Shown here piece after piece: positions 1-64,000 of a stretch of 64,000 nt of DNA (position 1 is its first letter; every line of letters begins with the position of its first letter). The stretch covers positions 504 through 64,503 of the forward strand of contig CAIJNK010000011.1 of assembly GCA_903822075.1 (NCBI GenBank). Direction: 5' to 3'. The notes beneath the pieces were generated by a model. That model was not told the DNA's origin, ran no database searches, and saw nothing but the letters and a program-made list of their open reading frames with translations. This stretch comes from an uncultured bacterium. GTDB lineage: Bacteria > Patescibacteriota > Minisyncoccia > Phycocordibacterales > GWA1-40-21. Position numbers and translations under genes: made by a program.

Positions 1-130
1 CACGGCTACCATCAAAGTAATCAGCGGGTTGACGATATTTGTCAAAATATGCTCTATTAAAGTGTCCGTCGAGATGGGATTACCGGTCAAACCGGCGGCA
101 TAGGCTTTTTCGGCTAAAGAGGAAAACATT
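1..130 (-). CDS. N-terminal fragment of a gene running off the left edge (unknown product)
   Basis: Reverse-strand ATG at about 128-130 opens a frame (MFSSLAEKAYAAGLTGNPIS...) that continues to the window edge. Partial, no homology recognised. Confidence 0.2.
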
Positions 131-140
131 TTAATGGTTG

Positions 141-521
141 TTAGGGAAGAAGTCTGTTTACATTACCAGCACCAGTGGTATTTACTCCAAAGACGCTTTG
201 CAAAATGGCCACTAAGCCCCAAACAGAGACGATGACGGCAATAGCAATAACACCCCAGATCATCTGACTCTTGGCGGCCCCTTTCTTCTCCTCATCTGAG
301 GACATAGTGTAGCGAACGACGTTGAAGATAAACCAAACTACGGCCAGAGCGACCAGGAAAACCACCAACTTATCCAGAAGGCCTTTGGCACCATCAATGA
401 GCGAACTGAGATATGTTGGATTAGCGGTTTGAGCCAGAGCCATAAATGGCAAAGCCCAAAGTGATCCGGCGATAATTTTAACTGTCTTTTTCATATGATT
501 TTTCGAAATCATGTCGCGCAA
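141..521 (-). CDS. small membrane protein, TrbC/VirB2 pilin-like (signal peptide plus two-TM hairpin)
   Basis: 126 aa; N-terminal signal peptide (ALA-QTA), TM1 LVVFLVALAVVWFIF, charged loop, TM2 MIWGVIAIAVIVSVWGLVAIL. Clear paralog of 590..961. This architecture is typical of VirB2/TrbC-family proteins abundant in CPR genomes. Confidence 0.5.
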   Translation of the reverse strand: MRDMISKNHMKKTVKIIAGSLWALPFMALAQTANPTYLSSLIDGAKGLLDKLVVFLVALAVVWFIFNVVRYTMSSDEEKKGAAKSQMIWGVIAIAVIVSVWGLVAILQSVFGVNTTGAGNVNRLLP

Positions 522-545
522 CCGTCCATTAAAGCGCGACGTTCT
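500..545 (-). promoter_or_regulatory. conserved 5' leader element (copy 1) with two hairpins immediately upstream of pilin-like gene
   Basis: About 40-nt near-identical repeat (TCGAAATCATGTCGCGCAACCGTCCATTAAAGCGCGAC) also present at 965..1010. Contains inverted repeat GTCGCGC-N14-GCGCGAC and palindrome ATGATTTCGAAAAATCAT overlapping the start region. Confidence 0.45.
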
Positions 546-589
546 TTCTTTTAAAATTAAACTATTAAACTAATAAATTAATAAACTTT

Positions 590-961
590 TTATATGTGTG
601 GAATCATATTCCCCAAACTACCCTGAAACTGACTGGCTCCCTCATTAAGACCAAAGGCGACTTGCAGAAGTGCCACCAGGCCCCAAACTGAAATCGAAAC
701 CGCAATAGCAATAACCCCCCAAATCATCTGTCCTTTGGCTTTTTCCTTTTCACCCTCGTCTTCGGACATAGTATACTTTATCACGTTCCAGATGAACCAT
801 ACTACAGCTAAAGCCATGAGGAAAATCAAGGCTCTCCTTAAAATAACGGTGGCACCATCAACGATACTCACTATATACCCTGAATTAGCGCTTTGGGCCA
901 AAACGAACATTGGTAATCCAAAAGAAACAAACGAGATAATGCTGACTAATTTTTTTTTCAC
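590..961 (-). CDS. small membrane protein, TrbC/VirB2 pilin-like (paralog)
   Basis: 123 aa; shares AKGQMIWGVIAIAVSISVWGLVALLQ with 141..521 and has the same signal-peptide plus two-TM layout. Alternative (GTG) start inferred. Confidence 0.5.
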   Translation of the reverse strand: MKKKLVSIISFVSFGLPMFVLAQSANSGYIVSIVDGATVILRRALIFLMALAVVWFIWNVIKYTMSEDEGEKEKAKGQMIWGVIAIAVSISVWGLVALLQVAFGLNEGASQFQGSLGNMIPHI

Positions 962-964
962 GTG

Positions 965-1010
965 ATTTTACGAAATCATATCGCGCAACCGTCCATTAAA
1001 GCGCGACTCT
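965..1010 (-). promoter_or_regulatory. conserved 5' leader element (copy 2)
   Basis: ACGAAATCATATCGCGCAACCGTCCATTAAAGCGCGAC, about 36/38 identical to copy 1, in the same position relative to the start codon of 590..961. Confidence 0.45.
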
Positions 1011-1095
1011 TTTTTTAATAAACTACGACCTTTTGTTATTTTCTCCGTTAATTATAACTTTTTGAACATAAATGGGCAACTGCGGTATCCACAGT

Positions 1096-1500
1096 TTAAT
1101 CAACAATAGGAGCGACTCCAGCCGGATTGGTACCGCCCGAGCCTCCGCCTGGCGCCACAATCCTCACAGTTCTAGCGGTATTATCGAGATTAAAAGTATT
1201 TGACACGATTGCCACCAGACCCCAGACAGAGACCATTACAAAAATACCAACTATCCCCCATAACATGTATTGTTTACCCTCCTCCTTTTTCTCACCGCCT
1301 TCTGACAACATAAGTAACAATACACCATATACAAATACTACTACCGCCAAGCCAACCAAAAGTGGTACTAGCGGTCTCAATATGCCGTTAATAAAAACAT
1401 CATTCACCACCGCCTTGAAATTCTCGGGGGCGGCAAAAACTGGCAAGGCAAAAATGGTCAGAAGTATAGTGGAAATGAGATAAATGTTTTTTTTCATCAT
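1096..1500 (-). CDS. small membrane protein, TrbC/VirB2 pilin-like (paralog)
   Basis: 134 aa; signal peptide, two TM segments, second TM motif YMLWGIVGIFVMVSVWGLVAIV related to the first two paralogs; Gly-rich C-terminal tail. Confidence 0.45.
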   Translation of the reverse strand: MMKKNIYLISTILLTIFALPVFAAPENFKAVVNDVFINGILRPLVPLLVGLAVVVFVYGVLLLMLSEGGEKKEEGKQYMLWGIVGIFVMVSVWGLVAIVSNTFNLDNTARTVRIVAPGGGSGGTNPAGVAPIVD

Positions 1501-1527
1501 ATTTTGATTAATTAATAAAATATATTG

Positions 1528-1908
1528 CTAGCTTCTGCCTACAGTGGTATTAACGGTATTAATTACGACATTGGCAATAACATCGGCGCCTAAAAGGATA
1601 GCCCCACCTATAATGGTGGCATAAAAAATTTCTTTAGCCTTTGTCACCTCACTTTCATTACCTCTGGCCGTCACAAACTTGTAACCGGAATAGATAATAA
1701 AGAAAACCACGATTATAGCTCCCACCTTGGCCACTAAATCCATAACCAATCCTAAAATTTTCTCAACACTATCATTACCGGGCCCTAAAGGATTCTGAAT
1801 GGTTGTGTCGCCACCAACCTGGGCGTGGGCCAGAAAAATTGGAAGCAGAATAACCAAACTGAATGAAACAATAAACCCGGCGATTTTTTTATAATTTAAT
1901 TTAAGCAT
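1528..1908 (-). CDS. small membrane protein, pilin-like (divergent member of the array)
   Basis: 126 aa; signal peptide (LAHAQ), two hydrophobic segments, same size class and tandem position. Confidence 0.35.
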   Translation of the reverse strand: MLKLNYKKIAGFIVSFSLVILLPIFLAHAQVGGDTTIQNPLGPGNDSVEKILGLVMDLVAKVGAIIVVFFIIYSGYKFVTARGNESEVTKAKEIFYATIIGGAILLGADVIANVVINTVNTTVGRS

Positions 1909-1922
1909 TATGAATGAATATG

Positions 1923-2330
1923 TTACTTTATAAATTTAAAGATTAAACTATTTTTGTCCGGAACCAGACTAATCAGAATAGTGTAGACTATCAGCCAAGA
2001 TATCAGAATTATTACAAATCCCTTGAGGGTACTCCACAGGACGTCCTTGGCTTTTTCCTTGTTGCCAGGATTCTCACCAGAAATAATCCAAAGGAACCCA
2101 CCATAAATAAAGGAGATGGTGAATATGACGCCGGCAATACTGATTATCCAATTAATGATACGATTTATGGTCCCAATAGCATCCGCAAACTTACATTCGT
2201 GAGTCGTGGCAGTGCCACACTGAATAAGCGGAGTGTAGTCCAAAGCAGAAGCGATTGCCGGGACAATGAAGATAGCCAACAGAGCTAGAGATAAACTGCC
2301 AGCCAATACTTTTTTTGTTTTTAAAGTCAT
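1923..2330 (-). CDS. small membrane protein, pilin-like (divergent member of the array)
   Basis: 135 aa; signal peptide (AIASAL), Cys pair in the mature N-terminus, two TM segments. Its start overlaps the stop of 2327..3673 by 4 nt, implying an operon. Confidence 0.35.
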   Translation of the reverse strand: MTLKTKKVLAGSLSLALLAIFIVPAIASALDYTPLIQCGTATTHECKFADAIGTINRIINWIISIAGVIFTISFIYGGFLWIISGENPGNKEKAKDVLWSTLKGFVIILISWLIVYTILISLVPDKNSLIFKFIK

Positions 2331-3673
2331 ATTGTTTTATTTAAGAGAGCGCCTAAACGATCGGAAGCCGCACTGATGGCTTCCGCCATATTTTCCCGGC
2401 CAGTAGTAAATGATTCTACCATCTCTTGAAATATTGCTCCCGTCTGGGTTTTATCCGGATCCAACCAGCCTTTACTCATAATGGCCGATTTATTAAAAAC
2501 GGTCTTAACAGCGCTTGATTCCGCCTGGTCCAAAACGTCTCGCCGGGCCGAAGGTAGGTTAAATATTGTATTCCAGAAAGGAAAAGCGTCTGCACTGGTC
2601 AAGGCGCTGATAGCAGTGTAAGCGCCAGAAGGACTGCTAGAATTTTTCATTATAGCCATGCCCAACATCCGCCCGTAGGTGCTATAGACCTTGGTACCAG
2701 CTACTTGTGGCAAAAAGGACACGTCAAAGTTTAGGTTTGGATTTTTGCTTTTTATCTTTGTAAACTCTGAAGCAAAACCAAAGTAAATAGCCAAATCTCC
2801 ATTAGTAAAATCGTCCAAAGAATTTGGCAGGGATCGATTCCAAGAATACTCATTCTTCACTGGATTTGAGAAGTTAGTAAAAAAACCAAGCGTCAAAGTG
2901 GTTGGTGAGACGCTCTGGCCAAAATCCTCATTGAGCGTACTGGCGAGTGTCCCGTCAGGATTTAGATTAACAATCGGACTCAAAGACGATCCGGACCGGT
3001 TATTACTGTTAGCATCGTCGACATTTTGAATCAGCTGCGCACTGAATATTTCCTTGGCGTTGGTAACGTTTCTAAACTCACCCAAAGCCGCCGCGCTTCG
3101 TAAAATATTTTGCGCGAGGTCCTTCTTGGTTATTTTAGGTGCCAAATTGGCCAATTCAGTCCAGGTGGCTGGGGACTTGGTCAGACTGACATTATTAAAA
3201 ATGTCTCTGTTCCAATACATCACCAATGGATCAACACTGAAAGGCAGAGCCATTATCCCTTTGTCGTTCAAATAAAGCTCCCCCTCTTGGACGAAAGTTT
3301 GTTTGAAAGTCAGCTGCGGTAAGAGAGCGTACGGAATAGGATATATTTTATTGCTATAACGCACAATCATGTCTTCCGGCATGATTATGGCATCCGGGCC
3401 GGAACCGCTAGCCAGAGCCTCAACTAAGTCAGTATCAAAAACAGCGGGATCTTTTTCGACGTAATTCACCGTATATTTTAAGTTAGCCTGACTGAAATAA
3501 TGCGCCATGAAAGTTGTAAAACTGCTCTCCGGCAGGGTTCCCCACATGGTAATATTTACGTTTACTACATTTTTATCACCGGCTCGATATGTGGAAAATA
3601 GAATTGCGCCGACAATAATGAAAAAAACAAAGGCCCCCATGAATATGTACTGAAAAAGTTTTCCGTTTTTCAT
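2327..3673 (-). CDS. extracellular solute-binding protein, family 1 (MalE-like), membrane-anchored
   Basis: 448 aa; N-terminal TM anchor then a sequence typical of sugar-type ABC substrate-binding proteins (GPDAIIMPEDM, WNRDIF). No cognate permease or ATPase nearby. Confidence 0.5.
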   Translation of the reverse strand: MKNGKLFQYIFMGAFVFFIIVGAILFSTYRAGDKNVVNVNITMWGTLPESSFTTFMAHYFSQANLKYTVNYVEKDPAVFDTDLVEALASGSGPDAIIMPEDMIVRYSNKIYPIPYALLPQLTFKQTFVQEGELYLNDKGIMALPFSVDPLVMYWNRDIFNNVSLTKSPATWTELANLAPKITKKDLAQNILRSAAALGEFRNVTNAKEIFSAQLIQNVDDANSNNRSGSSLSPIVNLNPDGTLASTLNEDFGQSVSPTTLTLGFFTNFSNPVKNEYSWNRSLPNSLDDFTNGDLAIYFGFASEFTKIKSKNPNLNFDVSFLPQVAGTKVYSTYGRMLGMAIMKNSSSPSGAYTAISALTSADAFPFWNTIFNLPSARRDVLDQAESSAVKTVFNKSAIMSKGWLDPDKTQTGAIFQEMVESFTTGRENMAEAISAASDRLGALLNKTI

Positions 3674-3682
3674 TTTAAAATA

Positions 3683-4213
3683 TTATACCTTTTTCCTGAA
3701 AATTAAACCATAATGATGATCCCCGGCTGAGATTTCTCGATCTAAAATAAAACCATGATCTTGAAATATGGCGGTCATCTGCATTTTGGACACAACGTCC
3801 TGTGATAGTGGGCCAATCCCGCCAAAAGAACCGTCCCAATCCACGACCATTACCCGACCGTTAGGCCGCAAAATCCGCTTGATTTCCAAACATAAACCAT
3901 CCTTGTTTTGAACTTGAAAAAATAAGTTACTCGCAATTACGGCGTCGAGGTAATTCTCGCGCAGTTTGGTCCCGCCTAAGCGTTCCAAATCGCCCCAGAT
4001 AATATCAATATTACTGATATGATTTTGCCGAGCGCCGTTTTTTAATTTCTCCAATAAATCTTTCTGAATATCCACTGCAAAAACCCGACCGTTTGGCGCT
4101 ACTGCCTTTGCCGCCGCCATAGAATAAAAACCGGAACCGGAACCAAAATCTGCCACCAACATCCCGGGAGCCAAGGCAAATTGTTTTATATTATTTTCCG
4201 GATCAGAGAACAT
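3683..4213 (-). CDS. class I SAM-dependent methyltransferase
   Basis: 176 aa; motif I VADFGSGSGFYS and post-I acidic residue (VDIQ); UbiE/COQ5-like fold signature. Confidence 0.65.
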   Translation of the reverse strand: MFSDPENNIKQFALAPGMLVADFGSGSGFYSMAAAKAVAPNGRVFAVDIQKDLLEKLKNGARQNHISNIDIIWGDLERLGGTKLRENYLDAVIASNLFFQVQNKDGLCLEIKRILRPNGRVMVVDWDGSFGGIGPLSQDVVSKMQMTAIFQDHGFILDREISAGDHHYGLIFRKKV

Positions 4214-4238
4214 GCAGATATTATAACGCTAAAATATT

Positions 4239-6695
4239 TTATAGACAAGTAATCGATGCCAGGAAATCCCCTTCTCGCAGTTTCATAATGCGGACGCCTT
4301 GGGTCTGACGGCCGAGAGTGGGAATTTCTTTGGTTTCCACGCGGATAACTTGGCTCTTCTTGGAAATAGCGGCGATCTCATCTATTTCTTCCGTCATCAC
4401 TTTGGCCGACATAATATCCCCAGTTTTAGCCGTCACTTTCATGGTCTTAATACCGGAGCCACCACGATTTTGCACTTTATATTCTTTCAAGGCGGTCTTC
4501 TTGCCGTAACCGTTACTGCTGATGACAAAGAAAGTCGGGTTCACCATGGTCTTTTTCACCACGTCGGTACTTACCACAAAATCAGTCTTACCCAGTTTTA
4601 CTGCTCGCACCCCGGCCGCTCCACGCCCCATCTCGCGAATATCACTTTCCTTAAATCTGATGCTTTGACCCTTGGCGGTCGCTAAAATCATCTCATCAGT
4701 TGGCGCCACAAACTGTACCGAGGTTAATTCATCCCCATCATGCAGGGTAATGGCAATCAACCCACTACGGCGCACATCATGAAAGGCAGCGGCGTCCACT
4801 TTCTTCACGGTTCCTTGCTTGGTCACCATCATCAACGCCAGTTTGGAATTTTTTAACTCTTTAGGCATTGCCAAAACGGAAGTCACTTTTTCTTCATTGG
4901 AAATAGACAGGTAATTCACCAGCGCCTTACCCTTGGTAGCTCGTTTCCCTTCCGGCAGTTCATGCATTTTTATCTGATAAGCCTTGCCTTTATCACTAAA
5001 GAAAAGTATATCATTGTGGGTCGTCGCAGTCAGAAAATTTACCACAAAATCCTCGTCTTTGGTATCCAAATCCACCACCCCCACTCCCCCTCTTTTTTGT
5101 TTTTTATAGTCGTCAGGGCTAGTCCTTTTTACATAACCACCGGTGGTAAGAACAAGTACATTTTCCTCATCGGGAATCAAATCCTCATCGGACATGGAAC
5201 CCACGCCCTGCTTCACAATCCTGGTTCGGCGTTCATCGGCATATTTAAGCGCGGTCTCTTGAAGCTCACTCTTCACAATGCCTAAAATCTTCTTGGCGCT
5301 ACTCAAAAGGTCTTTCAAATACTTAATCAGAGCTTGGACTTCTTTCAATTCATCTTCAATTTTTTGTCTTTCCAGACCAGTCAAACGACCGATCTTCATA
5401 TCCACAATCACTTGGGCCTGGATTTCTGAGAACTTGAACACCTTCATCAAATTTCTCTTGGCATCTTCAATATCTTTGGATTTTTTGATCAATTTGATTA
5501 TTTCGTCAATATGATCAAGGGCTTTTTTTAGGCCAAACAAAATATGTTCGCGGGCTTCCGCTTTTCTCAAATCAAATTCCGTTCGTCTTTTTACCACAAT
5601 ATTGCGATGGTCAATAAATTCATCCAGAAATGATTTCAGGGATAAAGTTTGAGGCACACCATCCACCAAGGCCACAAGGTTGTAATGGAAAGACTCCTCC
5701 AACTGGGTATGTTTGTAGATAAAGTTTAAAACTTTTTGTGGCTGGGCGCCGGACTTTAAATCAATCACAATTCTTAAATCCTTAGCGGACTCGTCACGCA
5801 AGCCTTTAATTCCCTCCACTTTTTTCTCCCGTACCAAATCCGCAATAGACATAATCAGGTCAGCCTTGTTCACCCGATAAGGGATTGAAGTGATAATAAT
5901 TTGGAAAGTGCCTTTTTTGTCCTCCACAATCTCGGCGACGCCGCGTACCACCACACCGCCACGACCTGTAGCATAAGCATGATTGATATCATTTTGATTG
6001 TAAGCCACACCACCAGTCGGGAAATCTGGTCCTTTAATAAATTGTAATAAATCTTCGGTAGTATCTTCGGGATTATCGATCAAATGAACAGTGGCCTCTA
6101 CCACCTCCTTCAAATTGTGCGGCGGAATGTTGGTGGCCATACCCACGGCGATACCAAGTGTTCCGTTCAAAAGTAAGTTTGGCAAAGCCGCTGGCAACAC
6201 TTCCGGTTCCTTTCGAGTGTTATCGTAGTTTGGACGCCAACTCACGGTTTCCTTTTCCAAGTCTTTCAAAAGCTCACCGGCGATCTTGGACATCTTGGCC
6301 TCCGTATACCTCATGGCGGCAGCGGAATCACCATCGATGTTACCAAAGTTTCCCTGGCCAATAATTAAGGGATAGCGGTGAGAGAAATCCTGAGCCATCT
6401 TCACCATGGCTTCATACACCGATGCGTCACCGTGCGGATGATAATTACCGAGCACTTCTCCCACCACGGCGGCGGACTTTCTGGTCTTGGCACCGGCGGT
6501 CAGATTCATCTCGTGCATAGCGTAAAGGATCCGACGATGCACCGGCTTCAAACCGTCACGCACATCCGGAAGGGCGCGGTCCGTAATAACGGTCATGGCA
6601 TAGTCAATAAATGACTCCTTCATTTCCGTGCTGATATTTCTCTGAGAAATACCTCTCTCGGGAACTATTTCTTTTTTGCTTTCTTCTTTTGCCAT
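4239..6695 (-). CDS. gyrA: DNA gyrase subunit A
   Basis: 818 aa; [28 protein letters not shown], catalytic Tyr region, YHPHGD, and C-terminal beta-pinwheel repeats. Confidence 0.95.
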
Positions 6696-6696
6696 G

Positions 6697-7074
6697 TTAT
6701 TTATTTTTTTTCATTACTTGTTCTGAACTTGTTGAATGGACAGTGGTGGTCGCTTGGGTCGTACTGGCGGTAGTCGTTGTTGCGTTCTCGATTATCTCAA
6801 CCGGTGAGGTAGTGCTCTCGGTACTGGTGCTTGAATCATTTTCTTTTGTAACATCATTAAAGCCTGAGAACGCAGTGGAAAATTCGTCCTTGATAGCCTG
6901 CCAGGGACTAGTGGCGCTAAGTTTACTCCCTTCGTCCCCGGTCGAACTGTCCGCCGAACGAGTTAGGGAAAACCAAACGGTCACAATGACCAGAGTCAGA
7001 ATAATGGCCGTCACTAGGGAAATAACTTTTTTTTGCTGATCGGACTTTTCTCGGATGTTGGTTAAAATACCCAT
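6697..7074 (-). CDS. membrane-anchored Ser/Thr-rich hypothetical protein
   Basis: 125 aa; N-terminal TM ([16 protein letters not shown]) followed by a low-complexity S/T-rich region. Sits 1 nt after the gyrA stop. Confidence 0.35.
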
Positions 7075-7092
7075 AATATAAATTGTAAAAAA

Positions 7093-7731
7093 CTAATTCG
7101 ATTGACTTAAGATCACAACCTCGCCCTCCTTGCCTTCCAAATCTTTTTTCTTGAGTGTCAGTTTATCAACTGGCTTAACGCCTTCTTCGCCGGCTTCTTT
7201 TAAGAATTTCTTCAAAGCTCCGGCTACACCCACATCATCAAAATGCATCGGAATAATTATTTTTGGTTCCAAAGTTACTGCCAGTTTGTTGGCCTTATTG
7301 GCGTCTAGCACTCCGTCATCACCGATGGGCAAAAATAAAATATCCACGTCTTCGATGGCCTCCATGAATTCCGGCGAAAGTTTTTCGTCAGAGAGAGCAC
7401 CTAGGAAACACAGGGTCATACCTTCAAGCACGACAATATAAACGGTATTAATTCTTTCTTTGCCGCCATAATTGGTCTTGGATTGAAAGCCTTTAATAAA
7501 GACACCTTTTGTCTCATATTCGCCGGGGCCGGAAATAACCAAGGGGTCGTTGCCATTGTAAGACAAGTTTTCCACGCCGTTAAAATCGACATGGTTAGCA
7601 GACACCAAAGCCACATCCGCAAAAAAGCGGGTATTCTTAAACTTGCTCTCCTTGGAAATCGGATTAAAAGCGAGGATAGTATCCCCGAACTGAACTTTAA
7701 AAAATTCCACTCCCTGATAAGTGATGATCAT
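7093..7731 (-). CDS. MBL-fold metallo-hydrolase
   Basis: 212 aa; beta-lactamase-fold pattern (VALVSANHVDF ... IIPMHFDD), UPF0173-like. Confidence 0.5.
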   Translation of the reverse strand: MIITYQGVEFFKVQFGDTILAFNPISKESKFKNTRFFADVALVSANHVDFNGVENLSYNGNDPLVISGPGEYETKGVFIKGFQSKTNYGGKERINTVYIVVLEGMTLCFLGALSDEKLSPEFMEAIEDVDILFLPIGDDGVLDANKANKLAVTLEPKIIIPMHFDDVGVAGALKKFLKEAGEEGVKPVDKLTLKKKDLEGKEGEVVILSQSN

Positions 7732-7800
7732 AACTCTGTTATTATATCAAATCTAAATACATAAAACAACCTCATTTTTCTAATTTTTTGCATTGAAAGA

Positions 7801-7829
7801 GCCCGGGGTATTTTATCCCCGGGCTCGAC
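7801..7829 (-). terminator. intrinsic terminator hairpin downstream of 7843..8235
   Basis: Perfect hairpin GAGCCCCGGGG-loop-CCCCGGGCTC followed on the minus strand by a T-rich stretch. Confidence 0.45.
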
Positions 7830-7842
7830 GCACCTTCCACAC

Positions 7843-8235
7843 TCATCCCATCGCCGAGAGATGACTCCTGTTCGTGGTTAGCACAATCGCATCATGCTGA
7901 GCCTGCTCCTCTTGCAAAATCTCAAGCATGCGTTTGAGAATTACCATCATAGCCATCTCGTTCATTACCGTCCTGGGACAGTAGCTCTGAACGTGCAAAT
8001 CAGAGGGCACACAGGAGGAGTCACCTAGGTCAGCTATTTCTCCACGTGTAGCAGGTGACATCGGAAAGAGTTTATCTCGAACCTCCACACAAAAAGTGGA
8101 AGAAAAATCATGACGACTTAGACGAACCTTTTTACGTATAACCTCCCTACGCACATGCAACTCCTGCATCATGTTCCTGACCCGGTCCGTGAGCTTCTCA
8201 TCCGGGGTCCTCGTGTCCTTCCTCTGCTTGCTCAT
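7843..8235 (-). CDS. hypothetical protein, GC-rich orphan gene
   Basis: 130 aa; about 55% GC within about 45% GC surroundings. Strong SD (GAAAGGAG) 8 nt before the ATG; own promoter and terminator. No homology recognised. Confidence 0.4.
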   Translation of the reverse strand: MSKQRKDTRTPDEKLTDRVRNMMQELHVRREVIRKKVRLSRHDFSSTFCVEVRDKLFPMSPATRGEIADLGDSSCVPSDLHVQSYCPRTVMNEMAMMVILKRMLEILQEEQAQHDAIVLTTNRSHLSAMG

Positions 8236-8361
8236 TTTTTAACTCCTTTCAAGAGTTTTCCCGTTAGCCTTATTGCATCCTAATTCCGAGCCTTCGGAAT
8301 CATGATAGAGGTCTCGAGCAGACCTCTTAGCGGCCACCCATCATCTTTTAGAGATTGATAG

Positions 8362-8404
8362 GCATGGTGGTATTATACCACTCATTTAAGCCAAAAGTCA
8401 AGCT
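8362..8404 (-). promoter_or_regulatory. sigma70-like promoter for 7843..8235
   Basis: Minus strand TTGACT-18 nt-TATAAT about 120 nt upstream of the ATG. The 5' UTR contains hairpins (GGTCTGCTCGAGACC; CCGAAGGCTCGG). Confidence 0.4.
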
Positions 8405-8537
8405 GTTATTTTTACCAATATAATGTATACTATGCCAGTTATTAGTTCACAAGAAGTAACACCCTTGGCGCCTGTGGCCGATGGACCTTTTTGGCGAAGT
8501 TCGCGCCAAATGTGCGCGATTTTTTTATCAAAAATTT

Positions 8538-9674
8538 ATGGCAAAAAAAGCAAAAGTAATAGACGAGACAACAGCAGAAGAAAAGGCTCTCAAGCTCAAG
8601 AAAGACAGCTTGATGACCAAGATTGTAGACAAGAGCGTGACTCCCCCAAACGTCGGTGACGTGGTGGAGGGTGACGTGATTGGCGTGGAGAAATCCTGCG
8701 TTTATATAAACTTGAACCCTTATGGAACAGGTATTATTTTCGGCAAGGAATTCATCAACGCTCGTGATATTATCAAGAAGATAAACATTGGTGACAAAGT
8801 GGCCGCCAAAGTAGTGGACAACGGTGAAGGCAATAAAGATGGTTATATTGAACTCTCTCTCAAGGAAGCTAGACAAGCTCTGATCTGGGATGAAGCTGAA
8901 GCAGCCATCAAGAACAAAACTGTTTTGGAATTGCCGGTAGAAGAAGCCAACAAGGGCGGTTTGATTATCAACTGGCAAGGTATCAAGGGTTTCCTCCCCG
9001 CTTCCCAACTTCGAACCGAGCACTATCCCAGGATCAATGACGGTGACAAGGATAAGATCTTGGACGAATTGAAAAAATTGGTGGGGCAGAAGATTTCCGT
9101 GGCCATCATTACCGCACTGCCTAAGGAAGGCAAGCTGATTTTCTCCGAGAAGAATATTGAGAAGAAAGGTAAGCAAAAAATGACCGATAAATACAAAGTT
9201 GGAGATATCTGCGGCGGTGAAATCACCGGTATCGTGGACTTTGGTATCTTTGTAAAGATTGAGGACGGTTTGGAAGGACTGGTACACATTTCTGAGATTG
9301 ATTGGACTTTGGTGGAAAACCCTCGTGCCTTTTATAAGGTTGGTGAGAAAGTCCAGGTGAAAGTGATTGAAGTGAAGGACGGCAAGATTTCTCTCTCCAT
9401 CAAAGCCCTCAAGGAAAACCCTTGGGTGGAAGCGGAGAAGAAATATAAAAAAGGTGATGAAGTCCAAGGTGTGGTCATCAAATTCAACAAGCATGGCGCC
9501 TTGGCCTCGATTGAGGAAGGTATCTCCGGCTTGGTTCATATCTCCGAATTTGGTTCCGAACTCAAGATGAAGGAAAAGTTGGAGCTTGGTAAGAGTTATA
9601 CTTTCAAAATCCTCCTCTTCGAATCAAAGAATCAGAAGATGGGTTTGTCATTCGTTGATTCTGTAAAGAAATAA
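8538..9674 (+). CDS. rpsA: 30S ribosomal protein S1 (short, four S1 domains)
   Basis: Four repeated S1 domains (GDVVEGDVIGVEK..., GGLIINWQGIKGFLP..., GDICGGEITGIVDFGIFVKI..., GDEVQGVVIKFNKHGALASI...). Start moved to the internal ATG (MAKKAKVIDE); the track ORF begins 19 codons earlier at 8481. Confidence 0.85.
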   Translation: MAKKAKVIDETTAEEKALKLKKDSLMTKIVDKSVTPPNVGDVVEGDVIGVEKSCVYINLNPYGTGIIFGKEFINARDIIKKINIGDKVAAKVVDNGEGNKDGYIELSLKEARQALIWDEAEAAIKNKTVLELPVEEANKGGLIINWQGIKGFLPASQLRTEHYPRINDGDKDKILDELKKLVGQKISVAIITALPKEGKLIFSEKNIEKKGKQKMTDKYKVGDICGGEITGIVDFGIFVKIEDGLEGLVHISEIDWTLVENPRAFYKVGEKVQVKVIEVKDGKISLSIKALKENPWVEAEKKYKKGDEVQGVVIKFNKHGALASIEEGISGLVHISEFGSELKMKEKLELGKSYTFKILLFESKNQKMGLSFVDSVKK

Positions 9675-9692
9675 AGTTAAACACAATTAAAA

Positions 9693-9728
9693 AAGCCGGT
9701 GGGAGAGAATGTGCCCACCGGCTTTTTT
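9693..9728. terminator. bidirectional intrinsic terminator between rpsA and gyrB
   Basis: AAAAAAGCCGGTGGG-loop-CCCACCGGCTTTTTT, a perfect stem with A/T runs on both sides. Confidence 0.7.
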
Positions 9729-9740
9729 GTTACTTAACTA

Positions 9741-11879
<2,139 letters not shown>

Positions 11880-11917
11880 CTATTTATGCTTTGACTTACC
11901 CATATTATACCAAATCC

Positions 11918-13861
11918 TTATCTGACTTGCCAGTCTTTTTGGGCGTTTAATTTGGCGGTAATTTTTTCCATCACACCAGTAATCTCCTCCTCGGACAAGG
12001 TGTGATCAAAGGACTGCAAAACCAACCTGAAAGCGTAGGAAGTCTTGGACGTGCCATCCGGTAACTTCTTGGTAAAAACGTCAAACAAACGGTCCTTGAC
12101 CAAAAGCAAGCCGGCTTCTTCTTCAATAATCCGCCACACCTCCCGTTCTTCCGTTCCTTCCGGCACAAATACCGCCACGTCACGGACAGAAAAGGGATAA
12201 ACGGAGATTTTTTCAAACCGCATATTGCTTGGCGCCATGGGTAATTCAACGTCATACGCCGTCGGTTCGGGCAGCCCCACCAGCATCTTATCAAAATCAA
12301 TTTCTATTACGTTCTGAAGGTTCTGAAATTTTTCGAAGGTTATGGTTATTTTTAGTTCACTCTCCAAGGATTTAATAATATTCACCAAAACATCCACGTC
12401 TTTCAATAAGCCTTTATTAGCAGACGGAGTCTTAACCCCGAGAACGAAATGTGTTTGTTCTCCGCTTTTCTTGAATATCTTGCTGATCTCGAATATTTTA
12501 ATCTGTGGCATATCGACAAGCTCAGAATAACGAGCATTGAAGTCTAAATATTCCGCCATACTGGCACTCAAGTTAGCCCGCAAAAACTTTTTGTCCGGAG
12601 CTACCGAGTTAGCCAATTCTATTTCTCCTTTTTCGGCAAAGGTATACCCGTATATTTCCGAAAAGCCGTTATCTGACAGAATTTTCTTTATTTTATTGGC
12701 ATAATAGAAATTCTTATTTATGACCGCTCCGGCAGTTTTTGTCAGTTTCTTTTCTCCCTCAATCTGTCCATAACCATACACTTTCAAAATTTCCTCAATC
12801 AGATCTTCTTTGATTTGCAGATCCAATCTTTCAAAAGGGATTTTAACCGTAAAATTATCGCCATTTATTTCATACTCGAAGTTCATGCGCCTAAAAATGT
12901 CTATAATTTCTTCCGTCGAAATTTTAATGCCCAAAACCTTTACTACTTGCTCGGTTGAAATATCCAATGAATGTCTGCTGGCTACGTTATCATAAGCATC
13001 AACCATATGACCCACCTTTGTTTCATCTCCGCTCGCAATATCCACGATAAGTTTTGTCAGTACTTCCATGGCTTCCCAACAAAGTTCCGGGGTCAAATCG
13101 TTCTCATACCGCTTTGAAGCGTCAGTCTGAATTTTAATTTTTTGGGCGGTCTTTCTGATCAAGACCGGATCAAAATTAGCGGATTCCAAAATAATGTTTT
13201 TGGTTTTTTCGTCAATCTCCGCCAAAGTGCCACCCTTAATGCCAGCAATGGCCAAAGCCTTGCCACTATTGGAAATGGTCAGAACGGTGTCATCCAAAAT
13301 CACCTGCTTGCCATCAAGAGTTTTAATTTCATCCGCGTTTATCGCTTTCTTTATTTCAATCAAGCAACCGCCTATTTTGCCGGCATCGAAAACATGCATT
13401 GGCTGTCCCAGTTCCAACATCACAAAATTAGTCGCGTCGACAAGGTTATTAATGGACCGCTGGCCCAGATTTTCCAGTCTTTTTTTAAGCCATTCAGGTG
13501 AAGGATTGATTTTGATATTTTCGATCACACGACCAATATAACGCCGACAATCATTTTTATCCTCAATTCTTATTTGCGGTTTTAGATCACTTTTTTTTAC
13601 CTTATCAATATCCGGAATATCTCGGGAATATTTCTTCATTGGCAAATCCAGCAACGCGGAAAGTTCTTGAGCGATTCCCCGATGACATAAACAGCTATGC
13701 GCCATGTTTGGTAGGATCTTAATGTCTAAAATATAATCGCCATCCACCCTTTCTACCCCTTCCACCTCGCTCGAATTCATGGTTAAAACATCCGCCACCT
13801 TTTCCACCGGTGGTAGCTTTTCGTCAAAATATTGATTTAACCAATTATAAGAAACCTTCAT
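11918..13861 (-). CDS. pheT: phenylalanine--tRNA ligase beta subunit (short form)
   Basis: 647 aa; B3/B4, B5 and anticodon-binding-like regions; lacks the N-terminal tRNA-binding domain of the canonical ~800-aa enzyme. Adjacent to pheS. Confidence 0.85.
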   Translation of the reverse strand: MKVSYNWLNQYFDEKLPPVEKVADVLTMNSSEVEGVERVDGDYILDIKILPNMAHSCLCHRGIAQELSALLDLPMKKYSRDIPDIDKVKKSDLKPQIRIEDKNDCRRYIGRVIENIKINPSPEWLKKRLENLGQRSINNLVDATNFVMLELGQPMHVFDAGKIGGCLIEIKKAINADEIKTLDGKQVILDDTVLTISNSGKALAIAGIKGGTLAEIDEKTKNIILESANFDPVLIRKTAQKIKIQTDASKRYENDLTPELCWEAMEVLTKLIVDIASGDETKVGHMVDAYDNVASRHSLDISTEQVVKVLGIKISTEEIIDIFRRMNFEYEINGDNFTVKIPFERLDLQIKEDLIEEILKVYGYGQIEGEKKLTKTAGAVINKNFYYANKIKKILSDNGFSEIYGYTFAEKGEIELANSVAPDKKFLRANLSASMAEYLDFNARYSELVDMPQIKIFEISKIFKKSGEQTHFVLGVKTPSANKGLLKDVDVLVNIIKSLESELKITITFEKFQNLQNVIEIDFDKMLVGLPEPTAYDVELPMAPSNMRFEKISVYPFSVRDVAVFVPEGTEEREVWRIIEEEAGLLLVKDRLFDVFTKKLPDGTSKTSYAFRLVLQSFDHTLSEEEITGVMEKITAKLNAQKDWQVR

Positions 13862-13881
13862 GTTATTTTTCTTTTAATATT

Positions 13882-14649
13882 TTAGAATTGATTTACTAAT
13901 CTTAAATCTCCGGAATACATCAAACGCACATCATCGATGCCGTATTTGAGCATAATAATCCTGTCCACTCCCATACCAAAAGCAAAACCTTGCCATTCTC
14001 TAGAATCAACATTCACACCTTCCAAGACTTTCGGATGCACCATCCCCGCACCGACCACCTCCACCCAGCCTGTGCCCTTACAAACCGGACAAGACTGTCC
14101 CTCTTTCAGGTCTCGGCCACCATTACATTTAAAACAGGATATGTCCGCTTCCAAGCCCGGTTCCACAAACGGGAAAAAGCTAGGACGAAAACGCACTTCC
14201 ACATCTCGTTCAAAAAACTTATCAAAAAATGTATTCAGAGTTGATTTTAAATCACTCATGTTAGCGTCCTTAGTGATCATGAGTCCCTCCAGCTGATGAA
14301 AAACCATCTCATGTGTGGCGTCCGTGGCTTCATTTCTAAAAACCTTGCCGTAGCAGACCATCTTAAACGGCGGCTTGTTTTTTTCCATATAACGTACTTG
14401 CACCGCACTAGTCTGTGTTCGCAATAACTTTCTTTCCGGATCATTTGGAGATTGCTTGAGCCAAAAGGTATCCTGCATATCTCGGGCGGGATGATCTTTA
14501 GGCACATTCAAAGCGTCAAAATTATAATGTTCCGTCTCAATTTCCGGCCCGTCGACCAAGGAAAAACCCATCTCATAGAAGATGGCATTGGCTCGATTAA
14601 TAAACTGTGTCATAGGGTGTATATGACCTTTTTCGGTCTTTTGTTCCAT
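13882..14649 (-). CDS. pheS: phenylalanine--tRNA ligase alpha subunit (short form, with Cys4 insertion)
   Basis: 255 aa; class II aaRS motifs (FDALNVPKDHPARDMQDTFW; GAGMVHPKVLE; FAFGMGVDRIIMLKYG). CFKC...CPVC insertion before motif 3. Confidence 0.9.
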   Translation of the reverse strand: MEQKTEKGHIHPMTQFINRANAIFYEMGFSLVDGPEIETEHYNFDALNVPKDHPARDMQDTFWLKQSPNDPERKLLRTQTSAVQVRYMEKNKPPFKMVCYGKVFRNEATDATHEMVFHQLEGLMITKDANMSDLKSTLNTFFDKFFERDVEVRFRPSFFPFVEPGLEADISCFKCNGGRDLKEGQSCPVCKGTGWVEVVGAGMVHPKVLEGVNVDSREWQGFAFGMGVDRIIMLKYGIDDVRLMYSGDLRLVNQF

Positions 14650-14687
14650 CCGCTTATCCTAACATAAACCCCACAAACAGAAAACCC

Positions 14688-14740
14688 CACCGACGCAGGC
14701 CGTGGGGCTCTGTGTTGATGGGGTCACTAATTTTTCAGAA
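14688..14740 (-). repeat. terminator-containing repeat (copy A) downstream of 14755..15015
   Basis: AACAGAAAACCCCAC-loop-GTGGGGCTCTGTGTTGATGGGGT; homologous to 15836..15890. On the minus strand forms a G/C stem followed by TTTTCTGTTTG. Confidence 0.5.
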
Positions 14741-14754
14741 CAAACCAGTTACCG

Positions 14755-15015
14755 CTACAGAAATTCTTCAGCGATCTCAGCTAAGGATTGATCTCCGATG
14801 TATACCCTGGGAAATACATTGGGTCCGAGGAATGGAAGTGGACCAACTGTCCCTTCGGAGAAAAAGAGACGAATCCCTTTTTCTTTGACTTCACCCGTAG
14901 TATAAATGCCGAGGTACATTGGTCGGTCAGAGACTGCATCCACCGAAATCCCATGTCGCCCAGTTAGACACGCATTCATATGTGCAAGCAATCTTTTGGC
15001 CTGATCAATTCTCAC
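14755..15015 (-). CDS. hypothetical small protein (cassette A ORF)
   Basis: 86 aa; GC higher than neighbours; flanked by the same promoter and terminator elements as 15893..16264 but with an unrelated sequence. Confidence 0.35.
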   Translation of the reverse strand: MRIDQAKRLLAHMNACLTGRHGISVDAVSDRPMYLGIYTTGEVKEKGIRLFFSEGTVGPLPFLGPNVFPRVYIGDQSLAEIAEEFL

Positions 15016-15082
15016 TTGTCACCAGTTTTTCTGCAGATCTCTCTGCTTGTGCTGTTTCAACTCCGAAATCCTAACTGTAGCA

Positions 15083-15112
15083 AGTATAGCATCTTTGAGT
15101 TAAAAAGTCAAT
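15083..15112 (-). promoter_or_regulatory. sigma70-like promoter (TTGACTTTT-N11-ATGCTATACT) for cassette A ORF
   Basis: Minus strand TTGACTTTTTAACTCAAAGATGCTATACT: -35 TTGACT, 17-nt spacer, extended -10 TGCTATACT. Confidence 0.5.
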
Positions 15113-15138
15113 AGGTAAAAATAACCTTGTTTCTAGGG

Positions 15139-15810
15139 CTATTTTTCTGAGTTTTTCTTCAAAATTACCTGCCATTCCGCTTTTAGATCATGGTATTTAT
15201 TTTCAGACTGATCTTCCTTTATTTCCTCCACGGTCAAGCCATGATCCTCAGCCAATCTTCTGATTTCTGATTCAGTAAAATAATGCTGATAAACACCCAC
15301 CTCTTTTCCCCCTTGTACCTGATAAGTTTTTCCGCCCAGATCATTTTCTTGGGTCAAAGTTTCGTTTTGTTTTGGTAATTGTGCAGTAGATCTCAAGGTG
15401 AGTAAAATAAGGGTATTTTCTTTTACGACTCTTACAATTTCGGAAAATACCGTATCCAAACCGTGATCATCATTATAATCAAGAACTCTGTTCGAAATCA
15501 GTGAATCAAAAGAAGCGTCACTAAAAGGTAAATGATGAATATCCGCAACAAGAGCATCCGACCGCGGATAATCAGCTAATATTTGTTGTGTTTTTCTAAC
15601 TCCTTCTTGCGATAAATCCACGGCGGTCACATCAATTCCCTTCTCGGCTAAATATTTACTGTGCCGGCCGGCGCCACAGCCTAGATCCAGACAACTTTGG
15701 CCGGGAATAAGAAAATTATCAATAAAATAGACCACGATGGAGCGAGGGGAGGTTTCTTCCTTTTTACTATACTTTTCATCATACATTCCGGTCCCATAAT
15801 TTTGTTCCAT
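15139..15810 (-). CDS. class I SAM-dependent methyltransferase
   Basis: 223 aa; motif I LDLGCGAGRHSKYLAEKG, motif II/III pattern (VDLS ... DSLISNRVL). Confidence 0.7.
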   Translation of the reverse strand: MEQNYGTGMYDEKYSKKEETSPRSIVVYFIDNFLIPGQSCLDLGCGAGRHSKYLAEKGIDVTAVDLSQEGVRKTQQILADYPRSDALVADIHHLPFSDASFDSLISNRVLDYNDDHGLDTVFSEIVRVVKENTLILLTLRSTAQLPKQNETLTQENDLGGKTYQVQGGKEVGVYQHYFTESEIRRLAEDHGLTVEEIKEDQSENKYHDLKAEWQVILKKNSEK

Positions 15811-15835
15811 CCTCTGATTCTAACATGTACGCAAC

Positions 15836-15890
15836 AAACAGAAAACCCCACTAGCGTGAGCTGGGGGCTCCGTGTTAGTGGGGTTTGATT
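15836..15890 (-). repeat. terminator-containing repeat (copy B) downstream of 15893..16264
   Basis: AACAGAAAACCCCACTAGCGTGAGCTGGGGGCTCCGTGTTAGTGGGGT; about 80% identical to copy A over about 55 nt; hairpin plus T-tract on the minus strand. Confidence 0.5.
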
Positions 15891-15892
15891 AC

Positions 15893-16264
15893 CTAATCTA
15901 GCTCGTAAGACTCCTGGATGGCCGCTGCAAACGGCATGAAGAGACAAAGGACAAGGCTGAAGGCAATAAATGCGCCAATCACCAGGATAGGCATACTCAA
16001 GACTCCAATCTCATCGCCAATCCTCGTAATTTCCTCTGCGGAATTATTCAGCCAATGGAAACCTGCCGTGAGTATGATTGCCGCTACCAGTCCGGCTAGC
16101 CACATTCGAAGCCTCGGCCAAAGAAAAGACCAAAGACCCTCAGTCCTGATCCAGCCAAGCTTCCGCTGATCAATTCTGCCCCGTATCACCGCCACCACCA
16201 AGGTACCGATGAAGTAAATCAGGACAAGAATGAATGGCGACTGAACCGACAATAGCTCTTTCAT
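15893..16264 (-). CDS. small integral membrane protein (cassette B ORF)
   Basis: 123 aa; three predicted TM helices; GC higher than surroundings. Confidence 0.35.
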   Translation of the reverse strand: MKELLSVQSPFILVLIYFIGTLVVAVIRGRIDQRKLGWIRTEGLWSFLWPRLRMWLAGLVAAIILTAGFHWLNNSAEEITRIGDEIGVLSMPILVIGAFIAFSLVLCLFMPFAAAIQESYELD

Positions 16265-16331
16265 TTTCTCTTTTCTCCCTTTATATTTTCACGTTTAGAA
16301 CTGTTTCGATGTGGTATTCTTTACTTATTCA

Positions 16332-16361
16332 AGTATAGCATAAATATGTGTAAAAGTCAAT
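16332..16361 (-). promoter_or_regulatory. sigma70-like promoter (TTGACTTTT-N10-ATGCTATACT) for cassette B ORF
   Basis: Minus strand TTGACTTTTACACATATTTATGCTATACT; same grammar as 15083..15112. Confidence 0.5.
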
Positions 16362-16375
16362 TATACCAGAGAATA

Positions 16376-16406
16376 GCAAAAATAGCCCTATTTCTAGGGC
16401 TATTTT
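16376..16406. terminator. intrinsic terminator hairpin after rpoD
   Basis: AAAATAGCCCT-ATTTCT-AGGGCTATTTT, perfect 11-bp stem. A degenerate copy overlaps the stop of the methyltransferase at 15113..15146. Confidence 0.55.
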
Positions 16407-16416
16407 AAGAGAAACT

Positions 16417-17616
16417 TTAGTAGTTCTGCAATCTATTTATCTTCCCATGCACCCTTATCTTTTCGTGCGCTTTAGCCTCAATCTGGCGGATACGCTCACG
16501 AGTAACGCCAAACTCTTTACCCACTTCTTCCAAAGTATGGGTAATGCCATCAATCAAGCCGTGACGCATTTCTAATATTTTTCTTTCTTTCAGTGAAAGA
16601 TCGGAAAGGATTTCCTTAACCTGATCTCCCAAGATTCGGCGGGAACTTTCCTGATCCGGCGACAATATTTTATCATCCGCCACAAAATCACCCAAGGTAG
16701 ATTTTCCGTCATCACCATCATCCCCCACCGGCGTTTCCAACGACACGGTATCTTGATCGATCTTTTCAATATTATAAACTTTCTCAATCTCAATCCCCAT
16801 CTCGGTCGCAATTTCCTCAGGTAAAGGATCTCGGCCCAAGTCCTGAGACAGTCTCCGCACACACTGTTTGTACTTGGCAATAGTCTCCACCATGTGTACC
16901 GGCACGCGAATAGTTCGGCTCTGATCGGCCAAAGCTCTGGTGATAGCCTGTCTAATCCACCAAGTAGCGTAAGTAGAAAACTTGTAACCCTTGGTCCAGT
17001 CAAATTTATCCACGGCCTTGAACAAACCGAGGTTTCCTTCTTGAATCAAATCAAGTAACGTCAGATCAGCACTTCGGCCCACATATTTCTTGGCAATGGA
17101 TACCACCAAACGCAAGTTGGCCCTAGCCAAGAGATTTTTCGCTTCTTCATCACCCACCTGAATCTTACGGGCTAAATCTTTTTCCATCGTCGCGGAAATC
17201 AGTGGGTACTGACCAATCTCTTTCAAATACATCTGAATAGAGTCGTAGGAAGAGTCACCAGTTCGGCCGCCAAAGGCGTACTTCTTCAAAGTTTCTTCTT
17301 CTTTTTCGATGTCGAGCATTCCACCGCCCTCAAGCACATCCACGCCGGTAGTGGATAAACGATTATACAAATCGTCCAAAAATACCACATCTGTCTCAAT
17401 GTTTGGAAACTCTTTCAAGATTTCATCATAAGTGACAAAACCTCTCTCCCGACCCTTAGCCAAGAGTCTTGAAGTCTTGATCTCCTGCTCCTTTTTCTTG
17501 TCCATCCCAGTTTTCTTGATTGGCTTGGCGGATACCTTTTTAATCTTTTTAACTGGACTCTTTTTTACCGCCTTCTTAGCTGACTTTTTTACTTTTTTGG
17601 TTATTTTTTTCTTCAT
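16417..17616 (-). CDS. rpoD: RNA polymerase sigma factor RpoD (sigma-70)
   Basis: 399 aa; lysine-rich N-terminus; regions 1.2, 2 (DLIQEGNLGLFKAVDKFD...YATWWIRQAITRA), 3 and 4 (helix-turn-helix LEEVGKEFGVTRERIRQIE). Confidence 0.95.
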   Translation of the reverse strand: MKKKITKKVKKSAKKAVKKSPVKKIKKVSAKPIKKTGMDKKKEQEIKTSRLLAKGRERGFVTYDEILKEFPNIETDVVFLDDLYNRLSTTGVDVLEGGGMLDIEKEEETLKKYAFGGRTGDSSYDSIQMYLKEIGQYPLISATMEKDLARKIQVGDEEAKNLLARANLRLVVSIAKKYVGRSADLTLLDLIQEGNLGLFKAVDKFDWTKGYKFSTYATWWIRQAITRALADQSRTIRVPVHMVETIAKYKQCVRRLSQDLGRDPLPEEIATEMGIEIEKVYNIEKIDQDTVSLETPVGDDGDDGKSTLGDFVADDKILSPDQESSRRILGDQVKEILSDLSLKERKILEMRHGLIDGITHTLEEVGKEFGVTRERIRQIEAKAHEKIRVHGKINRLQNY

Positions 17617-17620
17617 TGTT

Positions 17621-19333
17621 TTATTTAAGTTTAGCTAATCTTTTGGTAAGTTCGTTACACAACCCAGCCATTATATCACGTTTTTTTAAATCTTTTTCTT
17701 TCTCGGCTTTGATCATCTCACTCATTGTCCGCGCCAATTCTCGTTTGACATATTCTTTTTCCAGTTCCATTAAGAGCTCGTCGAGTACCGCCTGAATCTT
17801 CTTTTTCTCATAATACTGCTCAGCTTCAAAAATCGCTTCATTTATCACCTGGACTGGCGCCGTCTCCCACTTTTTAAAATTCTCCCCACCAATGATTTCT
17901 CGTACCTTCTGTTTCGATGTCTGAATATCGATCAGTTTTTCCGTGTCTTTCTCTTGCCAGCCAATGACCCCCAATACTCGCCGTTCAATGGAATCCACCC
18001 GGTCTATAGCTGTCTTATTATCAAAATTACCGCTTTTTGTACCAACACCATCCACACCCGGCTCCACTTTTACTTTTTTCAAATCTTCCCAAATAGCCGC
18101 CTCGCTGATGCCAGTCTTCTCTGCAATCTTTTTTACAAAATGTGATTTCTCAATACTACTTTCAATGATTGCCAAAAAGGGCAGTATTTTCTCCTGCACC
18201 TCCTTACCGAGTTTTCTTGGTTCTAATTTTTCAGCTAAGATTTTCGCTAAGTAAAAATCAATAATATGCATGGAATCTTTGAGCGCCTCTTTGAATTTTT
18301 CCTTGCCATCCGTACTCAAAATCACATCTGCCGGATCTTTGCCATCCTTAAATTCAGCAATTTTTACTTCCATACCTAAGGACAATGCCAACTGCCAGGC
18401 TTTGGTAGCTGCCGCAAAACCGGCCTTATCCGCATCAAAAGCCATAATCACTCTGTTTGATATTCTTCTAAGAAGTGTGAGATGTTCTGGAGTTAGGGCT
18501 GTGCCGGAAGTAGCCACCACATTTTGAAAGCCCGCCTGATGACACATAATAATATCCATTTGTCCTTCCACAATCACTGAATAATCAAATTTCTTGATGG
18601 CAAGTTTAGCCAAATCAAAACCATAAAGAATCCGTGATTTGTTGAACACCGCCGTTTCCGGAGAGTTCAAATATTTGGCGCTTTTGCCATCGTCATTTTC
18701 CGGCAAAATTCGCCCGGTAAACGCCACCACTCGGCCGGCGCTATCTCGAATCGGAAACATAATCCGACCTCGAAAGCGGTCATAAAAACTGCGCTCATTT
18801 CTCTTAATCAAACCTGCTTGTTCTATTTCACTGTCAGAAAATTTTCGGGCGGCCAGATAATCATAAAGCGTACGCCAATCATCAGCCACAAAACCAATTC
18901 GCCAATCTTTGATAGTCTTTTCTGTTAAGCCTCTTTTTTCCAAATATTTTACGGCACTATTTGATTTAGGTAAATTAGATTCAAAGAATTGGGTGGCGGC
19001 TTCGAGTGCATTAAATATCGCCTCCTTTTCATCTTTCTTTTCAAAATCGGTTCGCTCCAAAGTCACGCCCGTTCTTTCCGCCAAGAGTTTCAAGGCGCCA
19101 AAAAAGTCCAAACCTTCAAACTCCTGCACAAAAGTAAAAATATCACCTTTTGCGCCACAGCCGAAACAATAATAAGAATCCCGATCCGGCGATACAAAAA
19201 AGCTCGGCGTCTTCTCATTATGAAACGGGCACCTGGCTTTCATATTCTTCCCTGCTTTCTCTAATTTTATATATGTACCCAAAAGATCCACAATATTCAG
19301 CCTCTCTTTTATTTTTTCTACGGGGGTGCTCAT
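17621..19333 (-). CDS. dnaG: DNA primase
   Basis: 570 aa; zinc-binding domain (CPFHNEKTPSFFV...YCFGCGAKGD), TOPRIM (VIVEGQMD...AFDADKAG). Conserved dnaG-rpoD order. Confidence 0.9.
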   Translation of the reverse strand: MSTPVEKIKERLNIVDLLGTYIKLEKAGKNMKARCPFHNEKTPSFFVSPDRDSYYCFGCGAKGDIFTFVQEFEGLDFFGALKLLAERTGVTLERTDFEKKDEKEAIFNALEAATQFFESNLPKSNSAVKYLEKRGLTEKTIKDWRIGFVADDWRTLYDYLAARKFSDSEIEQAGLIKRNERSFYDRFRGRIMFPIRDSAGRVVAFTGRILPENDDGKSAKYLNSPETAVFNKSRILYGFDLAKLAIKKFDYSVIVEGQMDIIMCHQAGFQNVVATSGTALTPEHLTLLRRISNRVIMAFDADKAGFAAATKAWQLALSLGMEVKIAEFKDGKDPADVILSTDGKEKFKEALKDSMHIIDFYLAKILAEKLEPRKLGKEVQEKILPFLAIIESSIEKSHFVKKIAEKTGISEAAIWEDLKKVKVEPGVDGVGTKSGNFDNKTAIDRVDSIERRVLGVIGWQEKDTEKLIDIQTSKQKVREIIGGENFKKWETAPVQVINEAIFEAEQYYEKKKIQAVLDELLMELEKEYVKRELARTMSEMIKAEKEKDLKKRDIMAGLCNELTKRLAKLK

Positions 19334-19336
19334 CTC

Positions 19337-20485
19337 TTAATTTGTACACTTTCTAGCCAAAGCCGGGCAGGCAATATTTGCACCAGCGTTTGGCAACTCG
19401 CAGTTATTGTTATCCACCGCCATCATGCCTTGATAACCGTTATTGCATGCTCCCCAACCGCAAATCCAGTTTGACGTGCAGGAAGTAGTAGTGGCTTGAT
19501 CTAAAACACACTTATGATTTATACATCTATTAGCCGGAAATAGTGGCCCGCCACCAGGACCGGCGCCTATAAGCTGTGGGCAATCAGTATCAACTTTGCA
19601 TTGTAAAGCTGGTGTTGAAATCGGAGCTAAGACCTTAAACGTCTTCACAATATTCACCGCCTCCTCCCCGCCCAAGGCATCGGTAAAACCCCACCAGCGT
19701 GGTGGCGTGGCAAAAATATAATTCTGATTTTCTCCCACTTCACCGGGACCAACCGGCGCGGCGCTCACGGCGACCTTTTCCGCTGAAATAAGTTTCCAAA
19801 CATCTGGCGTGATAATCATAAGCGGAATATCCTGCCAAGGTTGGCTCGGCGTGGACTGCGGATTTTTAAAGATTAATTTTGTCCCAGTGTAAGTAGTAGT
19901 GCCATCAATTAGCCATCCAGTCCAAGTACTTTTAACCACGGTATACCCCCTCCATGAAGCCGGAAATTGCATGGTAAAACCATATTCTGTATTGGTGTAA
20001 GTTTCCACCGAGAAAATTGGTGTTAATAATTGGGCCGATTTTAATGAATCCTCAAGGGCAAATACTTGCGTGTAAGCATAATCTAAAACCTTTGGATCTA
20101 GCGAGCAGGGGTTGGTGGATCGAAGATAAAAGATGTTTTTATCACCGATAGTTATAATGGCTGAAATTTCATCGTTATTAAGTATCGTTGTGGTACTGGT
20201 ATTGCGTAAAAAGATACTCCCTAATGAATCAGTGTCTGCACGACAAACATCTCCTCCCATTTTTATTAGAGATTTTGAAGTAAAGCCCACACTTTTCGAG
20301 TCAGTGTTATAATTATATGTCAGGTCTTCTATTCTGGATGAAAGAGGTATTCCAATCCCAAGTTCTTTTATTTGAAGAAAGTTTAAAGGTGCTTCTACCC
20401 TCTTATTTTGGCAGATAAACATGACTCCGATTATTAGGATAATGATGACTATAATTATGAAGAGAAAAGTTTTTTTATTTTTCAT
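19337..20485 (-). CDS. membrane-anchored exported protein with Cys-rich C-terminal domain (paralog of 25672..26826)
   Basis: Start moved to internal ATG (MKNKKTFLFIIIVIIIL...). N-terminal anchor ending NKRVEAP, shared motif YTNTEYGFTMQFPASW, and a C-terminal region with more than 12 Cys. Confidence 0.45.
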   Translation of the reverse strand: MKNKKTFLFIIIVIIILIIGVMFICQNKRVEAPLNFLQIKELGIGIPLSSRIEDLTYNYNTDSKSVGFTSKSLIKMGGDVCRADTDSLGSIFLRNTSTTTILNNDEISAIITIGDKNIFYLRSTNPCSLDPKVLDYAYTQVFALEDSLKSAQLLTPIFSVETYTNTEYGFTMQFPASWRGYTVVKSTWTGWLIDGTTTYTGTKLIFKNPQSTPSQPWQDIPLMIITPDVWKLISAEKVAVSAAPVGPGEVGENQNYIFATPPRWWGFTDALGGEEAVNIVKTFKVLAPISTPALQCKVDTDCPQLIGAGPGGGPLFPANRCINHKCVLDQATTTSCTSNWICGWGACNNGYQGMMAVDNNNCELPNAGANIACPALARKCTN

Positions 20486-21545
20486 GATTTTTTTTCTTCT
20501 TGACGGCTGATAAAATCTTTTTAACTTCCCGATCAAAATCCGAAATATAATTTTTATCCTGCTCCACCTTGTATTTTTCATACTCTTTGAAAGCCAAGGC
20601 AAGAGCCACCTCATGACTTATTTTACCGGCGTTTGTCAATATTTCATACTCGCTAAATTTCAGGAAGGCATTAAGCTTAATGACCCAATCTTTCATCGTC
20701 ATTGCCTTACCCCTGGCCGCCTGCATCTCGGCGTAATCCAAATACATATTTCCGATCCGATTCAAATGTTCCAATTCTTTTTTATCTAAATAATTCTTGG
20801 CAATTATCGTATCGCTTGGCATTATTTTCCCTTCCGGCGAACGTCTCCAGGAAGTTAGCCCCATTTTTTCTTTCTTGCTACTTACCCTGTCTGTTATAAT
20901 TTCCGCCGCCGTCTTTCCGGTAATGGCAAAATGCAGTTTATTCTGAACTGTGGCAAAAAATTCCTTGCTCTCACTTGCCTTTGCTGAATAATCAATTGAG
21001 GTGGCATAAATATCCGTAATCTTCTGATAAATCATTCGCTCACTGGTGCGAATATCTTTTATTTCTTCGTATAATTCATCAAAATATCTGGTACTGAAAC
21101 GAGAACCGTATTTCATCCTATTTGTATCCAAAGCATAACCCTTGTGAATGTAATTTTTCAAAATCCCCGTCGCCCATTGCCTAAACTGCGTACCTCTTTC
21201 GGAATTTACCCTATAACCCACGGCGATAATGGCTTCTAATGAATACATCTGGGATTTTCTCTCGACTTCTCTTTCTCCTTCCGTTTGAACTTGTAAGAAA
21301 TCCTTACAAGTTGAATTTAGGCTGACTTCCTTTTCTGAATAAAGAGTTTTCAGATGTTGAGTAATATTTTGAGGAGTAGTCTCAAATAATTCAGCCATTC
21401 TCCTCTGGGTTATCCAAATATTTTCATCAGCATATACCACTTCAATATTCACCGAACCGTCCGGTGATTGATAGAATGATATTTGATTATCTGGTATTTT
21501 TTTCATATTCAATCTCTCTTTTATTTTTTCTACAGGTGTGGACAT
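20475..21545 (-). CDS. RhuM-family protein (virulence-associated / RM-associated DNA-binding family), carrying a duplicated dnaG N-terminal peptide
   Basis: 356 aa; RhuM-family signature (ISFYQSPDGSVNIEVVYADENIWITQRRMAELFETTPQNITQHLKTLY). First 13 aa (MSTPVEKIKERLN) are identical to the dnaG N-terminus; the real start may be the internal MKKIPDNQ. Confidence 0.7.
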   Translation of the reverse strand: MSTPVEKIKERLNMKKIPDNQISFYQSPDGSVNIEVVYADENIWITQRRMAELFETTPQNITQHLKTLYSEKEVSLNSTCKDFLQVQTEGEREVERKSQMYSLEAIIAVGYRVNSERGTQFRQWATGILKNYIHKGYALDTNRMKYGSRFSTRYFDELYEEIKDIRTSERMIYQKITDIYATSIDYSAKASESKEFFATVQNKLHFAITGKTAAEIITDRVSSKKEKMGLTSWRRSPEGKIMPSDTIIAKNYLDKKELEHLNRIGNMYLDYAEMQAARGKAMTMKDWVIKLNAFLKFSEYEILTNAGKISHEVALALAFKEYEKYKVEQDKNYISDFDREVKKILSAVKKKKNHEK

Positions 21546-21560
21546 TAAGAATGGTCAGAC

Positions 21561-21821
21561 CTAATTAATTAATCCTTTACTATTCAAACAATCTTTATAC
21601 CAAAAATCAGCCTTCTCCTGTTCTGCTTTATTAATTTTAATCATATCATTACCCAACTCTTCCTTTTCGATATCACTCGTTAAATCCAACCTACTTTCAG
21701 AAACATATTTTTTACATTCTTTTCTAATATTTGATGGCCTTAACTGAAACCAATAAAAAATACACACTAAAATAGCTAGAATTAATATAATTACATATTT
21801 AAATTCTTTTATTTTTTCCAT
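21561..21821 (-). CDS. small membrane-anchored hypothetical protein
   Basis: 86 aa; single N-terminal TM (YVIILILAILVCIFYWF), charged C-terminal part. Confidence 0.3.
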   Translation of the reverse strand: MEKIKEFKYVIILILAILVCIFYWFQLRPSNIRKECKKYVSESRLDLTSDIEKEELGNDMIKINKAEQEKADFWYKDCLNSKGLIN

Positions 21822-21967
21822 ATTTTTTTAATTAGATTAATAAACAATCCAATTATAGCACCTTTGGACTGGAAACCCCTCCTATTCTTAGGAGGGGTCG
21901 CCATTCCGATGGCGGGGGTGGTTCTCTTCCCCTCCTTAGTTAAGGAGGGGTTAGGGGCGGTTGTGTT

Positions 21968-24900
21968 TTACTCCCCTCTTTCCGCATTCAATTCCTTCAT
22001 GAATTCAGCCACCATTTTGAACTTAGGAGAATCTGGATGACCGGTACCGGCTGGAATAAGTCTACCGATGATAACGTTTTCCTTCAATCCGGTCAGATGG
22101 TCAACGGAACCGCGAACAGCGTTATTAATCAAAACTCGGTTAGTGTGCTGGAACGAAGCAGCGGAGAGGAATGATCGACGAGCGAGTGAAGCTTCGGTGA
22201 TACCCATCACTACCGGCTCTGCTTTCATCACCATCTTACCATTAGCCTCGGCTTCCTCATTTTCCAAACGATAATCCAATTCATCAATCACATCGCCTTC
22301 AGACACGGTGGTCTCACCTGGGTTCTTCACTTTCATTCGGGAGAACATCTGCTTCACGATGATTTCAATATGCTTTCGGGACACGGCCTCTCCTTGTAAT
22401 TCGTAAAGTTTGTTCACTTCCGTAATCACATAGTTCATGGTCTTCTCCTTGCCACCATATTTGAACAGTTCATCAATATCAGCCGAACCATCGGTCAAAA
22501 GCTGACCTTTCTTTACCTTATCACCAGTCTTCACCAAAGCCACGCGCTTGAAGCTGAATTCATATTCCACTTCGGCCGCCTTCTTACCCTTGGCTTTATC
22601 TTCAATTTCCGGCAAAACAGTAATGATTTTTTCCTTACCCATATCTTTTACCGAAGTCACCACACCGTCACACTTTGACACCATGGCTGGGCTCTTTGGC
22701 TTTCTCTTTTCAAAGACTTCTTCCACACGAGGCAAACCTTGAGTAATATCTCCACCAACGGAGGCAGTACCTCCAGAGTGGAAAGTACGCATCGTCAGCT
22801 GAGTACCAGGCTCTCCAATAGCTTGAGCGGCCACGGTTCCCACGGCTTCACCAAGACCAATAAGTTCTCCACGGCCCAAGTCTGAGCCATAACATTCTGC
22901 GCACACGCCGTGAACGGTTTTACAGGTCAAAGGTGAGCGCACGTAAACTTCATTGGCGCCCTCGGCTTCCACTTTCTGCGCTTCATCTTTCTTTAGCAAA
23001 TGTCCTTTCTTGAATAGCACTTCACCCGTCTTGCTCAAAACATCGGCGGCCAAAATTCTACCGCGAATATGCTTGGACACGGAAACACCTGATTCAAATT
23101 CACTGCTGTTTTTGATACAGATGCTTTCCTTGGTCTTACAATCCGCTTCGGTAATAACAATATCTTGCGCGACATCAAACAATCTTCGGGTCAAATATCC
23201 GGCCTTGGCGGTGTTAAGCGCGGTATCGGTCAAACCTTTTCGCGAACCGTGAGTGGTAATAAAGTATTCGATCGGAGTCAAACCTTCCTTCATGGAACCG
23301 ATAACCGGGAACTCAATGGTCTCACCGGCGGTATTCTGAATCAAACCTTTCATACCGGCCATCTGAGTAATAGCACCAAGCGAACCTCGAGCACCAGACA
23401 CCCACATATCGGAAACGGAACCGTTGATATCCAAAGTTTTTGGAATCAATTTTTCCAACTCGTTCTTGGCACCGTGCCAGATCTCAATATTTTTTCGTAA
23501 TTTTTCTTCGTCGGTCAAAAGTCCTTCGTTGAAGAAATTCAAAACCTCAGCGGATTTTCTCTTAGCTTCAGCAATAACTTCTGGCTTCTCGACTGGAATA
23601 TTCAAGTCATCAAGACCCCAAGTTACACCGGAAGCGGTGGCATATTTGAAACCAAAAGCTTTTATCTTGTCGAGCACCTTTGGAATATTAGTAATGCCAT
23701 ATTTGTTGATCAAATCATCAAGAATAGCCGACATGGTTTTCTTGGTGATTTCCTTGTTCACATAAGAATAATCGGAAGGCAAAGTGGAATTGAAGAGCAA
23801 TCGTCCGACCGTTGTCTCAAATGTCTTACCGCCAAAAATTTGATATTTTGGCTTATCGGTTCCCAGAACATGAATCTTGGCGCGAATGGAAATGCCACCA
23901 AAATCATAAGTAGTAATGGCGCTGTTTGGAGAAGAAAAATATTTACCCTCGCCCAATTCACCCGGCACATCTTTGGTCATCCAATAACAACCAAGCACGA
24001 TATCCAAAAGCTTGGCGGAGACGGTCAATTCGCCGTTTCCTGGCTTCAGGATGTTTTTGTCCGAAGCCATAATTTCATGAGCTTCGATTTGTGCTTCCTC
24101 ACCCAATGGTACGTGAACAGCCATCTGGTCTCCATCGAAGTCCGCGTTGAAAGCGGTACAAACAAGTGGGTGAACCTGAATAGCGGAACCTTCTATGAGC
24201 ACCGGCTTGAAAGCCTGAATACCCAAACGGTGCAAAGTAGGCGCACGGTTCAAGAGCACATATTTATTCTCAATAATTTCTTCAAGAATGGCCCACACTT
24301 CTGGAATTCCATCGTCAATCAAACGGCCGGCACCACGAATGTTGAAAGCTAATTCTTTCTTTAATAATTCAGAAATAACAAACGGTCGGAAAAGTTCCAA
24401 GGCCATCATTTTTGGCAAACCGCATTGGTTCAACTTTAATTCCGGACCGACAACGATCACCGAACGGCCTGAGTAGTCCACGCGCTTTCCAAGGAGGTTA
24501 GCACGGAACAAACCACGCTTACCCTTTAGGTTATCAGCGAGTGATTTCAAGGCGCGCTTCTGAGAATTTCCCACCGCGGAAAAAGCATCATTACCGCTTC
24601 GAATCGAGTTATCAATCAAAGAGTCCACCGCTTCCTGCAAAATTCTTTTTTCGTTTCGCAAAATAACTTCCGGCGCGTGAATTTCCTTCAATTTCAACAA
24701 ACGATTGTTTCGGTTTATCACTCGGCGGTAAAGATCGTTCACATCGGACGTAGCATAACGGCCTCCGTCTAATGGTACCATTGGTCGAAGCGCTGGTGGA
24801 ATAACTGGCACGCGAGTCAGGAACATCCATTCCGGCTTCACGTTAGCTTCTCTCATTGAACGCACCAAGGAAATTCTCTTGTTTACTTTTTCTCTTTCCA

Positions 24901-25642
24901 AAGAACCGGCTTTTTCCAACTGCACTTCCAATTTCTTTTCCAAGTCCACCAAATCCAAATTTTTCAAAATATCAAATATCGCCTCGGCACCGATGGATGC
25001 CTCAAACAAGGAACCATATTTCATGGAATACTTGTGATACATAACCTCGTCCACCACCACGCCTTCGCGGATGCTTTCCACTTCTTTCTTGGCATTGATC
25101 AAAAGTTCTTTCAAAGCCTCCTTGGTTTTTTCATCCTGGACGGTTTTGACTTTCTGCTTGAACTCATTATCAATGTCATGAAGAATTCTTTCTCGCTCAG
25201 CCTCATGAGTAACTGTGATGATGTAGCCGGCAAAATAAATCACTTTCTCCAAATCGGCAGTAGTCATACCGAGCATGGTTCCAATTTTTGATGGAATACC
25301 GCGCAAGAACCAGATATGAGAAACGGGAGACGCCAATTCGATGTGTCCCATCCTCTCACGTCGTACTATTGAGCGGGTAATCTCCACGCCGCATTTTTCA
25401 CAGATAATTCCCTTATAGCGAATACCTTTGTATTTACCGCAATAACACTCAAAGTCTTTGTCCGGACCAAATATTTTTTCATCAAACAAACCGCTCTTTT
25501 CCGAACGCTGAGTTCGATAGTTAATGGTTTCCGGCCTCGTGACTTCACCAAAAGACCAGCCTTTGATGACTTCCGGTGAAGCGACTTTTAGCGAGATGGC
25601 ATCAAAATCATTGAACTCAACATTTTTATTTTTATTATTCAT
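21968..25642 (-). CDS. rpoC: DNA-directed RNA polymerase subunit beta'
   Basis: 1224 aa; zinc-binding CYCGKYKGIRYKGIICEKCGVE, NADFDGDQMAVHVP catalytic loop, bridge helix and trigger loop regions. Confidence 0.95.
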   Translation of the reverse strand: MNNKNKNVEFNDFDAISLKVASPEVIKGWSFGEVTRPETINYRTQRSEKSGLFDEKIFGPDKDFECYCGKYKGIRYKGIICEKCGVEITRSIVRRERMGHIELASPVSHIWFLRGIPSKIGTMLGMTTADLEKVIYFAGYIITVTHEAERERILHDIDNEFKQKVKTVQDEKTKEALKELLINAKKEVESIREGVVVDEVMYHKYSMKYGSLFEASIGAEAIFDILKNLDLVDLEKKLEVQLEKAGSLEREKVNKRISLVRSMREANVKPEWMFLTRVPVIPPALRPMVPLDGGRYATSDVNDLYRRVINRNNRLLKLKEIHAPEVILRNEKRILQEAVDSLIDNSIRSGNDAFSAVGNSQKRALKSLADNLKGKRGLFRANLLGKRVDYSGRSVIVVGPELKLNQCGLPKMMALELFRPFVISELLKKELAFNIRGAGRLIDDGIPEVWAILEEIIENKYVLLNRAPTLHRLGIQAFKPVLIEGSAIQVHPLVCTAFNADFDGDQMAVHVPLGEEAQIEAHEIMASDKNILKPGNGELTVSAKLLDIVLGCYWMTKDVPGELGEGKYFSSPNSAITTYDFGGISIRAKIHVLGTDKPKYQIFGGKTFETTVGRLLFNSTLPSDYSYVNKEITKKTMSAILDDLINKYGITNIPKVLDKIKAFGFKYATASGVTWGLDDLNIPVEKPEVIAEAKRKSAEVLNFFNEGLLTDEEKLRKNIEIWHGAKNELEKLIPKTLDINGSVSDMWVSGARGSLGAITQMAGMKGLIQNTAGETIEFPVIGSMKEGLTPIEYFITTHGSRKGLTDTALNTAKAGYLTRRLFDVAQDIVITEADCKTKESICIKNSSEFESGVSVSKHIRGRILAADVLSKTGEVLFKKGHLLKKDEAQKVEAEGANEVYVRSPLTCKTVHGVCAECYGSDLGRGELIGLGEAVGTVAAQAIGEPGTQLTMRTFHSGGTASVGGDITQGLPRVEEVFEKRKPKSPAMVSKCDGVVTSVKDMGKEKIITVLPEIEDKAKGKKAAEVEYEFSFKRVALVKTGDKVKKGQLLTDGSADIDELFKYGGKEKTMNYVITEVNKLYELQGEAVSRKHIEIIVKQMFSRMKVKNPGETTVSEGDVIDELDYRLENEEAEANGKMVMKAEPVVMGITEASLARRSFLSAASFQHTNRVLINNAVRGSVDHLTGLKENVIIGRLIPAGTGHPDSPKFKMVAEFMKELNAERGE

Positions 25643-25671
25643 ATTTTTGTTATTTTAATGATTTTGATAAA

Positions 25672-26826
25672 TTAATTTGTAACTGTGAAAGGATAATCGC
25701 TGTCGTCCATCGGGGCTGGATAAGACTGGGCAGCAGACGGAGAAACTCTTATTATATATTGTCCGGCATCAATTCTTCTTCCGCCAGGACCCTTGTCAGT
25801 TGGAATCCACCAATTAGACTGCAAACGATTCACACTAACGAGAGACTCAAGATTATAAACTAAAGTTCCATCGGGCTTCAGTAGATTAATTTCCAAAGTT
25901 GAATTAATATTCTTTGCCTGCCATTTAATATCAACGGTATCACCCTTTTTATATGTTTCTCCTCCATTTGGTGAAAGAACAGTTATAGATGGTTGAGTTG
26001 ATGTAGAGGTAAATTTAAAGCTTGAGCTAACTATTTTAAATATATCTTTATAGCCAGCATCAGATACCCAAATGTTCATTGCAAGATTCCCCTTCGTTAT
26101 CATTTTAACATTAGGGTTATTCTGTCCAGCACTAGTATTAGTAGAACCATTGTAGTCACTACGAAGTTGTAGACCAACAACTTTATTTAATTCCACTCCA
26201 TTCGCAGCGTCAGAACTACTAGAGGGATAGTAGACTGACAAATCAGCTATCATGCTTCCCTGGCAGCAATCATCATATATTTTAGCATTTGCCGGATATT
26301 GAAACGAAAAACCATATTGAGTACTTGTATATGTTTTCCAATTTGAAGTAGCGTTTAATCCAGGAGAAGTAGTATTCATCACCCTAACACTAGTACTTGC
26401 GGTGGTCTGTGCACCAGTACTGTCTTTGGCAGTGAACACAAGAGTATATGTTCCGAATTGCGAATAAGCATGAGTGAATGGTGGATTTTGAGTGTAAATA
26501 GTATTAGAATCACCCCATTTTTCCGAGTACGTTAAAGTACTACCCTCTCCCTTATCATTAGGACTATAAGCATTGACTGTCCATGTGCCTAGTTGGTTCA
26601 GAACTAATTCCTGTGGTCCATTCACTTTTAGTACCAGAGATTTATTATTAGTAACTGACGGATTTTGAGTACTTGTCTGTTGTTGATTTTGGTTTTGCTG
26701 GTTTTGGACAACTGGTGCTTCAACTTTCTTATTTGTGTAAATATAAACACCACCACCAATTATTAAGATGGCGATTATGCCAATGAGGAGTGGGATGATA
26801 AAACCTTTTTTATTATTTGTTTTCAT
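25672..26826 (-). CDS. membrane-anchored exported protein (paralog of 19337..20485), inserted between rpoB and rpoC
   Basis: 384 aa; N-terminal anchor ending NKKVEAP, Q/N-rich linker, shared motif YTSTQYGFSFQYPANA, beta-rich Ig-like C-terminal region. Confidence 0.45.
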   Translation of the reverse strand: MKTNNKKGFIIPLLIGIIAILIIGGGVYIYTNKKVEAPVVQNQQNQNQQQTSTQNPSVTNNKSLVLKVNGPQELVLNQLGTWTVNAYSPNDKGEGSTLTYSEKWGDSNTIYTQNPPFTHAYSQFGTYTLVFTAKDSTGAQTTASTSVRVMNTTSPGLNATSNWKTYTSTQYGFSFQYPANAKIYDDCCQGSMIADLSVYYPSSSSDAANGVELNKVVGLQLRSDYNGSTNTSAGQNNPNVKMITKGNLAMNIWVSDAGYKDIFKIVSSSFKFTSTSTQPSITVLSPNGGETYKKGDTVDIKWQAKNINSTLEINLLKPDGTLVYNLESLVSVNRLQSNWWIPTDKGPGGRRIDAGQYIIRVSPSAAQSYPAPMDDSDYPFTVTN

Positions 26827-26918
26827 GATTTTGTTTTTTCCTCTTTCCTTCCCCTTTCTCCTCCTTTTCTAAGGAGGAGTACCCGAGTCTTCGAGGGGGA
26901 GGTGGTGAGGTGGTTTTT

Positions 26919-29900
26919 TTATCTCTCTCCACCTTCGTAAGTTGAAGGTTTCTTATCCTTTAAGAGTTCAACGTCGAGCCCTAATCCTCTCAAGTTGTTG
27001 AGAAGCACGTTAAACGAAGCCGGAATATTCGGTTGCTTGATGCGCTCACCTTTCACAATAGAATCGAAAGCGGCGGAACGTCCCACAATATCATCTGATT
27101 TGATAGTTAACATTTCTCGAAGCGTATAAGCGGCACCATGTCCAAGCAAGGCCCAGACTTCCATTTCTCCAAATCTCTGTCCTCCTCCTTGTGCACGTCC
27201 ACCAAGAGGTTGCTGCGTAATCATGGAGTATGGTCCGATTGAGCGCATGTGAATCTTGTCTTCCACTTCATGGTGCAGTTTCAAGATATACATATAACCC
27301 ACAGCCACTTCTTGCTGGAAGCTTTCACCGGTTCGTCCATCACAAAGTTTCATCTTACCGCTTTCCTTAAAACCAGCCTTTACCAATTCCGCTTTGATTT
27401 CCTGATCGGTGGCACCTGCAAACGGAGGAACAATGGCTTGATAATTCAAAGTATTTGCTGCAAGACCTAAGTGTAATTCCATAATCTGTCCCAAGTTCAT
27501 ACGAGAAGGCACACCAAGCGGAGTCAAAATCATATCCACTGGTCGGCCGTCTGGCATGTATGGCATATCTTCTTCCGGCAACACTTTGGAAATAACTCCT
27601 TTGTTTCCGTGACGTCCGGACAGCTTGTCTCCCACGGAGATACTTCTGAGTTCCGCCACTTCAATATGAATTCTCTTTATAATTCCACTTTCCAATTTAT
27701 CGCCTTTCTCGCGAGAAAACACTTTTACCGAAACAATACGGCCTTTCTTTCCACCTTCCAATCTCTTGGAAGTATCTTTCACATCACGGGCTTTCTCACC
27801 AAAGATAGAACGAAGTAATCTTTCCTCTGGCGTTAACTGAGTCTCACCTTTGGGCGTAATTTTACCGACGATAATATCACCAGGGCGAACTTCCGCGCCG
27901 ACGCGGACAATTCCGTCCTCATCCAGGTTTTTTAGTTTAGCCTCACCAACGTTTGGAATATCGTGAGTAGTTACTTCCGGTCCAAGCTTGGTATCGCGAA
28001 CATTCACCACAAACTCTTCCATGTGAATGGATGTAAACTTGCTGTCCTTCACCAGTTTTTCGGACAAAATAATAGCGTCCTCATAGTTTGATCCGGACCA
28101 AGACATGAAGGCAATCAAAATGTTTTGACCAATAGAAGTCTGGCCCTTATCGGAAGAAGAGGTATCGGCGAGCAGTTCGCCTTTTTTGACTTTCTGTCCC
28201 AAGGAAACCACTGGTCGCTGATGGAAAACGGTAAAGCTGTTTGTTCGAGAAAACTGGATCAGATTATATTCCGCTTCTTTTTCTTTATCATTGGTAATTT
28301 TAATCTTTTTAGAATCCAAGTAAGTCACTTCACCGGCTTCGTCAGCGTAAATAAGACGTCCGGTATCTCTTGCGGCAATTTCCTCAATACCAGTAGCAAC
28401 AAGCGGAGCTTCCGGCCGCAAACATGGCACGGCTTGTTTCTGCATGTTCGAACCCATGAGTGCGCGGTTGGCATCATCGTGGTTCAAGAAAGGAATCATG
28501 GAGGTAGCAATAGAAAAAGCCTGATTAGTGGCAACGTCCATAAAGTCCACATCCTCGCTCTTAACGACAGTCGGAACACCGTTCACACGCACCTCCACTT
28601 CTTCATCAATTATTTTTCCATTGACGTCGACGTGGGTGGCGGCATGGGCAATCTTAAAGTTTTCCTCTTCCAAGGCGTTCAAATATTTTATTTCGGGGGT
28701 GATCACGCCATGCTTGACCTTGGCGTAAGGAGTTTCGATCATACCAAAATCATTTACCTTAGCGTAAACAGAAAGACGCAAGATCAAACCAATGTTCGGT
28801 CCTTCTGGGGTATGGATAGGACAAACGCGGCCATAGTGAGAAGGATGAACGTCACGAACCTCGAAGCCGGCACGCTCGCGAGTCAGACCACCGGGTCCGA
28901 GTGCGGATAAAGTTCTCAAGTGTTCCACCTCTTGGAGGATGTTTTCCTGAGCCATAAACTGCGACAACTGGTTTGTAGTAAAGAATTCCTTGATTCTAGC
29001 TTGCAGTGGACGAGGGGAAATGAAGTTTACCGGCATAGTGATGTCCGGATCCACAGTGGACATACGATCTTGAATATTTCTCTTCATCTGAGACATACCA
29101 ATCCTCACTTTAGCCTGAAACAATTCACCAACAAAACGGACGCGGCGAGAACCCAAGTGATCAATATCATCTTCCACGGCATCTTCGTCGTGATTTAAAG
29201 TGACTATGTTACCAATGATAGTGAAAACATCATCCAGGTTTATGGTCTTGCGATCAAGCTCCTTAACATCCATACTCTTACTGAATCTTTTGTTGAAACG
29301 GAAACGTCCCACCTTGGAAACGTCATAACGGTCAGCGCTAAAAATACCGTTAATAAATTCCCGGGCGTTCTCAGCGGTAGCTAGATCACCGTCACGCAAT
29401 CTCTTGTAAATCTCCACGTAGGAATCATCCAGGGTCTTGGCATGATCCTTGGCCAAGTTTAGCTCCATGGCTTTCTTTGAAGCCTCATCCGTAGTAAAAT
29501 ACTCCATCATTTGCTTGTCGGTTGCGCCCAAAACGCGCAAAAGCGAAGTGACGGGGAATTTTCTCTTTTTATCAATCTTAACATAAACCAAATCATCAGC
29601 ATCGGACTCGATTTCAATCCAAGCTCCGCGTGATGGGATTATTTTGGCGCCAAAATAACGCTTACCCTTAATTTCATTAGTGGTGAAAAACATACCAAAG
29701 GAGCGGGCCAACTGTGGCACAATGACTCTTTCAATACCATTGATGATGAAAGTGCCGTGGTCCGTCATGAGAGGAATATCGGTCAGAAAGATTTCCTGCT
29801 CTTTCTCGGTATTTAAAATTTTATTCTTCAGTTTGACCCGGGCCTTTAGTTGACCTTCGTAGGACATTTTATTGTCCTTGGCGTAGTGCTCATTATATTT

Positions 29901-30110
29901 AGGCTGATCAATCTCAAAAGCCGTAAAAGAGAGCTCAAACTTTTTCTCGGCATAGTCCTTTATAGGAGAGAACTCCTTAAAAACCTCCGCCAAACCTTTC
30001 TCCAGGAACCATTTGAAAGATTCCGTCTGGTGGCTGACCATGTTTGGCGGGGTGACAAGCGGAGCCTTGAACTTTCCGAAATATTTTTTTTCTCTTTTGA
30101 TTGATTTCAT
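26919..30110 (-). CDS. rpoB: DNA-directed RNA polymerase subunit beta
   Basis: 1063 aa; conserved beta-subunit blocks (GPGGLTRERAGFEVRDVH, NMQKQAVP, ILKLHHEVEDKIHMRSIGPYS). Confidence 0.95.
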   Translation of the reverse strand: MKSIKREKKYFGKFKAPLVTPPNMVSHQTESFKWFLEKGLAEVFKEFSPIKDYAEKKFELSFTAFEIDQPKYNEHYAKDNKMSYEGQLKARVKLKNKILNTEKEQEIFLTDIPLMTDHGTFIINGIERVIVPQLARSFGMFFTTNEIKGKRYFGAKIIPSRGAWIEIESDADDLVYVKIDKKRKFPVTSLLRVLGATDKQMMEYFTTDEASKKAMELNLAKDHAKTLDDSYVEIYKRLRDGDLATAENAREFINGIFSADRYDVSKVGRFRFNKRFSKSMDVKELDRKTINLDDVFTIIGNIVTLNHDEDAVEDDIDHLGSRRVRFVGELFQAKVRIGMSQMKRNIQDRMSTVDPDITMPVNFISPRPLQARIKEFFTTNQLSQFMAQENILQEVEHLRTLSALGPGGLTRERAGFEVRDVHPSHYGRVCPIHTPEGPNIGLILRLSVYAKVNDFGMIETPYAKVKHGVITPEIKYLNALEEENFKIAHAATHVDVNGKIIDEEVEVRVNGVPTVVKSEDVDFMDVATNQAFSIATSMIPFLNHDDANRALMGSNMQKQAVPCLRPEAPLVATGIEEIAARDTGRLIYADEAGEVTYLDSKKIKITNDKEKEAEYNLIQFSRTNSFTVFHQRPVVSLGQKVKKGELLADTSSSDKGQTSIGQNILIAFMSWSGSNYEDAIILSEKLVKDSKFTSIHMEEFVVNVRDTKLGPEVTTHDIPNVGEAKLKNLDEDGIVRVGAEVRPGDIIVGKITPKGETQLTPEERLLRSIFGEKARDVKDTSKRLEGGKKGRIVSVKVFSREKGDKLESGIIKRIHIEVAELRSISVGDKLSGRHGNKGVISKVLPEEDMPYMPDGRPVDMILTPLGVPSRMNLGQIMELHLGLAANTLNYQAIVPPFAGATDQEIKAELVKAGFKESGKMKLCDGRTGESFQQEVAVGYMYILKLHHEVEDKIHMRSIGPYSMITQQPLGGRAQGGGQRFGEMEVWALLGHGAAYTLREMLTIKSDDIVGRSAAFDSIVKGERIKQPNIPASFNVLLNNLRGLGLDVELLKDKKPSTYEGGER

Positions 30111-30404
30111 ATAATGATTGATAAAATTAATAAAACAATTTTTCTAATAAATACGTACAAAGCAAAAAGGACACCCTCCGACAAAGGCGTCTTTCAATTT
30201 GATAAAAATTATCTTTTCTTTATGATAAGCAAGGATTTTAATAAAACTGCTAATCCTTTCCCCCGTAACTCAATCTTGCTAATGTGCTGTGATGGTATAC
30301 CAGGAGGCCTCACTTGTCAAGGACTTTATCCACTTCCTAGCTCACGGCCTTAATTATGGCTTATTTAGGATATCCAAGTATGATATTTAGTTATCCCCAA
30401 TTTT

Positions 30405-30440
30405 GACTTGACAAGAAAAATAGGGTATGCTATACTTGAA
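30405..30440 (+). promoter_or_regulatory. sigma70-like promoter for the cold-shock gene
   Basis: Plus strand TTGACA-17 nt-TATACT with ATGCTATACTTG-type extended -10; about 80-nt 5' UTR typical of csp genes. Confidence 0.5.
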
Positions 30441-30524
30441 AAACAAATAGAGGTGTGTCACAAAAACTTAGTCGATTTTTAGAGCATAACGTTCGTTTGT
30501 ATTTTATCAAGTAAACAATAATCA

Positions 30525-30725
30525 ATGACCGGTACAATTAAGAAATTGGTCTCTGAGAAAGGTTTCGGTTTCATCACCGCTGAAGGTTTAGCTAAGGATT
30601 TATTTTTCCATAGCAATTCCCTTTCAGGTGTTGCATTCGCCGACCTTCGCGAAGGAGACGCTGTATCATTTGACACTGAAGATACCCCAAAGGGTCCAGC
30701 AGCTGTCAATGTTACTCGAGCATAA
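30525..30725 (+). CDS. cold-shock protein (CspA family)
   Basis: 66 aa; RNP1/RNP2 motifs (KGFGFI; DLFFH), full-length CSD. Confidence 0.9.
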   Translation: MTGTIKKLVSEKGFGFITAEGLAKDLFFHSNSLSGVAFADLREGDAVSFDTEDTPKGPAAVNVTRA

Positions 30726-30767
30726 TTAATCACGGGTTCGTCCCGTATTGATATCTCAAACAAAAAA

Positions 30768-30800
30768 ACCATTTCCGCAAGGAGATGGTTTTTTTGTTGT
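30768..30800. terminator. bidirectional intrinsic terminator between csp and the SWIB gene
   Basis: AAAAAAACCATTTCC-GCAA-GGAGATGGTTTTTTTG. Confidence 0.55.
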
Positions 30801-30814
30801 AAAAATCTCTAGAT

Positions 30815-31072
30815 TTAGGAAATGTGCTTGGAGATAAAACCGGCGATTTTCATCATGTTAACTTTCTTCGTACCGCCAAAAACTTTTAACAGTTTTTCGT
30901 CAGCCACGATTTCGCGCTTATCTTTGGCGTCCTGAAGATTATTAGCTTTGATATAAACCCACAACTTGGAAACTATTTCCGAACGGGGCATTGGACCCTT
31001 GCCCACCACCGCCTCTAACTCAGGGCTCAACTTCTTTGGTTGCATAAATGCTGAAACTTTTTTCTCTGCCAT
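30815..31072 (-). CDS. SWIB/MDM2 domain protein
   Basis: 85 aa; SWIB signature (KLSPELEAVVGKGPMPRSEIVSKLWVYIKANNLQD...KLLKVFG). Confidence 0.75.
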   Translation of the reverse strand: MAEKKVSAFMQPKKLSPELEAVVGKGPMPRSEIVSKLWVYIKANNLQDAKDKREIVADEKLLKVFGGTKKVNMMKIAGFISKHIS

Positions 31073-31129
31073 ATAATTATGTGATTAGATTAATAAATTA
31101 ATAAACGACCGTTCCAGTATAGCATAAAA

Positions 31130-32614
31130 TTACTCCGTGTGTACCTTTATATCCGTCCGCTCATGTTTTAGTTTCAAGAATAGAATAGAAAAGGAACCAA
31201 TAAAGATGACGACGGCGGCCACGAGAAAGACATAATCATAAGCATCCACTTGGGCCTTCAGGATAATAAGAGAAATGTATTTTGAAATGTCCGCCGGCAC
31301 GTGACTATGCAGCCGGCTAAAATTATTCAGAGTTAAAATATTGGTATTAGTCCGGTTATTTAAAATTGTGGCAAAGATGGCAATACCAAAAGCACCAGCA
31401 ATATTTCGGACTAAAGCGAGGATAGATGAGGCCACGCCGATCTCACTCTGCGGTACAACCGAGGCAATAATATTTGTGCGGTGCGACATACCCAAACCAA
31501 GGCCAAAAGCCATAATAGTCAGAGGGATGGTGATGTCGAGAGAACCAGACTTAGGATCCAAATAGCTGAACAAAAAGATGCCGATGGAGGCCACGATCGT
31601 GCTCCAAAAGATAACATAGCGGGCTTGAATCTTGCCGGTAAATCGTCCACCAATGGCCGCGGAGGCCACCATCACAAACGCCATCGGCATAAACAAGAAT
31701 CCCGATTCCGTAGCGGTATAACCAAGAAAAGTCTGAGCAAAAACCGGGATCAAAAAAACGCCACCCATCATCCCCATAAACACCACAAAGTTGTTAAGTA
31801 GGGCGTTCACAAAAGCCGGAATCTTAAAAAACTTGAGATCAATAATCGGTTCCGGTACGCTTTTTTCAATCTTGAGAAAAATACCGGACAAGAGAATCAT
31901 AAAGAAGTAACACGTCAGGCTTTCTGCAGAAAGCCAACCCCAATCAAAGCCTTTGTCCAAAACCAAAACTAAGGCCGAGAGGGCGCCGCCCAAGGTGAGC
32001 GCACCCCACCAATCGAAGAATTTGGAAACTATTTTAGAACGCGATTCGTGGACAAAGTGAAAGGCCATATAGATACCCAAAAGTCCGATTGGCAGATTGA
32101 TTAAAAATACCGACCGCCAGCCAAAATTATCAATTAGCGGCCCGCCGATGAGCGGGCCAAAAACGGCGGCCGCCGCAAAGGAGGATGACCAGATACCGAG
32201 TGCTTGCGCCCGCTCCCTCCCTTCCTTAAAAGTAACGGCGAGAATAGCCATGGCGGTCGGATAATCTGCCGAGCCAGCAATGGCCTGGATTATTCTAAAG
32301 ATGATTAGGGAAGAAAGGTTCCAAGCCAGACCGGCTAAAACGGACCCAAAAATAAAAATCGAAAAACCGATAATATATACTTTTTTCCGGCCAATAGTGT
32401 CTCCAAGTTTTCCCCAAATAGGCACAAAGATGGCATTGGCCAAGATATAGGCAGTGGCAATCCAGCCGGCAGAAGAGACAGTGATATTGAAGTCATTAAT
32501 GATCTTGGGTAACGCCAAGTTTACAATCGTCTGATCCAGACGGCCCAAAAAAGTTCCGATGATTACCGTCAGAAGGATCCACCACCGCAAGTTTGAACTC
32601 CGATTTTCATCCAT
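31130..32614 (-). CDS. MFS transporter, DHA2 (EmrB-like) family, 14 TM
   Basis: 494 aa; MFS motif A (GKLGDTIGRKKV), 14 hydrophobic segments. Confidence 0.85.
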   Translation of the reverse strand: MDENRSSNLRWWILLTVIIGTFLGRLDQTIVNLALPKIINDFNITVSSAGWIATAYILANAIFVPIWGKLGDTIGRKKVYIIGFSIFIFGSVLAGLAWNLSSLIIFRIIQAIAGSADYPTAMAILAVTFKEGRERAQALGIWSSSFAAAAVFGPLIGGPLIDNFGWRSVFLINLPIGLLGIYMAFHFVHESRSKIVSKFFDWWGALTLGGALSALVLVLDKGFDWGWLSAESLTCYFFMILLSGIFLKIEKSVPEPIIDLKFFKIPAFVNALLNNFVVFMGMMGGVFLIPVFAQTFLGYTATESGFLFMPMAFVMVASAAIGGRFTGKIQARYVIFWSTIVASIGIFLFSYLDPKSGSLDITIPLTIMAFGLGLGMSHRTNIIASVVPQSEIGVASSILALVRNIAGAFGIAIFATILNNRTNTNILTLNNFSRLHSHVPADISKYISLIILKAQVDAYDYVFLVAAVVIFIGSFSILFLKLKHERTDIKVHTE

Positions 32615-32642
32615 ATCTTTATATTTGATTTAGCAAAATAAC

Positions 32643-33287
32643 TTACTTAGCAGTGTGGACGGTTATCTTGGCCGATAGGCCGTTTATGAGCTCCGGATAC
32701 TTGGCCACATCAAAACTGACCTTGATATTGAAATTACGGACTGGTCGTTTATCCGAGATGGAAAATACCACGCTGTTATCATTGGAGGTCGGGCTTATCT
32801 CAGACACCACGCCTTCGTAATTTTTCCCCGGAAAAGCATCGACAGTAAAAGTCGCGCGCTCTCCGATCTTTATGACATTTAAACCTTTAGTTTCGTCGAC
32901 AGCTCCCACCACTTTCATTTCTTGATTATCGATGACAGAAACCACAGTTTGTCCTGGCGCGAAATAGTTGCCAATTACCTGTGCGGCGTCGGCCACTATC
33001 CCGGCGGTCTTGGTATAAATAATTTGTGAACCCACCAAGGCCACCGGCGAATTAGCTGAAACTTTTTCGCCTTCAGTCACATAGAGGGCATTAAGAATTC
33101 CGGCAGTCGAACCGGACAGATTTATCATCGGCGCTTCCAGATACGAATTTTCCACCAGAACGGTATTCCGGCTGGCTTGCCAAAAAAGAAAGATCGCTAG
33201 TGAACCAAATATCACCACTATGGCAATGAGACTTTGCAGCCAAGGTTTTTTAAAGATACTTGTTTTATTTGTCTGTTCTATCTCCAT
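32643..33287 (-). CDS. HlyD-family efflux adaptor (short)
   Basis: 214 aa; N-terminal TM anchor then beta-barrel/lipoyl-like adaptor segments. Confidence 0.6.
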   Translation of the reverse strand: MEIEQTNKTSIFKKPWLQSLIAIVVIFGSLAIFLFWQASRNTVLVENSYLEAPMINLSGSTAGILNALYVTEGEKVSANSPVALVGSQIIYTKTAGIVADAAQVIGNYFAPGQTVVSVIDNQEMKVVGAVDETKGLNVIKIGERATFTVDAFPGKNYEGVVSEISPTSNDNSVVFSISDKRPVRNFNIKVSFDVAKYPELINGLSAKITVHTAK

Positions 33288-33292
33288 TGTAT

Positions 33293-34372
33293 TTATTGAT
33301 TAACGCTGCCAGTAAATTCCATCGCTGGTGTATTAGGGACGGCAATTTGTCCCTGACTGACGTAGACTGCAGTGACCACACCATCTCCCGGTGCGACGAT
33401 AATGGTGTTTTCATAAGTGGCGCGAGCAATCTGCAGAGCACCGGAAGCACTGTCCACTTGGGCCTGGGCCGCCGCCACATCCTCCGGTCGAGCCGTTGAA
33501 ACCAAAGCGGTCAACGAAGCGTTAGCTTGATCAAAAGAAGCCTGCGCCAAAGCGATGGCTTGATTCTTAGTCTGTAAAGCCAACTGATAAGCACTGTTAT
33601 TGGCATTATAATTTGCAGCATTTTTGTTTGGTATATCAACACTAAATTCCACGCTAGCCAAAAGCTGTTTGGTTTTATCAAAAGACAAAAATAAGCCGCA
33701 GGTCCCAAGCGGCCGCGGAACATCGGTGATAAACAGCGTCCCCGCCTCGAGACCGGAATAATTTACCGAAATACCGCCACTCGAGCTATAAGTCTTTAAA
33801 GTGTATGTACCTTCATTTTTACATCCATAAGTTCCCGAAACCGTAGGGGCATCATTGGCTCCAAAGTCACTGACACTTTGAGCCTGGAGAGAAGAGTTTA
33901 ATAAAGTTCGATAAGCATTGTCCACTAATATTCCCTGCTGTTTGGTGACTTCATCCAAATTAACTTTAGCCACATTTACGGCGGCGCGAGCCACATCAAC
34001 GGCTGTCCCGGTTGCCCCATTCACGATTTTTTGATAATTAGCGTTAGCTGTTTCGTAAGCCGCCTTGGCCTGAACCAGAAGGCCGGAAGCGTTTCCGGCA
34101 TCAAGGGAAGCCAAAACATCGCCCTTTTTGACTTTATCGCCAACTTTAACGGAAACCAGATTTATCCGCCCGGCGGAGAGAAAACCGAGAGAAATATTTT
34201 TAGTGCTGGAAGCGGTCAGGGCTTGAGTCAGCGATTCGGTATCCGTGTAAATTCCAGTTGCGGTCTTATTAATTTGCCAATAACCAGCCACACCAATAAT
34301 AATGGCGGCCGTTAAGGAAACACCGATGACTTTTTTGGGCTGATTCAGAAATGAAATAAAAATATTTTTCAT
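33293..34372 (-). CDS. HlyD-family periplasmic adaptor subunit
   Basis: 359 aa; anchor, biotin-lipoyl-like hairpin (VKVGDKVKKGDVLASLD), coiled-coil, beta-barrel. Confidence 0.7.
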   Translation of the reverse strand: MKNIFISFLNQPKKVIGVSLTAAIIIGVAGYWQINKTATGIYTDTESLTQALTASSTKNISLGFLSAGRINLVSVKVGDKVKKGDVLASLDAGNASGLLVQAKAAYETANANYQKIVNGATGTAVDVARAAVNVAKVNLDEVTKQQGILVDNAYRTLLNSSLQAQSVSDFGANDAPTVSGTYGCKNEGTYTLKTYSSSGGISVNYSGLEAGTLFITDVPRPLGTCGLFLSFDKTKQLLASVEFSVDIPNKNAANYNANNSAYQLALQTKNQAIALAQASFDQANASLTALVSTARPEDVAAAQAQVDSASGALQIARATYENTIIVAPGDGVVTAVYVSQGQIAVPNTPAMEFTGSVNQ

Positions 34373-34378
34373 ATGATG

Positions 34379-34804
34379 TTATGCGGTTATGATGATTTTA
34401 ATAATACGCTCCAGTGTTCTTCTATCCTTTTGATTCAATTTATGTACCATCTGGTTTAGGATTGACTCTTTGTTTTTTGAAATTGAAATAAAATTATTCT
34501 TCGTGGCACTGGTCAGTACGACAGAAACTATTCGTCGGTCTTTATCATTGTTAAGGCGACGAACCAGATTTTTTTTCTCCATTTCTCTGATTATTTCCGT
34601 CACGGAGGGCGGAGTAACCATGAGGTACTCGGCAATGCTTTTCATGGTTTTCTCACCAGAAACCCCGATAAAATTAAGCACTTCGATCTGAGAAAATGTT
34701 AATTCGTGCTTGATACCCTGACGTTTGATACTTTCCAGGATATTCCGTCTGAAATGAAGCAGTAAATCACCCAGATTTGTTTTTTTATCGTTATTATTCA
34801 TCAC
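34379..34804 (-). CDS. MarR-family transcriptional regulator
   Basis: 141 aa; winged HTH (LTFSQIEVLNFIG...SIAEYLMVTPPSVTEIIREMEKKNLVRR). Confidence 0.8.
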   Translation of the reverse strand: MMNNNDKKTNLGDLLLHFRRNILESIKRQGIKHELTFSQIEVLNFIGVSGEKTMKSIAEYLMVTPPSVTEIIREMEKKNLVRRLNNDKDRRIVSVVLTSATKNNFISISKNKESILNQMVHKLNQKDRRTLERIIKIIITA

Positions 34805-34869
34805 TTGTTTGTTTGCCTAATAGTTAGGTAAACTAAGTATATTCCATTACCATATTCTGTCAAGATAGT

Positions 34870-35985
34870 TTACAAAGTCCTCGCGATCAGTGCCGGAGTA
34901 GCGGTGGCGTTTTCCACCTTAAACCTTATCTCCCCCAGCATCTGACCGGAAACAGTCTCTACTCTTACTCGCCACAAGCCTGGTGCGACAACATGTTCAA
35001 AAGAATACGTGCGAAAGCCTCCTTCCCTCCCGCCGGTAATCGGCAGATCGATCTTGGCCTGATTCACCCAAGTTTTCTTTGTCTCATCGTAATACTGCCA
35101 TTGATGAATAATTTTAGTCACAAAGTTTGCCGGTGAAAAGACGGCACTAAAAACGTACACGGTGTCGCCGGCGATATTATGAAAAACGGGATAGCGGTTA
35201 AAATAATCGGTCCATAACTTTTCTTCGCCTACCGCCGTATAGTTACCATCAGCGGTTCTGGTAATTTCATGATAAACACCTGAGGCTTTAATCGCCAGCG
35301 GTATAGGAGGAATGATATTCAAAAAATACAGAGCGTTCATCAGGATAAAAATACTGGCCAGACTTATTTTTATATAATTATGGCTGTTCTTAAATTTCTC
35401 CAAGGAAAATTTTCTAAGCAGGAGAGTAAATATGAAAATAACCACCAGACTCAAGACCCCGCTCAGGACAAAAAGGTCAGCGCCAAGACGATGGAATAAA
35501 ACTGGCAGAGCAAAAATCAAAAAAAGGTATAGCGATAGAAAAAGAACGCTGATTTGAAAGGTCAACCGAGTGTAATTTTTCTTCCACAGCTCATTACCAA
35601 AAAGCAAGACAAGTAAAAGCAGAATAAAAAGCCAGCTATCGGAAAATGATGTGCTACGCAAGTAAAAAACAAAGAAGGTAGAAAATAGGCCGCCAAAGGC
35701 AAACTGGATGATTAGAGTCAGAAAAAAGTAAAATTTTTCACGTTCTACTGCCGGTAGATTTTTTTGTTCGGCTTTATTCTCGTAATAAGTCAGAGCCAAG
35801 ATGCCAAAACCAGCGACCAGTAAGTGAATAATAATCCAAAAGTTTTCCAACCACATATCCACCCGCGTCAGGGTGAGCGAAGTAAAAATAAAACCGTAAA
35901 TCAAGCCGACGGGTGAAATCCATTTCTCAAATCGCTTATAAAAATCGCCAAATTTATCCAAGATCATTTGGCTATATATTATCAT
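34870..35985 (-). CDS. polytopic membrane protein with C-terminal extracytoplasmic domain
   Basis: 371 aa; about 8 TM helices then a soluble C-terminal region. Last low-GC gene before the island. Confidence 0.4.
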   Translation of the reverse strand: MIIYSQMILDKFGDFYKRFEKWISPVGLIYGFIFTSLTLTRVDMWLENFWIIIHLLVAGFGILALTYYENKAEQKNLPAVEREKFYFFLTLIIQFAFGGLFSTFFVFYLRSTSFSDSWLFILLLLVLLFGNELWKKNYTRLTFQISVLFLSLYLFLIFALPVLFHRLGADLFVLSGVLSLVVIFIFTLLLRKFSLEKFKNSHNYIKISLASIFILMNALYFLNIIPPIPLAIKASGVYHEITRTADGNYTAVGEEKLWTDYFNRYPVFHNIAGDTVYVFSAVFSPANFVTKIIHQWQYYDETKKTWVNQAKIDLPITGGREGGFRTYSFEHVVAPGLWRVRVETVSGQMLGEIRFKVENATATPALIARTL

Positions 35986-36076
35986 AAAATTTTTAAATAA
36001 AAAAAGCGTGGAGCTCGAGGATTGTTTTCACAACCCTACAAACTCCACACTCATCAGGACCAAAGTCCCTAAGGCA

Positions 36077-37252
36077 TCAAGCGGCAGTCGTTTCGAGTGC
36101 TCCCGCTGCGTCATTAAAGACACCGATCACCCACTCGGATGATTTCAGAAGTTCACCGATGGTATCCCCGTGCCGACAGAAACGGGCATCGAATTCAACT
36201 TCGAGCGGCAGACCAGTCATGGCTGACCAGCTCACCCCGGCCCGAATCGTAGCCACCTGATCTTCCACCCACTCCGGCAGACCTTGACCCGGCAAAAAGT
36301 CATTGTCCACGTACTGCGGGAAGTCACCGATTGGCGTACCGCCCTCCACGGACAAGAGCTTGGTAAAGTTCACTCCACCAAGACCGCCGGAATTCAGATG
36401 AATCCGCCCGCCAAAAACGTTGGCGGAAATTGCCTGATTCATGGCGTCCACGAACTTCTGACCGCTACCGCGACTGTGGCAGAACTCTCCCTGCCACTGC
36501 GCAATGTGACCGCCGTAACGAGTGTTGATCTCGTTGATCCCCTTGATCTCCAAGGTAGTGTCCGTGAACACGTCAATGTAGCAGGGATCACCGGCCGGCT
36601 TACCTTCAATGAGAAGGTTTGACCCGTCAATGAAGCCAAACTTCAGGGCGTCCGCCAGAGCGCCACTCAGACCATCGATGATCGTGCGCCACTCTTCGAG
36701 CTGCGGGTTAAGATCATGCCCGAGAAGAACGTTGTCCCCACTGATGACACGACCCCAACGGATTCCATCCGGACCGGTCCAGTAGATCACGCTGCCTTCA
36801 TGTCCTTCCATCTTGACCCGTCGCGAAGCCATAAAGCTCAGGACCATCATGTCATGAGCCAACTGACGTCGTTCGGGATCCGGATTAATGAAGGCGCCAT
36901 AGTCACTCCCCGGCAGACCAAACCCAGGCGGAATAATCCGCCCAATCCGAGGGTAACTACCGGCATCAGCTCCTTCCATCCACTCGTCGAGGCTAATCGC
37001 CCGGGGATTATTCCATTTGGCGCTTTTGCCGACCTGAGTATCTTCCGTCGGCACACACAGTTCATGCCACCAATGTGCCGACACGGCAATCGTAATGCCG
37101 TACTTGGCCAGGAGCACCTCGTTCAAAGCAGCAATCGCTGCCAAGGCTTCCTTCATGGTTGTGAAGCCACCGGCCGTCGGATTCCCGAAAGCCATAATCT
37201 GCTTCAACATATGCCAACTGCCCACCAACAATTTCAATACGGGTTTATGCAT
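36077..37252 (-). CDS. sugar isomerase of the xylose-isomerase-like TIM-barrel superfamily, L-rhamnose isomerase-like
   Basis: Start moved to internal ATG with strong SD (GGAAGAGGAGAG-N5-ATG). Motifs SAHWWHE, ASRRV, VIYWTGPDG and GGRIHLNSGG resemble recalled RhaA/L-RhI signatures. About 57% GC. Confidence 0.5.
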   Translation of the reverse strand: MHKPVLKLLVGSWHMLKQIMAFGNPTAGGFTTMKEALAAIAALNEVLLAKYGITIAVSAHWWHELCVPTEDTQVGKSAKWNNPRAISLDEWMEGADAGSYPRIGRIIPPGFGLPGSDYGAFINPDPERRQLAHDMMVLSFMASRRVKMEGHEGSVIYWTGPDGIRWGRVISGDNVLLGHDLNPQLEEWRTIIDGLSGALADALKFGFIDGSNLLIEGKPAGDPCYIDVFTDTTLEIKGINEINTRYGGHIAQWQGEFCHSRGSGQKFVDAMNQAISANVFGGRIHLNSGGLGGVNFTKLLSVEGGTPIGDFPQYVDNDFLPGQGLPEWVEDQVATIRAGVSWSAMTGLPLEVEFDARFCRHGDTIGELLKSSEWVIGVFNDAAGALETTAA

Positions 37253-37351
37253 GTTTCTCTCCTCTTCCTTGTTTTTCTTTTTTCTTCTTTCCCATCCAAA
37301 CAAAACCAAATCACAGCAGAAAAATCAGTGCTTCACCTCCATATTTTATAA

Positions 37352-37408
37352 CTCCCCACCTCATGTGAAAGAGCGCTTATCTGGGGAAAAAGCTAACATT
37401 AATTTAGG
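37352..37408 (-). promoter_or_regulatory. conserved ~55-nt 5' leader element (copy 1) upstream of the rhamnose-isomerase-like gene
   Basis: TCCCCACCTCATGTGAAAGAGCGCTTATCTGGGGAAAAAGCTAACATTAATTT, near-identical to 39459..39515. Confidence 0.5.
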
Positions 37409-37441
37409 CGCTTGGCAAATTTTGATTGTAAAAATAACAAT

Positions 37442-37472
37442 AAAAAAACGGGTAGAGATTACTCTCTACCCG
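37442..37472 (-). terminator. intrinsic terminator downstream of fucI
   Basis: A-run then GGGTAGAGATTACTCTCTACCC on the plus strand, giving hairpin plus T-run on the minus strand. Confidence 0.55.
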
Positions 37473-37501
37473 CGCGTTGAGTATTACCTCATTGCTTCGT
37501 A

Positions 37502-39304
37502 TCAGCCGTACACCGGTCCCAGTTTCTCGCAGGCGCGGAAGTCATTCCCGCCGCAACGATCCCAGAACGTCGGCCGGAAGATATCCGCCTTCGGTATGTT
37601 GTGCAGATCCACCGGGATGCGCAACATAGCATTCACCGTGATGAGATCCCCCCCGATCAGACCGACGGAGTTCGCATCATGATTAGGCCCGATCTGTGTC
37701 ATATAGTCATATGACGACATGTCCCGCGGTTTCCAAAACGACTCTGGCCAAGTGCCGTCAGTAACCCGACTGATATGGTCCGCCACCTTTATGGGCAGCT
37801 CCACCGTCTCACCTTCCACCACGGAACAAGTCAGCATGTCGCCGGCCATGTTGTAGCGGTAGGCGGTCATCGGAATGTCACCCGGTGTTCGGTAATGACT
37901 GGACAAACCATCACCCGGAAAATACTCCAGGTTTGCCGCCATGTACTCTGTATGTGTTGTCGCTCGCTTCACGAGCTCATGCTGTAGATCCGTATTACTA
38001 CGAAGTACAGCCATGGACTGTTGAATTGTCAGATCCTTGAGGCCGGTAAACTCCCGCACCAGACTCAGAACGTCAATACTGTAATCGAGCGCCCCAGCTC
38101 CGGAATTACGTTTGTCAATGAGCCCTTTCGGACACACCGCACTCACGTCAACCCCAGTGGCTTTTTGGATACTCGCAACCGTCCAGTTCGTCCTGATGTC
38201 GGCAAAGAGCTGTGGCATGCCACCACTCAGCAAAGTTGCCATCATCATTCCGAGCCCGTTTTTGCAGTCATTTTCCGTGGCCACAGTGTGCGGCGCGCGG
38301 AAACCATTCCAATCAAACGAACTGCAGAGTATGGACTCGGTCAGATCGAAGTTCGGATACAAGTCCGTCCAATCGCGCTGCCCTTGAGTCCCGGCCGCAA
38401 TGGCGTTGAAGCCCTGGGCGTGTTCCACATCAGCCTTGAAACCTTGCTTCCTGCCCACTGTCGGATTAGCCAAGAGAGGATTCCCGATCATCATATCTCT
38501 GACAATCAGGGTCATCTTCAAGCAATCCCGAAGCAAAGCTTCCGTCACTTGCGGTCGAGCCTGCTGTGCCGGAATTGGCGCCCAGTTGAAACGGAATTGG
38601 TCCTTCATGAACATGCAGGCCCTCTCGAGCTCCTCGTGATCATAAAAACCGCGATCCATTCGTCCCCGGATAGCCACCATGTCCACGGATTTGGTCCCCA
38701 ACCCAAAATATTTGAGCATCGTATTTCGGTCAACGTCCGAACCAATGATACCCATGGACACCCCGCCAACGGACAAGTAATTCTTGCCCCGGATCTCGGC
38801 CACCGCCGCCGCACACCGAGCAAAACGGAGCAGCCGTCCACGCACATACGGCGTAAAGTCGTCTGCCTCGTCTTCCAGGTTTTCATTATAGATGCAGAAG
38901 ATCGGACGCTTTTTCTCGTCCATCGCCGCACAGAAGGCCTTGAGTTCCACCGCGCCCGGTCGGTCGGTCTGATTCAAGCCGTAAGCCGCAAACTGCCATT
39001 CCGAGCTGCCCAAGCCCATAATCGCGCTCATAAGTTCGTCACTATAGGCCCAAGACCGGCTCACAAAAATGACAGACGACACGCCGGCCTTTTGGAATTT
39101 GACTTGGGTTAAAGCGCCGGACCGCACACCGTACACAATCTCCGGCGCCACGACAGTCTGCACCCTTGTCCCATCGGGCAAGAACACATTGTTCGCAATG
39201 AGATTGGCCACCTTATCAGCCAACGCCCACGTTGCCACCGAGTTTGCCTCAAAGGCACCCGTCCGCCACTGGCACGATGCCAATAGTGGGAATTGTGCCA
39301 ACAA
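37502..39304 (-). CDS. fucI: L-fucose isomerase (apparent 5' frameshift)
   Basis: 600-aa ORF with strong similarity to FucI (DRPGAVELKAF, LLRFAR, SVGGVSMGIIGS, WTDLYPNFD, SSFDWNGFRAPHTVATEND, MLRIPVDLHN, FRACEKLGPVYG). The conserved N-terminal peptide (IPTIGIVPVADG, compare E. coli LPKIGIRPVIDG) is encoded in the -1 frame over the first codons. Confidence 0.8.
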   Translation of the reverse strand: MLAQFPLLASCQWRTGAFEANSVATWALADKVANLIANNVFLPDGTRVQTVVAPEIVYGVRSGALTQVKFQKAGVSSVIFVSRSWAYSDELMSAIMGLGSSEWQFAAYGLNQTDRPGAVELKAFCAAMDEKKRPIFCIYNENLEDEADDFTPYVRGRLLRFARCAAAVAEIRGKNYLSVGGVSMGIIGSDVDRNTMLKYFGLGTKSVDMVAIRGRMDRGFYDHEELERACMFMKDQFRFNWAPIPAQQARPQVTEALLRDCLKMTLIVRDMMIGNPLLANPTVGRKQGFKADVEHAQGFNAIAAGTQGQRDWTDLYPNFDLTESILCSSFDWNGFRAPHTVATENDCKNGLGMMMATLLSGGMPQLFADIRTNWTVASIQKATGVDVSAVCPKGLIDKRNSGAGALDYSIDVLSLVREFTGLKDLTIQQSMAVLRSNTDLQHELVKRATTHTEYMAANLEYFPGDGLSSHYRTPGDIPMTAYRYNMAGDMLTCSVVEGETVELPIKVADHISRVTDGTWPESFWKPRDMSSYDYMTQIGPNHDANSVGLIGGDLITVNAMLRIPVDLHNIPKADIFRPTFWDRCGGNDFRACEKLGPVYG

Positions 39305-39458
39305 GCATTCGGTTTGTCACCGTAAACGTTCTCGGAATTATTATTTCACCTGTCTCGCTCATTCTTCTGTCCTCTTTTCTTTTTTCTACCGGTTTGAGAT
39401 TACAATCAAAAGCAAAAAACGCCAACAAAATATCTTAAGTTTTCCTCCTTTGTTTTGA

Positions 39459-39515
39459 CTCCCCACCTCATGTGAAAGAGCGCTTATCTGGGGAAAAAGC
39501 TAACATTAATTTGAC
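39459..39515 (-). promoter_or_regulatory. conserved ~55-nt 5' leader element (copy 2) upstream of fucI
   Basis: CCCCACCTCATGTGAAAGAGCGCTTATCTGGGGAAAAAGCTAACATTAATTT in the same position and orientation relative to fucI as copy 1 is to its gene. Confidence 0.5.
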
Positions 39516-39568
39516 ATTATGGCAAATCTAAAAAATATTATTATATATTTTTTGTCGAAATTTTGACA

Positions 39569-39598
39569 TAAAAAAACCGGCGTCAGAGTGACTGCCGG
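39569..39598 (-). terminator. intrinsic terminator downstream of 39643..39900
   Basis: CCGGCGTCAGAGTGACTGCCGG hairpin preceded by A8 on the plus strand (T-run on the minus strand). Confidence 0.55.
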
Positions 39599-39642
39599 TC
39601 CGTTCCCTCTAAAAGAAAGAACTATATTTTCGCCTGCTGCGC

Positions 39643-39900
39643 TTATTTCTGCGGAGCGGCGCCGGTGGTTGCCGCCCGGTGCTTCCGATAGGAGCTCAGA
39701 ATGCTCCGACCGGCCGCCCTGACCGCCGATGATCCCTTACCGGTCTTGACCCAGTCCGTGAAGGCCAAGCCTTCGGACTTCACTTCTTCGAGGGTCGTGC
39801 TGATGGCCTTGCCCACTTGGCGTTTGGCCCCTGCCCACTCCCGCCCGATCTGTCCTCCACATCCTGCGCCCGCCGTTCCGGTCCCTGTTTTCGTTGCCAT
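39643..39900 (-). CDS. small basic Gly/Ala-rich hypothetical protein
   Basis: 85 aa; own promoter (TTGCAT-17-TATAGT) and terminator; no homology recognised. Confidence 0.3.
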   Translation of the reverse strand: MATKTGTGTAGAGCGGQIGREWAGAKRQVGKAISTTLEEVKSEGLAFTDWVKTGKGSSAVRAAGRSILSSYRKHRAATTGAAPQK

Positions 39901-39942
39901 GGTACCCTTTCCTTTCTCTATTGTTACTTACCGACTGAACCT

Positions 39943-39975
39943 AGACTATACCATACTTTACAATTTTATGCAAAT
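39943..39975 (-). promoter_or_regulatory. sigma70-like promoter for 39643..39900
   Basis: Minus strand TTGCAT-17 nt-TATAGT. Confidence 0.4.
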
Positions 39976-39979
39976 AAAA

Positions 39980-40010
39980 GCGCCCACTGATTCATCATCA
40001 AAATGGGCGC
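39980..40010 (-). terminator. intrinsic terminator after the ABC ATPase gene
   Basis: GCGCCCA-loop-TGGGCGC followed on the minus strand by TTTTATTT. Confidence 0.5.
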
Positions 40011-40046
40011 AGTCTCTTCGATAAAGAACTCCTCCTCAGCTCTGCA

Positions 40047-41042
40047 TTATGTCACTATGTCCCGCTCGTGGAAGGTACCATTCAGATGATCCTCTTCCAA
40101 TGACAAGGACTGGAACGACTTGGGATGCTCCAAGTTGAACTCGGCCACATGGCGCCGGTGATTGGGGTTGAACCCCGTATCCAGCACCTGTTTCATCAGA
40201 GCCCCAAACTCGGCGGTCTTCTTGACCTCCGTGGACATCGCATGCTTATCAAGCGGTATGTCCATAACGATCCGTGACCCCGAGAGTTTACTTCCGTCAT
40301 CCTGGTCTGATGTCCAGTACTGCGACAAGACGAGTAGACGTGAAGACAGGAAGACCGCTTCCTCCAAATCATGAGTGACAAAGATGACCGTCATCTTATG
40401 TTCCTCCCACAACTGTGAAATCAGCACCTGCATATCTTCACGCGTTCCCGGATCCAGTGCCCCAAACGGCTCGTCCATACATAACACCTTCGGCATGCCG
40501 AACATGTCAATCGTGACGAGGGTTTGAGCGATGGCCACCCGCTGCCGCATTCCGCCGGAAAGTTCCTGCGGATATTTATTTGCGGCGTCGGCCAGGCGCA
40601 TACGTTCCAGATATTTCATCGTGATCAGGTTGGCTTCCCGACGCCACTTTGGACGCCAGAGGTCATGGAGGTCCGCTTGGAACTCCAATCCCAGCCGAAC
40701 GTTTTTGGCCACCGTCAGATTCGGCAGCAGGGTGTATTGTTGAAACACCACCCCGCGTTGCTTATCCGGGAAACCGACCGGCCGACTAAAGACGTCGAAG
40801 TGCTTGGCCTGCTGGACCCTCTCTTGTCCAGTGATGAGCCTCAAGAGTGTGGACTTGCCACAACCCGAAGGTCCCACCAGACAAATGAATTCACCAGACT
40901 CCGACAGCAAATCGATATTCGTCAGCACCCGTTTGGTTCGGCCCGTTTCCGTATCCGGATAACCGTGATACGCGCTCTCGATGTGCAGAGCTTCCTCCCC
41001 GGTGATAACCGGTTTTGCTTTTACGCCATTTGTTCCGTTCAC
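40047..41042 (-). CDS. ABC transporter ATP-binding protein (NitT/TauT family) with C-terminal extension
   Basis: Walker A LVGPSGCGKST, signature LSGGMRQRVAIAQTL, Walker B LCMDEPFGALD, H-loop. Start set to GTG preceded by AAGGAG, 10 nt after the permease stop; the track ORF extends further to 41150. About 100-aa C-terminal extra domain. Confidence 0.8.
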   Translation of the reverse strand: MNGTNGVKAKPVITGEEALHIESAYHGYPDTETGRTKRVLTNIDLLSESGEFICLVGPSGCGKSTLLRLITGQERVQQAKHFDVFSRPVGFPDKQRGVVFQQYTLLPNLTVAKNVRLGLEFQADLHDLWRPKWRREANLITMKYLERMRLADAANKYPQELSGGMRQRVAIAQTLVTIDMFGMPKVLCMDEPFGALDPGTREDMQVLISQLWEEHKMTVIFVTHDLEEAVFLSSRLLVLSQYWTSDQDDGSKLSGSRIVMDIPLDKHAMSTEVKKTAEFGALMKQVLDTGFNPNHRRHVAEFNLEHPKSFQSLSLEEDHLNGTFHERDIVT

Positions 41043-41052
41043 GTTTGTCTCC

Positions 41053-41892
41053 TTACTTGTCCTCGGGTTTGTACCAAGGGAAACATTTTCGGCGAATGAT
41101 CTGTAACACCAGGTCCATGCTATACGCAATGGCTGAGATGTACAGTACATACGGGATGATCAGAGACATGTTCATGTATCGCTGTTGCAAGTAGATGCGA
41201 TAACCCAACCCTTCGGTCGAGGCCACCGCTTCCGCCGCAATAACGAATATCCAAACCTGTCCCAAATTTACCCGCACCAACTCAATCAACTGGGGCAGTA
41301 TCTGTGGAGACACTACCCGAACGACAATCTGCGATTGCGACGCCCCGAGAGTTTGTGCCTTGACGATCAACTCGTTTGGCACTTTCTCCACGGCTTGTTG
41401 GATGCTCCGCACTAACGGTATGCCGACACCGAATACAATGAGGAAGATTTTCGATCCCTCACCGATCCCCATAAAAACCAAGATGATTACCAAAATGGCT
41501 AATGGATTGATGTTCGAACACAACGTTAAGATGGGTGTAAAAATGGATTTGGCACTGGGGAACACCCCAATAACCATACCCAGAATATAACCCAGCACGG
41601 CCGACACCCCAACACCAATGCCTAAACGGCAAAGGCTCGATTTAGTATCCGTCCAAAACAAGACTTGCTCAGTTCGTTTATCTGGAACCGTAGCTATCTC
41701 CTTCATGGACTCATACATCTGCGACGCTCCAGGCATGAGCTTGTCCTGCGGATTATCCACGTGCCGAATGTACGACGCCGTAAAATATCCGCCAATCAAG
41801 AGGACCAGAGGCAAAAGCCCCAGCACCCTCGAGAACACCGGCCCTGGTCGGGCATTGATGCCCCAAAACATTGGAATTCTAACCTTTTTCAC
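41053..41892 (-). CDS. ABC transporter permease (NitT/TauT family)
   Basis: 279 aa; 6 TM helices, EAA-like loop. Confidence 0.75.
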   Translation of the reverse strand: MKKVRIPMFWGINARPGPVFSRVLGLLPLVLLIGGYFTASYIRHVDNPQDKLMPGASQMYESMKEIATVPDKRTEQVLFWTDTKSSLCRLGIGVGVSAVLGYILGMVIGVFPSAKSIFTPILTLCSNINPLAILVIILVFMGIGEGSKIFLIVFGVGIPLVRSIQQAVEKVPNELIVKAQTLGASQSQIVVRVVSPQILPQLIELVRVNLGQVWIFVIAAEAVASTEGLGYRIYLQQRYMNMSLIIPYVLYISAIAYSMDLVLQIIRRKCFPWYKPEDK

Positions 41893-41955
41893 GCTATTTT
41901 CTCCCTTCCTTTCATACTTCTGACAAAGTGCCCCTACCCTAAATATCTCAATACA

Positions 41956-41983
41956 TTATACACAAAAATTACTTCTTGTCAAG
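41956..41983 (-). promoter_or_regulatory. sigma70-like promoter for the permease-ATPase unit
   Basis: Minus strand TTGACA-16 nt-TATAAT. Confidence 0.45.
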
Positions 41984-41994
41984 GACTCAGGCAT

Positions 41995-42025
41995 AAAAAA
42001 GCTCCCCCGTTTTCTTGGGGGGAGC
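41995..42025 (-). terminator. intrinsic terminator after the substrate-binding protein gene
   Basis: GCTCCCCCC-GTTTTCTT-GGGGGGAGC with A-run before it on the plus strand (T-run after it on the minus strand). Confidence 0.55.
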
Positions 42026-42053
42026 TTACGCTCGAACTTGAGCAGAAGGGCTC

Positions 42054-43130
42054 TTAGAGCTTACCTTCGGCTGCCGCTTTCATGTAGGTTGTGGTGTACG
42101 TGATTTTCACGTTCTTGGGATCACCCAGAACGGTTGCGTCCGGGAACTTGATACCGATCAGATCGGCGCTCTTCGCTCCCTGGCCCAGAAGACCCTGCGC
42201 AAAGCAGAAGTCCATCACTTGCCGACACGCTGTCTTATTCTCCGGGCTGGCCGCAAACGTTGCGCCGTCCTTGGGAGAGTAATACATAAATGTCGTCTTG
42301 AGTTGGGCCTTGAACTCAGCCACTGTGCCACCGGCAAACTTCGCCATGGCTTCAATCGCTTTGTCCGTCTGACTGCCCTGACCATTCATGACTGCCATCG
42401 TCTCGTACCAGGCGCCGACCAAGGCTTTCTTGACCGCTTCCGGCGCATCCTTCCGAATCACCATCAAATCCTGAATTTCTCCAGGGATCTCTGATGAGTC
42501 AAAGACCAAGGTGACATTCGGCAGATTACGGATGTTCATGAGTATTGGGTTCCAGGTGACACACGCCCCTTTGGAACCGGAACTCGCGAAGGTCGCGCCG
42601 ATATTTGCATCAGAAGTGTTAACTTCCTTTACATCGGAATTCTTCATTCCATGTTTCTGCAAACCACGCGACAAAGCGTAACTCGAAACGGAACCCTGAA
42701 CGATAAGTACGTCGCGGCCTTTGATGTCGGTGAATTTCTTTCCGTTCATCAGACCGACGCCGTCATTACCATTACTGTAATCGCCGACCACTTCCACCTC
42801 CGAATCCACTCCACCGACGGCGGGCATGTCCAGCGCATCCATGATAGTCATGGCGCACCCGACGGCTTCACCGGAGGTGTACTGATTGATCGAAGTGACG
42901 TAGTCATTGATGAGCACAACGTCGATCTTGACGCCGAGCTTGTCCGCCCATTTCTTCATGATGCCGGAGTCCACCATATACTGATAGGGCTCCCAGCCCG
43001 TGTAGTGGGACCAGACGTACCGATAGGTCTTGTCCGTCGACGCTTGCTTGTCTGCCGCAACGGCAGGACTCGTAAACACCGACGCCAGAACCGCCAAACC
43101 AACCACGCACAATGTAATGACTTTCTTCAT
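42054..43130 (-). CDS. ABC transporter substrate-binding protein (NMT1/SsuA/TauA-like)
   Basis: 358 aa; signal peptide (ASVFTSPAVAADK); NMT1/THI5-like periplasmic binding fold features. Confidence 0.65.
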   Translation of the reverse strand: MKKVITLCVVGLAVLASVFTSPAVAADKQASTDKTYRYVWSHYTGWEPYQYMVDSGIMKKWADKLGVKIDVVLINDYVTSINQYTSGEAVGCAMTIMDALDMPAVGGVDSEVEVVGDYSNGNDGVGLMNGKKFTDIKGRDVLIVQGSVSSYALSRGLQKHGMKNSDVKEVNTSDANIGATFASSGSKGACVTWNPILMNIRNLPNVTLVFDSSEIPGEIQDLMVIRKDAPEAVKKALVGAWYETMAVMNGQGSQTDKAIEAMAKFAGGTVAEFKAQLKTTFMYYSPKDGATFAASPENKTACRQVMDFCFAQGLLGQGAKSADLIGIKFPDATVLGDPKNVKITYTTTYMKAAAEGKL

Positions 43131-43259
43131 GACGAACTACTCCTTTTCTTTTGCTTCTTTTTCTGCGTTACGTTTTACCTCGGGGAGCAACCCTGTGCTC
43201 CCCGAGGCCTTTCTCTGTTCCTTTTTCTTTCTTTTCTCTGTCTCCCCACGTACCACGGT

Positions 43260-44477
43260 TTAGGCCGCGGCCGTCGTCGGCTCGAGGTCGAGGGTGATCG
43301 CCGGACGTTTCGCGTTACCGCGTTCCATCCGTTCAATCTTCTTTTCGGCCTCATCCGCCATCCGCTTCATCTCCACCATCCGCTGCGCCATCTGAGGCAG
43401 AGCGTCCTGTTTGAACTTGGCCATCTGTTCGAAGGCCGAGTCCAGATCGGCATAAACCGACTTCAATGCTTCCATACTGATGGACTGGGTGGCGGACATC
43501 TTGAAAATTTCCGCTCCCTGAGTCTTGAGCTGCCGCGCGTTTTGCACCATGAGCTCCGCAGTGGTCTGATCCACCGCCTGAACCGAGCGCAAAACCATCC
43601 GCTGTTTCGCCAAGGCCATAGCCAAGACGACAGCGATTTCCAGCGCTCTGACCGTAATGGTCTCGCACCGCTTAGCGCCACGGATAAGCTCACGATTCGT
43701 CCGAATCGCAAACTCATACGACATGACACCCTGCTGGTTGACGGTCAGATTCTGCTGCAGGTCACCGATCCGCTGACGCAAGGTGAAGAGAATTTCTTCC
43801 TCCATAAACTTGCGCTGCTCACTGCCCGCTTCCATCTTCTCGATGGCGGCGGAGAGTTTCTCGTTGACCAACATGAGCGTCTGGATGACTTTCTGCAACC
43901 GCAGAATTTCCGAACGCATCACGATCTGGTCAGCCCGCAAGGTCTCATTGTCTCGCAACAATTCCTTGGCGCCTTCCCGGATCTGCATGACGATCGAATC
44001 AATCACCCCACCCGCGCTTTGCCACCTGGTGAAGTACGAGTTCATGGTCGTGCCCACGCCTGGAATCCAAGCAAAGGCCCTTCCAACGCCGCCCGGCTCC
44101 AAGAGCTTGTAGCGGTTCGGATTGATTTTGTCCACGTTGACCTTCAGGTCAATCAGGGACTTGGCCACCGAGCTGCCTTCCGGCTGGGAAGCCAGAACGC
44201 GGATCTGATCCTTGAGCAAACCGCTCTTGCGCGCCAAGGTTTCTTCAACATTGGCACCGGCATTCTCGACGGCGGTCCGGACTTCCTGCTGATGTGCAGG
44301 ATCCGTAACATCACCGGTGAGAAGCGACGCAGTCCATTCATCGGCCATCTTGACGACGGCTGGATCAACCTGCTGTGACGCAAGCTGATTGGCGCCCACA
44401 AAACCAAGATCACTCTGGATCTGGCTGGCCTGCGGAACCGCTAACGGCTTCGTGTCTTCCTGAACTTGAACTGGCAT
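43260..44477 (-). CDS. telA: toxic anion resistance protein, TelA family
   Basis: 405 aa; entirely alpha-helical/coiled-coil. Sequence pattern and length match the TelA/KlaA/YaaN family, supported by the adjacent XpaC-like gene. Confidence 0.7.
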   Translation of the reverse strand: MPVQVQEDTKPLAVPQASQIQSDLGFVGANQLASQQVDPAVVKMADEWTASLLTGDVTDPAHQQEVRTAVENAGANVEETLARKSGLLKDQIRVLASQPEGSSVAKSLIDLKVNVDKINPNRYKLLEPGGVGRAFAWIPGVGTTMNSYFTRWQSAGGVIDSIVMQIREGAKELLRDNETLRADQIVMRSEILRLQKVIQTLMLVNEKLSAAIEKMEAGSEQRKFMEEEILFTLRQRIGDLQQNLTVNQQGVMSYEFAIRTNRELIRGAKRCETITVRALEIAVVLAMALAKQRMVLRSVQAVDQTTAELMVQNARQLKTQGAEIFKMSATQSISMEALKSVYADLDSAFEQMAKFKQDALPQMAQRMVEMKRMADEAEKKIERMERGNAKRPAITLDLEPTTAAA

Positions 44478-44512
44478 GATACTGTCTCCTTTTTTTCTTA
44501 CGTTTGTTTTCG

Positions 44513-45367
44513 TTACACGGACAAGGTCAGGGACTTCCCCTGGCCGGTGCGTGCCCTCTCAATCAGAGTCACCAACTCACCCATCGCCGAATCCAGATTA
44601 CCCGAAGCCGCTGAGGACTTTGTCCCGCGGATACTGGTAGCCGCTCTTCCCGCCGCATCGATCGCCGTCAGAGCCTGCTCGTTTTGAGCGAGTAAGGCAT
44701 CAACTTCAACCACACTTTCATCAAAGAGCCGCGCTCTTTCCTGAAGTGCCTTTAAAGTTATTGTATCTGACTGCCGAGGAGCTTGAAGAGCTTGGAGGGC
44801 TTTTATCCGCCCCTCCAAATCCTGACGATCAATATCGTCCATATTCGTCAGGATGGTAACGATGCGGTTCAAGTTTTCCAGTCCGGAGTTATAGACTTGC
44901 TCGGCCGTTACTTTATAACGACTGAAGGTCATCTCCGTCACCGAAAGAACCCGTTCGAGCACCGCCAACAGATTTTGAAACTTCTCTTCAAACTGGGGTA
45001 CTTGATCGTAACCCTGTTTGCATTTCAGTTTCTTCAAATCCGTACCGAGCGTGGCGAGCTTTTTCTCCTTCATGATTTCAAACTGTTCGTGGAGTTTCGC
45101 GTAATGCTGTTGCATATACTCGTCCTTCCCGCCGAAAAATTTGAGTGCCCAATTGGTGGCGCCGAATCCGACACCGCCAACGGCAATGATTCCAATAAGC
45201 AAGGCCGAGGCTGGGGAAAAAACTCCCACCGCCACAGCGCCTACTGTCCCTATGGCTAGTGGCCACAAGGTCAAAGGATGCTGAAGCGTTTCGGCTAAAG
45301 CATCTTTTCGGACCGCCCCGTCGCTGAAATCCAGCTCACTTGGGCCGCCCTCTGGAGTTTTCTTCAT
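44513..45367 (-). CDS. XpaC-like membrane protein (5-bromo-4-chloroindolyl phosphate hydrolysis protein family)
   Basis: 284 aa; two N-terminal TM helices then coiled-coil. Classic partner of TelA-like (YaaN) genes. Confidence 0.5.
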   Translation of the reverse strand: MKKTPEGGPSELDFSDGAVRKDALAETLQHPLTLWPLAIGTVGAVAVGVFSPASALLIGIIAVGGVGFGATNWALKFFGGKDEYMQQHYAKLHEQFEIMKEKKLATLGTDLKKLKCKQGYDQVPQFEEKFQNLLAVLERVLSVTEMTFSRYKVTAEQVYNSGLENLNRIVTILTNMDDIDRQDLEGRIKALQALQAPRQSDTITLKALQERARLFDESVVEVDALLAQNEQALTAIDAAGRAATSIRGTKSSAASGNLDSAMGELVTLIERARTGQGKSLTLSV

Positions 45368-45439
45368 GAATTATCCTTTCATTTACACTGTATTTCCTAC
45401 ATGAACGTCAAAGACCATTCATACTTTTTCTACCAGACA

Positions 45440-45467
45440 GTATACACGAAATATTAAAATTGTCAAG
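45440..45467 (-). promoter_or_regulatory. sigma70-like promoter (TTGACA-16-TATACT) for the XpaC-like gene
   Basis: Minus strand TTGACAATTTTAATATTTCGTGTATACT; near-identical to the element at 51687..51715. Confidence 0.5.
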
Positions 45468-45481
45468 TCTTTCCAAGCATT

Positions 45482-45518
45482 AAAAAATACCGTACTCCCC
45501 TCGTGGAAAGTACGGTAT
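45482..45518 (-). terminator. intrinsic terminator after the AAA+ ATPase gene
   Basis: ATACCGTAC-loop-GTACGGTAT with A5 before it on the plus strand. Confidence 0.55.
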
Positions 45519-45541
45519 TAGACCTCGTAATCAGGCTCTCT

Positions 45542-47164
45542 TTACCCCCTGACTTGGGTTTGTTTTTCGGCCGATAGGATCTGGTCCGCAAAGTTCGTGG
45601 TGAAGTCCCGAAGAGCTTCCGCATGATCATAGACCAAATTCTGTTTGTAGATTTTTGTCACCGCACTTACGACATCCGCCACGGTAACATTGTCAACCGG
45701 CACCTTATTCACCAGATCCCTCGTGAGAGCCAGCTCCTTGGCTTCCTCCGCTATCGCCGGGATCATGGCCCCGCTCACAATATCCGCCAAAGTGAAGAGC
45801 GTATCCTGGTCCGAGTCTCGGCGGTGAATTTTGTAAATCACCTTGTCAGGCGAAAACAAATTATCCACCACCGCTTTTGACAACTCATCCAAAGTTCCGC
45901 TAATCGGCACTCCGCGCATATTGTGCTCGAAGATTTGCTTGACCGCCAGTTGATCCGGTCGGCCAATCACAATCCCTTTGTCAAACCGCCCTGGCCGCGT
46001 AATCGCAAAATCCAGAATCTCCGGTTTGTTCGTGGCGGCAATGACCAGTGCTCCGCACTCAATCACGCCATCCATCTCTGTCAGGATTGCCGGCACTATC
46101 GTCTTCAAGACATCACTGCTGATGCCCCCTTCACGCTTGGCCATAACAGCCTCGCACTCATCGAAGAAGATAACCGCCGGAACGCCGTACTTTTCTTTGT
46201 ACTTGCGGGCTCGCGCAAAAACGTGACGAATGTAGGCTTCCCCCACCCCCACGAATTTGTCCAGAAATTCTGGACCGCGAACCAGGATGAAACCCTGCGC
46301 CGGATTTATCCCCTTGGCCTGACAGCGCTTCACAATGGAAGCATAGACCGCCTTGCCGAACATAGTCTTGCTGCAACCCGGAGGTCCGGACAACAAAATT
46401 CCTTTCGGCGGCTTTTTGCTGTAACGGGCATAGTGACTCGGGTGATCCATGATCCCCTCAACTGCTTCCTGCAGTTCCCGCTTGGGTCCGGCTTGGCCAA
46501 AGATATCATCCCAGGTGACCAGGTTTTCTGTCTGGCCAACCGCGAACGATCCATCTTCCAATCCGAAGTTTTGAATGATCACCGACAGACTGGCATCCAG
46601 GACTACCCGGCCGTTGACTTCCAACTGCCCGGCAAACTTCCCGGTTGAAACAGTCCGCAAACCGCTCTGCGCTTGCACGACGGCAAACTCTTTGGCGATA
46701 AGCTGAGTGACAAACACCACCTCGCCGGACGGATTAGCAGATTCCGTGGCAATAACCTTGAAAGTCCTCGGTTCCAACTTCAGAATGTCCCCCGGGGAAA
46801 CCTTGAAATTATTCACCGGCACTTCCATTGTCTGTCCGCTGACATTCACGACGGCCGAGGAAAACGCTTCCACACCGTCAAGCTCCAGATCGCAGGCACC
46901 ATCATCAATATCGGGATTACCGATACGGTAGCGCTGCCTGACTTCTGCCGCCCGGCCGTTAATCGGACCAAACGACACTATGACCCAGCCCGGCAATTTG
47001 GGATCCGGACCAAGAACGGTTCCCGAATCTTTCGGCGCCAGGGCATAGTACTTACTGCCGGACTGGACTCGAACCACTGCTCCTTCCGCCGACAAAACTT
47101 CCGGTGTGGCTTCCTTCTTCTGTTGGAGCAACCGCAAAATAGTTGCGTGTATCAAAGCGCTCAT
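45542..47164 (-). CDS. AAA+ ATPase (classic AAA family) with ~250-aa N-terminal domain
   Basis: 540 aa; Walker A GPPGCSKT, Walker B IIFFDECEA, SRH (ATNKPEILDFAITRPGRFDKGIVIGRPD). Confidence 0.8.
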   Translation of the reverse strand: MSALIHATILRLLQQKKEATPEVLSAEGAVVRVQSGSKYYALAPKDSGTVLGPDPKLPGWVIVSFGPINGRAAEVRQRYRIGNPDIDDGACDLELDGVEAFSSAVVNVSGQTMEVPVNNFKVSPGDILKLEPRTFKVIATESANPSGEVVFVTQLIAKEFAVVQAQSGLRTVSTGKFAGQLEVNGRVVLDASLSVIIQNFGLEDGSFAVGQTENLVTWDDIFGQAGPKRELQEAVEGIMDHPSHYARYSKKPPKGILLSGPPGCSKTMFGKAVYASIVKRCQAKGINPAQGFILVRGPEFLDKFVGVGEAYIRHVFARARKYKEKYGVPAVIFFDECEAVMAKREGGISSDVLKTIVPAILTEMDGVIECGALVIAATNKPEILDFAITRPGRFDKGIVIGRPDQLAVKQIFEHNMRGVPISGTLDELSKAVVDNLFSPDKVIYKIHRRDSDQDTLFTLADIVSGAMIPAIAEEAKELALTRDLVNKVPVDNVTVADVVSAVTKIYKQNLVYDHAEALRDFTTNFADQILSAEKQTQVRG

Positions 47165-47224
47165 AGTCTTTACCCTTTCTTATAACTGACTGACACGAGT
47201 TCATCTCAAAAAACTTCTGCCATA

Positions 47225-47256
47225 TGTATAGCATTTATTATTGAAAAAGTCAAGAC
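47225..47256 (-). promoter_or_regulatory. sigma70-like promoter (TTGACTTTT-N-ATGCTATACA) for the AAA+ ATPase gene
   Basis: Minus strand TTGACTTTTTCAATAATAAATGCTATACA. Confidence 0.5.
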
Positions 47257-47354
47257 TAAATTTTTTATTAAAAAATGCCCAAATATGTAATAAAAGAACC
47301 CGTCCTGCCATCACAGCAAAACGGGTTCGCACTAACAACTTCAGACACGAAACC

Positions 47355-48926
47355 TCAGAAGGTTTCTTCCAGCAGAGATATCTGCACTCGAGGCAAACGA
47401 TAACCGTAAGCGCGATCCGATTCGTCTCTCTCCCGTGGCAGAGGTTTCTCTCCCCCATAACCCACGGATTTGATCCGATTCTCATCTAGGCTGTAAGTCA
47501 CCGTCAGATACCGTGCTACTGCTTCCGCTCGCTGTTGCGAGAGATTCTTGTTGGCATCAGGGTCACCGGAAAGTGACGTATGTCCACCAACCAAAATCCG
47601 AAACGATGGATAGTGTTTCAGCCTTTCCATGGCCGTATCCAACTTTTCCTTCTGCTCCACATCCAGATTGGCCAAACCGGTCTGAAAGACGATCGGCTCC
47701 ACCCGGATGCTACCCACAGCATGCAGTTTGTCCCACTGAGCATCGCTCAACGGTTTAAAACTATGTGCCAAGGCGGCTGTAGCATTTGTTCCTCCAGGAC
47801 TGACCAAGGCCGCAAATCCGTTCTGGATTCCGTTCTTGTAGATTTCCTGAATAAACTGACTATTCATGATCCGGTAAGGATCCTTATCTGGCAGTGGGTT
47901 ACTCTTAAAGTCCCCACTCTCAACCAGAATCGAAACCGTTGAATCAATCGTGTCTACCAGTCCTTGCTCGGCCACCTGACCCGGCCCCGACAAACCAAAC
48001 CACGAGTGACAGTTTTCGCTCAGATTCACCCAAGCGACGCCATCAAGCATTTTCTGGATCGAATCATCCGTGAGCTTAAGCTCGGTATGGATATCCTTCT
48101 TCAGCTCTTCCTGCTCGTCAGTGTAAAACTTCAAAGTTCGGAAGTAGGTCCGCAGTAGGAAATCCACACGCTCGGGATACTTGCTCGCGAACTCGCGGTT
48201 CACGACCAGAATATCCACGATCACCTTGCTCATGCTCTCCGTGCCAATGATCCGACCGACACCAGGGATCTGCAACGCTTTTGACACGTTTGGTTCCCAC
48301 AGGACGGCCACCCGCACTTTCTTGTCCCGGAGCAAGCCCAACGCTTCCTGCGAATCTTTGGTTTTCACTCGCTGTCTTTCGGGTAAATTTTTCAACCCTG
48401 GGACGTTAAAGTGAACCGGCAACGCTTTGAGCAAATGCTCACTCGGCGAACCGGAAGTGTAACCAATGGATCCGTTAAACCCATCCTGAAATGAATCCAG
48501 GTTTTTGACGAGGTTGGTGTAAGCCACCATCGCGTCATCACCTTTTGATTCATCCAGAACGGCAATGATCGTTCCGGGAAAATCCACCGGCACAGCGTTC
48601 AGAATGTACGAGTCCACGGTCACAACCGCAAAATCGTACTTCCCTTCTTTGAGAGCTTGCATCCGAGCCGGATAATCGGCACCGTCATTAACGCCGTCCA
48701 GGATGTAGCCTTCACTCCGCGCAAACTTTTTCATGCGCGAAGAAATTAGCGGATAGTACCCGATCCAATCGTCGTAGGCAATTGTGATCTTGCCTTTGAC
48801 ATCCTTGGCATCACTCGTCGCCACCTGCACTTTCTTATGCAGGACTGGTAACAAGTATTTCACTGCCGGAATAACCAGCACCGCCAGGATGATGAACCCA
48901 ACCACCAACATGGTATTCTTCTTCAC
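47355..48926 (-). CDS. OmpA-domain protein with N-terminal periplasmic-binding-protein-like domains
   Basis: Start set to GTG after GGAGAG (MKKNTMLVVGFIILAVL...); the track ORF starts earlier at 49004, upstream of the predicted promoter. TM anchor, PBP-like region, C-terminal OmpA-like domain (ILVGGHTSLSGDPDANKNLSQQRAEAVARYL). Confidence 0.6.
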   Translation of the reverse strand: MKKNTMLVVGFIILAVLVIPAVKYLLPVLHKKVQVATSDAKDVKGKITIAYDDWIGYYPLISSRMKKFARSEGYILDGVNDGADYPARMQALKEGKYDFAVVTVDSYILNAVPVDFPGTIIAVLDESKGDDAMVAYTNLVKNLDSFQDGFNGSIGYTSGSPSEHLLKALPVHFNVPGLKNLPERQRVKTKDSQEALGLLRDKKVRVAVLWEPNVSKALQIPGVGRIIGTESMSKVIVDILVVNREFASKYPERVDFLLRTYFRTLKFYTDEQEELKKDIHTELKLTDDSIQKMLDGVAWVNLSENCHSWFGLSGPGQVAEQGLVDTIDSTVSILVESGDFKSNPLPDKDPYRIMNSQFIQEIYKNGIQNGFAALVSPGGTNATAALAHSFKPLSDAQWDKLHAVGSIRVEPIVFQTGLANLDVEQKEKLDTAMERLKHYPSFRILVGGHTSLSGDPDANKNLSQQRAEAVARYLTVTYSLDENRIKSVGYGGEKPLPRERDESDRAYGYRLPRVQISLLEETF

Positions 48927-48996
48927 GATTCTCTCCTTTTCTTCTGCTTTTTCTTCAGTCAAAGACCACTTCAACCACCAAAAAAATCTGGTGCAA

Positions 48997-49026
48997 GTAT
49001 ACACCCTTATTAAAGTTTTGTCAAGA
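48997..49026 (-). promoter_or_regulatory. sigma70-like promoter for 47355..48926
   Basis: Minus strand TTGACA-17 nt-TATACT. Confidence 0.45.
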
Positions 49027-49030
49027 CAAT

Positions 49031-49060
49031 AAAAAACCCCGCCAGCACATGCTAGCGGGG
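49031..49060 (-). terminator. intrinsic terminator after the vWA gene
   Basis: AAAAAACCCCGCCAGC-ACAT-GCTAGCGGGGCTC; same AAAACCCC...GGGGCTC skeleton as the cassette terminators at 14.7 and 15.85 kb. Confidence 0.55.
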
Positions 49061-49084
49061 CTCGACTTCACCTCATCATAGAAC

Positions 49085-49804
49085 TCAGTACGTGTCGGCT
49101 TCGGCCATCACACTCTGCAACCCTTCCTCCAGATCCTTCGGACTCTGTGCGTCCTTGTAGATCGTTCGGCCGGGTTGGTTTAATGAATGCTCTGGCCCTA
49201 TCTCGAAACCGATGGTATGAATCACCACCGGCGATTCTCGGAGAATCAGGTTCACCATGTCGGTGGGGTCGTAGCCCATATTGGCCTCCCCGTCCGTCAC
49301 GATCACCAGATGATATTCTCCGTAGCCGAGCTGCCGCCGAGCTTGTGCTTTCAACGACTCGTAACCGATCTTTACAGCCTCCGACAGAGGTGTCCCTCCG
49401 TCAGCCGAAGCCGCATTGACCACCGCAAAGAATTCCTTGCGGTTGTTAACTCCGAGCGGCAACCGCTCAGACAGGCCGTGACCATCAAAGATAGCCAAGC
49501 CCAGACCGGTGTCCTCCGGTATTGATTTGCCGAACTGATTGATGGCCTCTTTGGCCGCCGCAATCTTCCGACCCACCATACTGCCCGAGCAGTCAAAGAT
49601 CAGGTAGATATTCTTGCGCAGAAGATTATCCTCGAGCTTAACGCCTTTGGTATCATCCGCCTTGATCCACGTATCCTTGATCCGCCCCACAGTCTGTTTG
49701 ACCGGAGCAATCGGCGCCGATGGACTTTCCACCGGCCCGCAACCGGCACTGGCGACAATCAGCGCCAAGCCGATCAAAACGAGTTGGCAGACTTTCTTCA
49801 TCAT
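49085..49804 (-). CDS. von Willebrand factor A domain lipoprotein
   Basis: 239 aa; signal peptide with lipobox (LIVASAGC), MIDAS motif DCSGSM, conserved Thr/Asp (VIVTDGEAN). Confidence 0.75.
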   Translation of the reverse strand: MMKKVCQLVLIGLALIVASAGCGPVESPSAPIAPVKQTVGRIKDTWIKADDTKGVKLEDNLLRKNIYLIFDCSGSMVGRKIAAAKEAINQFGKSIPEDTGLGLAIFDGHGLSERLPLGVNNRKEFFAVVNAASADGGTPLSEAVKIGYESLKAQARRQLGYGEYHLVIVTDGEANMGYDPTDMVNLILRESPVVIHTIGFEIGPEHSLNQPGRTIYKDAQSPKDLEEGLQSVMAEADTY

Positions 49805-51528
49805 TTGCCACCTCCCGCCGGCGTGAACACTGATGCCTCCGTATCACCAACGGGAATGAGTTTGAACACGACACGCATGTTCGAGGCCCACTCTTGCTGA
49901 TTCTTTGGACGCACTGGCTCACCATTGACGAGACCCGTCTTCGGTTGCTCAAAGCCGTGACCAACCACCGCAAACTGCGACGGATCCATGACCACGGACT
50001 TGACCTTGCCATAACCAAGCAGACTTTCCCGAACTGCGATTGCTCGCGTCAGGGATAAGTTCTTGGCCGACTGGCGCAGACGGGTCAGGACGAGTTCCTG
50101 GGCACCGGCCGCTTTTTTATCCACATAGGACGTCGGGTCCGAATGTCCTTCGACAGTCAGAATCGCGCCGCCATACGTGGCTGCCAGCTCGATGGCCTTG
50201 TCAAACTCCACTTTGTAGAGGTCGGCATTGAAGGTGTTTTGGTTGGCGCCAAACAGTATTTCGAAACTGAAAATAGCACCATCGTCACCACCTTTCGTCT
50301 TCGCATCGATCACTTTGGCCACTTCAGCCGCCTGGAAACGCGGAGTTTCCACCGCCACCGTCTTGACGAGACCGTTTTTCAACGCCTCGTAATCAAAACC
50401 GGCTTTGGCAATATCCGCTTTCGCCGACATCAATCCAAGGCCAATGAAGGCTTCCTGGATCTCCGTCGACACGGTTTCCAAACGACGCACTTCCGTCGGC
50501 GTCGCGAAGAACTTGACGTTCCCCACAAAACCGGCGTACGTACAGTCGCCATACAGACCCAGAACATCATTCTTGGCTTGATCGCTATCGAGGATGATCT
50601 TACCGGACGCCGCGAGCGTTTTGTCATATTCCGCTTTCGCCGCTACCGGATCAGCCATCACCCGCGAGACGTTTTCTTCCGCCGCCAACAAGGCGTGGAC
50701 GAATTTCTGCACACTATCTTGGTGTGACCCGAGATAGTCCGCCCGAACAACGTAGACATCAAAGATGACGTTCTGCGCTACCTTGGTGGAAAACAGAATC
50801 CGCGCCCCTTTGGCCGAACCTTCCGATCCGTCACCCACTTTGCCACCGCTCGTCAGAGCATTGGCATCGGTGGAGATGACGAAACAGGCGTCCACTTTCT
50901 GATCATCAAGAAGTGCTTGGCCCGGAGTTTCCTTCGAACCAGTCAGATCCTTAACCCAGAGAACCTTCACGTCGGACATCTTCAACCCGGCGCTGTTAAG
51001 CACCGTGCCGAGAAATTCGACATGTGGACCATAAGCCTGCAAGGCAATGGTCTTCCCTTTCAGATCAGCGATCGTCGTAATCCCCGGTTTGACCACCAGG
51101 CAATCCCCACCAGTTGACCGGGTGAGATTGTAAACGACCACCGGCTTGGTCCGTGAATCTTTCGAAATCACTTCCAAGGCCATATTGATCTGACCGAGTG
51201 TTCCGCGCAGGTACGGCGTCTTGCCGCTGAGGAAACCCTCAACCTGTTTCGGGAAGTTGTCCTCGCGGACGATCTTCCATTTCAGCCCTTCTTTGTCGAA
51301 GAGACTGCCCGGCGCCGTATTCACCTGGTTGCCGTTCGCGTAGATTGTCGCGATATCGCCACCCCAAGTGATGATCCGGAGTTCTTGCACTCCACTTTCG
51401 GGCACTGGACCCACGGCTGTCCTTACGACTTCCGCGAGCGAAGGCGACTGCACATACTGCACCGCCTTGACCGACAAAGCTATGAGGCTTGCCGACAACA
51501 CCAAACATGCGATCTTCAGACTTTTCAT
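49801..51528 (-). CDS. OmpA-domain protein with N-terminal periplasmic-binding-protein-like domains (paralogous architecture to 47355..48926)
   Basis: Start set to ATG after AAAGGAG (MKSLKIACLVLSASLIALS); track ORF starts at 51585. Signal peptide, two PBP-like halves, C-terminal OmpA-like segment (LTVEGHSD...AGAQELVLTRLRQSAKNLSLTRA). Stop overlaps the vWA start (ATGA). Confidence 0.55.
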   Translation of the reverse strand: MKSLKIACLVLSASLIALSVKAVQYVQSPSLAEVVRTAVGPVPESGVQELRIITWGGDIATIYANGNQVNTAPGSLFDKEGLKWKIVREDNFPKQVEGFLSGKTPYLRGTLGQINMALEVISKDSRTKPVVVYNLTRSTGGDCLVVKPGITTIADLKGKTIALQAYGPHVEFLGTVLNSAGLKMSDVKVLWVKDLTGSKETPGQALLDDQKVDACFVISTDANALTSGGKVGDGSEGSAKGARILFSTKVAQNVIFDVYVVRADYLGSHQDSVQKFVHALLAAEENVSRVMADPVAAKAEYDKTLAASGKIILDSDQAKNDVLGLYGDCTYAGFVGNVKFFATPTEVRRLETVSTEIQEAFIGLGLMSAKADIAKAGFDYEALKNGLVKTVAVETPRFQAAEVAKVIDAKTKGGDDGAIFSFEILFGANQNTFNADLYKVEFDKAIELAATYGGAILTVEGHSDPTSYVDKKAAGAQELVLTRLRQSAKNLSLTRAIAVRESLLGYGKVKSVVMDPSQFAVVGHGFEQPKTGLVNGEPVRPKNQQEWASNMRVVFKLIPVGDTEASVFTPAGGGK

Positions 51529-51686
51529 TCCGACTCCTTTTTCTCTGTTTCTATTTCGAACGTTTTTCCGACTTGCGTTACTCAAATTTATCTCCTAATC
51601 CCGACCGCTATTTGAGAAACACCTCCTTCTTACTATATTCTATGATTTGGCTATCAAAGAACGTTGATTTATTAATCTGTTAGATA

Positions 51687-51715
51687 GTATACACGAAATA
51701 TAAATATTGTCAAGT
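51687..51715 (-). promoter_or_regulatory. sigma70-like promoter for the PBP-OmpA/vWA operon
   Basis: Minus strand TTGACAATATTTATATTTCGTGTATACT; about 26/28 identical to 45440..45467. Confidence 0.5.
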
Positions 51716-51761
51716 CATTATCATAATGTATAAAAAACACTTTGGTAAACTTTAAAACAAG

Positions 51762-51796
51762 TCAAAAGGGCTGCGACATTGTTTCAGTCGCAGCCC
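51762..51796 (-). terminator. intrinsic terminator after 51837..52643
   Basis: GGGCTGCGAC-ATTGTTTCA-GTCGCAGCCC with A-run before it on the plus strand. Confidence 0.55.
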
Positions 51797-51836
51797 TTCC
51801 CTCTTTCTTCTTTGTGCTTTTCTCCCGGTCTTCCGG

Positions 51837-52643
51837 TTAGAGGTCGAGATTAACCCCTGTCGTGAAGGCAATAGCCTTGCCTCTTGAATCATCATCAGCC
51901 GTGGCGGTGAGCGGTGCTATCCCCAGAACATCAATGACGTTCCAGGTCAGCTTTTTCGTGACTTTGACCTTGGCGCCAAAGTCCAACTGCCCTGACAGCA
52001 ACGCACCATATGGAGCCATTGCGTCGTCCCACTGAAGCCCAATCTTCTCGTAGGCTGTCAACCGCGGACTAAGCGTACACTCAGCATTCACGCTCGGCAT
52101 GATTGTGATCATACCACCTTCAATGTTTCGAATGTCGTGCCAATACTCCATTCGAACTTCGGCCGTGACCGCAACTGGCGCCCCTGCAAAAACCTGACCG
52201 AACAGACGCTTGGTATCAATTGTCCGGCCAAAAAATACATCGTAGGCCAGGGCATCGTTACCATTCATCACGCCAACCGGTAGGCAGTTCCAGTACGCCA
52301 CACGCAGCTTCAGGTAGTAATCTGACGGTAACACAAACGTTTTCCACAAATAAGCATCGAACTCGTCGACACCCTTGTTGTCCGCATCTGCGTCCGCCAA
52401 ATCCACGTACTCATCCACTTCGGCCATGAACCCCGCCGGCAAATTCAAACCACCGTCGAGATAAATGTACGGTTTATTGTAATACATCTGACTCGTGATC
52501 GGAGAGATTGCCTCCGACGAAACCGAAGCGGCCACATAGCCACTGGGCGTCCAACCTTGATCAACAACCGTAACTCCCGCCTGCGACCAAAGTCCGCCCA
52601 GAACCGCCAACGTTACCATTACCGCTATCAATGTACTCTTCAC
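51837..52643 (-). CDS. secreted beta-rich protein, putative outer-membrane beta-barrel (paralog of 58718..59503)
   Basis: 268 aa; signal peptide; alternating amphipathic pattern. Shared blocks with the paralog (GNGNDALAYDVFFGR; EVRMEYWHD; MAPYGALLSGQLDFG). Confidence 0.45.
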   Translation of the reverse strand: MKSTLIAVMVTLAVLGGLWSQAGVTVVDQGWTPSGYVAASVSSEAISPITSQMYYNKPYIYLDGGLNLPAGFMAEVDEYVDLADADADNKGVDEFDAYLWKTFVLPSDYYLKLRVAYWNCLPVGVMNGNDALAYDVFFGRTIDTKRLFGQVFAGAPVAVTAEVRMEYWHDIRNIEGGMITIMPSVNAECTLSPRLTAYEKIGLQWDDAMAPYGALLSGQLDFGAKVKVTKKLTWNVIDVLGIAPLTATADDDSRGKAIAFTTGVNLDL

Positions 52644-52711
52644 GTTTCCTTCTCCTTCTGTGGGATCACCACACTAGTTACTTCCTGGACAACCTTTGTC
52701 CATCTGCCACA

Positions 52712-52742
52712 AGTGTAGCATACTTGATGGTAAAAGTCAAGC
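52712..52742 (-). promoter_or_regulatory. sigma70-like promoter (TTGACTTTT-N-ATGCTACACT) for 51837..52643
   Basis: Minus strand TTGACTTTTACCATCAAGTATGCTACACT. Confidence 0.5.
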
Positions 52743-52765
52743 AAAATAATATATAAAATACCCAT

Positions 52766-52798
52766 AAAAAAACAGGTAGAGATTGCTCTCTACCTGTG
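52766..52798 (-). terminator. intrinsic terminator after 52821..53765
   Basis: AAAAAAACAGGTAGAGATTGCTCTCTACCTG; the stem is nearly the same as the fucI terminator (GGTAGAGATTACTCTCTACC). Confidence 0.55.
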
Positions 52799-52820
52799 CA
52801 CTTAACTGCAACATCGCCGC

Positions 52821-53765
52821 TTACATCTGCTCGAGTAGTTCACCCAGATCCCGAATGGCCAACCCCAAAATGGCGAGCTTCTGGTTCAACGGATTGTCTT
52901 CCGCCGGAGGGACACGGACTACTGCCCAGTCATTCCGGATGGAAAAGTTCCCCTCCTTGGCGGTTTGCGGAATTTCTTCCGCCACCCCGGACCAGAGCAG
53001 ACAATTCATTTGTTCGTAGAGTCTCTCCAGGTACTTCATGTTGTTCGCCACCTCTTGAACATCTTCCAAACTGCCCTGTCCCCCGGGAAGCATGATACCT
53101 TGGTTCACCTCATAGTAATCGAGAAGAGCAGCCTTCAACTTCCGGCAGATCAAGTACAAGGCCTTGAGAGTCGGGCTGGTGATTTTCCCGACAATGCTTT
53201 CTTCGGCTTTTTCATCGATCGGCGGCATTTCCAAACCGTCAAAGGACAGCTCCTTCTCGTCCCTGATCGCAAAAGCCTGCCTGACATCGGAAAAAAGAGT
53301 ATTCGCCGGATGTTCGATCTCCGGGAAAGGCCGATCAACCAGCCCTTTGGCTTTGTAACAGATGATCTGCCACCCAGCCCTCATTGCGGCGCCGGCCGGA
53401 ACAAAATACTCCGCTCCGGTTTGAAAGAGGGTGGTGAAGATACCCGCCGCGTCTGACAACGCCTCAATTCTCGTCTCATGCACCAGGCAATCCTGCTTGG
53501 TTTTGCACTCGTGCATAAGGTGCGCCGCCAGATGAGTTCTTGCGGCCAAATCCTGCTGGACCAAAAGGTCATATGCTCGGGAAAAGAAAGCCCGAACGAC
53601 GGGATCATTCAAAGTCCCCAGAACTCTCTCCTTCTTCGGGTTGAACGGTATCTGCGGTTCCTGGGTTGCCGTTATACTTCCGGCAAAAACCTGTCCCACC
53701 TGGGTAAAGATTCCCGCCTCAACAACCTTACTCGCGGCACCGTCTTTCACTACTGGCTCGGTCAT
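52821..53765 (-). CDS. hypothetical protein
   Basis: 314 aa; high GC; no recognisable motifs; cytoplasmic by composition. Confidence 0.35.
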   Translation of the reverse strand: MTEPVVKDGAASKVVEAGIFTQVGQVFAGSITATQEPQIPFNPKKERVLGTLNDPVVRAFFSRAYDLLVQQDLAARTHLAAHLMHECKTKQDCLVHETRIEALSDAAGIFTTLFQTGAEYFVPAGAAMRAGWQIICYKAKGLVDRPFPEIEHPANTLFSDVRQAFAIRDEKELSFDGLEMPPIDEKAEESIVGKITSPTLKALYLICRKLKAALLDYYEVNQGIMLPGGQGSLEDVQEVANNMKYLERLYEQMNCLLWSGVAEEIPQTAKEGNFSIRNDWAVVRVPPAEDNPLNQKLAILGLAIRDLGELLEQM

Positions 53766-53875
53766 ACGCTGACTCCTTATTCTGTTATGTTCCTTTAGTT
53801 ACACCCAAACAGCTCTATCTGCTTGGATCCTGGACTGGACAATATACAAAAATATGACTTTTGTCAATAGAAAAA

Positions 53876-55564
53876 TTACAGTCCTTTCTTTTTCAAAAAA
53901 AGGCGAACCAAGCGTAATTCTTCAAAGGTAAACTGGCCACCAACTTTTTCTAAAAACTTCATTACCGGTGATAGACGTAATTCCCTATTATCACCGTAAG
54001 TGTCAGTGAAAGCTTTATATATTTTCTTGAATTTATTGAGCGATATTTCATTTTCCAAACCGCGGATATCCAGTGCCGAATCCTCGGTCAAAAGTTTCTC
54101 CAAGTGATCGAGCACCGTACCAATTTTTGTGCCCTTGGCAGCAGCAATTTCATTTAAGTTTAATCCCGCCTCCAAATATTTCCTCGTTTCTTCAAAAGTG
54201 GAGATTTTCGCTTTCTTTACTCGACCACTGGCGGTTCTCTCCGGTGAAATTTTTTCCAAAAACTTTTTTTGCTTTTCTTTTTTCTCGGCATCAGACAAAG
54301 AGAGCATCTCGGCCAAATGTTTGTTGGAAATAATTTTTATTTCTTCGTCAAAATCCAAAACTTCACCCCGGACTTGAGTGGCCATCTCATTCAGACCGAG
54401 CAAAGTAAGACCATCCAAAGACCGGACGCGAGACAGCGCCACATAGCCCATGCCCTTTTCAAAAGATTTTGATAAGTCCACTTCTATCGCATCGAGGCTC
54501 ATGCCCTGGCTTTTATGCACAGTAATCGCCCAAGCCAAACGCAGAGGATACTGGCCAATACTGGCTTTTGGCTTACCCTCTTCCTCAATGATCCAACTGG
54601 CGGGTTTGACATGAATAAGTTTGCCGTAGGAAGTCCGGACAATCGGACCATCCTGATCAAAACCCTCGACCTTACCCAAAGTGCCATTAACAAAGCCCTC
54701 TTCAAAATTATTTTTGACAAACATCACTTTAGCTCCCGCCTTTAACCGCAAAATTTCCGGGGCCAAACAACTTTTTACCAAAGAATCCACAAGCGGTTTT
54801 CGACCCTTACTCTCCATCGAAAATTCCCTTTGCTGACCATGGAGTTTTTGAAGTTCTCTTTGGTTTACAATATCCACGTCAATATTGTGAGTATACAAAC
54901 GAGTAGGCTCCAATCCTTGAAAAGTTTTTTTATCCTGCCGGTCAGTCAGATGTTTCAGCCCTTCACTCGATAATTTGTTCCGGCGAATCTCATTCAAAAC
55001 TTTTAGAAAAGCCGAGTCCGTCTGACGATGCTGCTCCTCCAGATAACAAATTTTAAAATCAGCCTCCTTCCAAATTTCCGCTTCATAAGCAAACTGGGCC
55101 AGCGGTTCGCCACTTCGGGCAATAGGCGGCAGCTGAAAAAAATCCCCGCAAAGGATCACTTGTATCCCACCAAAAGGCAACAAACTGTTTCTCATATACT
55201 GACAAATTTTATTTATCAAATCCAGACGGAAATGATGGAGCATGGAGACTTCGTCAATCACCAAGACTTGCGTGCGGTCAAAACGATCCCGCAAATATTT
55301 CCGCGTTTTTAATTCTTCCAGATCAAATTTGGTCAAAGAATCTTTGATCCCCATCCCAGTCCAGGAATGGATGGTGGTGCCGCCCATGTGCGTGGCCGCA
55401 ATCCCAGTGCTCGCCGTAATACCCACGTCCACGTAATTATCTTTCAAAAAATTAATATACCGGTTCAACAAGTGCGTCTTGCCACTGCCGGCCGGACCGG
55501 TCAAAAAAACATTGTGTCCAAGCTTTAGAATATTCAAGGCTTCATCTTGTGTCATGTCCCTCAT
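53876..55564 (-). CDS. Pif1/RecD-family ATP-dependent DNA helicase with C-terminal HTH-like tail
   Basis: 562 aa; Walker A LTGPAGSGKTHLL, Walker B LVIDEVSML, motif AITVHKSQGMSLD, C-terminal helical region. Lower GC than the island. Confidence 0.8.
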   Translation of the reverse strand: MRDMTQDEALNILKLGHNVFLTGPAGSGKTHLLNRYINFLKDNYVDVGITASTGIAATHMGGTTIHSWTGMGIKDSLTKFDLEELKTRKYLRDRFDRTQVLVIDEVSMLHHFRLDLINKICQYMRNSLLPFGGIQVILCGDFFQLPPIARSGEPLAQFAYEAEIWKEADFKICYLEEQHRQTDSAFLKVLNEIRRNKLSSEGLKHLTDRQDKKTFQGLEPTRLYTHNIDVDIVNQRELQKLHGQQREFSMESKGRKPLVDSLVKSCLAPEILRLKAGAKVMFVKNNFEEGFVNGTLGKVEGFDQDGPIVRTSYGKLIHVKPASWIIEEEGKPKASIGQYPLRLAWAITVHKSQGMSLDAIEVDLSKSFEKGMGYVALSRVRSLDGLTLLGLNEMATQVRGEVLDFDEEIKIISNKHLAEMLSLSDAEKKEKQKKFLEKISPERTASGRVKKAKISTFEETRKYLEAGLNLNEIAAAKGTKIGTVLDHLEKLLTEDSALDIRGLENEISLNKFKKIYKAFTDTYGDNRELRLSPVMKFLEKVGGQFTFEELRLVRLFLKKKGL

Positions 55565-55667
55565 TCTAGCATAGAAAAATTATAATATTCTCTCACTTGA
55601 CAAAAAAGAAGTATTCGTGTAGAATTTAGTGAGTTAGAGAAGTACAAAAAACCATGAGGAGCAATAA

Positions 55668-56066
55668 ATGAAGATCAGGATTGACGTGATTTTGGACCCG
55701 CACCAGACAAATCTGTTTTCTTCCGGCGAGCGCGTGGATGCATTTCTTCAGAATGAAGTGGCGCCTATCGTGAGAAGAGAGTTTGAAACCACGAAGACTG
55801 CCGGCCGGGTAGACATCGGTTTGAATATCGTTGGCACGGTCAAGACGATCGGGATGTCAGACATTCAGATTGTCGTCTACTACTCAACGATGGGCTTACC
55901 GGATCTTTGGGTTAGCCTGCGCGAGTCGATAAAGAGGCAGATCGGGGTAGTATTCAATCAGACTCGTTGCTTCGAGCGTTCGTCCCCTCTTTTAACCCTC
56001 TCGGTAGACTGTCTGGCGGAACAAGGTGAAGGTCCCATGACCTTCACCCACGCCCCCATTCGGTGA
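55668..56066 (+). CDS. hypothetical protein
   Basis: 132 aa; preceded by a consensus promoter (TTGACA-17-TAGAAT) and SD GAGGAG. Confidence 0.3.
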   Translation: MKIRIDVILDPHQTNLFSSGERVDAFLQNEVAPIVRREFETTKTAGRVDIGLNIVGTVKTIGMSDIQIVVYYSTMGLPDLWVSLRESIKRQIGVVFNQTRCFERSSPLLTLSVDCLAEQGEGPMTFTHAPIR

Positions 56067-56153
56067 AATATCGACAAGGTTAGCCCGACAGATCGCACTC
56101 GCGACTGTCGGGCTATATTATTATTTACTGAAATTTTGTGCTAACATTTACAC

Positions 56154-56399
56154 ATGATTAATTATCAAGATCAAATGGGAACAATAGAAAATCAAATAAA
56201 TAGTCCGGAAGATATTCAACGAGTGACCCTGGCACGTGGTGAAGCAGAGACCAATTTAGGTGTCATGGGAAATAATGACAGTGAGAGAGACCGCATAGAA
56301 ATGATTTGGCAGAATTTTGAAAGTAGAAAGATTAATGCCGATAAAGCAATTGAGGATTTGAATCTGGTTTGGCGTTCCAAGCAAATGGGGGCAATGTAA
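56154..56399 (+). CDS. hypothetical small protein
   Basis: 81 aa, acidic; followed by a bidirectional terminator. Confidence 0.25.
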   Translation: MINYQDQMGTIENQINSPEDIQRVTLARGEAETNLGVMGNNDSERDRIEMIWQNFESRKINADKAIEDLNLVWRSKQMGAM

Positions 56400-56422
56400 T
56401 TTCTAAAACCCAAACAAACAAA

Positions 56423-56444
56423 AACCGTTCATAGCAGAACGGTT
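56423..56444. terminator. bidirectional intrinsic terminator
   Basis: AACCGTTC-ATAGCA-GAACGGTT flanked by A-rich (5') and T-rich (3') runs; serves the convergent genes 56154..56399 and 56460..57029. Confidence 0.5.
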
Positions 56445-56459
56445 TCTGCGTTTGAACGG

Positions 56460-57029
56460 TTAGATTAGAGACATACCCATGTAATCGTGTTGGCCGACTT
56501 TCTTGCACTGCGCATCTTCAATGTACTCATGCCCATAGAAGTCAGAAAAGTCCGCGGTTTCTCCAAGGTTGAAATAAACGAATAACTTCTCTGACTTAAC
56601 CCGGAAAGGACCGCGTCCGCCACGGAACAGTTTACTCTGGTAAGCCTTGCAAAGGACTTCCTTCAGGAACGGAATCACTTCCTTCGGATATGACCCCTGG
56701 TAGGACATCCGCCAGACCGGCAGCCAGCCAGACCAAGATTCAAGTTTGAAGAAAATGGTTGTGGTCCCGGCCGAAGCGTCCGACTGACCGTTGGTCACCA
56801 GCCATTCGTCCACCATCTTGAAGTGGCCAATCCACATGGACACCGTTTTGCGCCACCGGGTCTTGGTCACTTTGACCCTCGTGCCGGTCGGTGACTTCCG
56901 GCGCTTTCCGCCGGCATAACCCAAGAGCATGCCCATAAAAAACACTTCTTGGGCACCGATTAAGATGGCTTTCCTCTCTGTGCCATCTAGGATCTTCATT
57001 CCCGCCTTAGCCTTTTTTGTCTTCTTCAT
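56460..57029 (-). CDS. hypothetical protein
   Basis: 189 aa; basic N-terminus, no recognisable domain. Confidence 0.3.
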   Translation of the reverse strand: MKKTKKAKAGMKILDGTERKAILIGAQEVFFMGMLLGYAGGKRRKSPTGTRVKVTKTRWRKTVSMWIGHFKMVDEWLVTNGQSDASAGTTTIFFKLESWSGWLPVWRMSYQGSYPKEVIPFLKEVLCKAYQSKLFRGGRGPFRVKSEKLFVYFNLGETADFSDFYGHEYIEDAQCKKVGQHDYMGMSLI

Positions 57030-57149
57030 GTCTTCCCCTCTTTTGTGTTTGCCTCAAATACCAAATCTGCTTATCTATTCAAATACTACTCATTTTTAGC
57101 ATATATGTCAAGCCGAGTAAGGCATCTGAATTTTGTGTATAATGTTCAC

Positions 57150-57866
57150 ATGAAATACGAAAATAAAGATTTGTTGGATTTATATAAGTTAAAAGCCGAG
57201 GAGCATTGGCATACGATGTTTAACCCAATGTTGAAATATTTGGGTAACCTTGAAGGTAAAAGGATTTTAGATATCGGTTGTGGATCAGGCGAGCTTACAA
57301 ACAAAATGGCCGAAACCGCAGGGCAAGTTACTGGTCTGGATTTATCACCTAAATGGATTGAGTATTGTAAAATTAGTTACCAAAGGAAAAATCTCTCTTT
57401 TGTCCAAGGTAGTGCCACTGACCTAAAAATGTTTCCGGATGACTATTTTGACATTATAATAATGAACCTGGTTTTGCCAAATATTTATAAAGTAGCCGAC
57501 ATGGAAAAGATATTTTTAGAAATTAAAAGAGTGACAAGAATATCTGGCGAGTTTATTTTTAGTGATGTTCACCCAATTTTGAAAATGACCAAAAAAGAAG
57601 GGGCACGCAGGCAAGAATATTCCAAAGGTTTCTCTTATTTCAAGGAGGGTTCAAAGCTTTCTGTTATTGTTGCCTTGCCAAATAAAAAGGAAATAGAGTT
57701 CGAAGACGCACACTGGTCTCTTTCTTTTTACTCAGACTTAATTGAGAAATATGGCTTTGGCCTTGTTAAAATAATCGAATCCAATTACCCTAAAAACGCT
57801 CCCAAAAAGTTTTTCCGTTATTCCTTCCCCGAATATATCACCTTTTGTTGCAAGAAATTAAAATGA
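57150..57866 (+). CDS. class I SAM-dependent methyltransferase
   Basis: Motif I ILDIGCGSGELT, acidic post-I (LDLS), motif II DIIIMNLVL. Start set to MKYENK immediately downstream of an extended -10 (TGTGTATAAT), possibly leaderless; the track ORF starts at 57045. About 35% GC. Confidence 0.6.
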   Translation: MKYENKDLLDLYKLKAEEHWHTMFNPMLKYLGNLEGKRILDIGCGSGELTNKMAETAGQVTGLDLSPKWIEYCKISYQRKNLSFVQGSATDLKMFPDDYFDIIIMNLVLPNIYKVADMEKIFLEIKRVTRISGEFIFSDVHPILKMTKKEGARRQEYSKGFSYFKEGSKLSVIVALPNKKEIEFEDAHWSLSFYSDLIEKYGFGLVKIIESNYPKNAPKKFFRYSFPEYITFCCKKLK

Positions 57867-57893
57867 TCGTTGAGTTTTTTCCAAAGGAATAAT

Positions 57894-58598
57894 CTATTTC
57901 AAACGTATTTCATAAATAGAAACAGGACCTTTTTGTATGCCTGCAGTCACTTTTAGATTGAATCTCTCTGAAACAATATAGCCATGTTTTGGAGCCTGAA
58001 CGGCAGGATTATTAACCGGCCCGGCCAAATGAAAATAATTCATTATTATGACTCCATCCTTATTAAGGAATTTTTTGACATCTTCAAAAAATCTATGAAT
58101 CAGACTTCCACGTTTAATTATTGAAAAATCTACAGAAAGCTGTTCGCTCATTGGTCCGTCAGAAAAGAATTGATGATTAAAAACGATGACGTCAAACTTT
58201 TGCGACTTAATATTCACAAATAAATCGCTTTCAACCACTTTGATCTTTTTTGAGAGTTCGTAATTATTAATATTTAAATTTGTATTTTTTACAGCCACAC
58301 CATCGACATCAGAGCAAATTACCTTCTTGGCTCCGCACAGGGCCATAACAACGCCCAGAATTCCTGTTCCACAGCCGACATCAATCACCGATTTATTTTT
58401 GTATAGTCCATTATTCAAGCAAAGCCACTGCGCCAATTGCAAGGAAGACATTATTTCCGGCCTCAGAATATTAGCAGACACCAAGAAATTTTTTAAAACA
58501 AGACCGCCGGCAATTTCAATATCAGTTTTGTATTCCGAATGGCCGTGAGCCTTAAGTTGTAAAGCGACCTGCGTCTTCTGTTGAGGATTTAATTTCAT
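57894..58598 (-). CDS. class I SAM-dependent methyltransferase (small-domain MTase family)
   Basis: 234 aa; motif I VIDVGCGTGILGVV, DVD acidic loop. Low GC. Confidence 0.6.
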   Translation of the reverse strand: MKLNPQQKTQVALQLKAHGHSEYKTDIEIAGGLVLKNFLVSANILRPEIMSSLQLAQWLCLNNGLYKNKSVIDVGCGTGILGVVMALCGAKKVICSDVDGVAVKNTNLNINNYELSKKIKVVESDLFVNIKSQKFDVIVFNHQFFSDGPMSEQLSVDFSIIKRGSLIHRFFEDVKKFLNKDGVIIMNYFHLAGPVNNPAVQAPKHGYIVSERFNLKVTAGIQKGPVSIYEIRLK

Positions 58599-58717
58599 AT
58601 ATTCATAAGCATAACAAAAAAAATAAGCAGTTAAAAGAGCCGCAACGTTTCCGTTGCGGCCCAGTCCTTTCGATATACTTACTTCTTTGTGCTTTTTACT
58701 TCTTCAGGATCACCTGA

Positions 58718-59503
58718 TTAGAAGTTGCCCGTTACGGCCATGGCAATGCTGATTACTCCACCTTGCCGAGGATCTTTTGGACCAGCGTCCCCGAGCGGAA
58801 TAACTCCCGTGACATCCACGGCGTTCCACTGTAAGGATTTGCTCAAGGGGATCTTGATCCCACACTGTGCTTGTCCGGACAGCAGCTCGCTAAATGGAGC
58901 CATCTCGTTATTCCATTGTAGGCTAAGCCGATCATAAGCCAAGAAGCCAACAGCCTCCCCTAGCCGATATTCGTGCGTCACGCTTGGTATGATCGACACC
59001 ATACCATTGTTCGCATCACGCACATAGTTCCAGTATTCGACCCGGATCTCAGCACCGACAGCGTTGCGCTCGTCGCATTTCCACTTCCGGCCCAAGAACA
59101 CGTCATACGCCAGAACGTCATTCCCGTTCCCCGTACCTACCGGATATCCGTCGCACCATTTCAGACGGAATTTCAGATAACCGCTGTTTGGCAGGATGAT
59201 TTTCTTCCACAAGCAAGCGTCGAACTCATCCCCCTTGTCCCCGTCCAGATCAGCATTGTTCAGCCCGGCGTATTCGATCAGCTCAGCCGCAAACCCCTGC
59301 GGCAAATTCAGCCAACCGTCAACCATCGCCTGGGGCTTGTCGTACTTATCGAACGAAATGGTCGGGTGGATGTTTTTCGTTTGAACCATCATCGTCATAC
59401 TGCCACTCGGCACCCAGTCGGTCGTCGGCACCGCTTTGGCACCGAACGCAACGAGCCCAACCAACACTACCATCGCCATCATTTTCAACGTACTCTTCTT
59501 CAC
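58718..59503 (-). CDS. secreted beta-rich protein, putative outer-membrane beta-barrel (paralog of 51837..52643)
   Basis: 261 aa; signal peptide, C-terminal ...VTGNF (aromatic terminal residue), shared blocks with the paralog. High GC; immediately next to the low-GC dnaE. Confidence 0.45.
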   Translation of the reverse strand: MKKSTLKMMAMVVLVGLVAFGAKAVPTTDWVPSGSMTMMVQTKNIHPTISFDKYDKPQAMVDGWLNLPQGFAAELIEYAGLNNADLDGDKGDEFDACLWKKIILPNSGYLKFRLKWCDGYPVGTGNGNDVLAYDVFLGRKWKCDERNAVGAEIRVEYWNYVRDANNGMVSIIPSVTHEYRLGEAVGFLAYDRLSLQWNNEMAPFSELLSGQAQCGIKIPLSKSLQWNAVDVTGVIPLGDAGPKDPRQGGVISIAMAVTGNF

Positions 59504-59562
59504 TCTCTCATCTCCTTCTGCGGATTGTCCGCCAACATCACTTGACTAAGTGAACTCTTAGT

Positions 59563-59594
59563 AGTATAGCATACTCTGGTTTAAAAGTCAAGCG
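59563..59594 (-). promoter_or_regulatory. sigma70-like promoter (TTGACTTTT-N-ATGCTATACT) for 58718..59503
   Basis: Minus strand TTGACTTTTAAACCAGAGTATGCTATACT. Confidence 0.5.
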
Positions 59595-59663
59595 ATGGAA
59601 TAGGCTTAAAAAATAAGTAAAGTAAAGGTTTATCATTTTAACTTTATAGACTATAATGCCCAC

Positions 59664-62600
59664 ATGTCCTCCAAATTTATTCATCTGCATGTACATTCCC
59701 ACTATTCTCTGCTTAATGCCTTACCAAAAATTCCGGAGTTGGTAAAAGAAGCCAAGAAGTACGGCATGAACGCTCTGGCTTTGACGGATAATGCCAACCT
59801 CTACGGCGCCATAGAATTTTACAAAGCCTGTAAGAAAGCGGAGATAAAACCAATACTGGGTTCAGATTTTTATATGGCCGCCCGAACCAGATTTGACAAA
59901 CAAGGTGGGGTGGACAACCGACGCTCCCGCTTGATACTTTTAGTAAAAGATTTATCTGGTTATCATAACCTGATAAAACTAGTCACTCAGGCCAACCTGG
60001 AAGGTTTTTATTACAAGCCGCGAATCGATAAGGAATTAATAGAAAAATATAGTGAGGGACTGATTTGTATCTCCCCGTCTTTCTCGGGTGCCACCACGCA
60101 AGCTTTGAAAAATGGCAATATCGAAGAAGCGCACCGATTAATTTCCTGGTACAAACAGATTTACGGCAAGGAGAATTTCTACTTGGAATTAACTCATCAT
60201 CCGGAAATCGAAGGGCACGAGGAAATTATGAAAAAGATTATCCGATTGGCGCATGAAACCAACACTCCCTTGGTCGCCGCTCATGACACCTACTACTTGC
60301 ACCAGGAAGACAAGAAAGCCAGAGACACCTTAATGCTAGTAAACACAGCCGGTGACTTTTCCGACAAGAACTCTGACAGTAATGAAGAAGATTTCTCTTT
60401 CATTGATCAGGAGCGCGCGGAGATACTTTTTGCCGATACGCCGGAGGCTTTGGCTAATACGGTAAAAATTGCAGAGCGATGTAACTTAGAATTAAAACTT
60501 GGCACCTGGGTCTTTCCAGATTTTAAAGTGGAGAGCGGATTAAAACCAGATGATGAATTGAAAAGATTGGCTTACGAAGGTTTTAAGGTGCGCGGTTTGG
60601 AACAAACAAAAGAGTATGTGGATCGTCTGGAATACGAACTTAAGGTGATTAAAGACAAAGGTTACTCCCCTTATTTTTTAGTGGTGGCCGACTTGCTGCA
60701 CTTTGCTCATGCTCATAATATTTTGACAAACATCAGAGGATCGGTGGCCGGCTCTCTAACTACTTATCTGACAAAAATTACGAACGTGGACCCAATTGAT
60801 TTCAAACTGCCGTTCGAAAGATTTCTAAACCCTGAACGCCCCTCCGCTCCCGATATTGATATGGACTACGCAGATAATCGGCGGGATGAAGTGATTGCTT
60901 ACGCCAAAACCAAATATGGGGCGGATAAGGTGGCGCAAATCGGTACTTTTGGAACCATGATGGCGCGCGGTTCGGTGAAAGATGTGGCCAGAGCAATGGG
61001 TTTTCCTTATACTCTCGGTGACCGTATTTCCAAGCTTATTCCAATGGGCGCGCAGGGTTTTCCAATGACTATCGATAAGGCTTTGACCGACGTGGCAGAA
61101 TTAAAAAAAATGTATGACGAAGAAGAGGATGTAAAAACGATTATTGATATGGCGAAAAAAGTGGAGGGTTGTGCTCGACACATTTCTGTTCATGCTGCTG
61201 GTGTAGTGATGGCTCCCAGTCCCCTCACGGATTTTACCGCTCTGCAGTTTGATACAAAAGGTGAAGAAAAGATTATCACTCAATATGACATGCACGCCGT
61301 GGAAGATGCCGGGCTTTTGAAGTTTGATTTTTTGGGCATTAAGAACTTGGCCATACTTTCGAATGCCGTAACTTTGGCTAAGAAAATCGACGGGGTGGAA
61401 GTAGATATTGAAAACATTCCGATGAATGACGCTAAAACTTTTGAACTATTGGCTAAAGGTGAGACTACTGGTCTTTTCCAGCTGAACGGCACAGGGATGA
61501 CCAAATACCTGAAAGAGTTGAAACCTTCTACCATTCATGATATCAACGCCATGGTAGCTCTCTATCGTCCTGGACCGCTCGACTCCATTCCGGAATATAT
61601 TAAAAGAAAACATAATTCTCGGACGATTCGTTTCTTGGATCCGCGCATGAAAGAAATTCTGGCACAGTCTTTCGGAGTGATCACTTACCAAGATGACGTC
61701 ATGCTAATTGCTATAAAACTGGGTGGCTATTCCTGGCTCGAAGCCGATAAGCTCCGTAAGGCTATGGGTAAGAAAATCCCAGCCGAAATGGAGGCTCAAA
61801 AAAGCAAACTTAAAGAAGGTCTTTTGAAAAACGGCATGACTCAGGAAAAAGCGGATGAATTGTGGGCACTAATTGAACCCTTTGCCGCCTATGGATTTAA
61901 CAAAGCACATGCAGCGAGCTATGGCCGGGTGGCCTATCAAACCGCCTACATGAAAGCCAACTTCCCAGCCACCTATATGGCCAGTGTTTTGACGGCAGAT
62001 TCCGGCGATGTGGAAAAAATTGCCGAATTTATCAACGATTGCAAAAGAATGGACATACCAGTGCTCCCGCCAAATATCAATGAAAGCTTTCAGGCTTTCA
62101 CCGTCATCAAAGCCAAACTGCCGGGGGAAAAAGATACCATCCGTTTCGGACTGACCACCATCAAAAACTTTGGTGAAGGTATTGCTAACAGCATCATTGA
62201 AGAAAGAAAAAAAAATGGCAAGTTTATTTCTTTGGCCAATTTTCTGGACCGGATCAAGGACCGAAATTTGAACAAAAAATCACTAGAGGCTTTGATCAAG
62301 GCCGGTGCCATGGATGAATTTGGCGAGCGCGGAATTATGCTTGCTAATGTAGAAAATATGCTCACTTATTCGAAGGAGGCCGGAAAAATGTCTGAGAATC
62401 AGGACTCACTTTTTGGCGCCTATATAACAGAAATGGGTGACGTAAATAATTTCAAGCTGCAAGAGGCACCAGCCGCGTTGCCACTCGAAAAATTAGGCTG
62501 GGAAAGAGAACTCCTAGGTTTGTATCTCTCCGGCCATCCGCTAGATAAATTCAAAAAAATTATTGACGAGAAAAATTACAGTATAAAAAATATAAAAACT

Positions 62601-62861
62601 GAGCCTAAAGAAGGCAAAGAAGTTACAGTGGCCGGCATAATAGAAGAAGTTCGAGAAATCACTACGAAAAAAGGTGACCCCATGGCTTTTGTCAAATTAT
62701 CCGATTATTTTGAAACCCTGGAAACTGTAGTCTTTCCAAAGACCATGGCACAACTAAAATCTCTCCTGATAAAAGATAAGTGTGTGGCAATTAAAGGTAA
62801 AGTCTCCTTACGTAATGGCGAGGTAACCCTCATAGTGGATAAGATGAAAGAATTGGTCTAA
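59664..62861 (+). CDS. dnaE: DNA polymerase III subunit alpha (short form)
   Basis: 1065 aa; PHP domain (HLHVHSHYSLLNA), polymerase core (catalytic Asp region PDIDMDY), HhH and OB regions. Confidence 0.95.
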   Translation: MSSKFIHLHVHSHYSLLNALPKIPELVKEAKKYGMNALALTDNANLYGAIEFYKACKKAEIKPILGSDFYMAARTRFDKQGGVDNRRSRLILLVKDLSGYHNLIKLVTQANLEGFYYKPRIDKELIEKYSEGLICISPSFSGATTQALKNGNIEEAHRLISWYKQIYGKENFYLELTHHPEIEGHEEIMKKIIRLAHETNTPLVAAHDTYYLHQEDKKARDTLMLVNTAGDFSDKNSDSNEEDFSFIDQERAEILFADTPEALANTVKIAERCNLELKLGTWVFPDFKVESGLKPDDELKRLAYEGFKVRGLEQTKEYVDRLEYELKVIKDKGYSPYFLVVADLLHFAHAHNILTNIRGSVAGSLTTYLTKITNVDPIDFKLPFERFLNPERPSAPDIDMDYADNRRDEVIAYAKTKYGADKVAQIGTFGTMMARGSVKDVARAMGFPYTLGDRISKLIPMGAQGFPMTIDKALTDVAELKKMYDEEEDVKTIIDMAKKVEGCARHISVHAAGVVMAPSPLTDFTALQFDTKGEEKIITQYDMHAVEDAGLLKFDFLGIKNLAILSNAVTLAKKIDGVEVDIENIPMNDAKTFELLAKGETTGLFQLNGTGMTKYLKELKPSTIHDINAMVALYRPGPLDSIPEYIKRKHNSRTIRFLDPRMKEILAQSFGVITYQDDVMLIAIKLGGYSWLEADKLRKAMGKKIPAEMEAQKSKLKEGLLKNGMTQEKADELWALIEPFAAYGFNKAHAASYGRVAYQTAYMKANFPATYMASVLTADSGDVEKIAEFINDCKRMDIPVLPPNINESFQAFTVIKAKLPGEKDTIRFGLTTIKNFGEGIANSIIEERKKNGKFISLANFLDRIKDRNLNKKSLEALIKAGAMDEFGERGIMLANVENMLTYSKEAGKMSENQDSLFGAYITEMGDVNNFKLQEAPAALPLEKLGWERELLGLYLSGHPLDKFKKIIDEKNYSIKNIKTEPKEGKEVTVAGIIEEVREITTKKGDPMAFVKLSDYFETLETVVFPKTMAQLKSLLIKDKCVAIKGKVSLRNGEVTLIVDKMKELV

Positions 62862-62875
62862 ACAAAACACTAAGA

Positions 62876-63109
62876 CTAGAATTTGGCTTTTTCCTCCTCT
62901 TTTTTCAAGAATTGATCGAATATCTTATTCCAGAGGCTTAAATTTCTGGTAACCGGATTGGCGTAAATACCTAAGGAAGCCAAAAATACCAAAAGAAAAG
63001 CAGCCATACCCACGTCCATCGAGTTTTCAATGGCGTAAAGGGCCACGTAGAAAAAGAAGTACCAAATGACAATTTCAAAAATCCACCAAAATATTTTCTT
63101 TATTAGCAT
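62876..63109 (-). CDS. small membrane protein (two TM)
   Basis: 77 aa; two hydrophobic helices; convergent with dnaE. Confidence 0.3.
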   Translation of the reverse strand: MLIKKIFWWIFEIVIWYFFFYVALYAIENSMDVGMAAFLLVFLASLGIYANPVTRNLSLWNKIFDQFLKKEEEKAKF

Positions 63110-63288
63110 ACCTTAATAATATGCTTCCCCCATGAAAATGCAATGAAGGATTTTTAAATAATTCCAAAATCAAAGAATCAAAGTGCGCCATGGCGTACTT
63201 GAGATTCACTATGGTTAATCTCATAAAGTTAAGACTTAAAACCCCGCCAAACTCCGGTGAGCAAGGCGGGGGGGAGCAGTATTGTTCC

Positions 63289-63657
63289 TCAAGACTTGTA
63301 GGGACTAGCTGGAATGATGGCTTCGATTTCTTCCTTAGCGGGAGAAAGCTGAGCGGAATCGCGAGGTTTTGTCAAAGGCCCCTTCCTTAGACACGCCACC
63401 CCGTAGTCTAAATCCATATCTGCCCCGACCAACCCAAGAAGCTCATCGAAATGCGTCGTTCCACCCTCGCTGCACATATCATGAAAACCAGCGACGACTT
63501 TATTTGTTTCGGTCAAAACCAGCCGCACGTCACGAGTCAAACCTTGGCTCTGCCGAATGAGCCAAATTAAGCACTTTCTGGTAAACTCATCGGCATCTTT
63601 CGACCTCCAAACCAGAAACTCGAGGTAATCAAGTTGGCGCTGACTAATCTTGGACAT
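63289..63657 (-). CDS. hypothetical protein
   Basis: 122 aa; about 50% GC; preceded by minus-strand TTGACA-16-TATATT at about 63715..63745. Confidence 0.3.
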   Translation of the reverse strand: MSKISQRQLDYLEFLVWRSKDADEFTRKCLIWLIRQSQGLTRDVRLVLTETNKVVAGFHDMCSEGGTTHFDELLGLVGADMDLDYGVACLRKGPLTKPRDSAQLSPAKEEIEAIIPASPYKS

Positions 63658-63884
63658 GAATCCTCCTTCCCCTAGAGTCTGCTAGGTCAGATACTTGGTT
63701 TCGAACAACATTCTGTTATTAAATATACACTCGTGATGTAAAATGTCAATCTGGACGATACAATTAAAAAGACTTATGATTAAATAAGTAGAGATTGTTA
63801 CGGCTACCAACCGTGATTCAGAAATGAACCGAAAGGCTAATCTACACAAAGAGAAAAAAGTCAGGTGGAACCGCGAAATTGACT

Positions 63885-63924
63885 CGCCCCGACAAAAAGT
63901 GAAACTTCATTTTTTGTCGGGGCG
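63885..63924 (+). terminator. strong hairpin with downstream T-rich tract (plus-strand terminator; no annotated plus-strand gene upstream)
   Basis: CGCCCCGACAAAAA-GTGAAACTTCA-TTTTTGTCGGGGCG followed by ATTTTGATTTTT. Confidence 0.4.
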
Positions 63925-64000
63925 ATTTTGATTTTTGCACTTCAAAAATCATGTCGAAAGATTTTCTTTAACAAAGTTAAATAAAATTTTTGACTTGTTT

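Follow-up and report, generated by a model that had tools for sequence, protein, structure and literature searches.

An exact 55-nt repeat upstream of two adjacent sugar isomerase genes in a Patescibacteria genomic island, best read as promoter reuse

The Locus and Its Genes

The stretch of DNA analyzed here (64 kb, hereafter "the window") harbors two adjacent minus-strand genes, unk391 and fucI, both residing within an inserted genomic island of ~18 kb (Table 1). The genes are monocistronic: hairpins followed by U-tracts are found after fucI, after unk391, and after p85, the 85-aa gene upstream of fucI, bearing out an earlier note on this DNA, in which the isomerase genes were described as separately terminated. 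In a search for alternative contexts of the island, its first gene was always found adjoining PIF1. Neither a kinase nor an aldolase was detected among the open reading frames (ORFs) of the window with a length of at least 120 aa, and no regulator of the LacI, DeoR, GntR, AraC, or ROK type is present in the 64 kb. Hence, the isomerases occur without kinase or aldolase partners and without a sugar-type regulator in the window, both as noted before.

Searches of Pfam, NCBIfam, and PDB with the unk391 sequence returned no match, and one member of its family matches PF01261 (E 0.0012). The AF2/AlphaFold model (pLDDT 95.4), compared with PDB by Foldseek, resembles class-I xylose isomerases (E 1e-11, TM 0.66, 15% identity) as well as the L-rhamnose isomerase of P. 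stutzeri (E 1e-9). Judging by the model, unk391 has an (beta/alpha)8 fold of the xylose isomerase (XI) type and is predicted to be a sugar isomerase. The residues E216-x-K218, E256-x-x-H259, D316-x-D318, and E353 are invariant in the family; their spacing is presumably that of the metal-binding and catalytic XI residues E181/K183, E217/H220, D255/D257, and D287.

The fucI product retains all three FucI Pfam domains and scores 490 bits against the NCBIfam equivalog model, below the cut-off of 775. Its closest relatives belong to Verrucomicrobia, Lentisphaerae, and Planctomycetota; judging from these affinities, the gene is an acquisition from PVC-type bacteria. Past codon ~35 the ORF goes out of frame, and the frameshift is present in all independent assemblies; fucI is probably a pseudogene. 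The earlier assignment of both genes to 6-deoxyhexose isomerases therefore stands as far as sugar aldose–ketose isomerase genes are concerned, and is less secure in the substrate: the likeness of unk391 to rhamnose isomerase comes from the model only, and fucI is a frameshifted gene scoring below the equivalog cut-off. The two proteins differ in fold and family and are non-paralogous (BLASTP E = 1.0).

Table 1. Features of the isomerase locus, with coordinates in the 64-kb window.
Feature	Coordinates	Strand	Remarks
Intrinsic terminator of unk391	36004–36052	−	Hairpin and U-tract, z −7.7; at the island edge
unk391	36077–37252	−	391-aa protein of predicted xylose/rhamnose-isomerase fold; rare family restricted to Patescibacteria
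Rest of leader 1	37253–37350	−	U-rich tract, then purine-rich tract and RBS; ~60% identical to and colinear with leader 2
Repeat copy 1	37351–37405	−	−99 to −153 from the ATG (37252) of the XI-fold isomerase gene
SD-like GAGGTG, copy 1	37357–37362	−	In the conserved block; second motif, GGAGG, at 37336–37340
Putative extended −10, copy 1 (TGtTAGCTT)	37390–37398	−	Hexamer at 37390–37395; predicted transcription start ~37381–37385
ATTTGCCA box, copy 1	37413–37420	−	Putative −35 TTGCCA at 37413–37418, 17 nt upstream of TAGCTT
Intrinsic terminator of fucI	37448–37473	−	Hairpin and U-tract, z −5.4; paralogous copy at 52772–52797
fucI-like gene	37502–39362	−	Apparent PVC origin; 8-nt deletion near 39254–39269 interrupts the ORF
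Rest of leader 2	39363–39457	−	Colinear with leader 1
Repeat copy 2	39458–39512	−	−96 to −150 from the ATG (39362) of fucI
SD-like GAGGTG, copy 2	39464–39469	−	In the conserved block; second motif, AGGAGG, at 39444–39449
Putative extended −10, copy 2 (TGtTAGCTT)	39497–39505	−	Predicted transcription start ~39488–39492
ATTTGCCA box, copy 2	39520–39527	−	Putative −35 TTGCCA at 39520–39525
Intrinsic terminator of p85 (upstream of copy 2)	39574–39601	−	Hairpin and U-tract, z −3.7

The Repeat and the Leaders

A direct repeat of 55 nt occurs in two exact copies, 2.1 kb apart, each lying 5′ of one of the adjacent genes and in the same orientation, so the shared element reported earlier is indeed there. 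The 52-mer quoted at that time has two exact occurrences, at 37354–37405 and 39461–39512 in plus-strand coordinates, where none is expected from shuffled sequences; over a wider span, 58 of 60 nt match (37346–37405 vs. 39453–39512). Since both isomerase genes are located on the minus strand, the sequence first quoted is the antisense of the element, the layout of which in gene sense is ATTTGCCA-N7-AAATTAATGTTAGCTTTTT-CCCCAGATAAGCGCTCTTTCACATGAGGTGGGGAG. The 8-mer ATTTGCCA, common to both copies at an equal offset, lies upstream of the exact block and is separated from it by 7 nt, constituting a mismatch block. Neither a third copy nor a partial copy of at least 13 nt was found in the window.

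Within the element, the inverted repeat described earlier as imperfect is present (TCCCCA...TGGGGA, 6-bp arms 23 nt apart), but its fold is unremarkable (z = −0.5 in gene sense, −1.5 on the plus strand). There is also a direct repeat of 8 bp (7/8 matching, 19 nt apart). No operator-like dyad or spaced half-sites were found in the element, and neither copy is bounded by inverted repeats or by a duplicated target site. Integron attC sites were considered as well and rejected by eye, there being no match to the consensus.

The similarity of the two upstream regions extends beyond the exact block. They can be aligned colinearly over ~150 nt with a score of 70, the next intergenic pair reaching 37, and the similarity of the leaders outside the block is significant in itself (p ~0.004). 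Both leaders carry the Shine–Dalgarno (SD)-like motif GAGGTG ~20–25 nt past the predicted transcription start, and a GGAGG ~10–20 nt beyond it. In copy 2, no start codon (ATG, GTG, or TTG) follows GAGGTG within 4–12 nt; in copy 1, nothing usable is located at this distance, and the sole ORF after the motif comprises five codons at a 14-nt spacing. SD-like motifs lying that far upstream are not rare in the window. Putative leader-peptide ORFs (12 aa inside the block; 17 and 21 aa from the ATG in CACATGAGG) were discarded by eye, lacking both a preceding SD and a conserved peptide.

As far as RNA structure is concerned, the element matched no Rfam family, either in the whole window at the gathering threshold or in the region 37150–39700 at E up to 10, and the comparison with riboswitch models, suggested in the earlier note, came out negative. 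The folding energy of the element and the leaders is no better than that of shuffled sequences (z = −0.48, −1.2, and +0.19), and no terminator or attenuator (GC-rich hairpin with a U-tract) was called in any of them. In the RNAalifold prediction, the U-rich tract of each leader is paired with the purine-rich tract preceding the RBS, and in four of the pairs both bases differ between the leaders; since the comparison comprises two sequences with the same core, this covariation is uninformative.

Promoter-Like Motifs

For the 5′ half of the element, the best reading is a promoter spacer and −10 region; the whole would represent, as we read it, a weak sigma70-type promoter (TTGCCA-17-TGtTAGCTT) together with the initial ~35 nt of a leader ~130 nt in length. 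With a matrix built from 18 strong or clear promoters of the same window, TTGCCA-17-TAGCTT obtains a total of 5.2 bits vs. 14–23 bits for these 18 promoters, the −35 box being good (7.0 bits) and the −10 box poor (−1.7 bits). It ranks 192 among ~128,000 positions and was not called by a generic promoter scan. Nevertheless, it is the best promoter candidate common to both intergenic regions, and no strong promoter was revealed in either of them by the matrix scan. A TATAAT is located farther upstream of copy 2, at 39540–39545. The pattern ATGTTAGnnT occurs five times in the window, four of them just upstream of genes, and its heptamer ATGTTAG makes up an apparent extended −10 directly before two further genes. 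Almost all promoters of the window are near-consensus, whereas those predicted for the two isomerase genes display a deviant −10. The sigma70 gene of the organism itself is located inside the window (16417–17616); motifs of alternative sigma factors or sigma54 were rejected by eye for want of consensus matches.

Relative to a pure promoter, the exact block is displaced downstream: half of the spacer is unconserved, and ~35 nt of the putatively transcribed region are identical. Such a shift can be regarded as a hint that the transcribed part has a function of its own, or else that a conversion tract happened to end there arbitrarily.

Occurrence Elsewhere

The regions upstream of ~20 orthologues, retrieved from metagenome and genome collections and by contig look-ups, do not contain the element or any significant similarity to it (z < 3). 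In the earlier note, such an absence had been named as a refutation of its regulatory reading, and it is observed here, albeit as a weak test, since the nearest orthologous protein is only 70% identical; for the same lack of significant similarity, conservation offers no confirmation of the promoter. A promoter resemblance at L024 (ATTTGTCA-N7-ATTTTAATGGTATTGT) was not significant (z 0.7–1.9) and was discounted as a sign of homology. It was also considered that the element arrived with fucI from a PVC donor, and this was rejected: the upstream regions of three close FucI homologues are devoid of it. One PVC fucI has an AraC gene nearby, yet without a similar site.

A 20-mer from the core had no match in collections of genome and viral contigs, blastn of the 86-nt region had none in phage and plasmid collections, and no copy of the element was present in the remaining 62 kb of the window or in any fetched locus. 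Over 13 kb, a single SNP, located outside the region, distinguishes an independent assembly from the window; with this one difference, the population comparison is uninformative.

A Proposed Copied Promoter and Leader Module and Its Alternatives

We consider it moderately probable that the element represents the core of a promoter and 5′-leader module that has been duplicated, i.e., a case of promoter reuse. TTGCCA as the −35 and TGtTAGCTT as the extended −10, with a spacer of 17 nt, would form a weak housekeeping-sigma promoter, from which transcription would start ~7 nt downstream of the −10, in CCCCAG. Each gene would then possess a ~130-nt leader with the first ~35 nt identical and, with its own promoter, ORF, and terminator, would constitute a separate unit. 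Copying of the module seemingly took place inside the ~18-kb island, presumably toward fucI, and would place the acquired fucI ORF and the neighboring XI-fold gene under the same signal. The perfect identity would be due to a recent copying event or a gene-conversion patch rather than to position-by-position selection; since fucI is frameshifted in all assemblies, recency or conversion is the better explanation of the identity upstream of it.

Other intergenic modules of the same island are duplicated as well. Thus, the promoters of two unrelated genes (44513–45367 and 49801–51585) share 34 of 37 nt, and the fucI terminator shares 41 of 45 nt with its counterpart at 52772–52797. The latter belongs to a paralogous terminator–promoter intergenic module (52644–52820) in which a strong promoter occupies the corresponding position to within 3 nt.

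These duplications are also compatible with a functionless block, i.e., a neutral footprint of the recent duplication, conversion, or recombination that built the island, or one representative of an intergenic repeat family with further, dispersed copies beyond the window. The complete lack of substitutions in 55 nt beside flanks which are ~60% identical fits a recent patch; the population is essentially clonal, so nothing in it shows ongoing constraint; fucI is already broken; and one Logan assembly ends inside the repeat. Still, this possibility seems unlikely: both copies are situated at the same distance from the start codons, in the sole plausible promoter position of otherwise promoter-less regions, and the separate ATTTGCCA box is kept at the correct −35 spacing. 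Moreover, a mobile or dispersed repeat is at odds with the lack of terminal inverted repeats and target-site duplications and with the failure to find copies in the rest of the window, in the fetched loci, or in the genome, viral, phage, and plasmid collections.

The element could also comprise an operator, bound over −10 to +35 by a sugar-responsive transcription factor, which would co-regulate both isomerase genes as a small regulon. Regulated promoters often have a deviant −10 and long leaders, and those of the isomerase genes stand out on both counts, their leaders being unusually long, amid near-consensus promoters; repressors commonly bind to the early transcribed region, to which the perfect identity extends; and both gene products are sugar isomerases. 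What makes the operator distinctly improbable is the lack of a dyad or half-sites (apart from the 6-bp arms 23 nt apart and the 7/8 direct repeat), of a sugar-type regulator and a third copy in the 64-kb window, and of the element itself upstream of the orthologues and the PVC fucI genes. Furthermore, 55 identical nucleotides far exceed the requirement of an operator, and one of its two targets is a probable pseudogene.

A cis-regulatory RNA leader, such as a small riboswitch- or thermometer-like structure or a 5′ stem-loop, with the conserved 5′ part and the U-rich tract governing access to the purine-rich RBS region or mRNA stability, is very unlikely. Although the two leaders are colinear, with SD-like motifs at matching places and the tract pairing predicted by RNAalifold in both, U:A/G pairing between a U-tract and a purine tract arises easily, and the only two sequences available for covariation are identical in the core. 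A CCCCA/UGGGG stem is possible at the extreme 5′ end, but a transcription start at the A of CCCCAG would leave it untranscribed; the fold scores (z −1.2, +0.19, and −0.48), the Rfam searches, and the lack of conservation in orthologues speak against this possibility too. In the form given in the earlier note, the candidate reading as an operator or leader RNA for a fucose/rhamnose regulon is thus unsupported: the element displays no Rfam match, significant structure, operator-like dyad, third copy in the window, or conservation upstream of orthologues.

It is likewise highly improbable that the transcribed ~35 nt and the paired SD-like motifs constitute an undescribed sugar-responsive leader or operator for a stand-alone two-isomerase island module, devoid of kinase and aldolase, in a Patescibacteria episymbiont. 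If true, a sugar-responsive leader would open a way into gene regulation in organisms where hardly any has been described, and a two-isomerase leader or operator would be a rare instance of a CPR genome with regulation dedicated to metabolic genes.

Relation to Known Systems

Putative mobile promoters (PMPs) and promoter reuse in prokaryotes were described by Matus-Garcia, Nijveen and van Passel (2012). The definition given in the commentary (PMC3575422) calls for non-paralogous coding sequences whose upstream regions share, between −150 and −50, a stretch of at least 50 nt with an identity of at least 80%. The isomerase pair displays 55/55 nt identity (58/60 overall), with 52 nt inside −150 to −50 in both copies, and the coding sequences are non-paralogous by the BLASTP comparison given above, so it falls within this published operational definition: similar stretches of at least 50 nt are found at −150 to −50 of two genes with unrelated coding sequences in one genome. 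PMP families mostly consist of two members and likewise match nothing in Rfam, and the choice between a promoter and another conserved element is left open for them as well. The present case differs in that the copies are 2.1 kb apart, before adjacent genes in a genomic island of Patescibacteria, in that lower-identity homology runs through the whole leader, and in that a matching duplicated terminator flanks one of the genes.

The SD-like GAGGUGGGGAG in the putatively transcribed part, along with the second GGAGG, would, with no start codon following, be compatible with a ribosome-binding stabilizer at the 5′ end of the mRNA. Such a STAB-SD is exemplified by cry3A of Bacillus thuringiensis (Agaisse and Lereclus 1996, as summarized in PMC4113751). 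The likeness consists in an SD-like motif near the 5′ end, ~110 nt ahead of the true translation start, with no start codon after it; in the isomerase leaders this 5′ end is a predicted one, and the resemblance serves as a lead only. Taken alone, a STAB-SD-type role of the conserved transcribed part appears quite doubtful. The genes for 16S rRNA and RNase J are not located in the 64-kb window.

Intergenic repeats carrying promoters or terminators, e.g., Correia elements, ERIC, and REPIN (cited in PMC3575422), resemble the isomerase repeat as repeated intergenic DNA giving expression signals to unrelated genes. Unlike them, it shows no terminal inverted repeats, target duplication, or sign of transposition, and two copies of it were seen. 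With the operators of sugar regulons (FucR, RhaS/RhaR, DeoR- or LacI-type) and with sugar-responsive leaders, it shares the presence of a common cis sequence before two sugar-catabolic genes, but not the dyads or half-sites, the nearby regulator, the cross-species conservation, or the further regulon members of such operators.

Overall, the isomerase element is best read as a real and fairly ordinary promoter reuse, and none of the results points to a riboswitch or to an operator specific for a sugar. As a regulator, it matters little at present, such promoter-reuse pairs being catalogued by thousands in bacterial genomes. The arrangement itself is more telling: a foreign ORF of the PVC type apparently sits between the copied promoter and leader of its neighbor and the copied terminator of another island gene. 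This suggests that acquired ORFs in the reduced genomes of Patescibacteria obtain native signals for their expression through intergenic modules that are copied locally. Apart from this, unk391 defines a rare and unannotated XI-fold family confined to Patescibacteria.

The 55-nt Repeat and Its Transcription Units

The 391-aa isomerase-fold gene (36077–37252) and fucI (37502–39362) are preceded by copies of one exact direct repeat, which confirms the report of a near-identical element 5′ of both genes in the earlier note. The 52-mer quoted there occurs exactly twice (37354–37405 and 39461–39512), with no occurrence expected by chance in the 64-kb window; the copies are fully identical over 55 nt, within a wider match of 58/60 nt. 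Since the genes lie on the minus strand, the sequence was quoted in antisense; in gene sense the element reads AAATTAATGTTAGCTTTTTCCCCAGATAAGCGCTCTTTCACATGAGGTGGGGAGT. A box, ATTTGCCA, is common to both copies at the same offset, 7 nt farther upstream of the block. A sensitive short-word search of the 64 kb turned up neither a third copy nor a partial one. The inverted repeat noticed earlier (TCCCCA...TGGGGA) is present, yet its folding is no more stable than that of shuffled sequence (z −0.5 to −1.5).

The separate termination of the two genes was also borne out: each is followed by a hairpin/U-tract terminator, as is the 85-aa gene upstream of copy 2 (fold z-scores of the three, −3.7 to −7.7), and each isomerase gene is a transcription unit of its own. 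The short metagenome contigs L004–L007 (window 35972–37472) carry the 391-aa gene alone and end within the flanking terminator hairpins (~37465 and ~36057), and a k=31 Logan contig stops 30 nt inside the repeat; such ends result from assembly breaking at the hairpins and the repeat and are no evidence of alternative arrangements.

Coordinates of the repeated element, the adjoining terminators and a second pair of similar promoters
Feature	Position	Strand	Remarks
Element copy 1	37351–37405	minus	−99..−153 relative to ATG 37252
Element copy 2	39458–39512	minus	−96..−150 relative to ATG 39362
Terminator of 85-aa gene	39574–39601	minus	strong hairpin + U-tract
Terminator of fucI	37448–37473	minus	strong hairpin + U-tract
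Terminator of 391-aa isomerase gene	36004–36052	minus	strong hairpin + U-tract
Second promoter-reuse pair	~45433–45469 and ~51680–51716	minus	GACTTGACAAT(T/A)TT(A/T)ATATTTCGTGTATACT(G/A)TCT

A Putative Promoter and Leader

Host promoters follow a stereotyped, near-consensus pattern (TTGAC[AT]-16/17-TAtAcT, usually including an upstream TG), and the obvious ones score 14–23 bits with a matrix built from 18 window promoters. Neither isomerase intergenic region contains a near-consensus promoter. Of the candidates that they share, the best, TTGCCA-17-TGtTAGCTT, is composed of the shared box and the 5′ part of the block and scores 5.2 bits in total, combining a good −35 (7.0 bits) and the TG with a poor −10 (−1.7 bits). 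The window contains five instances of the motif ATGTTAGnnT against an expectation of 1.65. Four of them closely precede genes on the gene strand, and in two of these the ATG follows after 6 nt, the arrangement of leaderless promoters. Furthermore, the paralogous terminator–promoter intergenic region 52644–52820 harbors a strong promoter at most 3 nt from the equivalent position. Both observations lend some support to the promoter reading and, together with the shared candidate, suggest that the 20 nt at the 5′ end of the block represent the spacer and extended −10 of a putative promoter, whereas the remaining ~35 nt, downstream of a presumed transcription start, would begin a ~130-nt leader. 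Overall, a duplicated promoter–leader module (promoter reuse) is slightly favored among the explanations.

The upstream regions of pheS and a methyltransferase gene (14650–14725 and 15811–15892, minus strand) share ~75 nt comprising a terminator and a promoter. In both, 6 nt separate the end of the extended −10 (ATGTTAGGAT or ATGTTAGAAT) from the ATG, which suggests that the mRNAs are leaderless.

The conserved, presumably transcribed part of the block includes an SD-like GAGGUGGGGAG, followed in both leaders by GGAGG ~10 nt later; no usable start codon comes after these motifs in either leader. In this respect, the leaders are reminiscent of the STAB-SD stabilizer described for cry3A (PMC4113751), ribosome binding being putative here. 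Far-upstream SD-like motifs are not rare in the window.

Of the role proposed earlier, the shared cis element before two isomerase genes stands, whereas its function in a fucose/rhamnose regulon, as operator or as riboswitch-like leader, gained no positive evidence. An operator of a transcription factor is improbable, as the element contains no operator-like dyad. An RNA element is more doubtful still: RNAalifold does predict pairing between the U-rich and purine tracts of each leader, including four double changes, but such pairings are non-specific and two sequences are too few for a covariation argument, the leaders fold no better than shuffles, and no Rfam family matched the element, whether at the gathering threshold or with E relaxed to 10. 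None of ~20 orthologues of the 391-aa gene has the element in its upstream region; the earlier note had named such absence as counter-evidence, and it weighs weakly here, the nearest orthologue being only 70% identical. The element is likewise absent upstream of three fucI genes from PVC bacteria, the group of the closest fucI relatives. Its core 20-mer had no match in genome_contigs or viral_contigs, nor did the 86-nt region in phage or plasmid records.

The Two Isomerase Genes

The fucI gene encodes three L-fucose isomerase domains and scores 490 bits with the NCBIfam model, under the equivalog cut-off of 775 bits. Its nearest homologues (~70% identity) belong to Verrucomicrobia, Lentisphaerae, Kiritimatiellia and Planctomycetota, whereas RpoB groups the host with Patescibacteria/Paceibacterota; this points to inter-phylum horizontal transfer into a CPR genome. 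The frame from ATG 39362 reads ...IGIVPVADG and then meets a stop (TGA 39251–39249, minus strand); the remainder of the protein lies in another frame, from RTGAFEAN..., where homologues have PVADGRTGAYE. A homologue carries GAC GGA CGG ACG GGG at the break point, so 8 nt have been deleted here from a short GACG repeat, a (GACG)n tract (lesion and stop within 39249–39269, minus strand). It is real rather than a sequencing error, because independent assemblies carry it identically. The broken gene is probably a pseudogene or yields an N-terminally truncated product.

The 391-aa protein had no sequence match in Pfam, NCBIfam or PDB. Its family is rare and confined to Patescibacteria: homologues come exclusively from Patescibacteria MAGs and metagenomes, with 43 cluster representatives (E up to 0.001) among 1.84 billion. 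None of ten more distant members scanned showed a Pfam domain; one member of the family reaches PF01261 (E 0.0012). The confident AlphaFold model built from 49 homologues (pLDDT 95.4) resembles class-I xylose isomerases (E 1e-11, TM 0.66, ~15% identity) and also matches Pseudomonas stutzeri L-rhamnose isomerase, so that the predicted fold is a xylose/rhamnose-isomerase-type TIM barrel. The invariant E-x-K, E-x-x-H and D-x-D motifs bring to mind xylose isomerase metal sites. In view of the fucI domains, the model matches and the PF01261 hit, the description of the pair as two sugar aldose-ketose isomerases is reasonable; the more specific rhamnose isomerase is not established. The remark that kinase and aldolase partners and a regulator are missing holds for the window, which encodes no kinase, aldolase or sugar-type regulator.

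Probable Signal Re-use in a Genomic Island

In two relatives with RpoB 92–94% identical to that of the host (L043 and L044), the PIF1 helicase gene is directly followed by the DUF2914 gene, and their DNA aligns to window 55555–53877 next to 35942–34910. This arrangement indicates that 35986–53875 is an inserted island of ~17.9 kb between these genes. Its G+C content (52%) exceeds that of the flanking DNA (42%) and changes abruptly at 36000. The isomerase genes and the two element copies all sit at one edge of the island, whose cargo also includes an ABC transporter with NMT1-like binding proteins, TelA, an AAA ATPase, and OmpA-domain and VWA proteins; neither an integrase nor a tRNA gene was seen in it. 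The arrangement is identical in all assemblies of the host organism; the population is close to clonal.

The upstream regions of the two isomerase genes align colinearly between ATTTGCCA and the purine-rich tract that precedes the RBS, with an alignment score of 70 vs. 37 for the next best intergenic pair in the window and ~60% identity outside the exact block, above shuffles and other upstream pairs (p about 0.004). Hence, on balance, the window seems to carry two copies of a whole promoter–leader module that match perfectly over a 55-nt core. Other island signals recur as well: promoters of the unrelated genes 44513–45367 and 49801–51585 are identical at 34/37 nt (the second pair in the table). 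The fucI terminator and that of gene 52821–53765 (52772–52797) agree at 41/45 positions (37431–37475 and 52755–52799, both minus strand), including a compensatory stem change, G-C to A-T, arguing for duplication of the terminator module within the island. The foreign fucI ORF thus lies between copies of native-style expression signals. Since the gene is broken, the perfect identity is unlikely to stem from selection on fucI expression and more probably reflects recent copying or a patch of gene conversion. That the repeat is a functionless footprint is unlikely, if less so than an operator.

The proteins of the two genes are unrelated (E = 1), and their upstream pair falls under the operational definition of a “putative mobile promoter” as worded in a survey (at least 80% identity, at least 50 nt, within −150..−50 of start codons, unrelated coding sequences; PMC3575422). 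The same source describes >4,000 such families, mostly pairs, leaving open whether selection or recency causes the identity. Locally, the present pair is marked by copies that are adjacent, homology that persists at lower identity along the entire leader, a terminator duplicated to match, and a position within a CPR genomic island. The by-products (the island, the domesticated-then-broken PVC-type fucI and the rare xylose-isomerase-fold family) may merit more attention than the repeat.

A MarR-HlyD-HlyD-MFS efflux block (31100–34850) is missing in both close relatives, so it is a second lineage-specific insertion, adjoining the island. Elsewhere, a RhuM-family gene (20475–21545) lies between dnaG and rpoC in a local low-G+C patch (20–22 kb, 36% G+C); relatives have other genes at this position, so the region may be another small insertion. 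At 141–2330, five tandem genes encode small T4SS-pilin-like proteins (PF18895, TrbC/VirB2), and the upstream regions of the first two have a 40-nt block in common.

Follow-up and report, generated by a model that had tools for sequence, protein, structure and literature searches.

The closest published parallel to the locus described here is the PspA/TM-Snf7/AAA+/ABC/PBP-OmpA operon of Ravi et al. (2024, mSystems, PMC11237479), exemplified by a Candidatus Handelsmanbacteria operon (OGG56892.1) encoding PspA, a PBP-OmpA protein, a permease, an ABC ATPase, TM-Snf7 and an AAA+ protein. These operons were predicted by comparative genomics and proposed to function in ATP-dependent membrane remodelling tied to solute transport. 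A second parallel is the XpaC-TelA (YaaN) dyad of Firmicutes, which experiments have linked to the way cells tolerate membrane-active agents and organise phospholipid domains: in Listeria and Bacillus the operon responds to membrane-active peptides (PMC12791056), and in E. faecium the effects of xpaC deletion on daptomycin binding and phospholipid microdomains depend on an intact telA (PMC6811118). TelA and vWA proteins also co-occur in Ter systems, and TelA together with Ter components has been proposed to hinder the entry of phages or xenobiotics (PMC7824862).

We analyzed a stretch of 64,000 nucleotides from an uncultured patescibacterium (contig CAIJNK010000011.1; hereafter the window), in which a first-pass annotation had described six consecutive co-oriented genes as a combination it did not recognise. 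The six genes are present as described, all on the minus strand, but their span was drawn too short: they are part of a larger, conserved, unnamed and uncharacterised multi-component cell-envelope module, whose nine-gene unit spans about 40047-51713 of the window. The three genes that had been cut off downstream (40047-43130) code for a dedicated ABC importer, which had been missed. The literature searched gave no description of the exact gene combination. The features of the unit, in gene order and in window coordinates, are:

51686..51713, minus strand: promoter-like site TTGACA-16-TATACT upstream of SBP-OmpA#2
49801..51528, minus strand: SBP-OmpA#2, about 575 aa from ATG 51528 (ORF 49801-51585, open back to 51585)
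49085..49804, minus strand: vWA lipoprotein with intact MIDAS site (VWA PF00092, 5.6e-11)
49063-49034 and 47328-47296, minus strand: terminator-like sites by SBP-OmpA#1
49024-48996, minus strand: promoter-like site of SBP-OmpA#1
47355..48926, minus strand: SBP-OmpA#1, 523 aa from GTG 48926 (ORF 47355-49004)
45542..47164, minus strand: Mpa/ARC-like AAA+ unfoldase (PF00004, 1.7e-24)
45466-45439, minus strand: promoter-like site of P2
44513..45367, minus strand: P2, 284 aa, TM hairpin (about residues 33-75) followed by a helical cytoplasmic domain of about 200 aa
43260..44477, minus strand: cytoplasmic, helical TelA-family protein (PF05816, 1.5e-50)
42054..43130, minus strand: secreted SBP of the NitT/TauT family, TIGR03427 ('urea-carboxylase-associated') type (2.2e-128)
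41982-41955, minus strand: perfect promoter-like site TTGACA-16-TATAAT before the ABC permease
41053..41892, minus strand: ABC permease (BPD_transp_1, 6e-19), conserved in position
40047..41150, minus strand: ABC ATPase (ABC_tran, 1.2e-24), whose listed ORF overlaps the permease gene
36000..53800, no strand: GC-rich island, GC 0.50-0.53 against 0.43 in the flanks

Clusters with the same gene order were recovered from more than 90 genomes and metagenome contigs belonging to several bacterial phyla, including culturable Vibrio, and this sharing of order is far beyond chance. The linkage of all nine genes recurs in the same order in 8/8 GTDB loci (from Paceibacterota, other Patescibacteria, Limisphaerales and Verrucomicrobiales; two of the loci are cut by a contig end), and the order is also seen in the majority of 80 metagenome loci with SBP-OmpA#1 as the anchor gene, for which the counts below use the assessable loci as denominators. 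The cluster is a real conserved neighborhood of envelope-associated proteins around TelA, as had been supposed. Of the candidates that were scored, 693 proved homologous to SBP-OmpA#1 itself at E<=1e-20, the named sources being Paceibacterota, Verrucomicrobiae, Gammaproteobacteria, Desulfobacteraceae and Planctomycetes. The near-invariant core comprises three exported proteins, namely SBP-OmpA#2 (upstream of the anchor gene in 45/46 loci), the vWA lipoprotein (61/64) and SBP-OmpA#1, and one membrane protein, P2 (62/68), whose gene always follows SBP-OmpA#1 or the AAA+ gene; a gammaproteobacterial metagenome-assembled genome (locus L020) encodes just these four. TelA and the ABC importer are usual members, present in most versions. 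TelA lies downstream of P2 in 41 of 52 loci and is missing there in the other 11, one of which (L041) has it upstream of P2 instead; the free SBP is found in 37/43 loci and the ABC genes in 33/37. As the TelA gene is missing after P2 in those 11 loci and the ABC genes in 4/37, neither is essential to the core. The AAA+ gene, inserted between SBP-OmpA#1 and P2, is specific to one clade comprising Patescibacteria, this window included, and Verrucomicrobiota, in which the order is fixed; it occurs in 14/60 metagenome loci and is hence absent from most versions of the module, such as those of six Vibrio plasmids, Gammaproteobacteria and many metagenome contigs.

Some loci show further associations. 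In locus L019 an SBP-vWA fusion adjoins a second P2 paralogue. In one gammaproteobacterial locus, genes for PspA, YqiJ and flotillin lie immediately upstream in the same orientation, an adjacency seen in only 1 of about 100 loci; another such locus has a 7TM-spermine-synthase fusion downstream.

The promoter-like site upstream of SBP-OmpA#2 likely marks the start of the module; over 38 nt it shares 89% identity with the site preceding P2 (repeat D2), and a terminator-like hairpin of the upstream gene precedes SBP-OmpA#2. Promoter-like and terminator-like sites inside the cluster suggest that it is transcribed as several units, not as a single operon. The module is embedded in the GC-rich island, overlooked in the first-pass annotation, along with four extra non-conserved genes that were not found in the related loci, and was probably acquired horizontally.

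The annotation of two PBP-OmpA fusions held for the first protein and for the binding part of the second. SBP-OmpA#1, with a likely start at GTG 48926, has an N-terminal TM anchor predicted from hydropathy to remain uncleaved, a NitT/TauT-type binding domain (SsuA_fam, 1e-9) and an OmpA-like peptidoglycan-binding domain (Pfam, 4.1e-16). SBP-OmpA#2 likely starts at ATG 51528, which is preceded by an AAGGAG Shine-Dalgarno sequence, and combines a signal or anchor helix (the single hydrophobic segment of its hydropathy profile, ORF residues 18-45), an NMT1/SsuA-type Venus-flytrap solute-binding domain (NMT1, 1.1e-10 in Pfam; SsuA_fam, 9e-12) and a divergent C-terminus. The OmpA-like nature of this C-terminus is weakly supported: its Pfam match (1e-3, 19.8 bits) is below the cut-off of 27.2, and hhalign relates it to the OmpA end of SBP-OmpA#1 with E 1e-4 and a probability of 58%. 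The third exported protein is, as first described, a MIDAS-containing vWA lipoprotein: it has a signal with a lipobox (...VASAGC), all of 13 orthologues keep the MIDAS residues DxSGSM...GGTPL...VTDG unchanged, and most of them have a cysteine at the lipobox position. Its ATG overlaps the SBP-OmpA#2 stop codon (ATGA; ...ggcaaATGAtgaag, read directly).

The TelA-family assignment is secure, at 172.6 bits against a PF05816 cut-off of 30, and no relative of solved structure was found by sequence. On plasmid RK2, TelA is found with TelB (KlaB/KlaC). A bona fide TelA alongside a vWA protein had prompted an analogy to Ter-type toxic-anion (tellurite) stress systems, with the vWA protein in the role of TerY, and these two families do co-occur in such systems (PMC7824862). 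The analogy fails given that no TerD, TerB, TerC, TerZ, PP2C or kinase genes were found in any Pfam-annotated related locus; furthermore, the vWA protein is an exported lipoprotein rather than a cytoplasmic TerY, and the PADLOC TerY model matches it only at E 0.0046. Hence, this reading is largely refuted and we regard it as very improbable.

P2 had been identified as XpaC, TelA's usual partner. It indeed resembles XpaC in its architecture, with TM helices at the N-terminus and a cytoplasmic part made of helices (residues 81-275 of the AlphaFold2 model), and in the position of its gene directly upstream of telA. However, P2 has no match in Pfam or NCBIfam, and the XpaC model was reported for 0/37 diverse family members at E<=1, a search in which the HMMER filters discard most matches above about 0.1; the XpaC identity is accordingly not supported. 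No homology of P2 to XpaC, PspA, Snf7 or TelA was detectable, and a Foldseek search of its model against the PDB gave no significant match. Instead, sequence searches place P2 in a large family (at E<=1e-3, 827 cluster representatives at 50% identity) for which Pfam and NCBIfam have no model, and whose profile matches the Vibrio orthologue with an hhalign probability of 97%. By hydropathy and the positive-inside rule, both ends of P2 would be cytoplasmic. Unlike P2 and TelA in the module, the Firmicute pair occurs on its own, with no exported SBP-OmpA/vWA trio, ABC importer or AAA+ protein.

Weak matches of P2 family members to PADLOC models, namely positions 456-567 of the dynamin-like LeoBC (16/37 members, best 8.9e-8) and PDC-S37 (7/37), raise the question of whether the cluster is a mobile conflict or anti-phage system, in which surface sensing would elicit a membrane-directed response through P2 and TelA. 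The signs of horizontal transfer across phyla, the GC-anomalous island, the carriage of the cluster on Vibrio megaplasmids and the role proposed for TelA in hindering phage entry (PMC7824862) would fit such a system. Yet no window protein has a PADLOC system-level match beyond generic domains, most related loci lie outside recognisable defence islands, a binding-protein-dependent importer is atypical of defence systems, and 50,697 phage records yielded no TelA relative, so that we consider an anti-phage function improbable.

The AAA+ protein was correctly recognised as a classic AAA+ ATPase, and its supposedly unassigned N-terminus proved assignable. It matches TIGR03689 over residues 106-509 (3.3e-73), and its AlphaFold2 model (pLDDT 85.8) retrieves as best Foldseek matches the Mpa entries 7PXD, 7PX9, 5KWA and 5KZF (E down to 6.5e-32, alignments of 463-489 columns). 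Accordingly, its N-terminal part is predicted to be an Mpa/ARC-type double OB fold (about 100-201) behind a new all-beta domain (about 1-95), followed by the classical AAA module with conserved Walker A and B, pore loop and Arg fingers, and by a beta-hairpin insertion in the C-terminal region. This predicted chain of double OB, classical AAA and C-terminal-region beta insertion is common to the actinobacterial Mpa/ARC proteins (TIGR03689; 5KWA, 5KZF, 7PX9). However, the protein reaches only 247 bits where the equivalog cut-off is 504.75, has the all-beta domain in place of their Pup-binding N-terminal coiled coil, lacks a GQYL or HbYX proteasome-docking tail at its C-terminus, and is encoded within an envelope cluster rather than a Pup-proteasome locus. 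A vWA-AAA+ pairing in the MoxR sense is likewise not borne out, the AAA+ protein being an Mpa/ARC-type unfoldase present in a minority of loci.

The module is comparable to the operon of Ravi et al. in that both are co-oriented and each encodes a helical membrane-stress protein of the cytoplasm, a helical protein anchored in the membrane, a classical-clade AAA+ protein, the permease and ATPase of an ABC transporter, and an SBP-OmpA fusion with a signal. They differ in that the module has TelA where the operon has PspA; no similarity of P2 to PspA or Snf7 could be detected (their 'SIG+TM+Snf7' sequence being outside the comparison); the AAA+ protein, of Mpa/ARC type, has a single AAA domain and an OB ring rather than an inactive-AAA + AAA tandem; and the module has a pair of SBP-OmpA proteins plus a MIDAS vWA lipoprotein and a free-standing SBP.

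With its permease and ATPase, the free SBP (428 bits against a TIGR03427 cut-off of 333.9) forms a standard three-gene importer like those of the NitT/TauT type (GimABC, PMC12704784; TIGR03427 transporters). The true start of the ATPase is probably near 41040; its orthologues have 325-332 aa. In contrast to these importers, the cluster has two extra, very divergent binding domains tethered to the membrane and wall, and no urea or guanidine catabolic genes were found nearby and no guanidine riboswitch or other Rfam element in the window. The three binding domains are at most 26% identical to one another, so that a shared ligand is not implied.

These components could alternatively serve nutrient scavenging: the wall-anchored SBPs would capture a scarce small solute and pass it to the free SBP and ABC importer, with TelA and P2 (and AAA+) shielding the membrane or proteome from a toxic or chaotropic import such as guanidinium. 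Patescibacteria are reliant on imported metabolites, and the presence of three NitT/TauT-type binding domains and a complete importer in one cluster, with the free SBP above the TIGR03427 cut-off, is consistent with this possibility. GimA, a binding protein of this transporter family, has high affinity for guanidine (KD about 97 nM), which is toxic above millimolar levels (PMC12704784). Nevertheless, we consider scavenging rather unlikely, since the core lacks any ABC transporter in L020 and in 4/37 loci, the binding domains are very divergent, catabolic genes and a riboswitch are missing, and the vWA lipoprotein and P2 are left unexplained.

Of the earlier interpretation as an envelope-stress or toxic-anion module, envelope stress is still the most reasonable part. 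Our best reading, which we put forward tentatively, is that the module couples TelA, as membrane-stress effector, to a sensing or uptake apparatus tethered to the wall. In the wall zone, the vWA lipoprotein would form a complex with both membrane-anchored binding proteins, tethered to the cytoplasmic membrane and peptidoglycan, which may bind a small polar solute or report the state of the membrane-to-wall connection. This complex would signal to the P2 hairpin via transmembrane-helix contacts, and the cytoplasmic domain of P2 would control TelA, just as XpaC acts on TelA-dependent membrane phenotypes in Firmicutes. The AAA+ protein, where present, might unfold or disassemble P2/TelA assemblies or extract P2, thereby resetting the system; gene order is the sole basis for linking P2 to the SBP-OmpA proteins, P2 to TelA, and the AAA+ protein to these substrates. 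The solute moved by the ABC importer may be the one bound by the complex or a relative of it, and could be a nitrogen compound resembling guanidine or urea. As the module is found in culturable Vibrio, its function can now be tested.

The six co-oriented minus-strand genes that the first-pass annotation had placed at 43260-51585 are present at those positions, and they form part of a longer unit: the module in the window extends from 51585 down to 40047, and the boundaries first drawn around six genes were too narrow. Relatives of P2, the 284-aa protein, and of the full-length AAA+ subfamily were traced to long contigs, and in every one of these we found the identical nine genes in the identical order, namely SBP-OmpA#2, vWA, SBP-OmpA#1, AAA+, P2, TelA, a free binding protein, an ABC permease and an ABC ATPase, which bears out the neighborhood as a conserved one. 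The six genes first listed are as follows:

49801-51528, minus strand: SBP-OmpA#2, solute-binding domain with a weakly OmpA-like C-terminus
49085-49804, minus strand: vWA lipoprotein
47355-48926, minus strand: SBP-OmpA#1, solute-binding domain with an OmpA domain
45542-47164, minus strand: classical AAA+ ATPase
44513-45367, minus strand: P2
43260-44477, minus strand: TelA

Domain searches upheld five of the six labels given to these genes, that of the second binding protein-OmpA fusion weakly, and removed the sixth, the XpaC label of P2, which has no Pfam or NCBIfam match. TelA matches PF05816 at 1.5e-50 (172.6 bits against a cut-off of 30, over profile positions 15-332 of 332), and the ATPase matches PF00004 at 1.7e-24. 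The vWA protein (VWA, 5.6e-11) has a signal peptide and a lipobox, with the lipoprotein signal ...VASAGC, and its MIDAS residues are intact; the MIDAS motifs DCSGSM, GGTPL and VTDG do not vary among 13 orthologues. SBP-OmpA#1 combines an SsuA-type binding domain (1e-9) with an OmpA domain (PF00691, 4.1e-16, 59.6 bits against 27.2), in which the motif GHT..G....N..LS..RA is conserved. For SBP-OmpA#2 the binding domain is confirmed (NMT1-type, 1.1e-10), while its C-terminus reaches only 19.8 bits against the PF00691 cut-off of 27.2 and aligns to the OmpA domain of SBP-OmpA#1 in hhalign with an E-value of 9.6e-5, a probability of 58% and a 16-residue insertion. The ATGA overlap between the stop codon of SBP-OmpA#2 and the start codon of the vWA gene can be read directly from the sequence. 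The remaining three genes encode all the parts of a NitT/TauT ABC importer: a binding protein of the 'urea-carboxylase-associated' NitT/TauT type (TIGR03427, 428.1 bits, above the equivalog cut-off of 333.9), a standard permease (BPD_transp_1, 6e-19) and a standard ATPase (ABC_tran, 1.2e-24).

The eight GTDB loci used for full comparison of gene order belong to Patescibacteria, Paceibacterota included, and to MAGs of Limisphaerales, Verrucomicrobiales and Verrucomicrobiia; their longest contigs measure 790 kb and 402 kb. With SBP-OmpA#1 as the anchor, a search of metagenome contigs recovered 243 relatives, and the components were counted in the 80 best loci.

Components of the module in the 80 best metagenome loci (present of assessable)
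vWA, upstream of SBP-OmpA#1: 61 of 64
SBP-OmpA#2, upstream of SBP-OmpA#1: 45 of 46
P2, downstream of SBP-OmpA#1: 62 of 68
TelA, after P2: 41 of 52
Free binding protein: 37 of 43
ABC genes: 33 of 37
AAA+, between SBP-OmpA#1 and P2: 14 of 60

The module also occurs in variant forms. On six plasmids of Vibrio (V. rotiferianus pAM7, V. alfacsensis, V. penaeicida and Vibrio sp. 04Ya108) it consists of ABC ATPase, SBP-OmpA#2, vWA, SBP-OmpA#1, P2, TelA, SBP and permease and lacks the AAA+ gene; a Sungbacteria-type locus (L019) likewise lacks it; and a Gammaproteobacteria MAG has a reduced version of SBP-OmpA#2, vWA, SBP-OmpA#1 and P2 only. Further named orthologues of SBP-OmpA#1 occur in Desulfobacteraceae, Planctomycetes and Pseudomonadota. 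On account of these component counts and variant loci we recognize a near-invariant core, made up of the exported trio (SBP-OmpA#2, vWA and SBP-OmpA#1) and P2; TelA and the ABC importer are the usual partners of this core, and the AAA+ protein is an addition in a clade of Patescibacteria and Verrucomicrobiota. Conservation of the module as such extends to well over 90 loci from several phyla, culturable Vibrio among them.

Several other genes were observed in or beside individual versions of the module. Downstream of the AAA-less module in L019 (8095-10867) lies a gene for a 596-aa SBP_bac_11-vWA fusion followed by a second P2 paralogue, an arrangement that independently ties P2 to binding-protein and vWA functions. 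A gene for a 2OG-Fe(II) dioxygenase (PF10014, 7.9e-28) is additionally intercalated between vWA and SBP-OmpA#1 in a Verrucomicrobiae locus (L011, 5773-6684) and in four unlabelled metagenome loci (L024, L027, L030 and L035). An ORF of about 373 aa, which has no Pfam match and is 57-63% identical between loci, recurs near the module in nine loci (L102, at 6097-7218, and L054, L090, L065, L099, L082, L093, L084 and L033), mostly at either end of it, and may be an accessory component. Some Paceibacterota loci have a DUF4342 gene a short way upstream of the module, in either orientation (L001, 5194-5451; L003, 4339-4698); this gene is absent from the window.

The P2 protein of the window gave no match to the Pfam XpaC model at E<=10, and none of 37 diverse P2 members matched that model at E<=1, a search in which the HMMER filters drop most matches above about 0.1. 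The same 37 members hit no consistent Pfam or NCBIfam family, and the XpaC, Snf7 and PspA models were not reported for them. A profile search recovered representatives of 827 clusters at 50% identity with E<=1e-3, and 528 with E<=1e-10; the matches listed are mostly of 260-300 aa and align nearly end to end, and a 257-aa Vibrio protein aligns to the P2 profile with an hhalign probability of 97%. Far from being a small orphan, P2 is thus a large family for which neither Pfam nor NCBIfam has a model. The protein has a glycine-rich transmembrane hairpin at about residues 31-75, as judged by hydropathy, followed by confidently modelled helices over residues 81-275 (AlphaFold2). A Foldseek search of the P2 model against the PDB yielded no significant match (CdvB, E 0.23, TM about 0.2), and a PDB sequence search yielded none for either TelA or P2. 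Profile comparisons gave hhalign probabilities of 0.5% for P2 with E. coli PspA, 0.1% for P2 with yeast Snf7 and 0.6% for TelA with PspA, sensitivity being limited in each case by the single-sequence templates, whose identity was validated by Pfam; the comparison of the P2 and TelA profiles was also negative. Neither the HMM searches nor the profile comparisons support P2 as XpaC, PspA or Snf7, or as a TelA paralogue.

The likeness of P2 to XpaC lies in architecture and in position upstream of telA, without a sequence match to the XpaC model. XpaC itself has N-terminal transmembrane helices and a cytoplasmic helical domain and is encoded directly upstream of telA, and all three features are found in P2. 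The sole recurring signal for P2 in profile searches is a weak similarity to the C-terminal positions 456-567 of the dynamin-like LeoBC profile of PADLOC, matched by 16 of the 37 members (best 8.9e-8; window P2, 1.2e-5), which we treat as a possible lead. TelA had no match in phage records.

The AAA+ protein matches the NCBIfam proteasome-ATPase model of the Mpa/ARC type (TIGR03689) over residues 106-509 at 3.3e-73, with 247.1 bits against the equivalog cut-off of 504.75. In its AlphaFold2 model (pLDDT 85.8) an all-beta N-domain (about residues 1-95) is followed by two OB segments (100-141 and 149-201) and the AAA module, with a beta-hairpin insertion in the C-terminal region, and the top 30 Foldseek matches of this model are all Mpa chains (459-489 alignment columns, E down to 6.5e-32). 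The Walker A and B motifs, the FVG pore loop and the arginine fingers are all conserved. Hallmarks of Mpa/ARC are an N-terminal coiled coil, which acts as the Pup receptor, and a C-terminal GQYL/HbYX motif for docking to the proteasome. The coiled coil is absent from the predicted structure, residues 1-95 being modelled as all-beta, and the last residues of the C-termini are ...QVRG, ...QIKT or ...QAQV, lacking both an HbYX/GQYL motif and a penultimate tyrosine. The protein is accordingly best described as a predicted Mpa-like unfoldase that lacks both the Pup-receptor coiled coil and the docking tail. The pairing of vWA and AAA+ proteins invoked in the first-pass annotation, read in the sense of a MoxR-vWA chaperone pair, does not hold, as this classical-clade ATPase resembles Mpa, the vWA protein is an exported one, and the AAA+ gene is missing from most modules (present in 14 of 60 loci).

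Some other putative Patescibacteria loci have a shorter Mpa-like paralogue nearby. This paralogous family (L006, L007 and L008, at about 9700-12300; at least some of these loci are of Patescibacteria) is without the first ~100 residues and has a small, fixed context of its own: in L006 and L007 its gene is preceded by an ORF of about 98 aa that overlaps the AAA+ start by 4 nt. The AAA+ gene is followed by an ORF of about 60 aa and then, in L007 and L008, by a gene for a DUF1360 protein.

Matches to promoter consensus sequences (TTGACA, a 16-17 nt spacer, and TATACT or TATAAT) precede SBP-OmpA#2, SBP-OmpA#1, P2 and the permease, and a similar TTGACT...TATACA-like sequence precedes the AAA+ gene; terminator-like hairpins follow the vWA gene, SBP-OmpA#1, AAA+ and the free binding protein. 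These calls, which are consensus matches only, suggest that the module comprises several transcription units, possibly co-regulated. The promoter-like regions of SBP-OmpA#2 (51682-51719) and P2 (45435-45472) share 89% identity across 38 nt that include the spacer, and the site upstream of the permease (41951-41988) is a weaker copy of them, which hints at a common operator or co-regulation.

In the window a GC-rich island with sharp edges (about 36.0-53.8 kb; GC 0.50-0.53, flanks 0.43) contains the module, on a contig that also has genes whose 90%-identity clusters are named RNA polymerase beta' (rpoC) and DNA gyrase subunit B (gyrB). The island and its edge contain, besides the module:

36077-37309: 410-aa ORF with no Pfam match, in the island
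37502-39304: FucI-family isomerase, in the island
51837-52643: signal-peptide protein, in the island
52821-53765: unknown 314-aa ORF, in the island
53876-55564: PIF1-like helicase with an HTH_40 domain, at the island edge

None of the four additional genes within the island is conserved beside the module elsewhere. A 60-nt direct repeat of 97% identity (37346-37405 and 39453-39512), with no Rfam match, has each of its copies just upstream of one of two sugar-isomerase-like genes and may provide both with a common leader or regulatory element. A search at about 36.0 and 53.8 kb gave no convincing att-like direct repeats, and the window has no tRNA gene. The nearest relatives of the cluster genes are from Paceibacterota, so that the organism of the window is probably a Paceibacterota-like bacterium. 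Across the Patescibacteria loci the GC content of the cluster exceeds that of the flanks by 0.02 to 0.13 (the largest difference being in L001, a Paceibacterota locus, 0.446 against 0.33), whereas in Verrucomicrobiota loci it is close to that of the flanks, within about 0.06. In neighbor-joining trees the Verrucomicrobiota sequences fall among the Patescibacteria ones. Given this GC contrast and tree placement, horizontal transfer of the module is evident; GC composition and trees disagree as to the donor.

The first-pass annotation had read the locus as an envelope stress or toxic-anion module with links to Ter-type systems and an XpaC partner for TelA; the envelope module remains plausible, and both the Ter assignment and the XpaC partner fall away. 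No TerD, TerB, TerC or PP2C-kinase triad occurs in the Pfam-annotated loci L001-L005, L019, L020, L101 and L102, nor was any Ter component detected in the window among the cluster and flanking proteins scanned with Pfam, nine in all. The vWA protein, with its signal peptide and lipobox, differs from the cytoplasmic vWA of the TerY type, and the PADLOC TerY profile matches it only at E 0.0046. In PADLOC-DB 2.0 no single defence system has component models that match the cluster genes; the hits are generic or partial, with IetA and TRIP13 matching the AAA module, ZorB the OmpA domain and LeoBC P2.

Nearest among published descriptions is a PSP-type operon predicted by comparative genomics in Candidatus Handelsmanbacteria, which encodes PspA, SIG+PBPB+OmpA, a permease, an ABC ATPase, SIG+TM+Snf7 and an inactive-AAA plus AAA protein (Ravi et al. 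2024, PMC11237479). When gene content is compared with this architecture, the window and its relatives display the same pattern of an AAA+-coupled operon, in that both have, co-oriented, a helical stress protein, a protein with transmembrane helices, a classical AAA+ ATPase, an ABC permease and ATPase, and a binding protein-OmpA fusion. However, the PspA, Snf7 and AAA+ positions are here occupied by different families, and a vWA protein and a second SBP-OmpA are added. The module is a variation on a theme known only from genomic prediction. In one Gammaproteobacteria MAG locus (L101, 3435-7150) genes for PspA, YqiJ and a Band7/flotillin protein lie directly upstream of the module and co-oriented with it, and in another locus (L102, 16575-20494) a 7TM-spermine-synthase fusion and a sigma-54 activator are encoded downstream. 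Such neighbors are hallmarks of published PSP neighborhoods and fit an envelope-stress theme; as general neighbors of the module they were rejected, PspA/flotillin/YqiJ and the spermine synthase each occurring in one locus only.

As to function, the exported trio would be held at the membrane by the uncleaved transmembrane helix of SBP-OmpA#1 and the vWA lipoprotein, and also anchored to peptidoglycan via the predicted OmpA-like domains. Almost none of P2 is predicted to be extracytoplasmic; therefore any coupling to the trio would have to proceed via contacts between transmembrane helices. The cytoplasmic domain of P2 is encoded beside TelA. Deletion of xpaC in E. faecium alters daptomycin binding and phospholipid microdomains only when telA is intact (PMC6811118), and the XpaC-TelA pair of Listeria and Bacillus is responsive to membrane-active peptides (PMC12791056). 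By analogy with this pair we propose that P2 may gate the activity of TelA at the membrane in answer to the wall-tethered binding proteins. The importer might carry the same small polar solute or one related to it. GimA, a NitT/TauT relative, binds guanidine at about 97 nM (PMC12704784); for guanidine as the ligand here we found no support, there being no Rfam family at gathering score in the window, hence no guanidine riboswitch, and no catabolic genes. Where the AAA+ protein is present, it could unfold or disassemble P2 or TelA and so reset the system. We advance this scheme as a whole, from trio through P2 to TelA, with importer and AAA+ reset, with modest confidence.

A more far-reaching version, which we consider improbable, is that P2 and TelA constitute a new membrane-remodelling or repair machine of the cytoplasmic face, analogous and non-homologous to PspA or ESCRT-III/Vps4, whose assembly would be commanded by a peptidoglycan-tethered sensor of Venus-flytrap and vWA domains and whose disassembly, in the Patescibacteria and Verrucomicrobiota clade, would be carried out by a proteasome-free Mpa-like OB-ring unfoldase. 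If true, this would define a new class of trans-envelope stress system that has spread horizontally between diderm bacteria and Patescibacteria.

The module shows that an envelope apparatus anchored to peptidoglycan has been transferred between diderm lineages and Patescibacteria, and that an envelope system has recruited an Mpa/ARC-type unfoldase without the proteasome-docking signature. TelA proteins are widespread and influence tolerance of daptomycin, nisin and tellurite, yet have neither a known mechanism nor a solved structure. The module gives them a fixed context across several phyla, in which they are accompanied by P2 as a new putative membrane partner family (827 or more clusters at 50% identity), by the two binding proteins tethered to the wall, by the vWA lipoprotein and by the importer. 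This context leads to concrete hypotheses on what TelA responds to and binds, and the plasmid versions in culturable Vibrio make genetic and biochemical work on them feasible.
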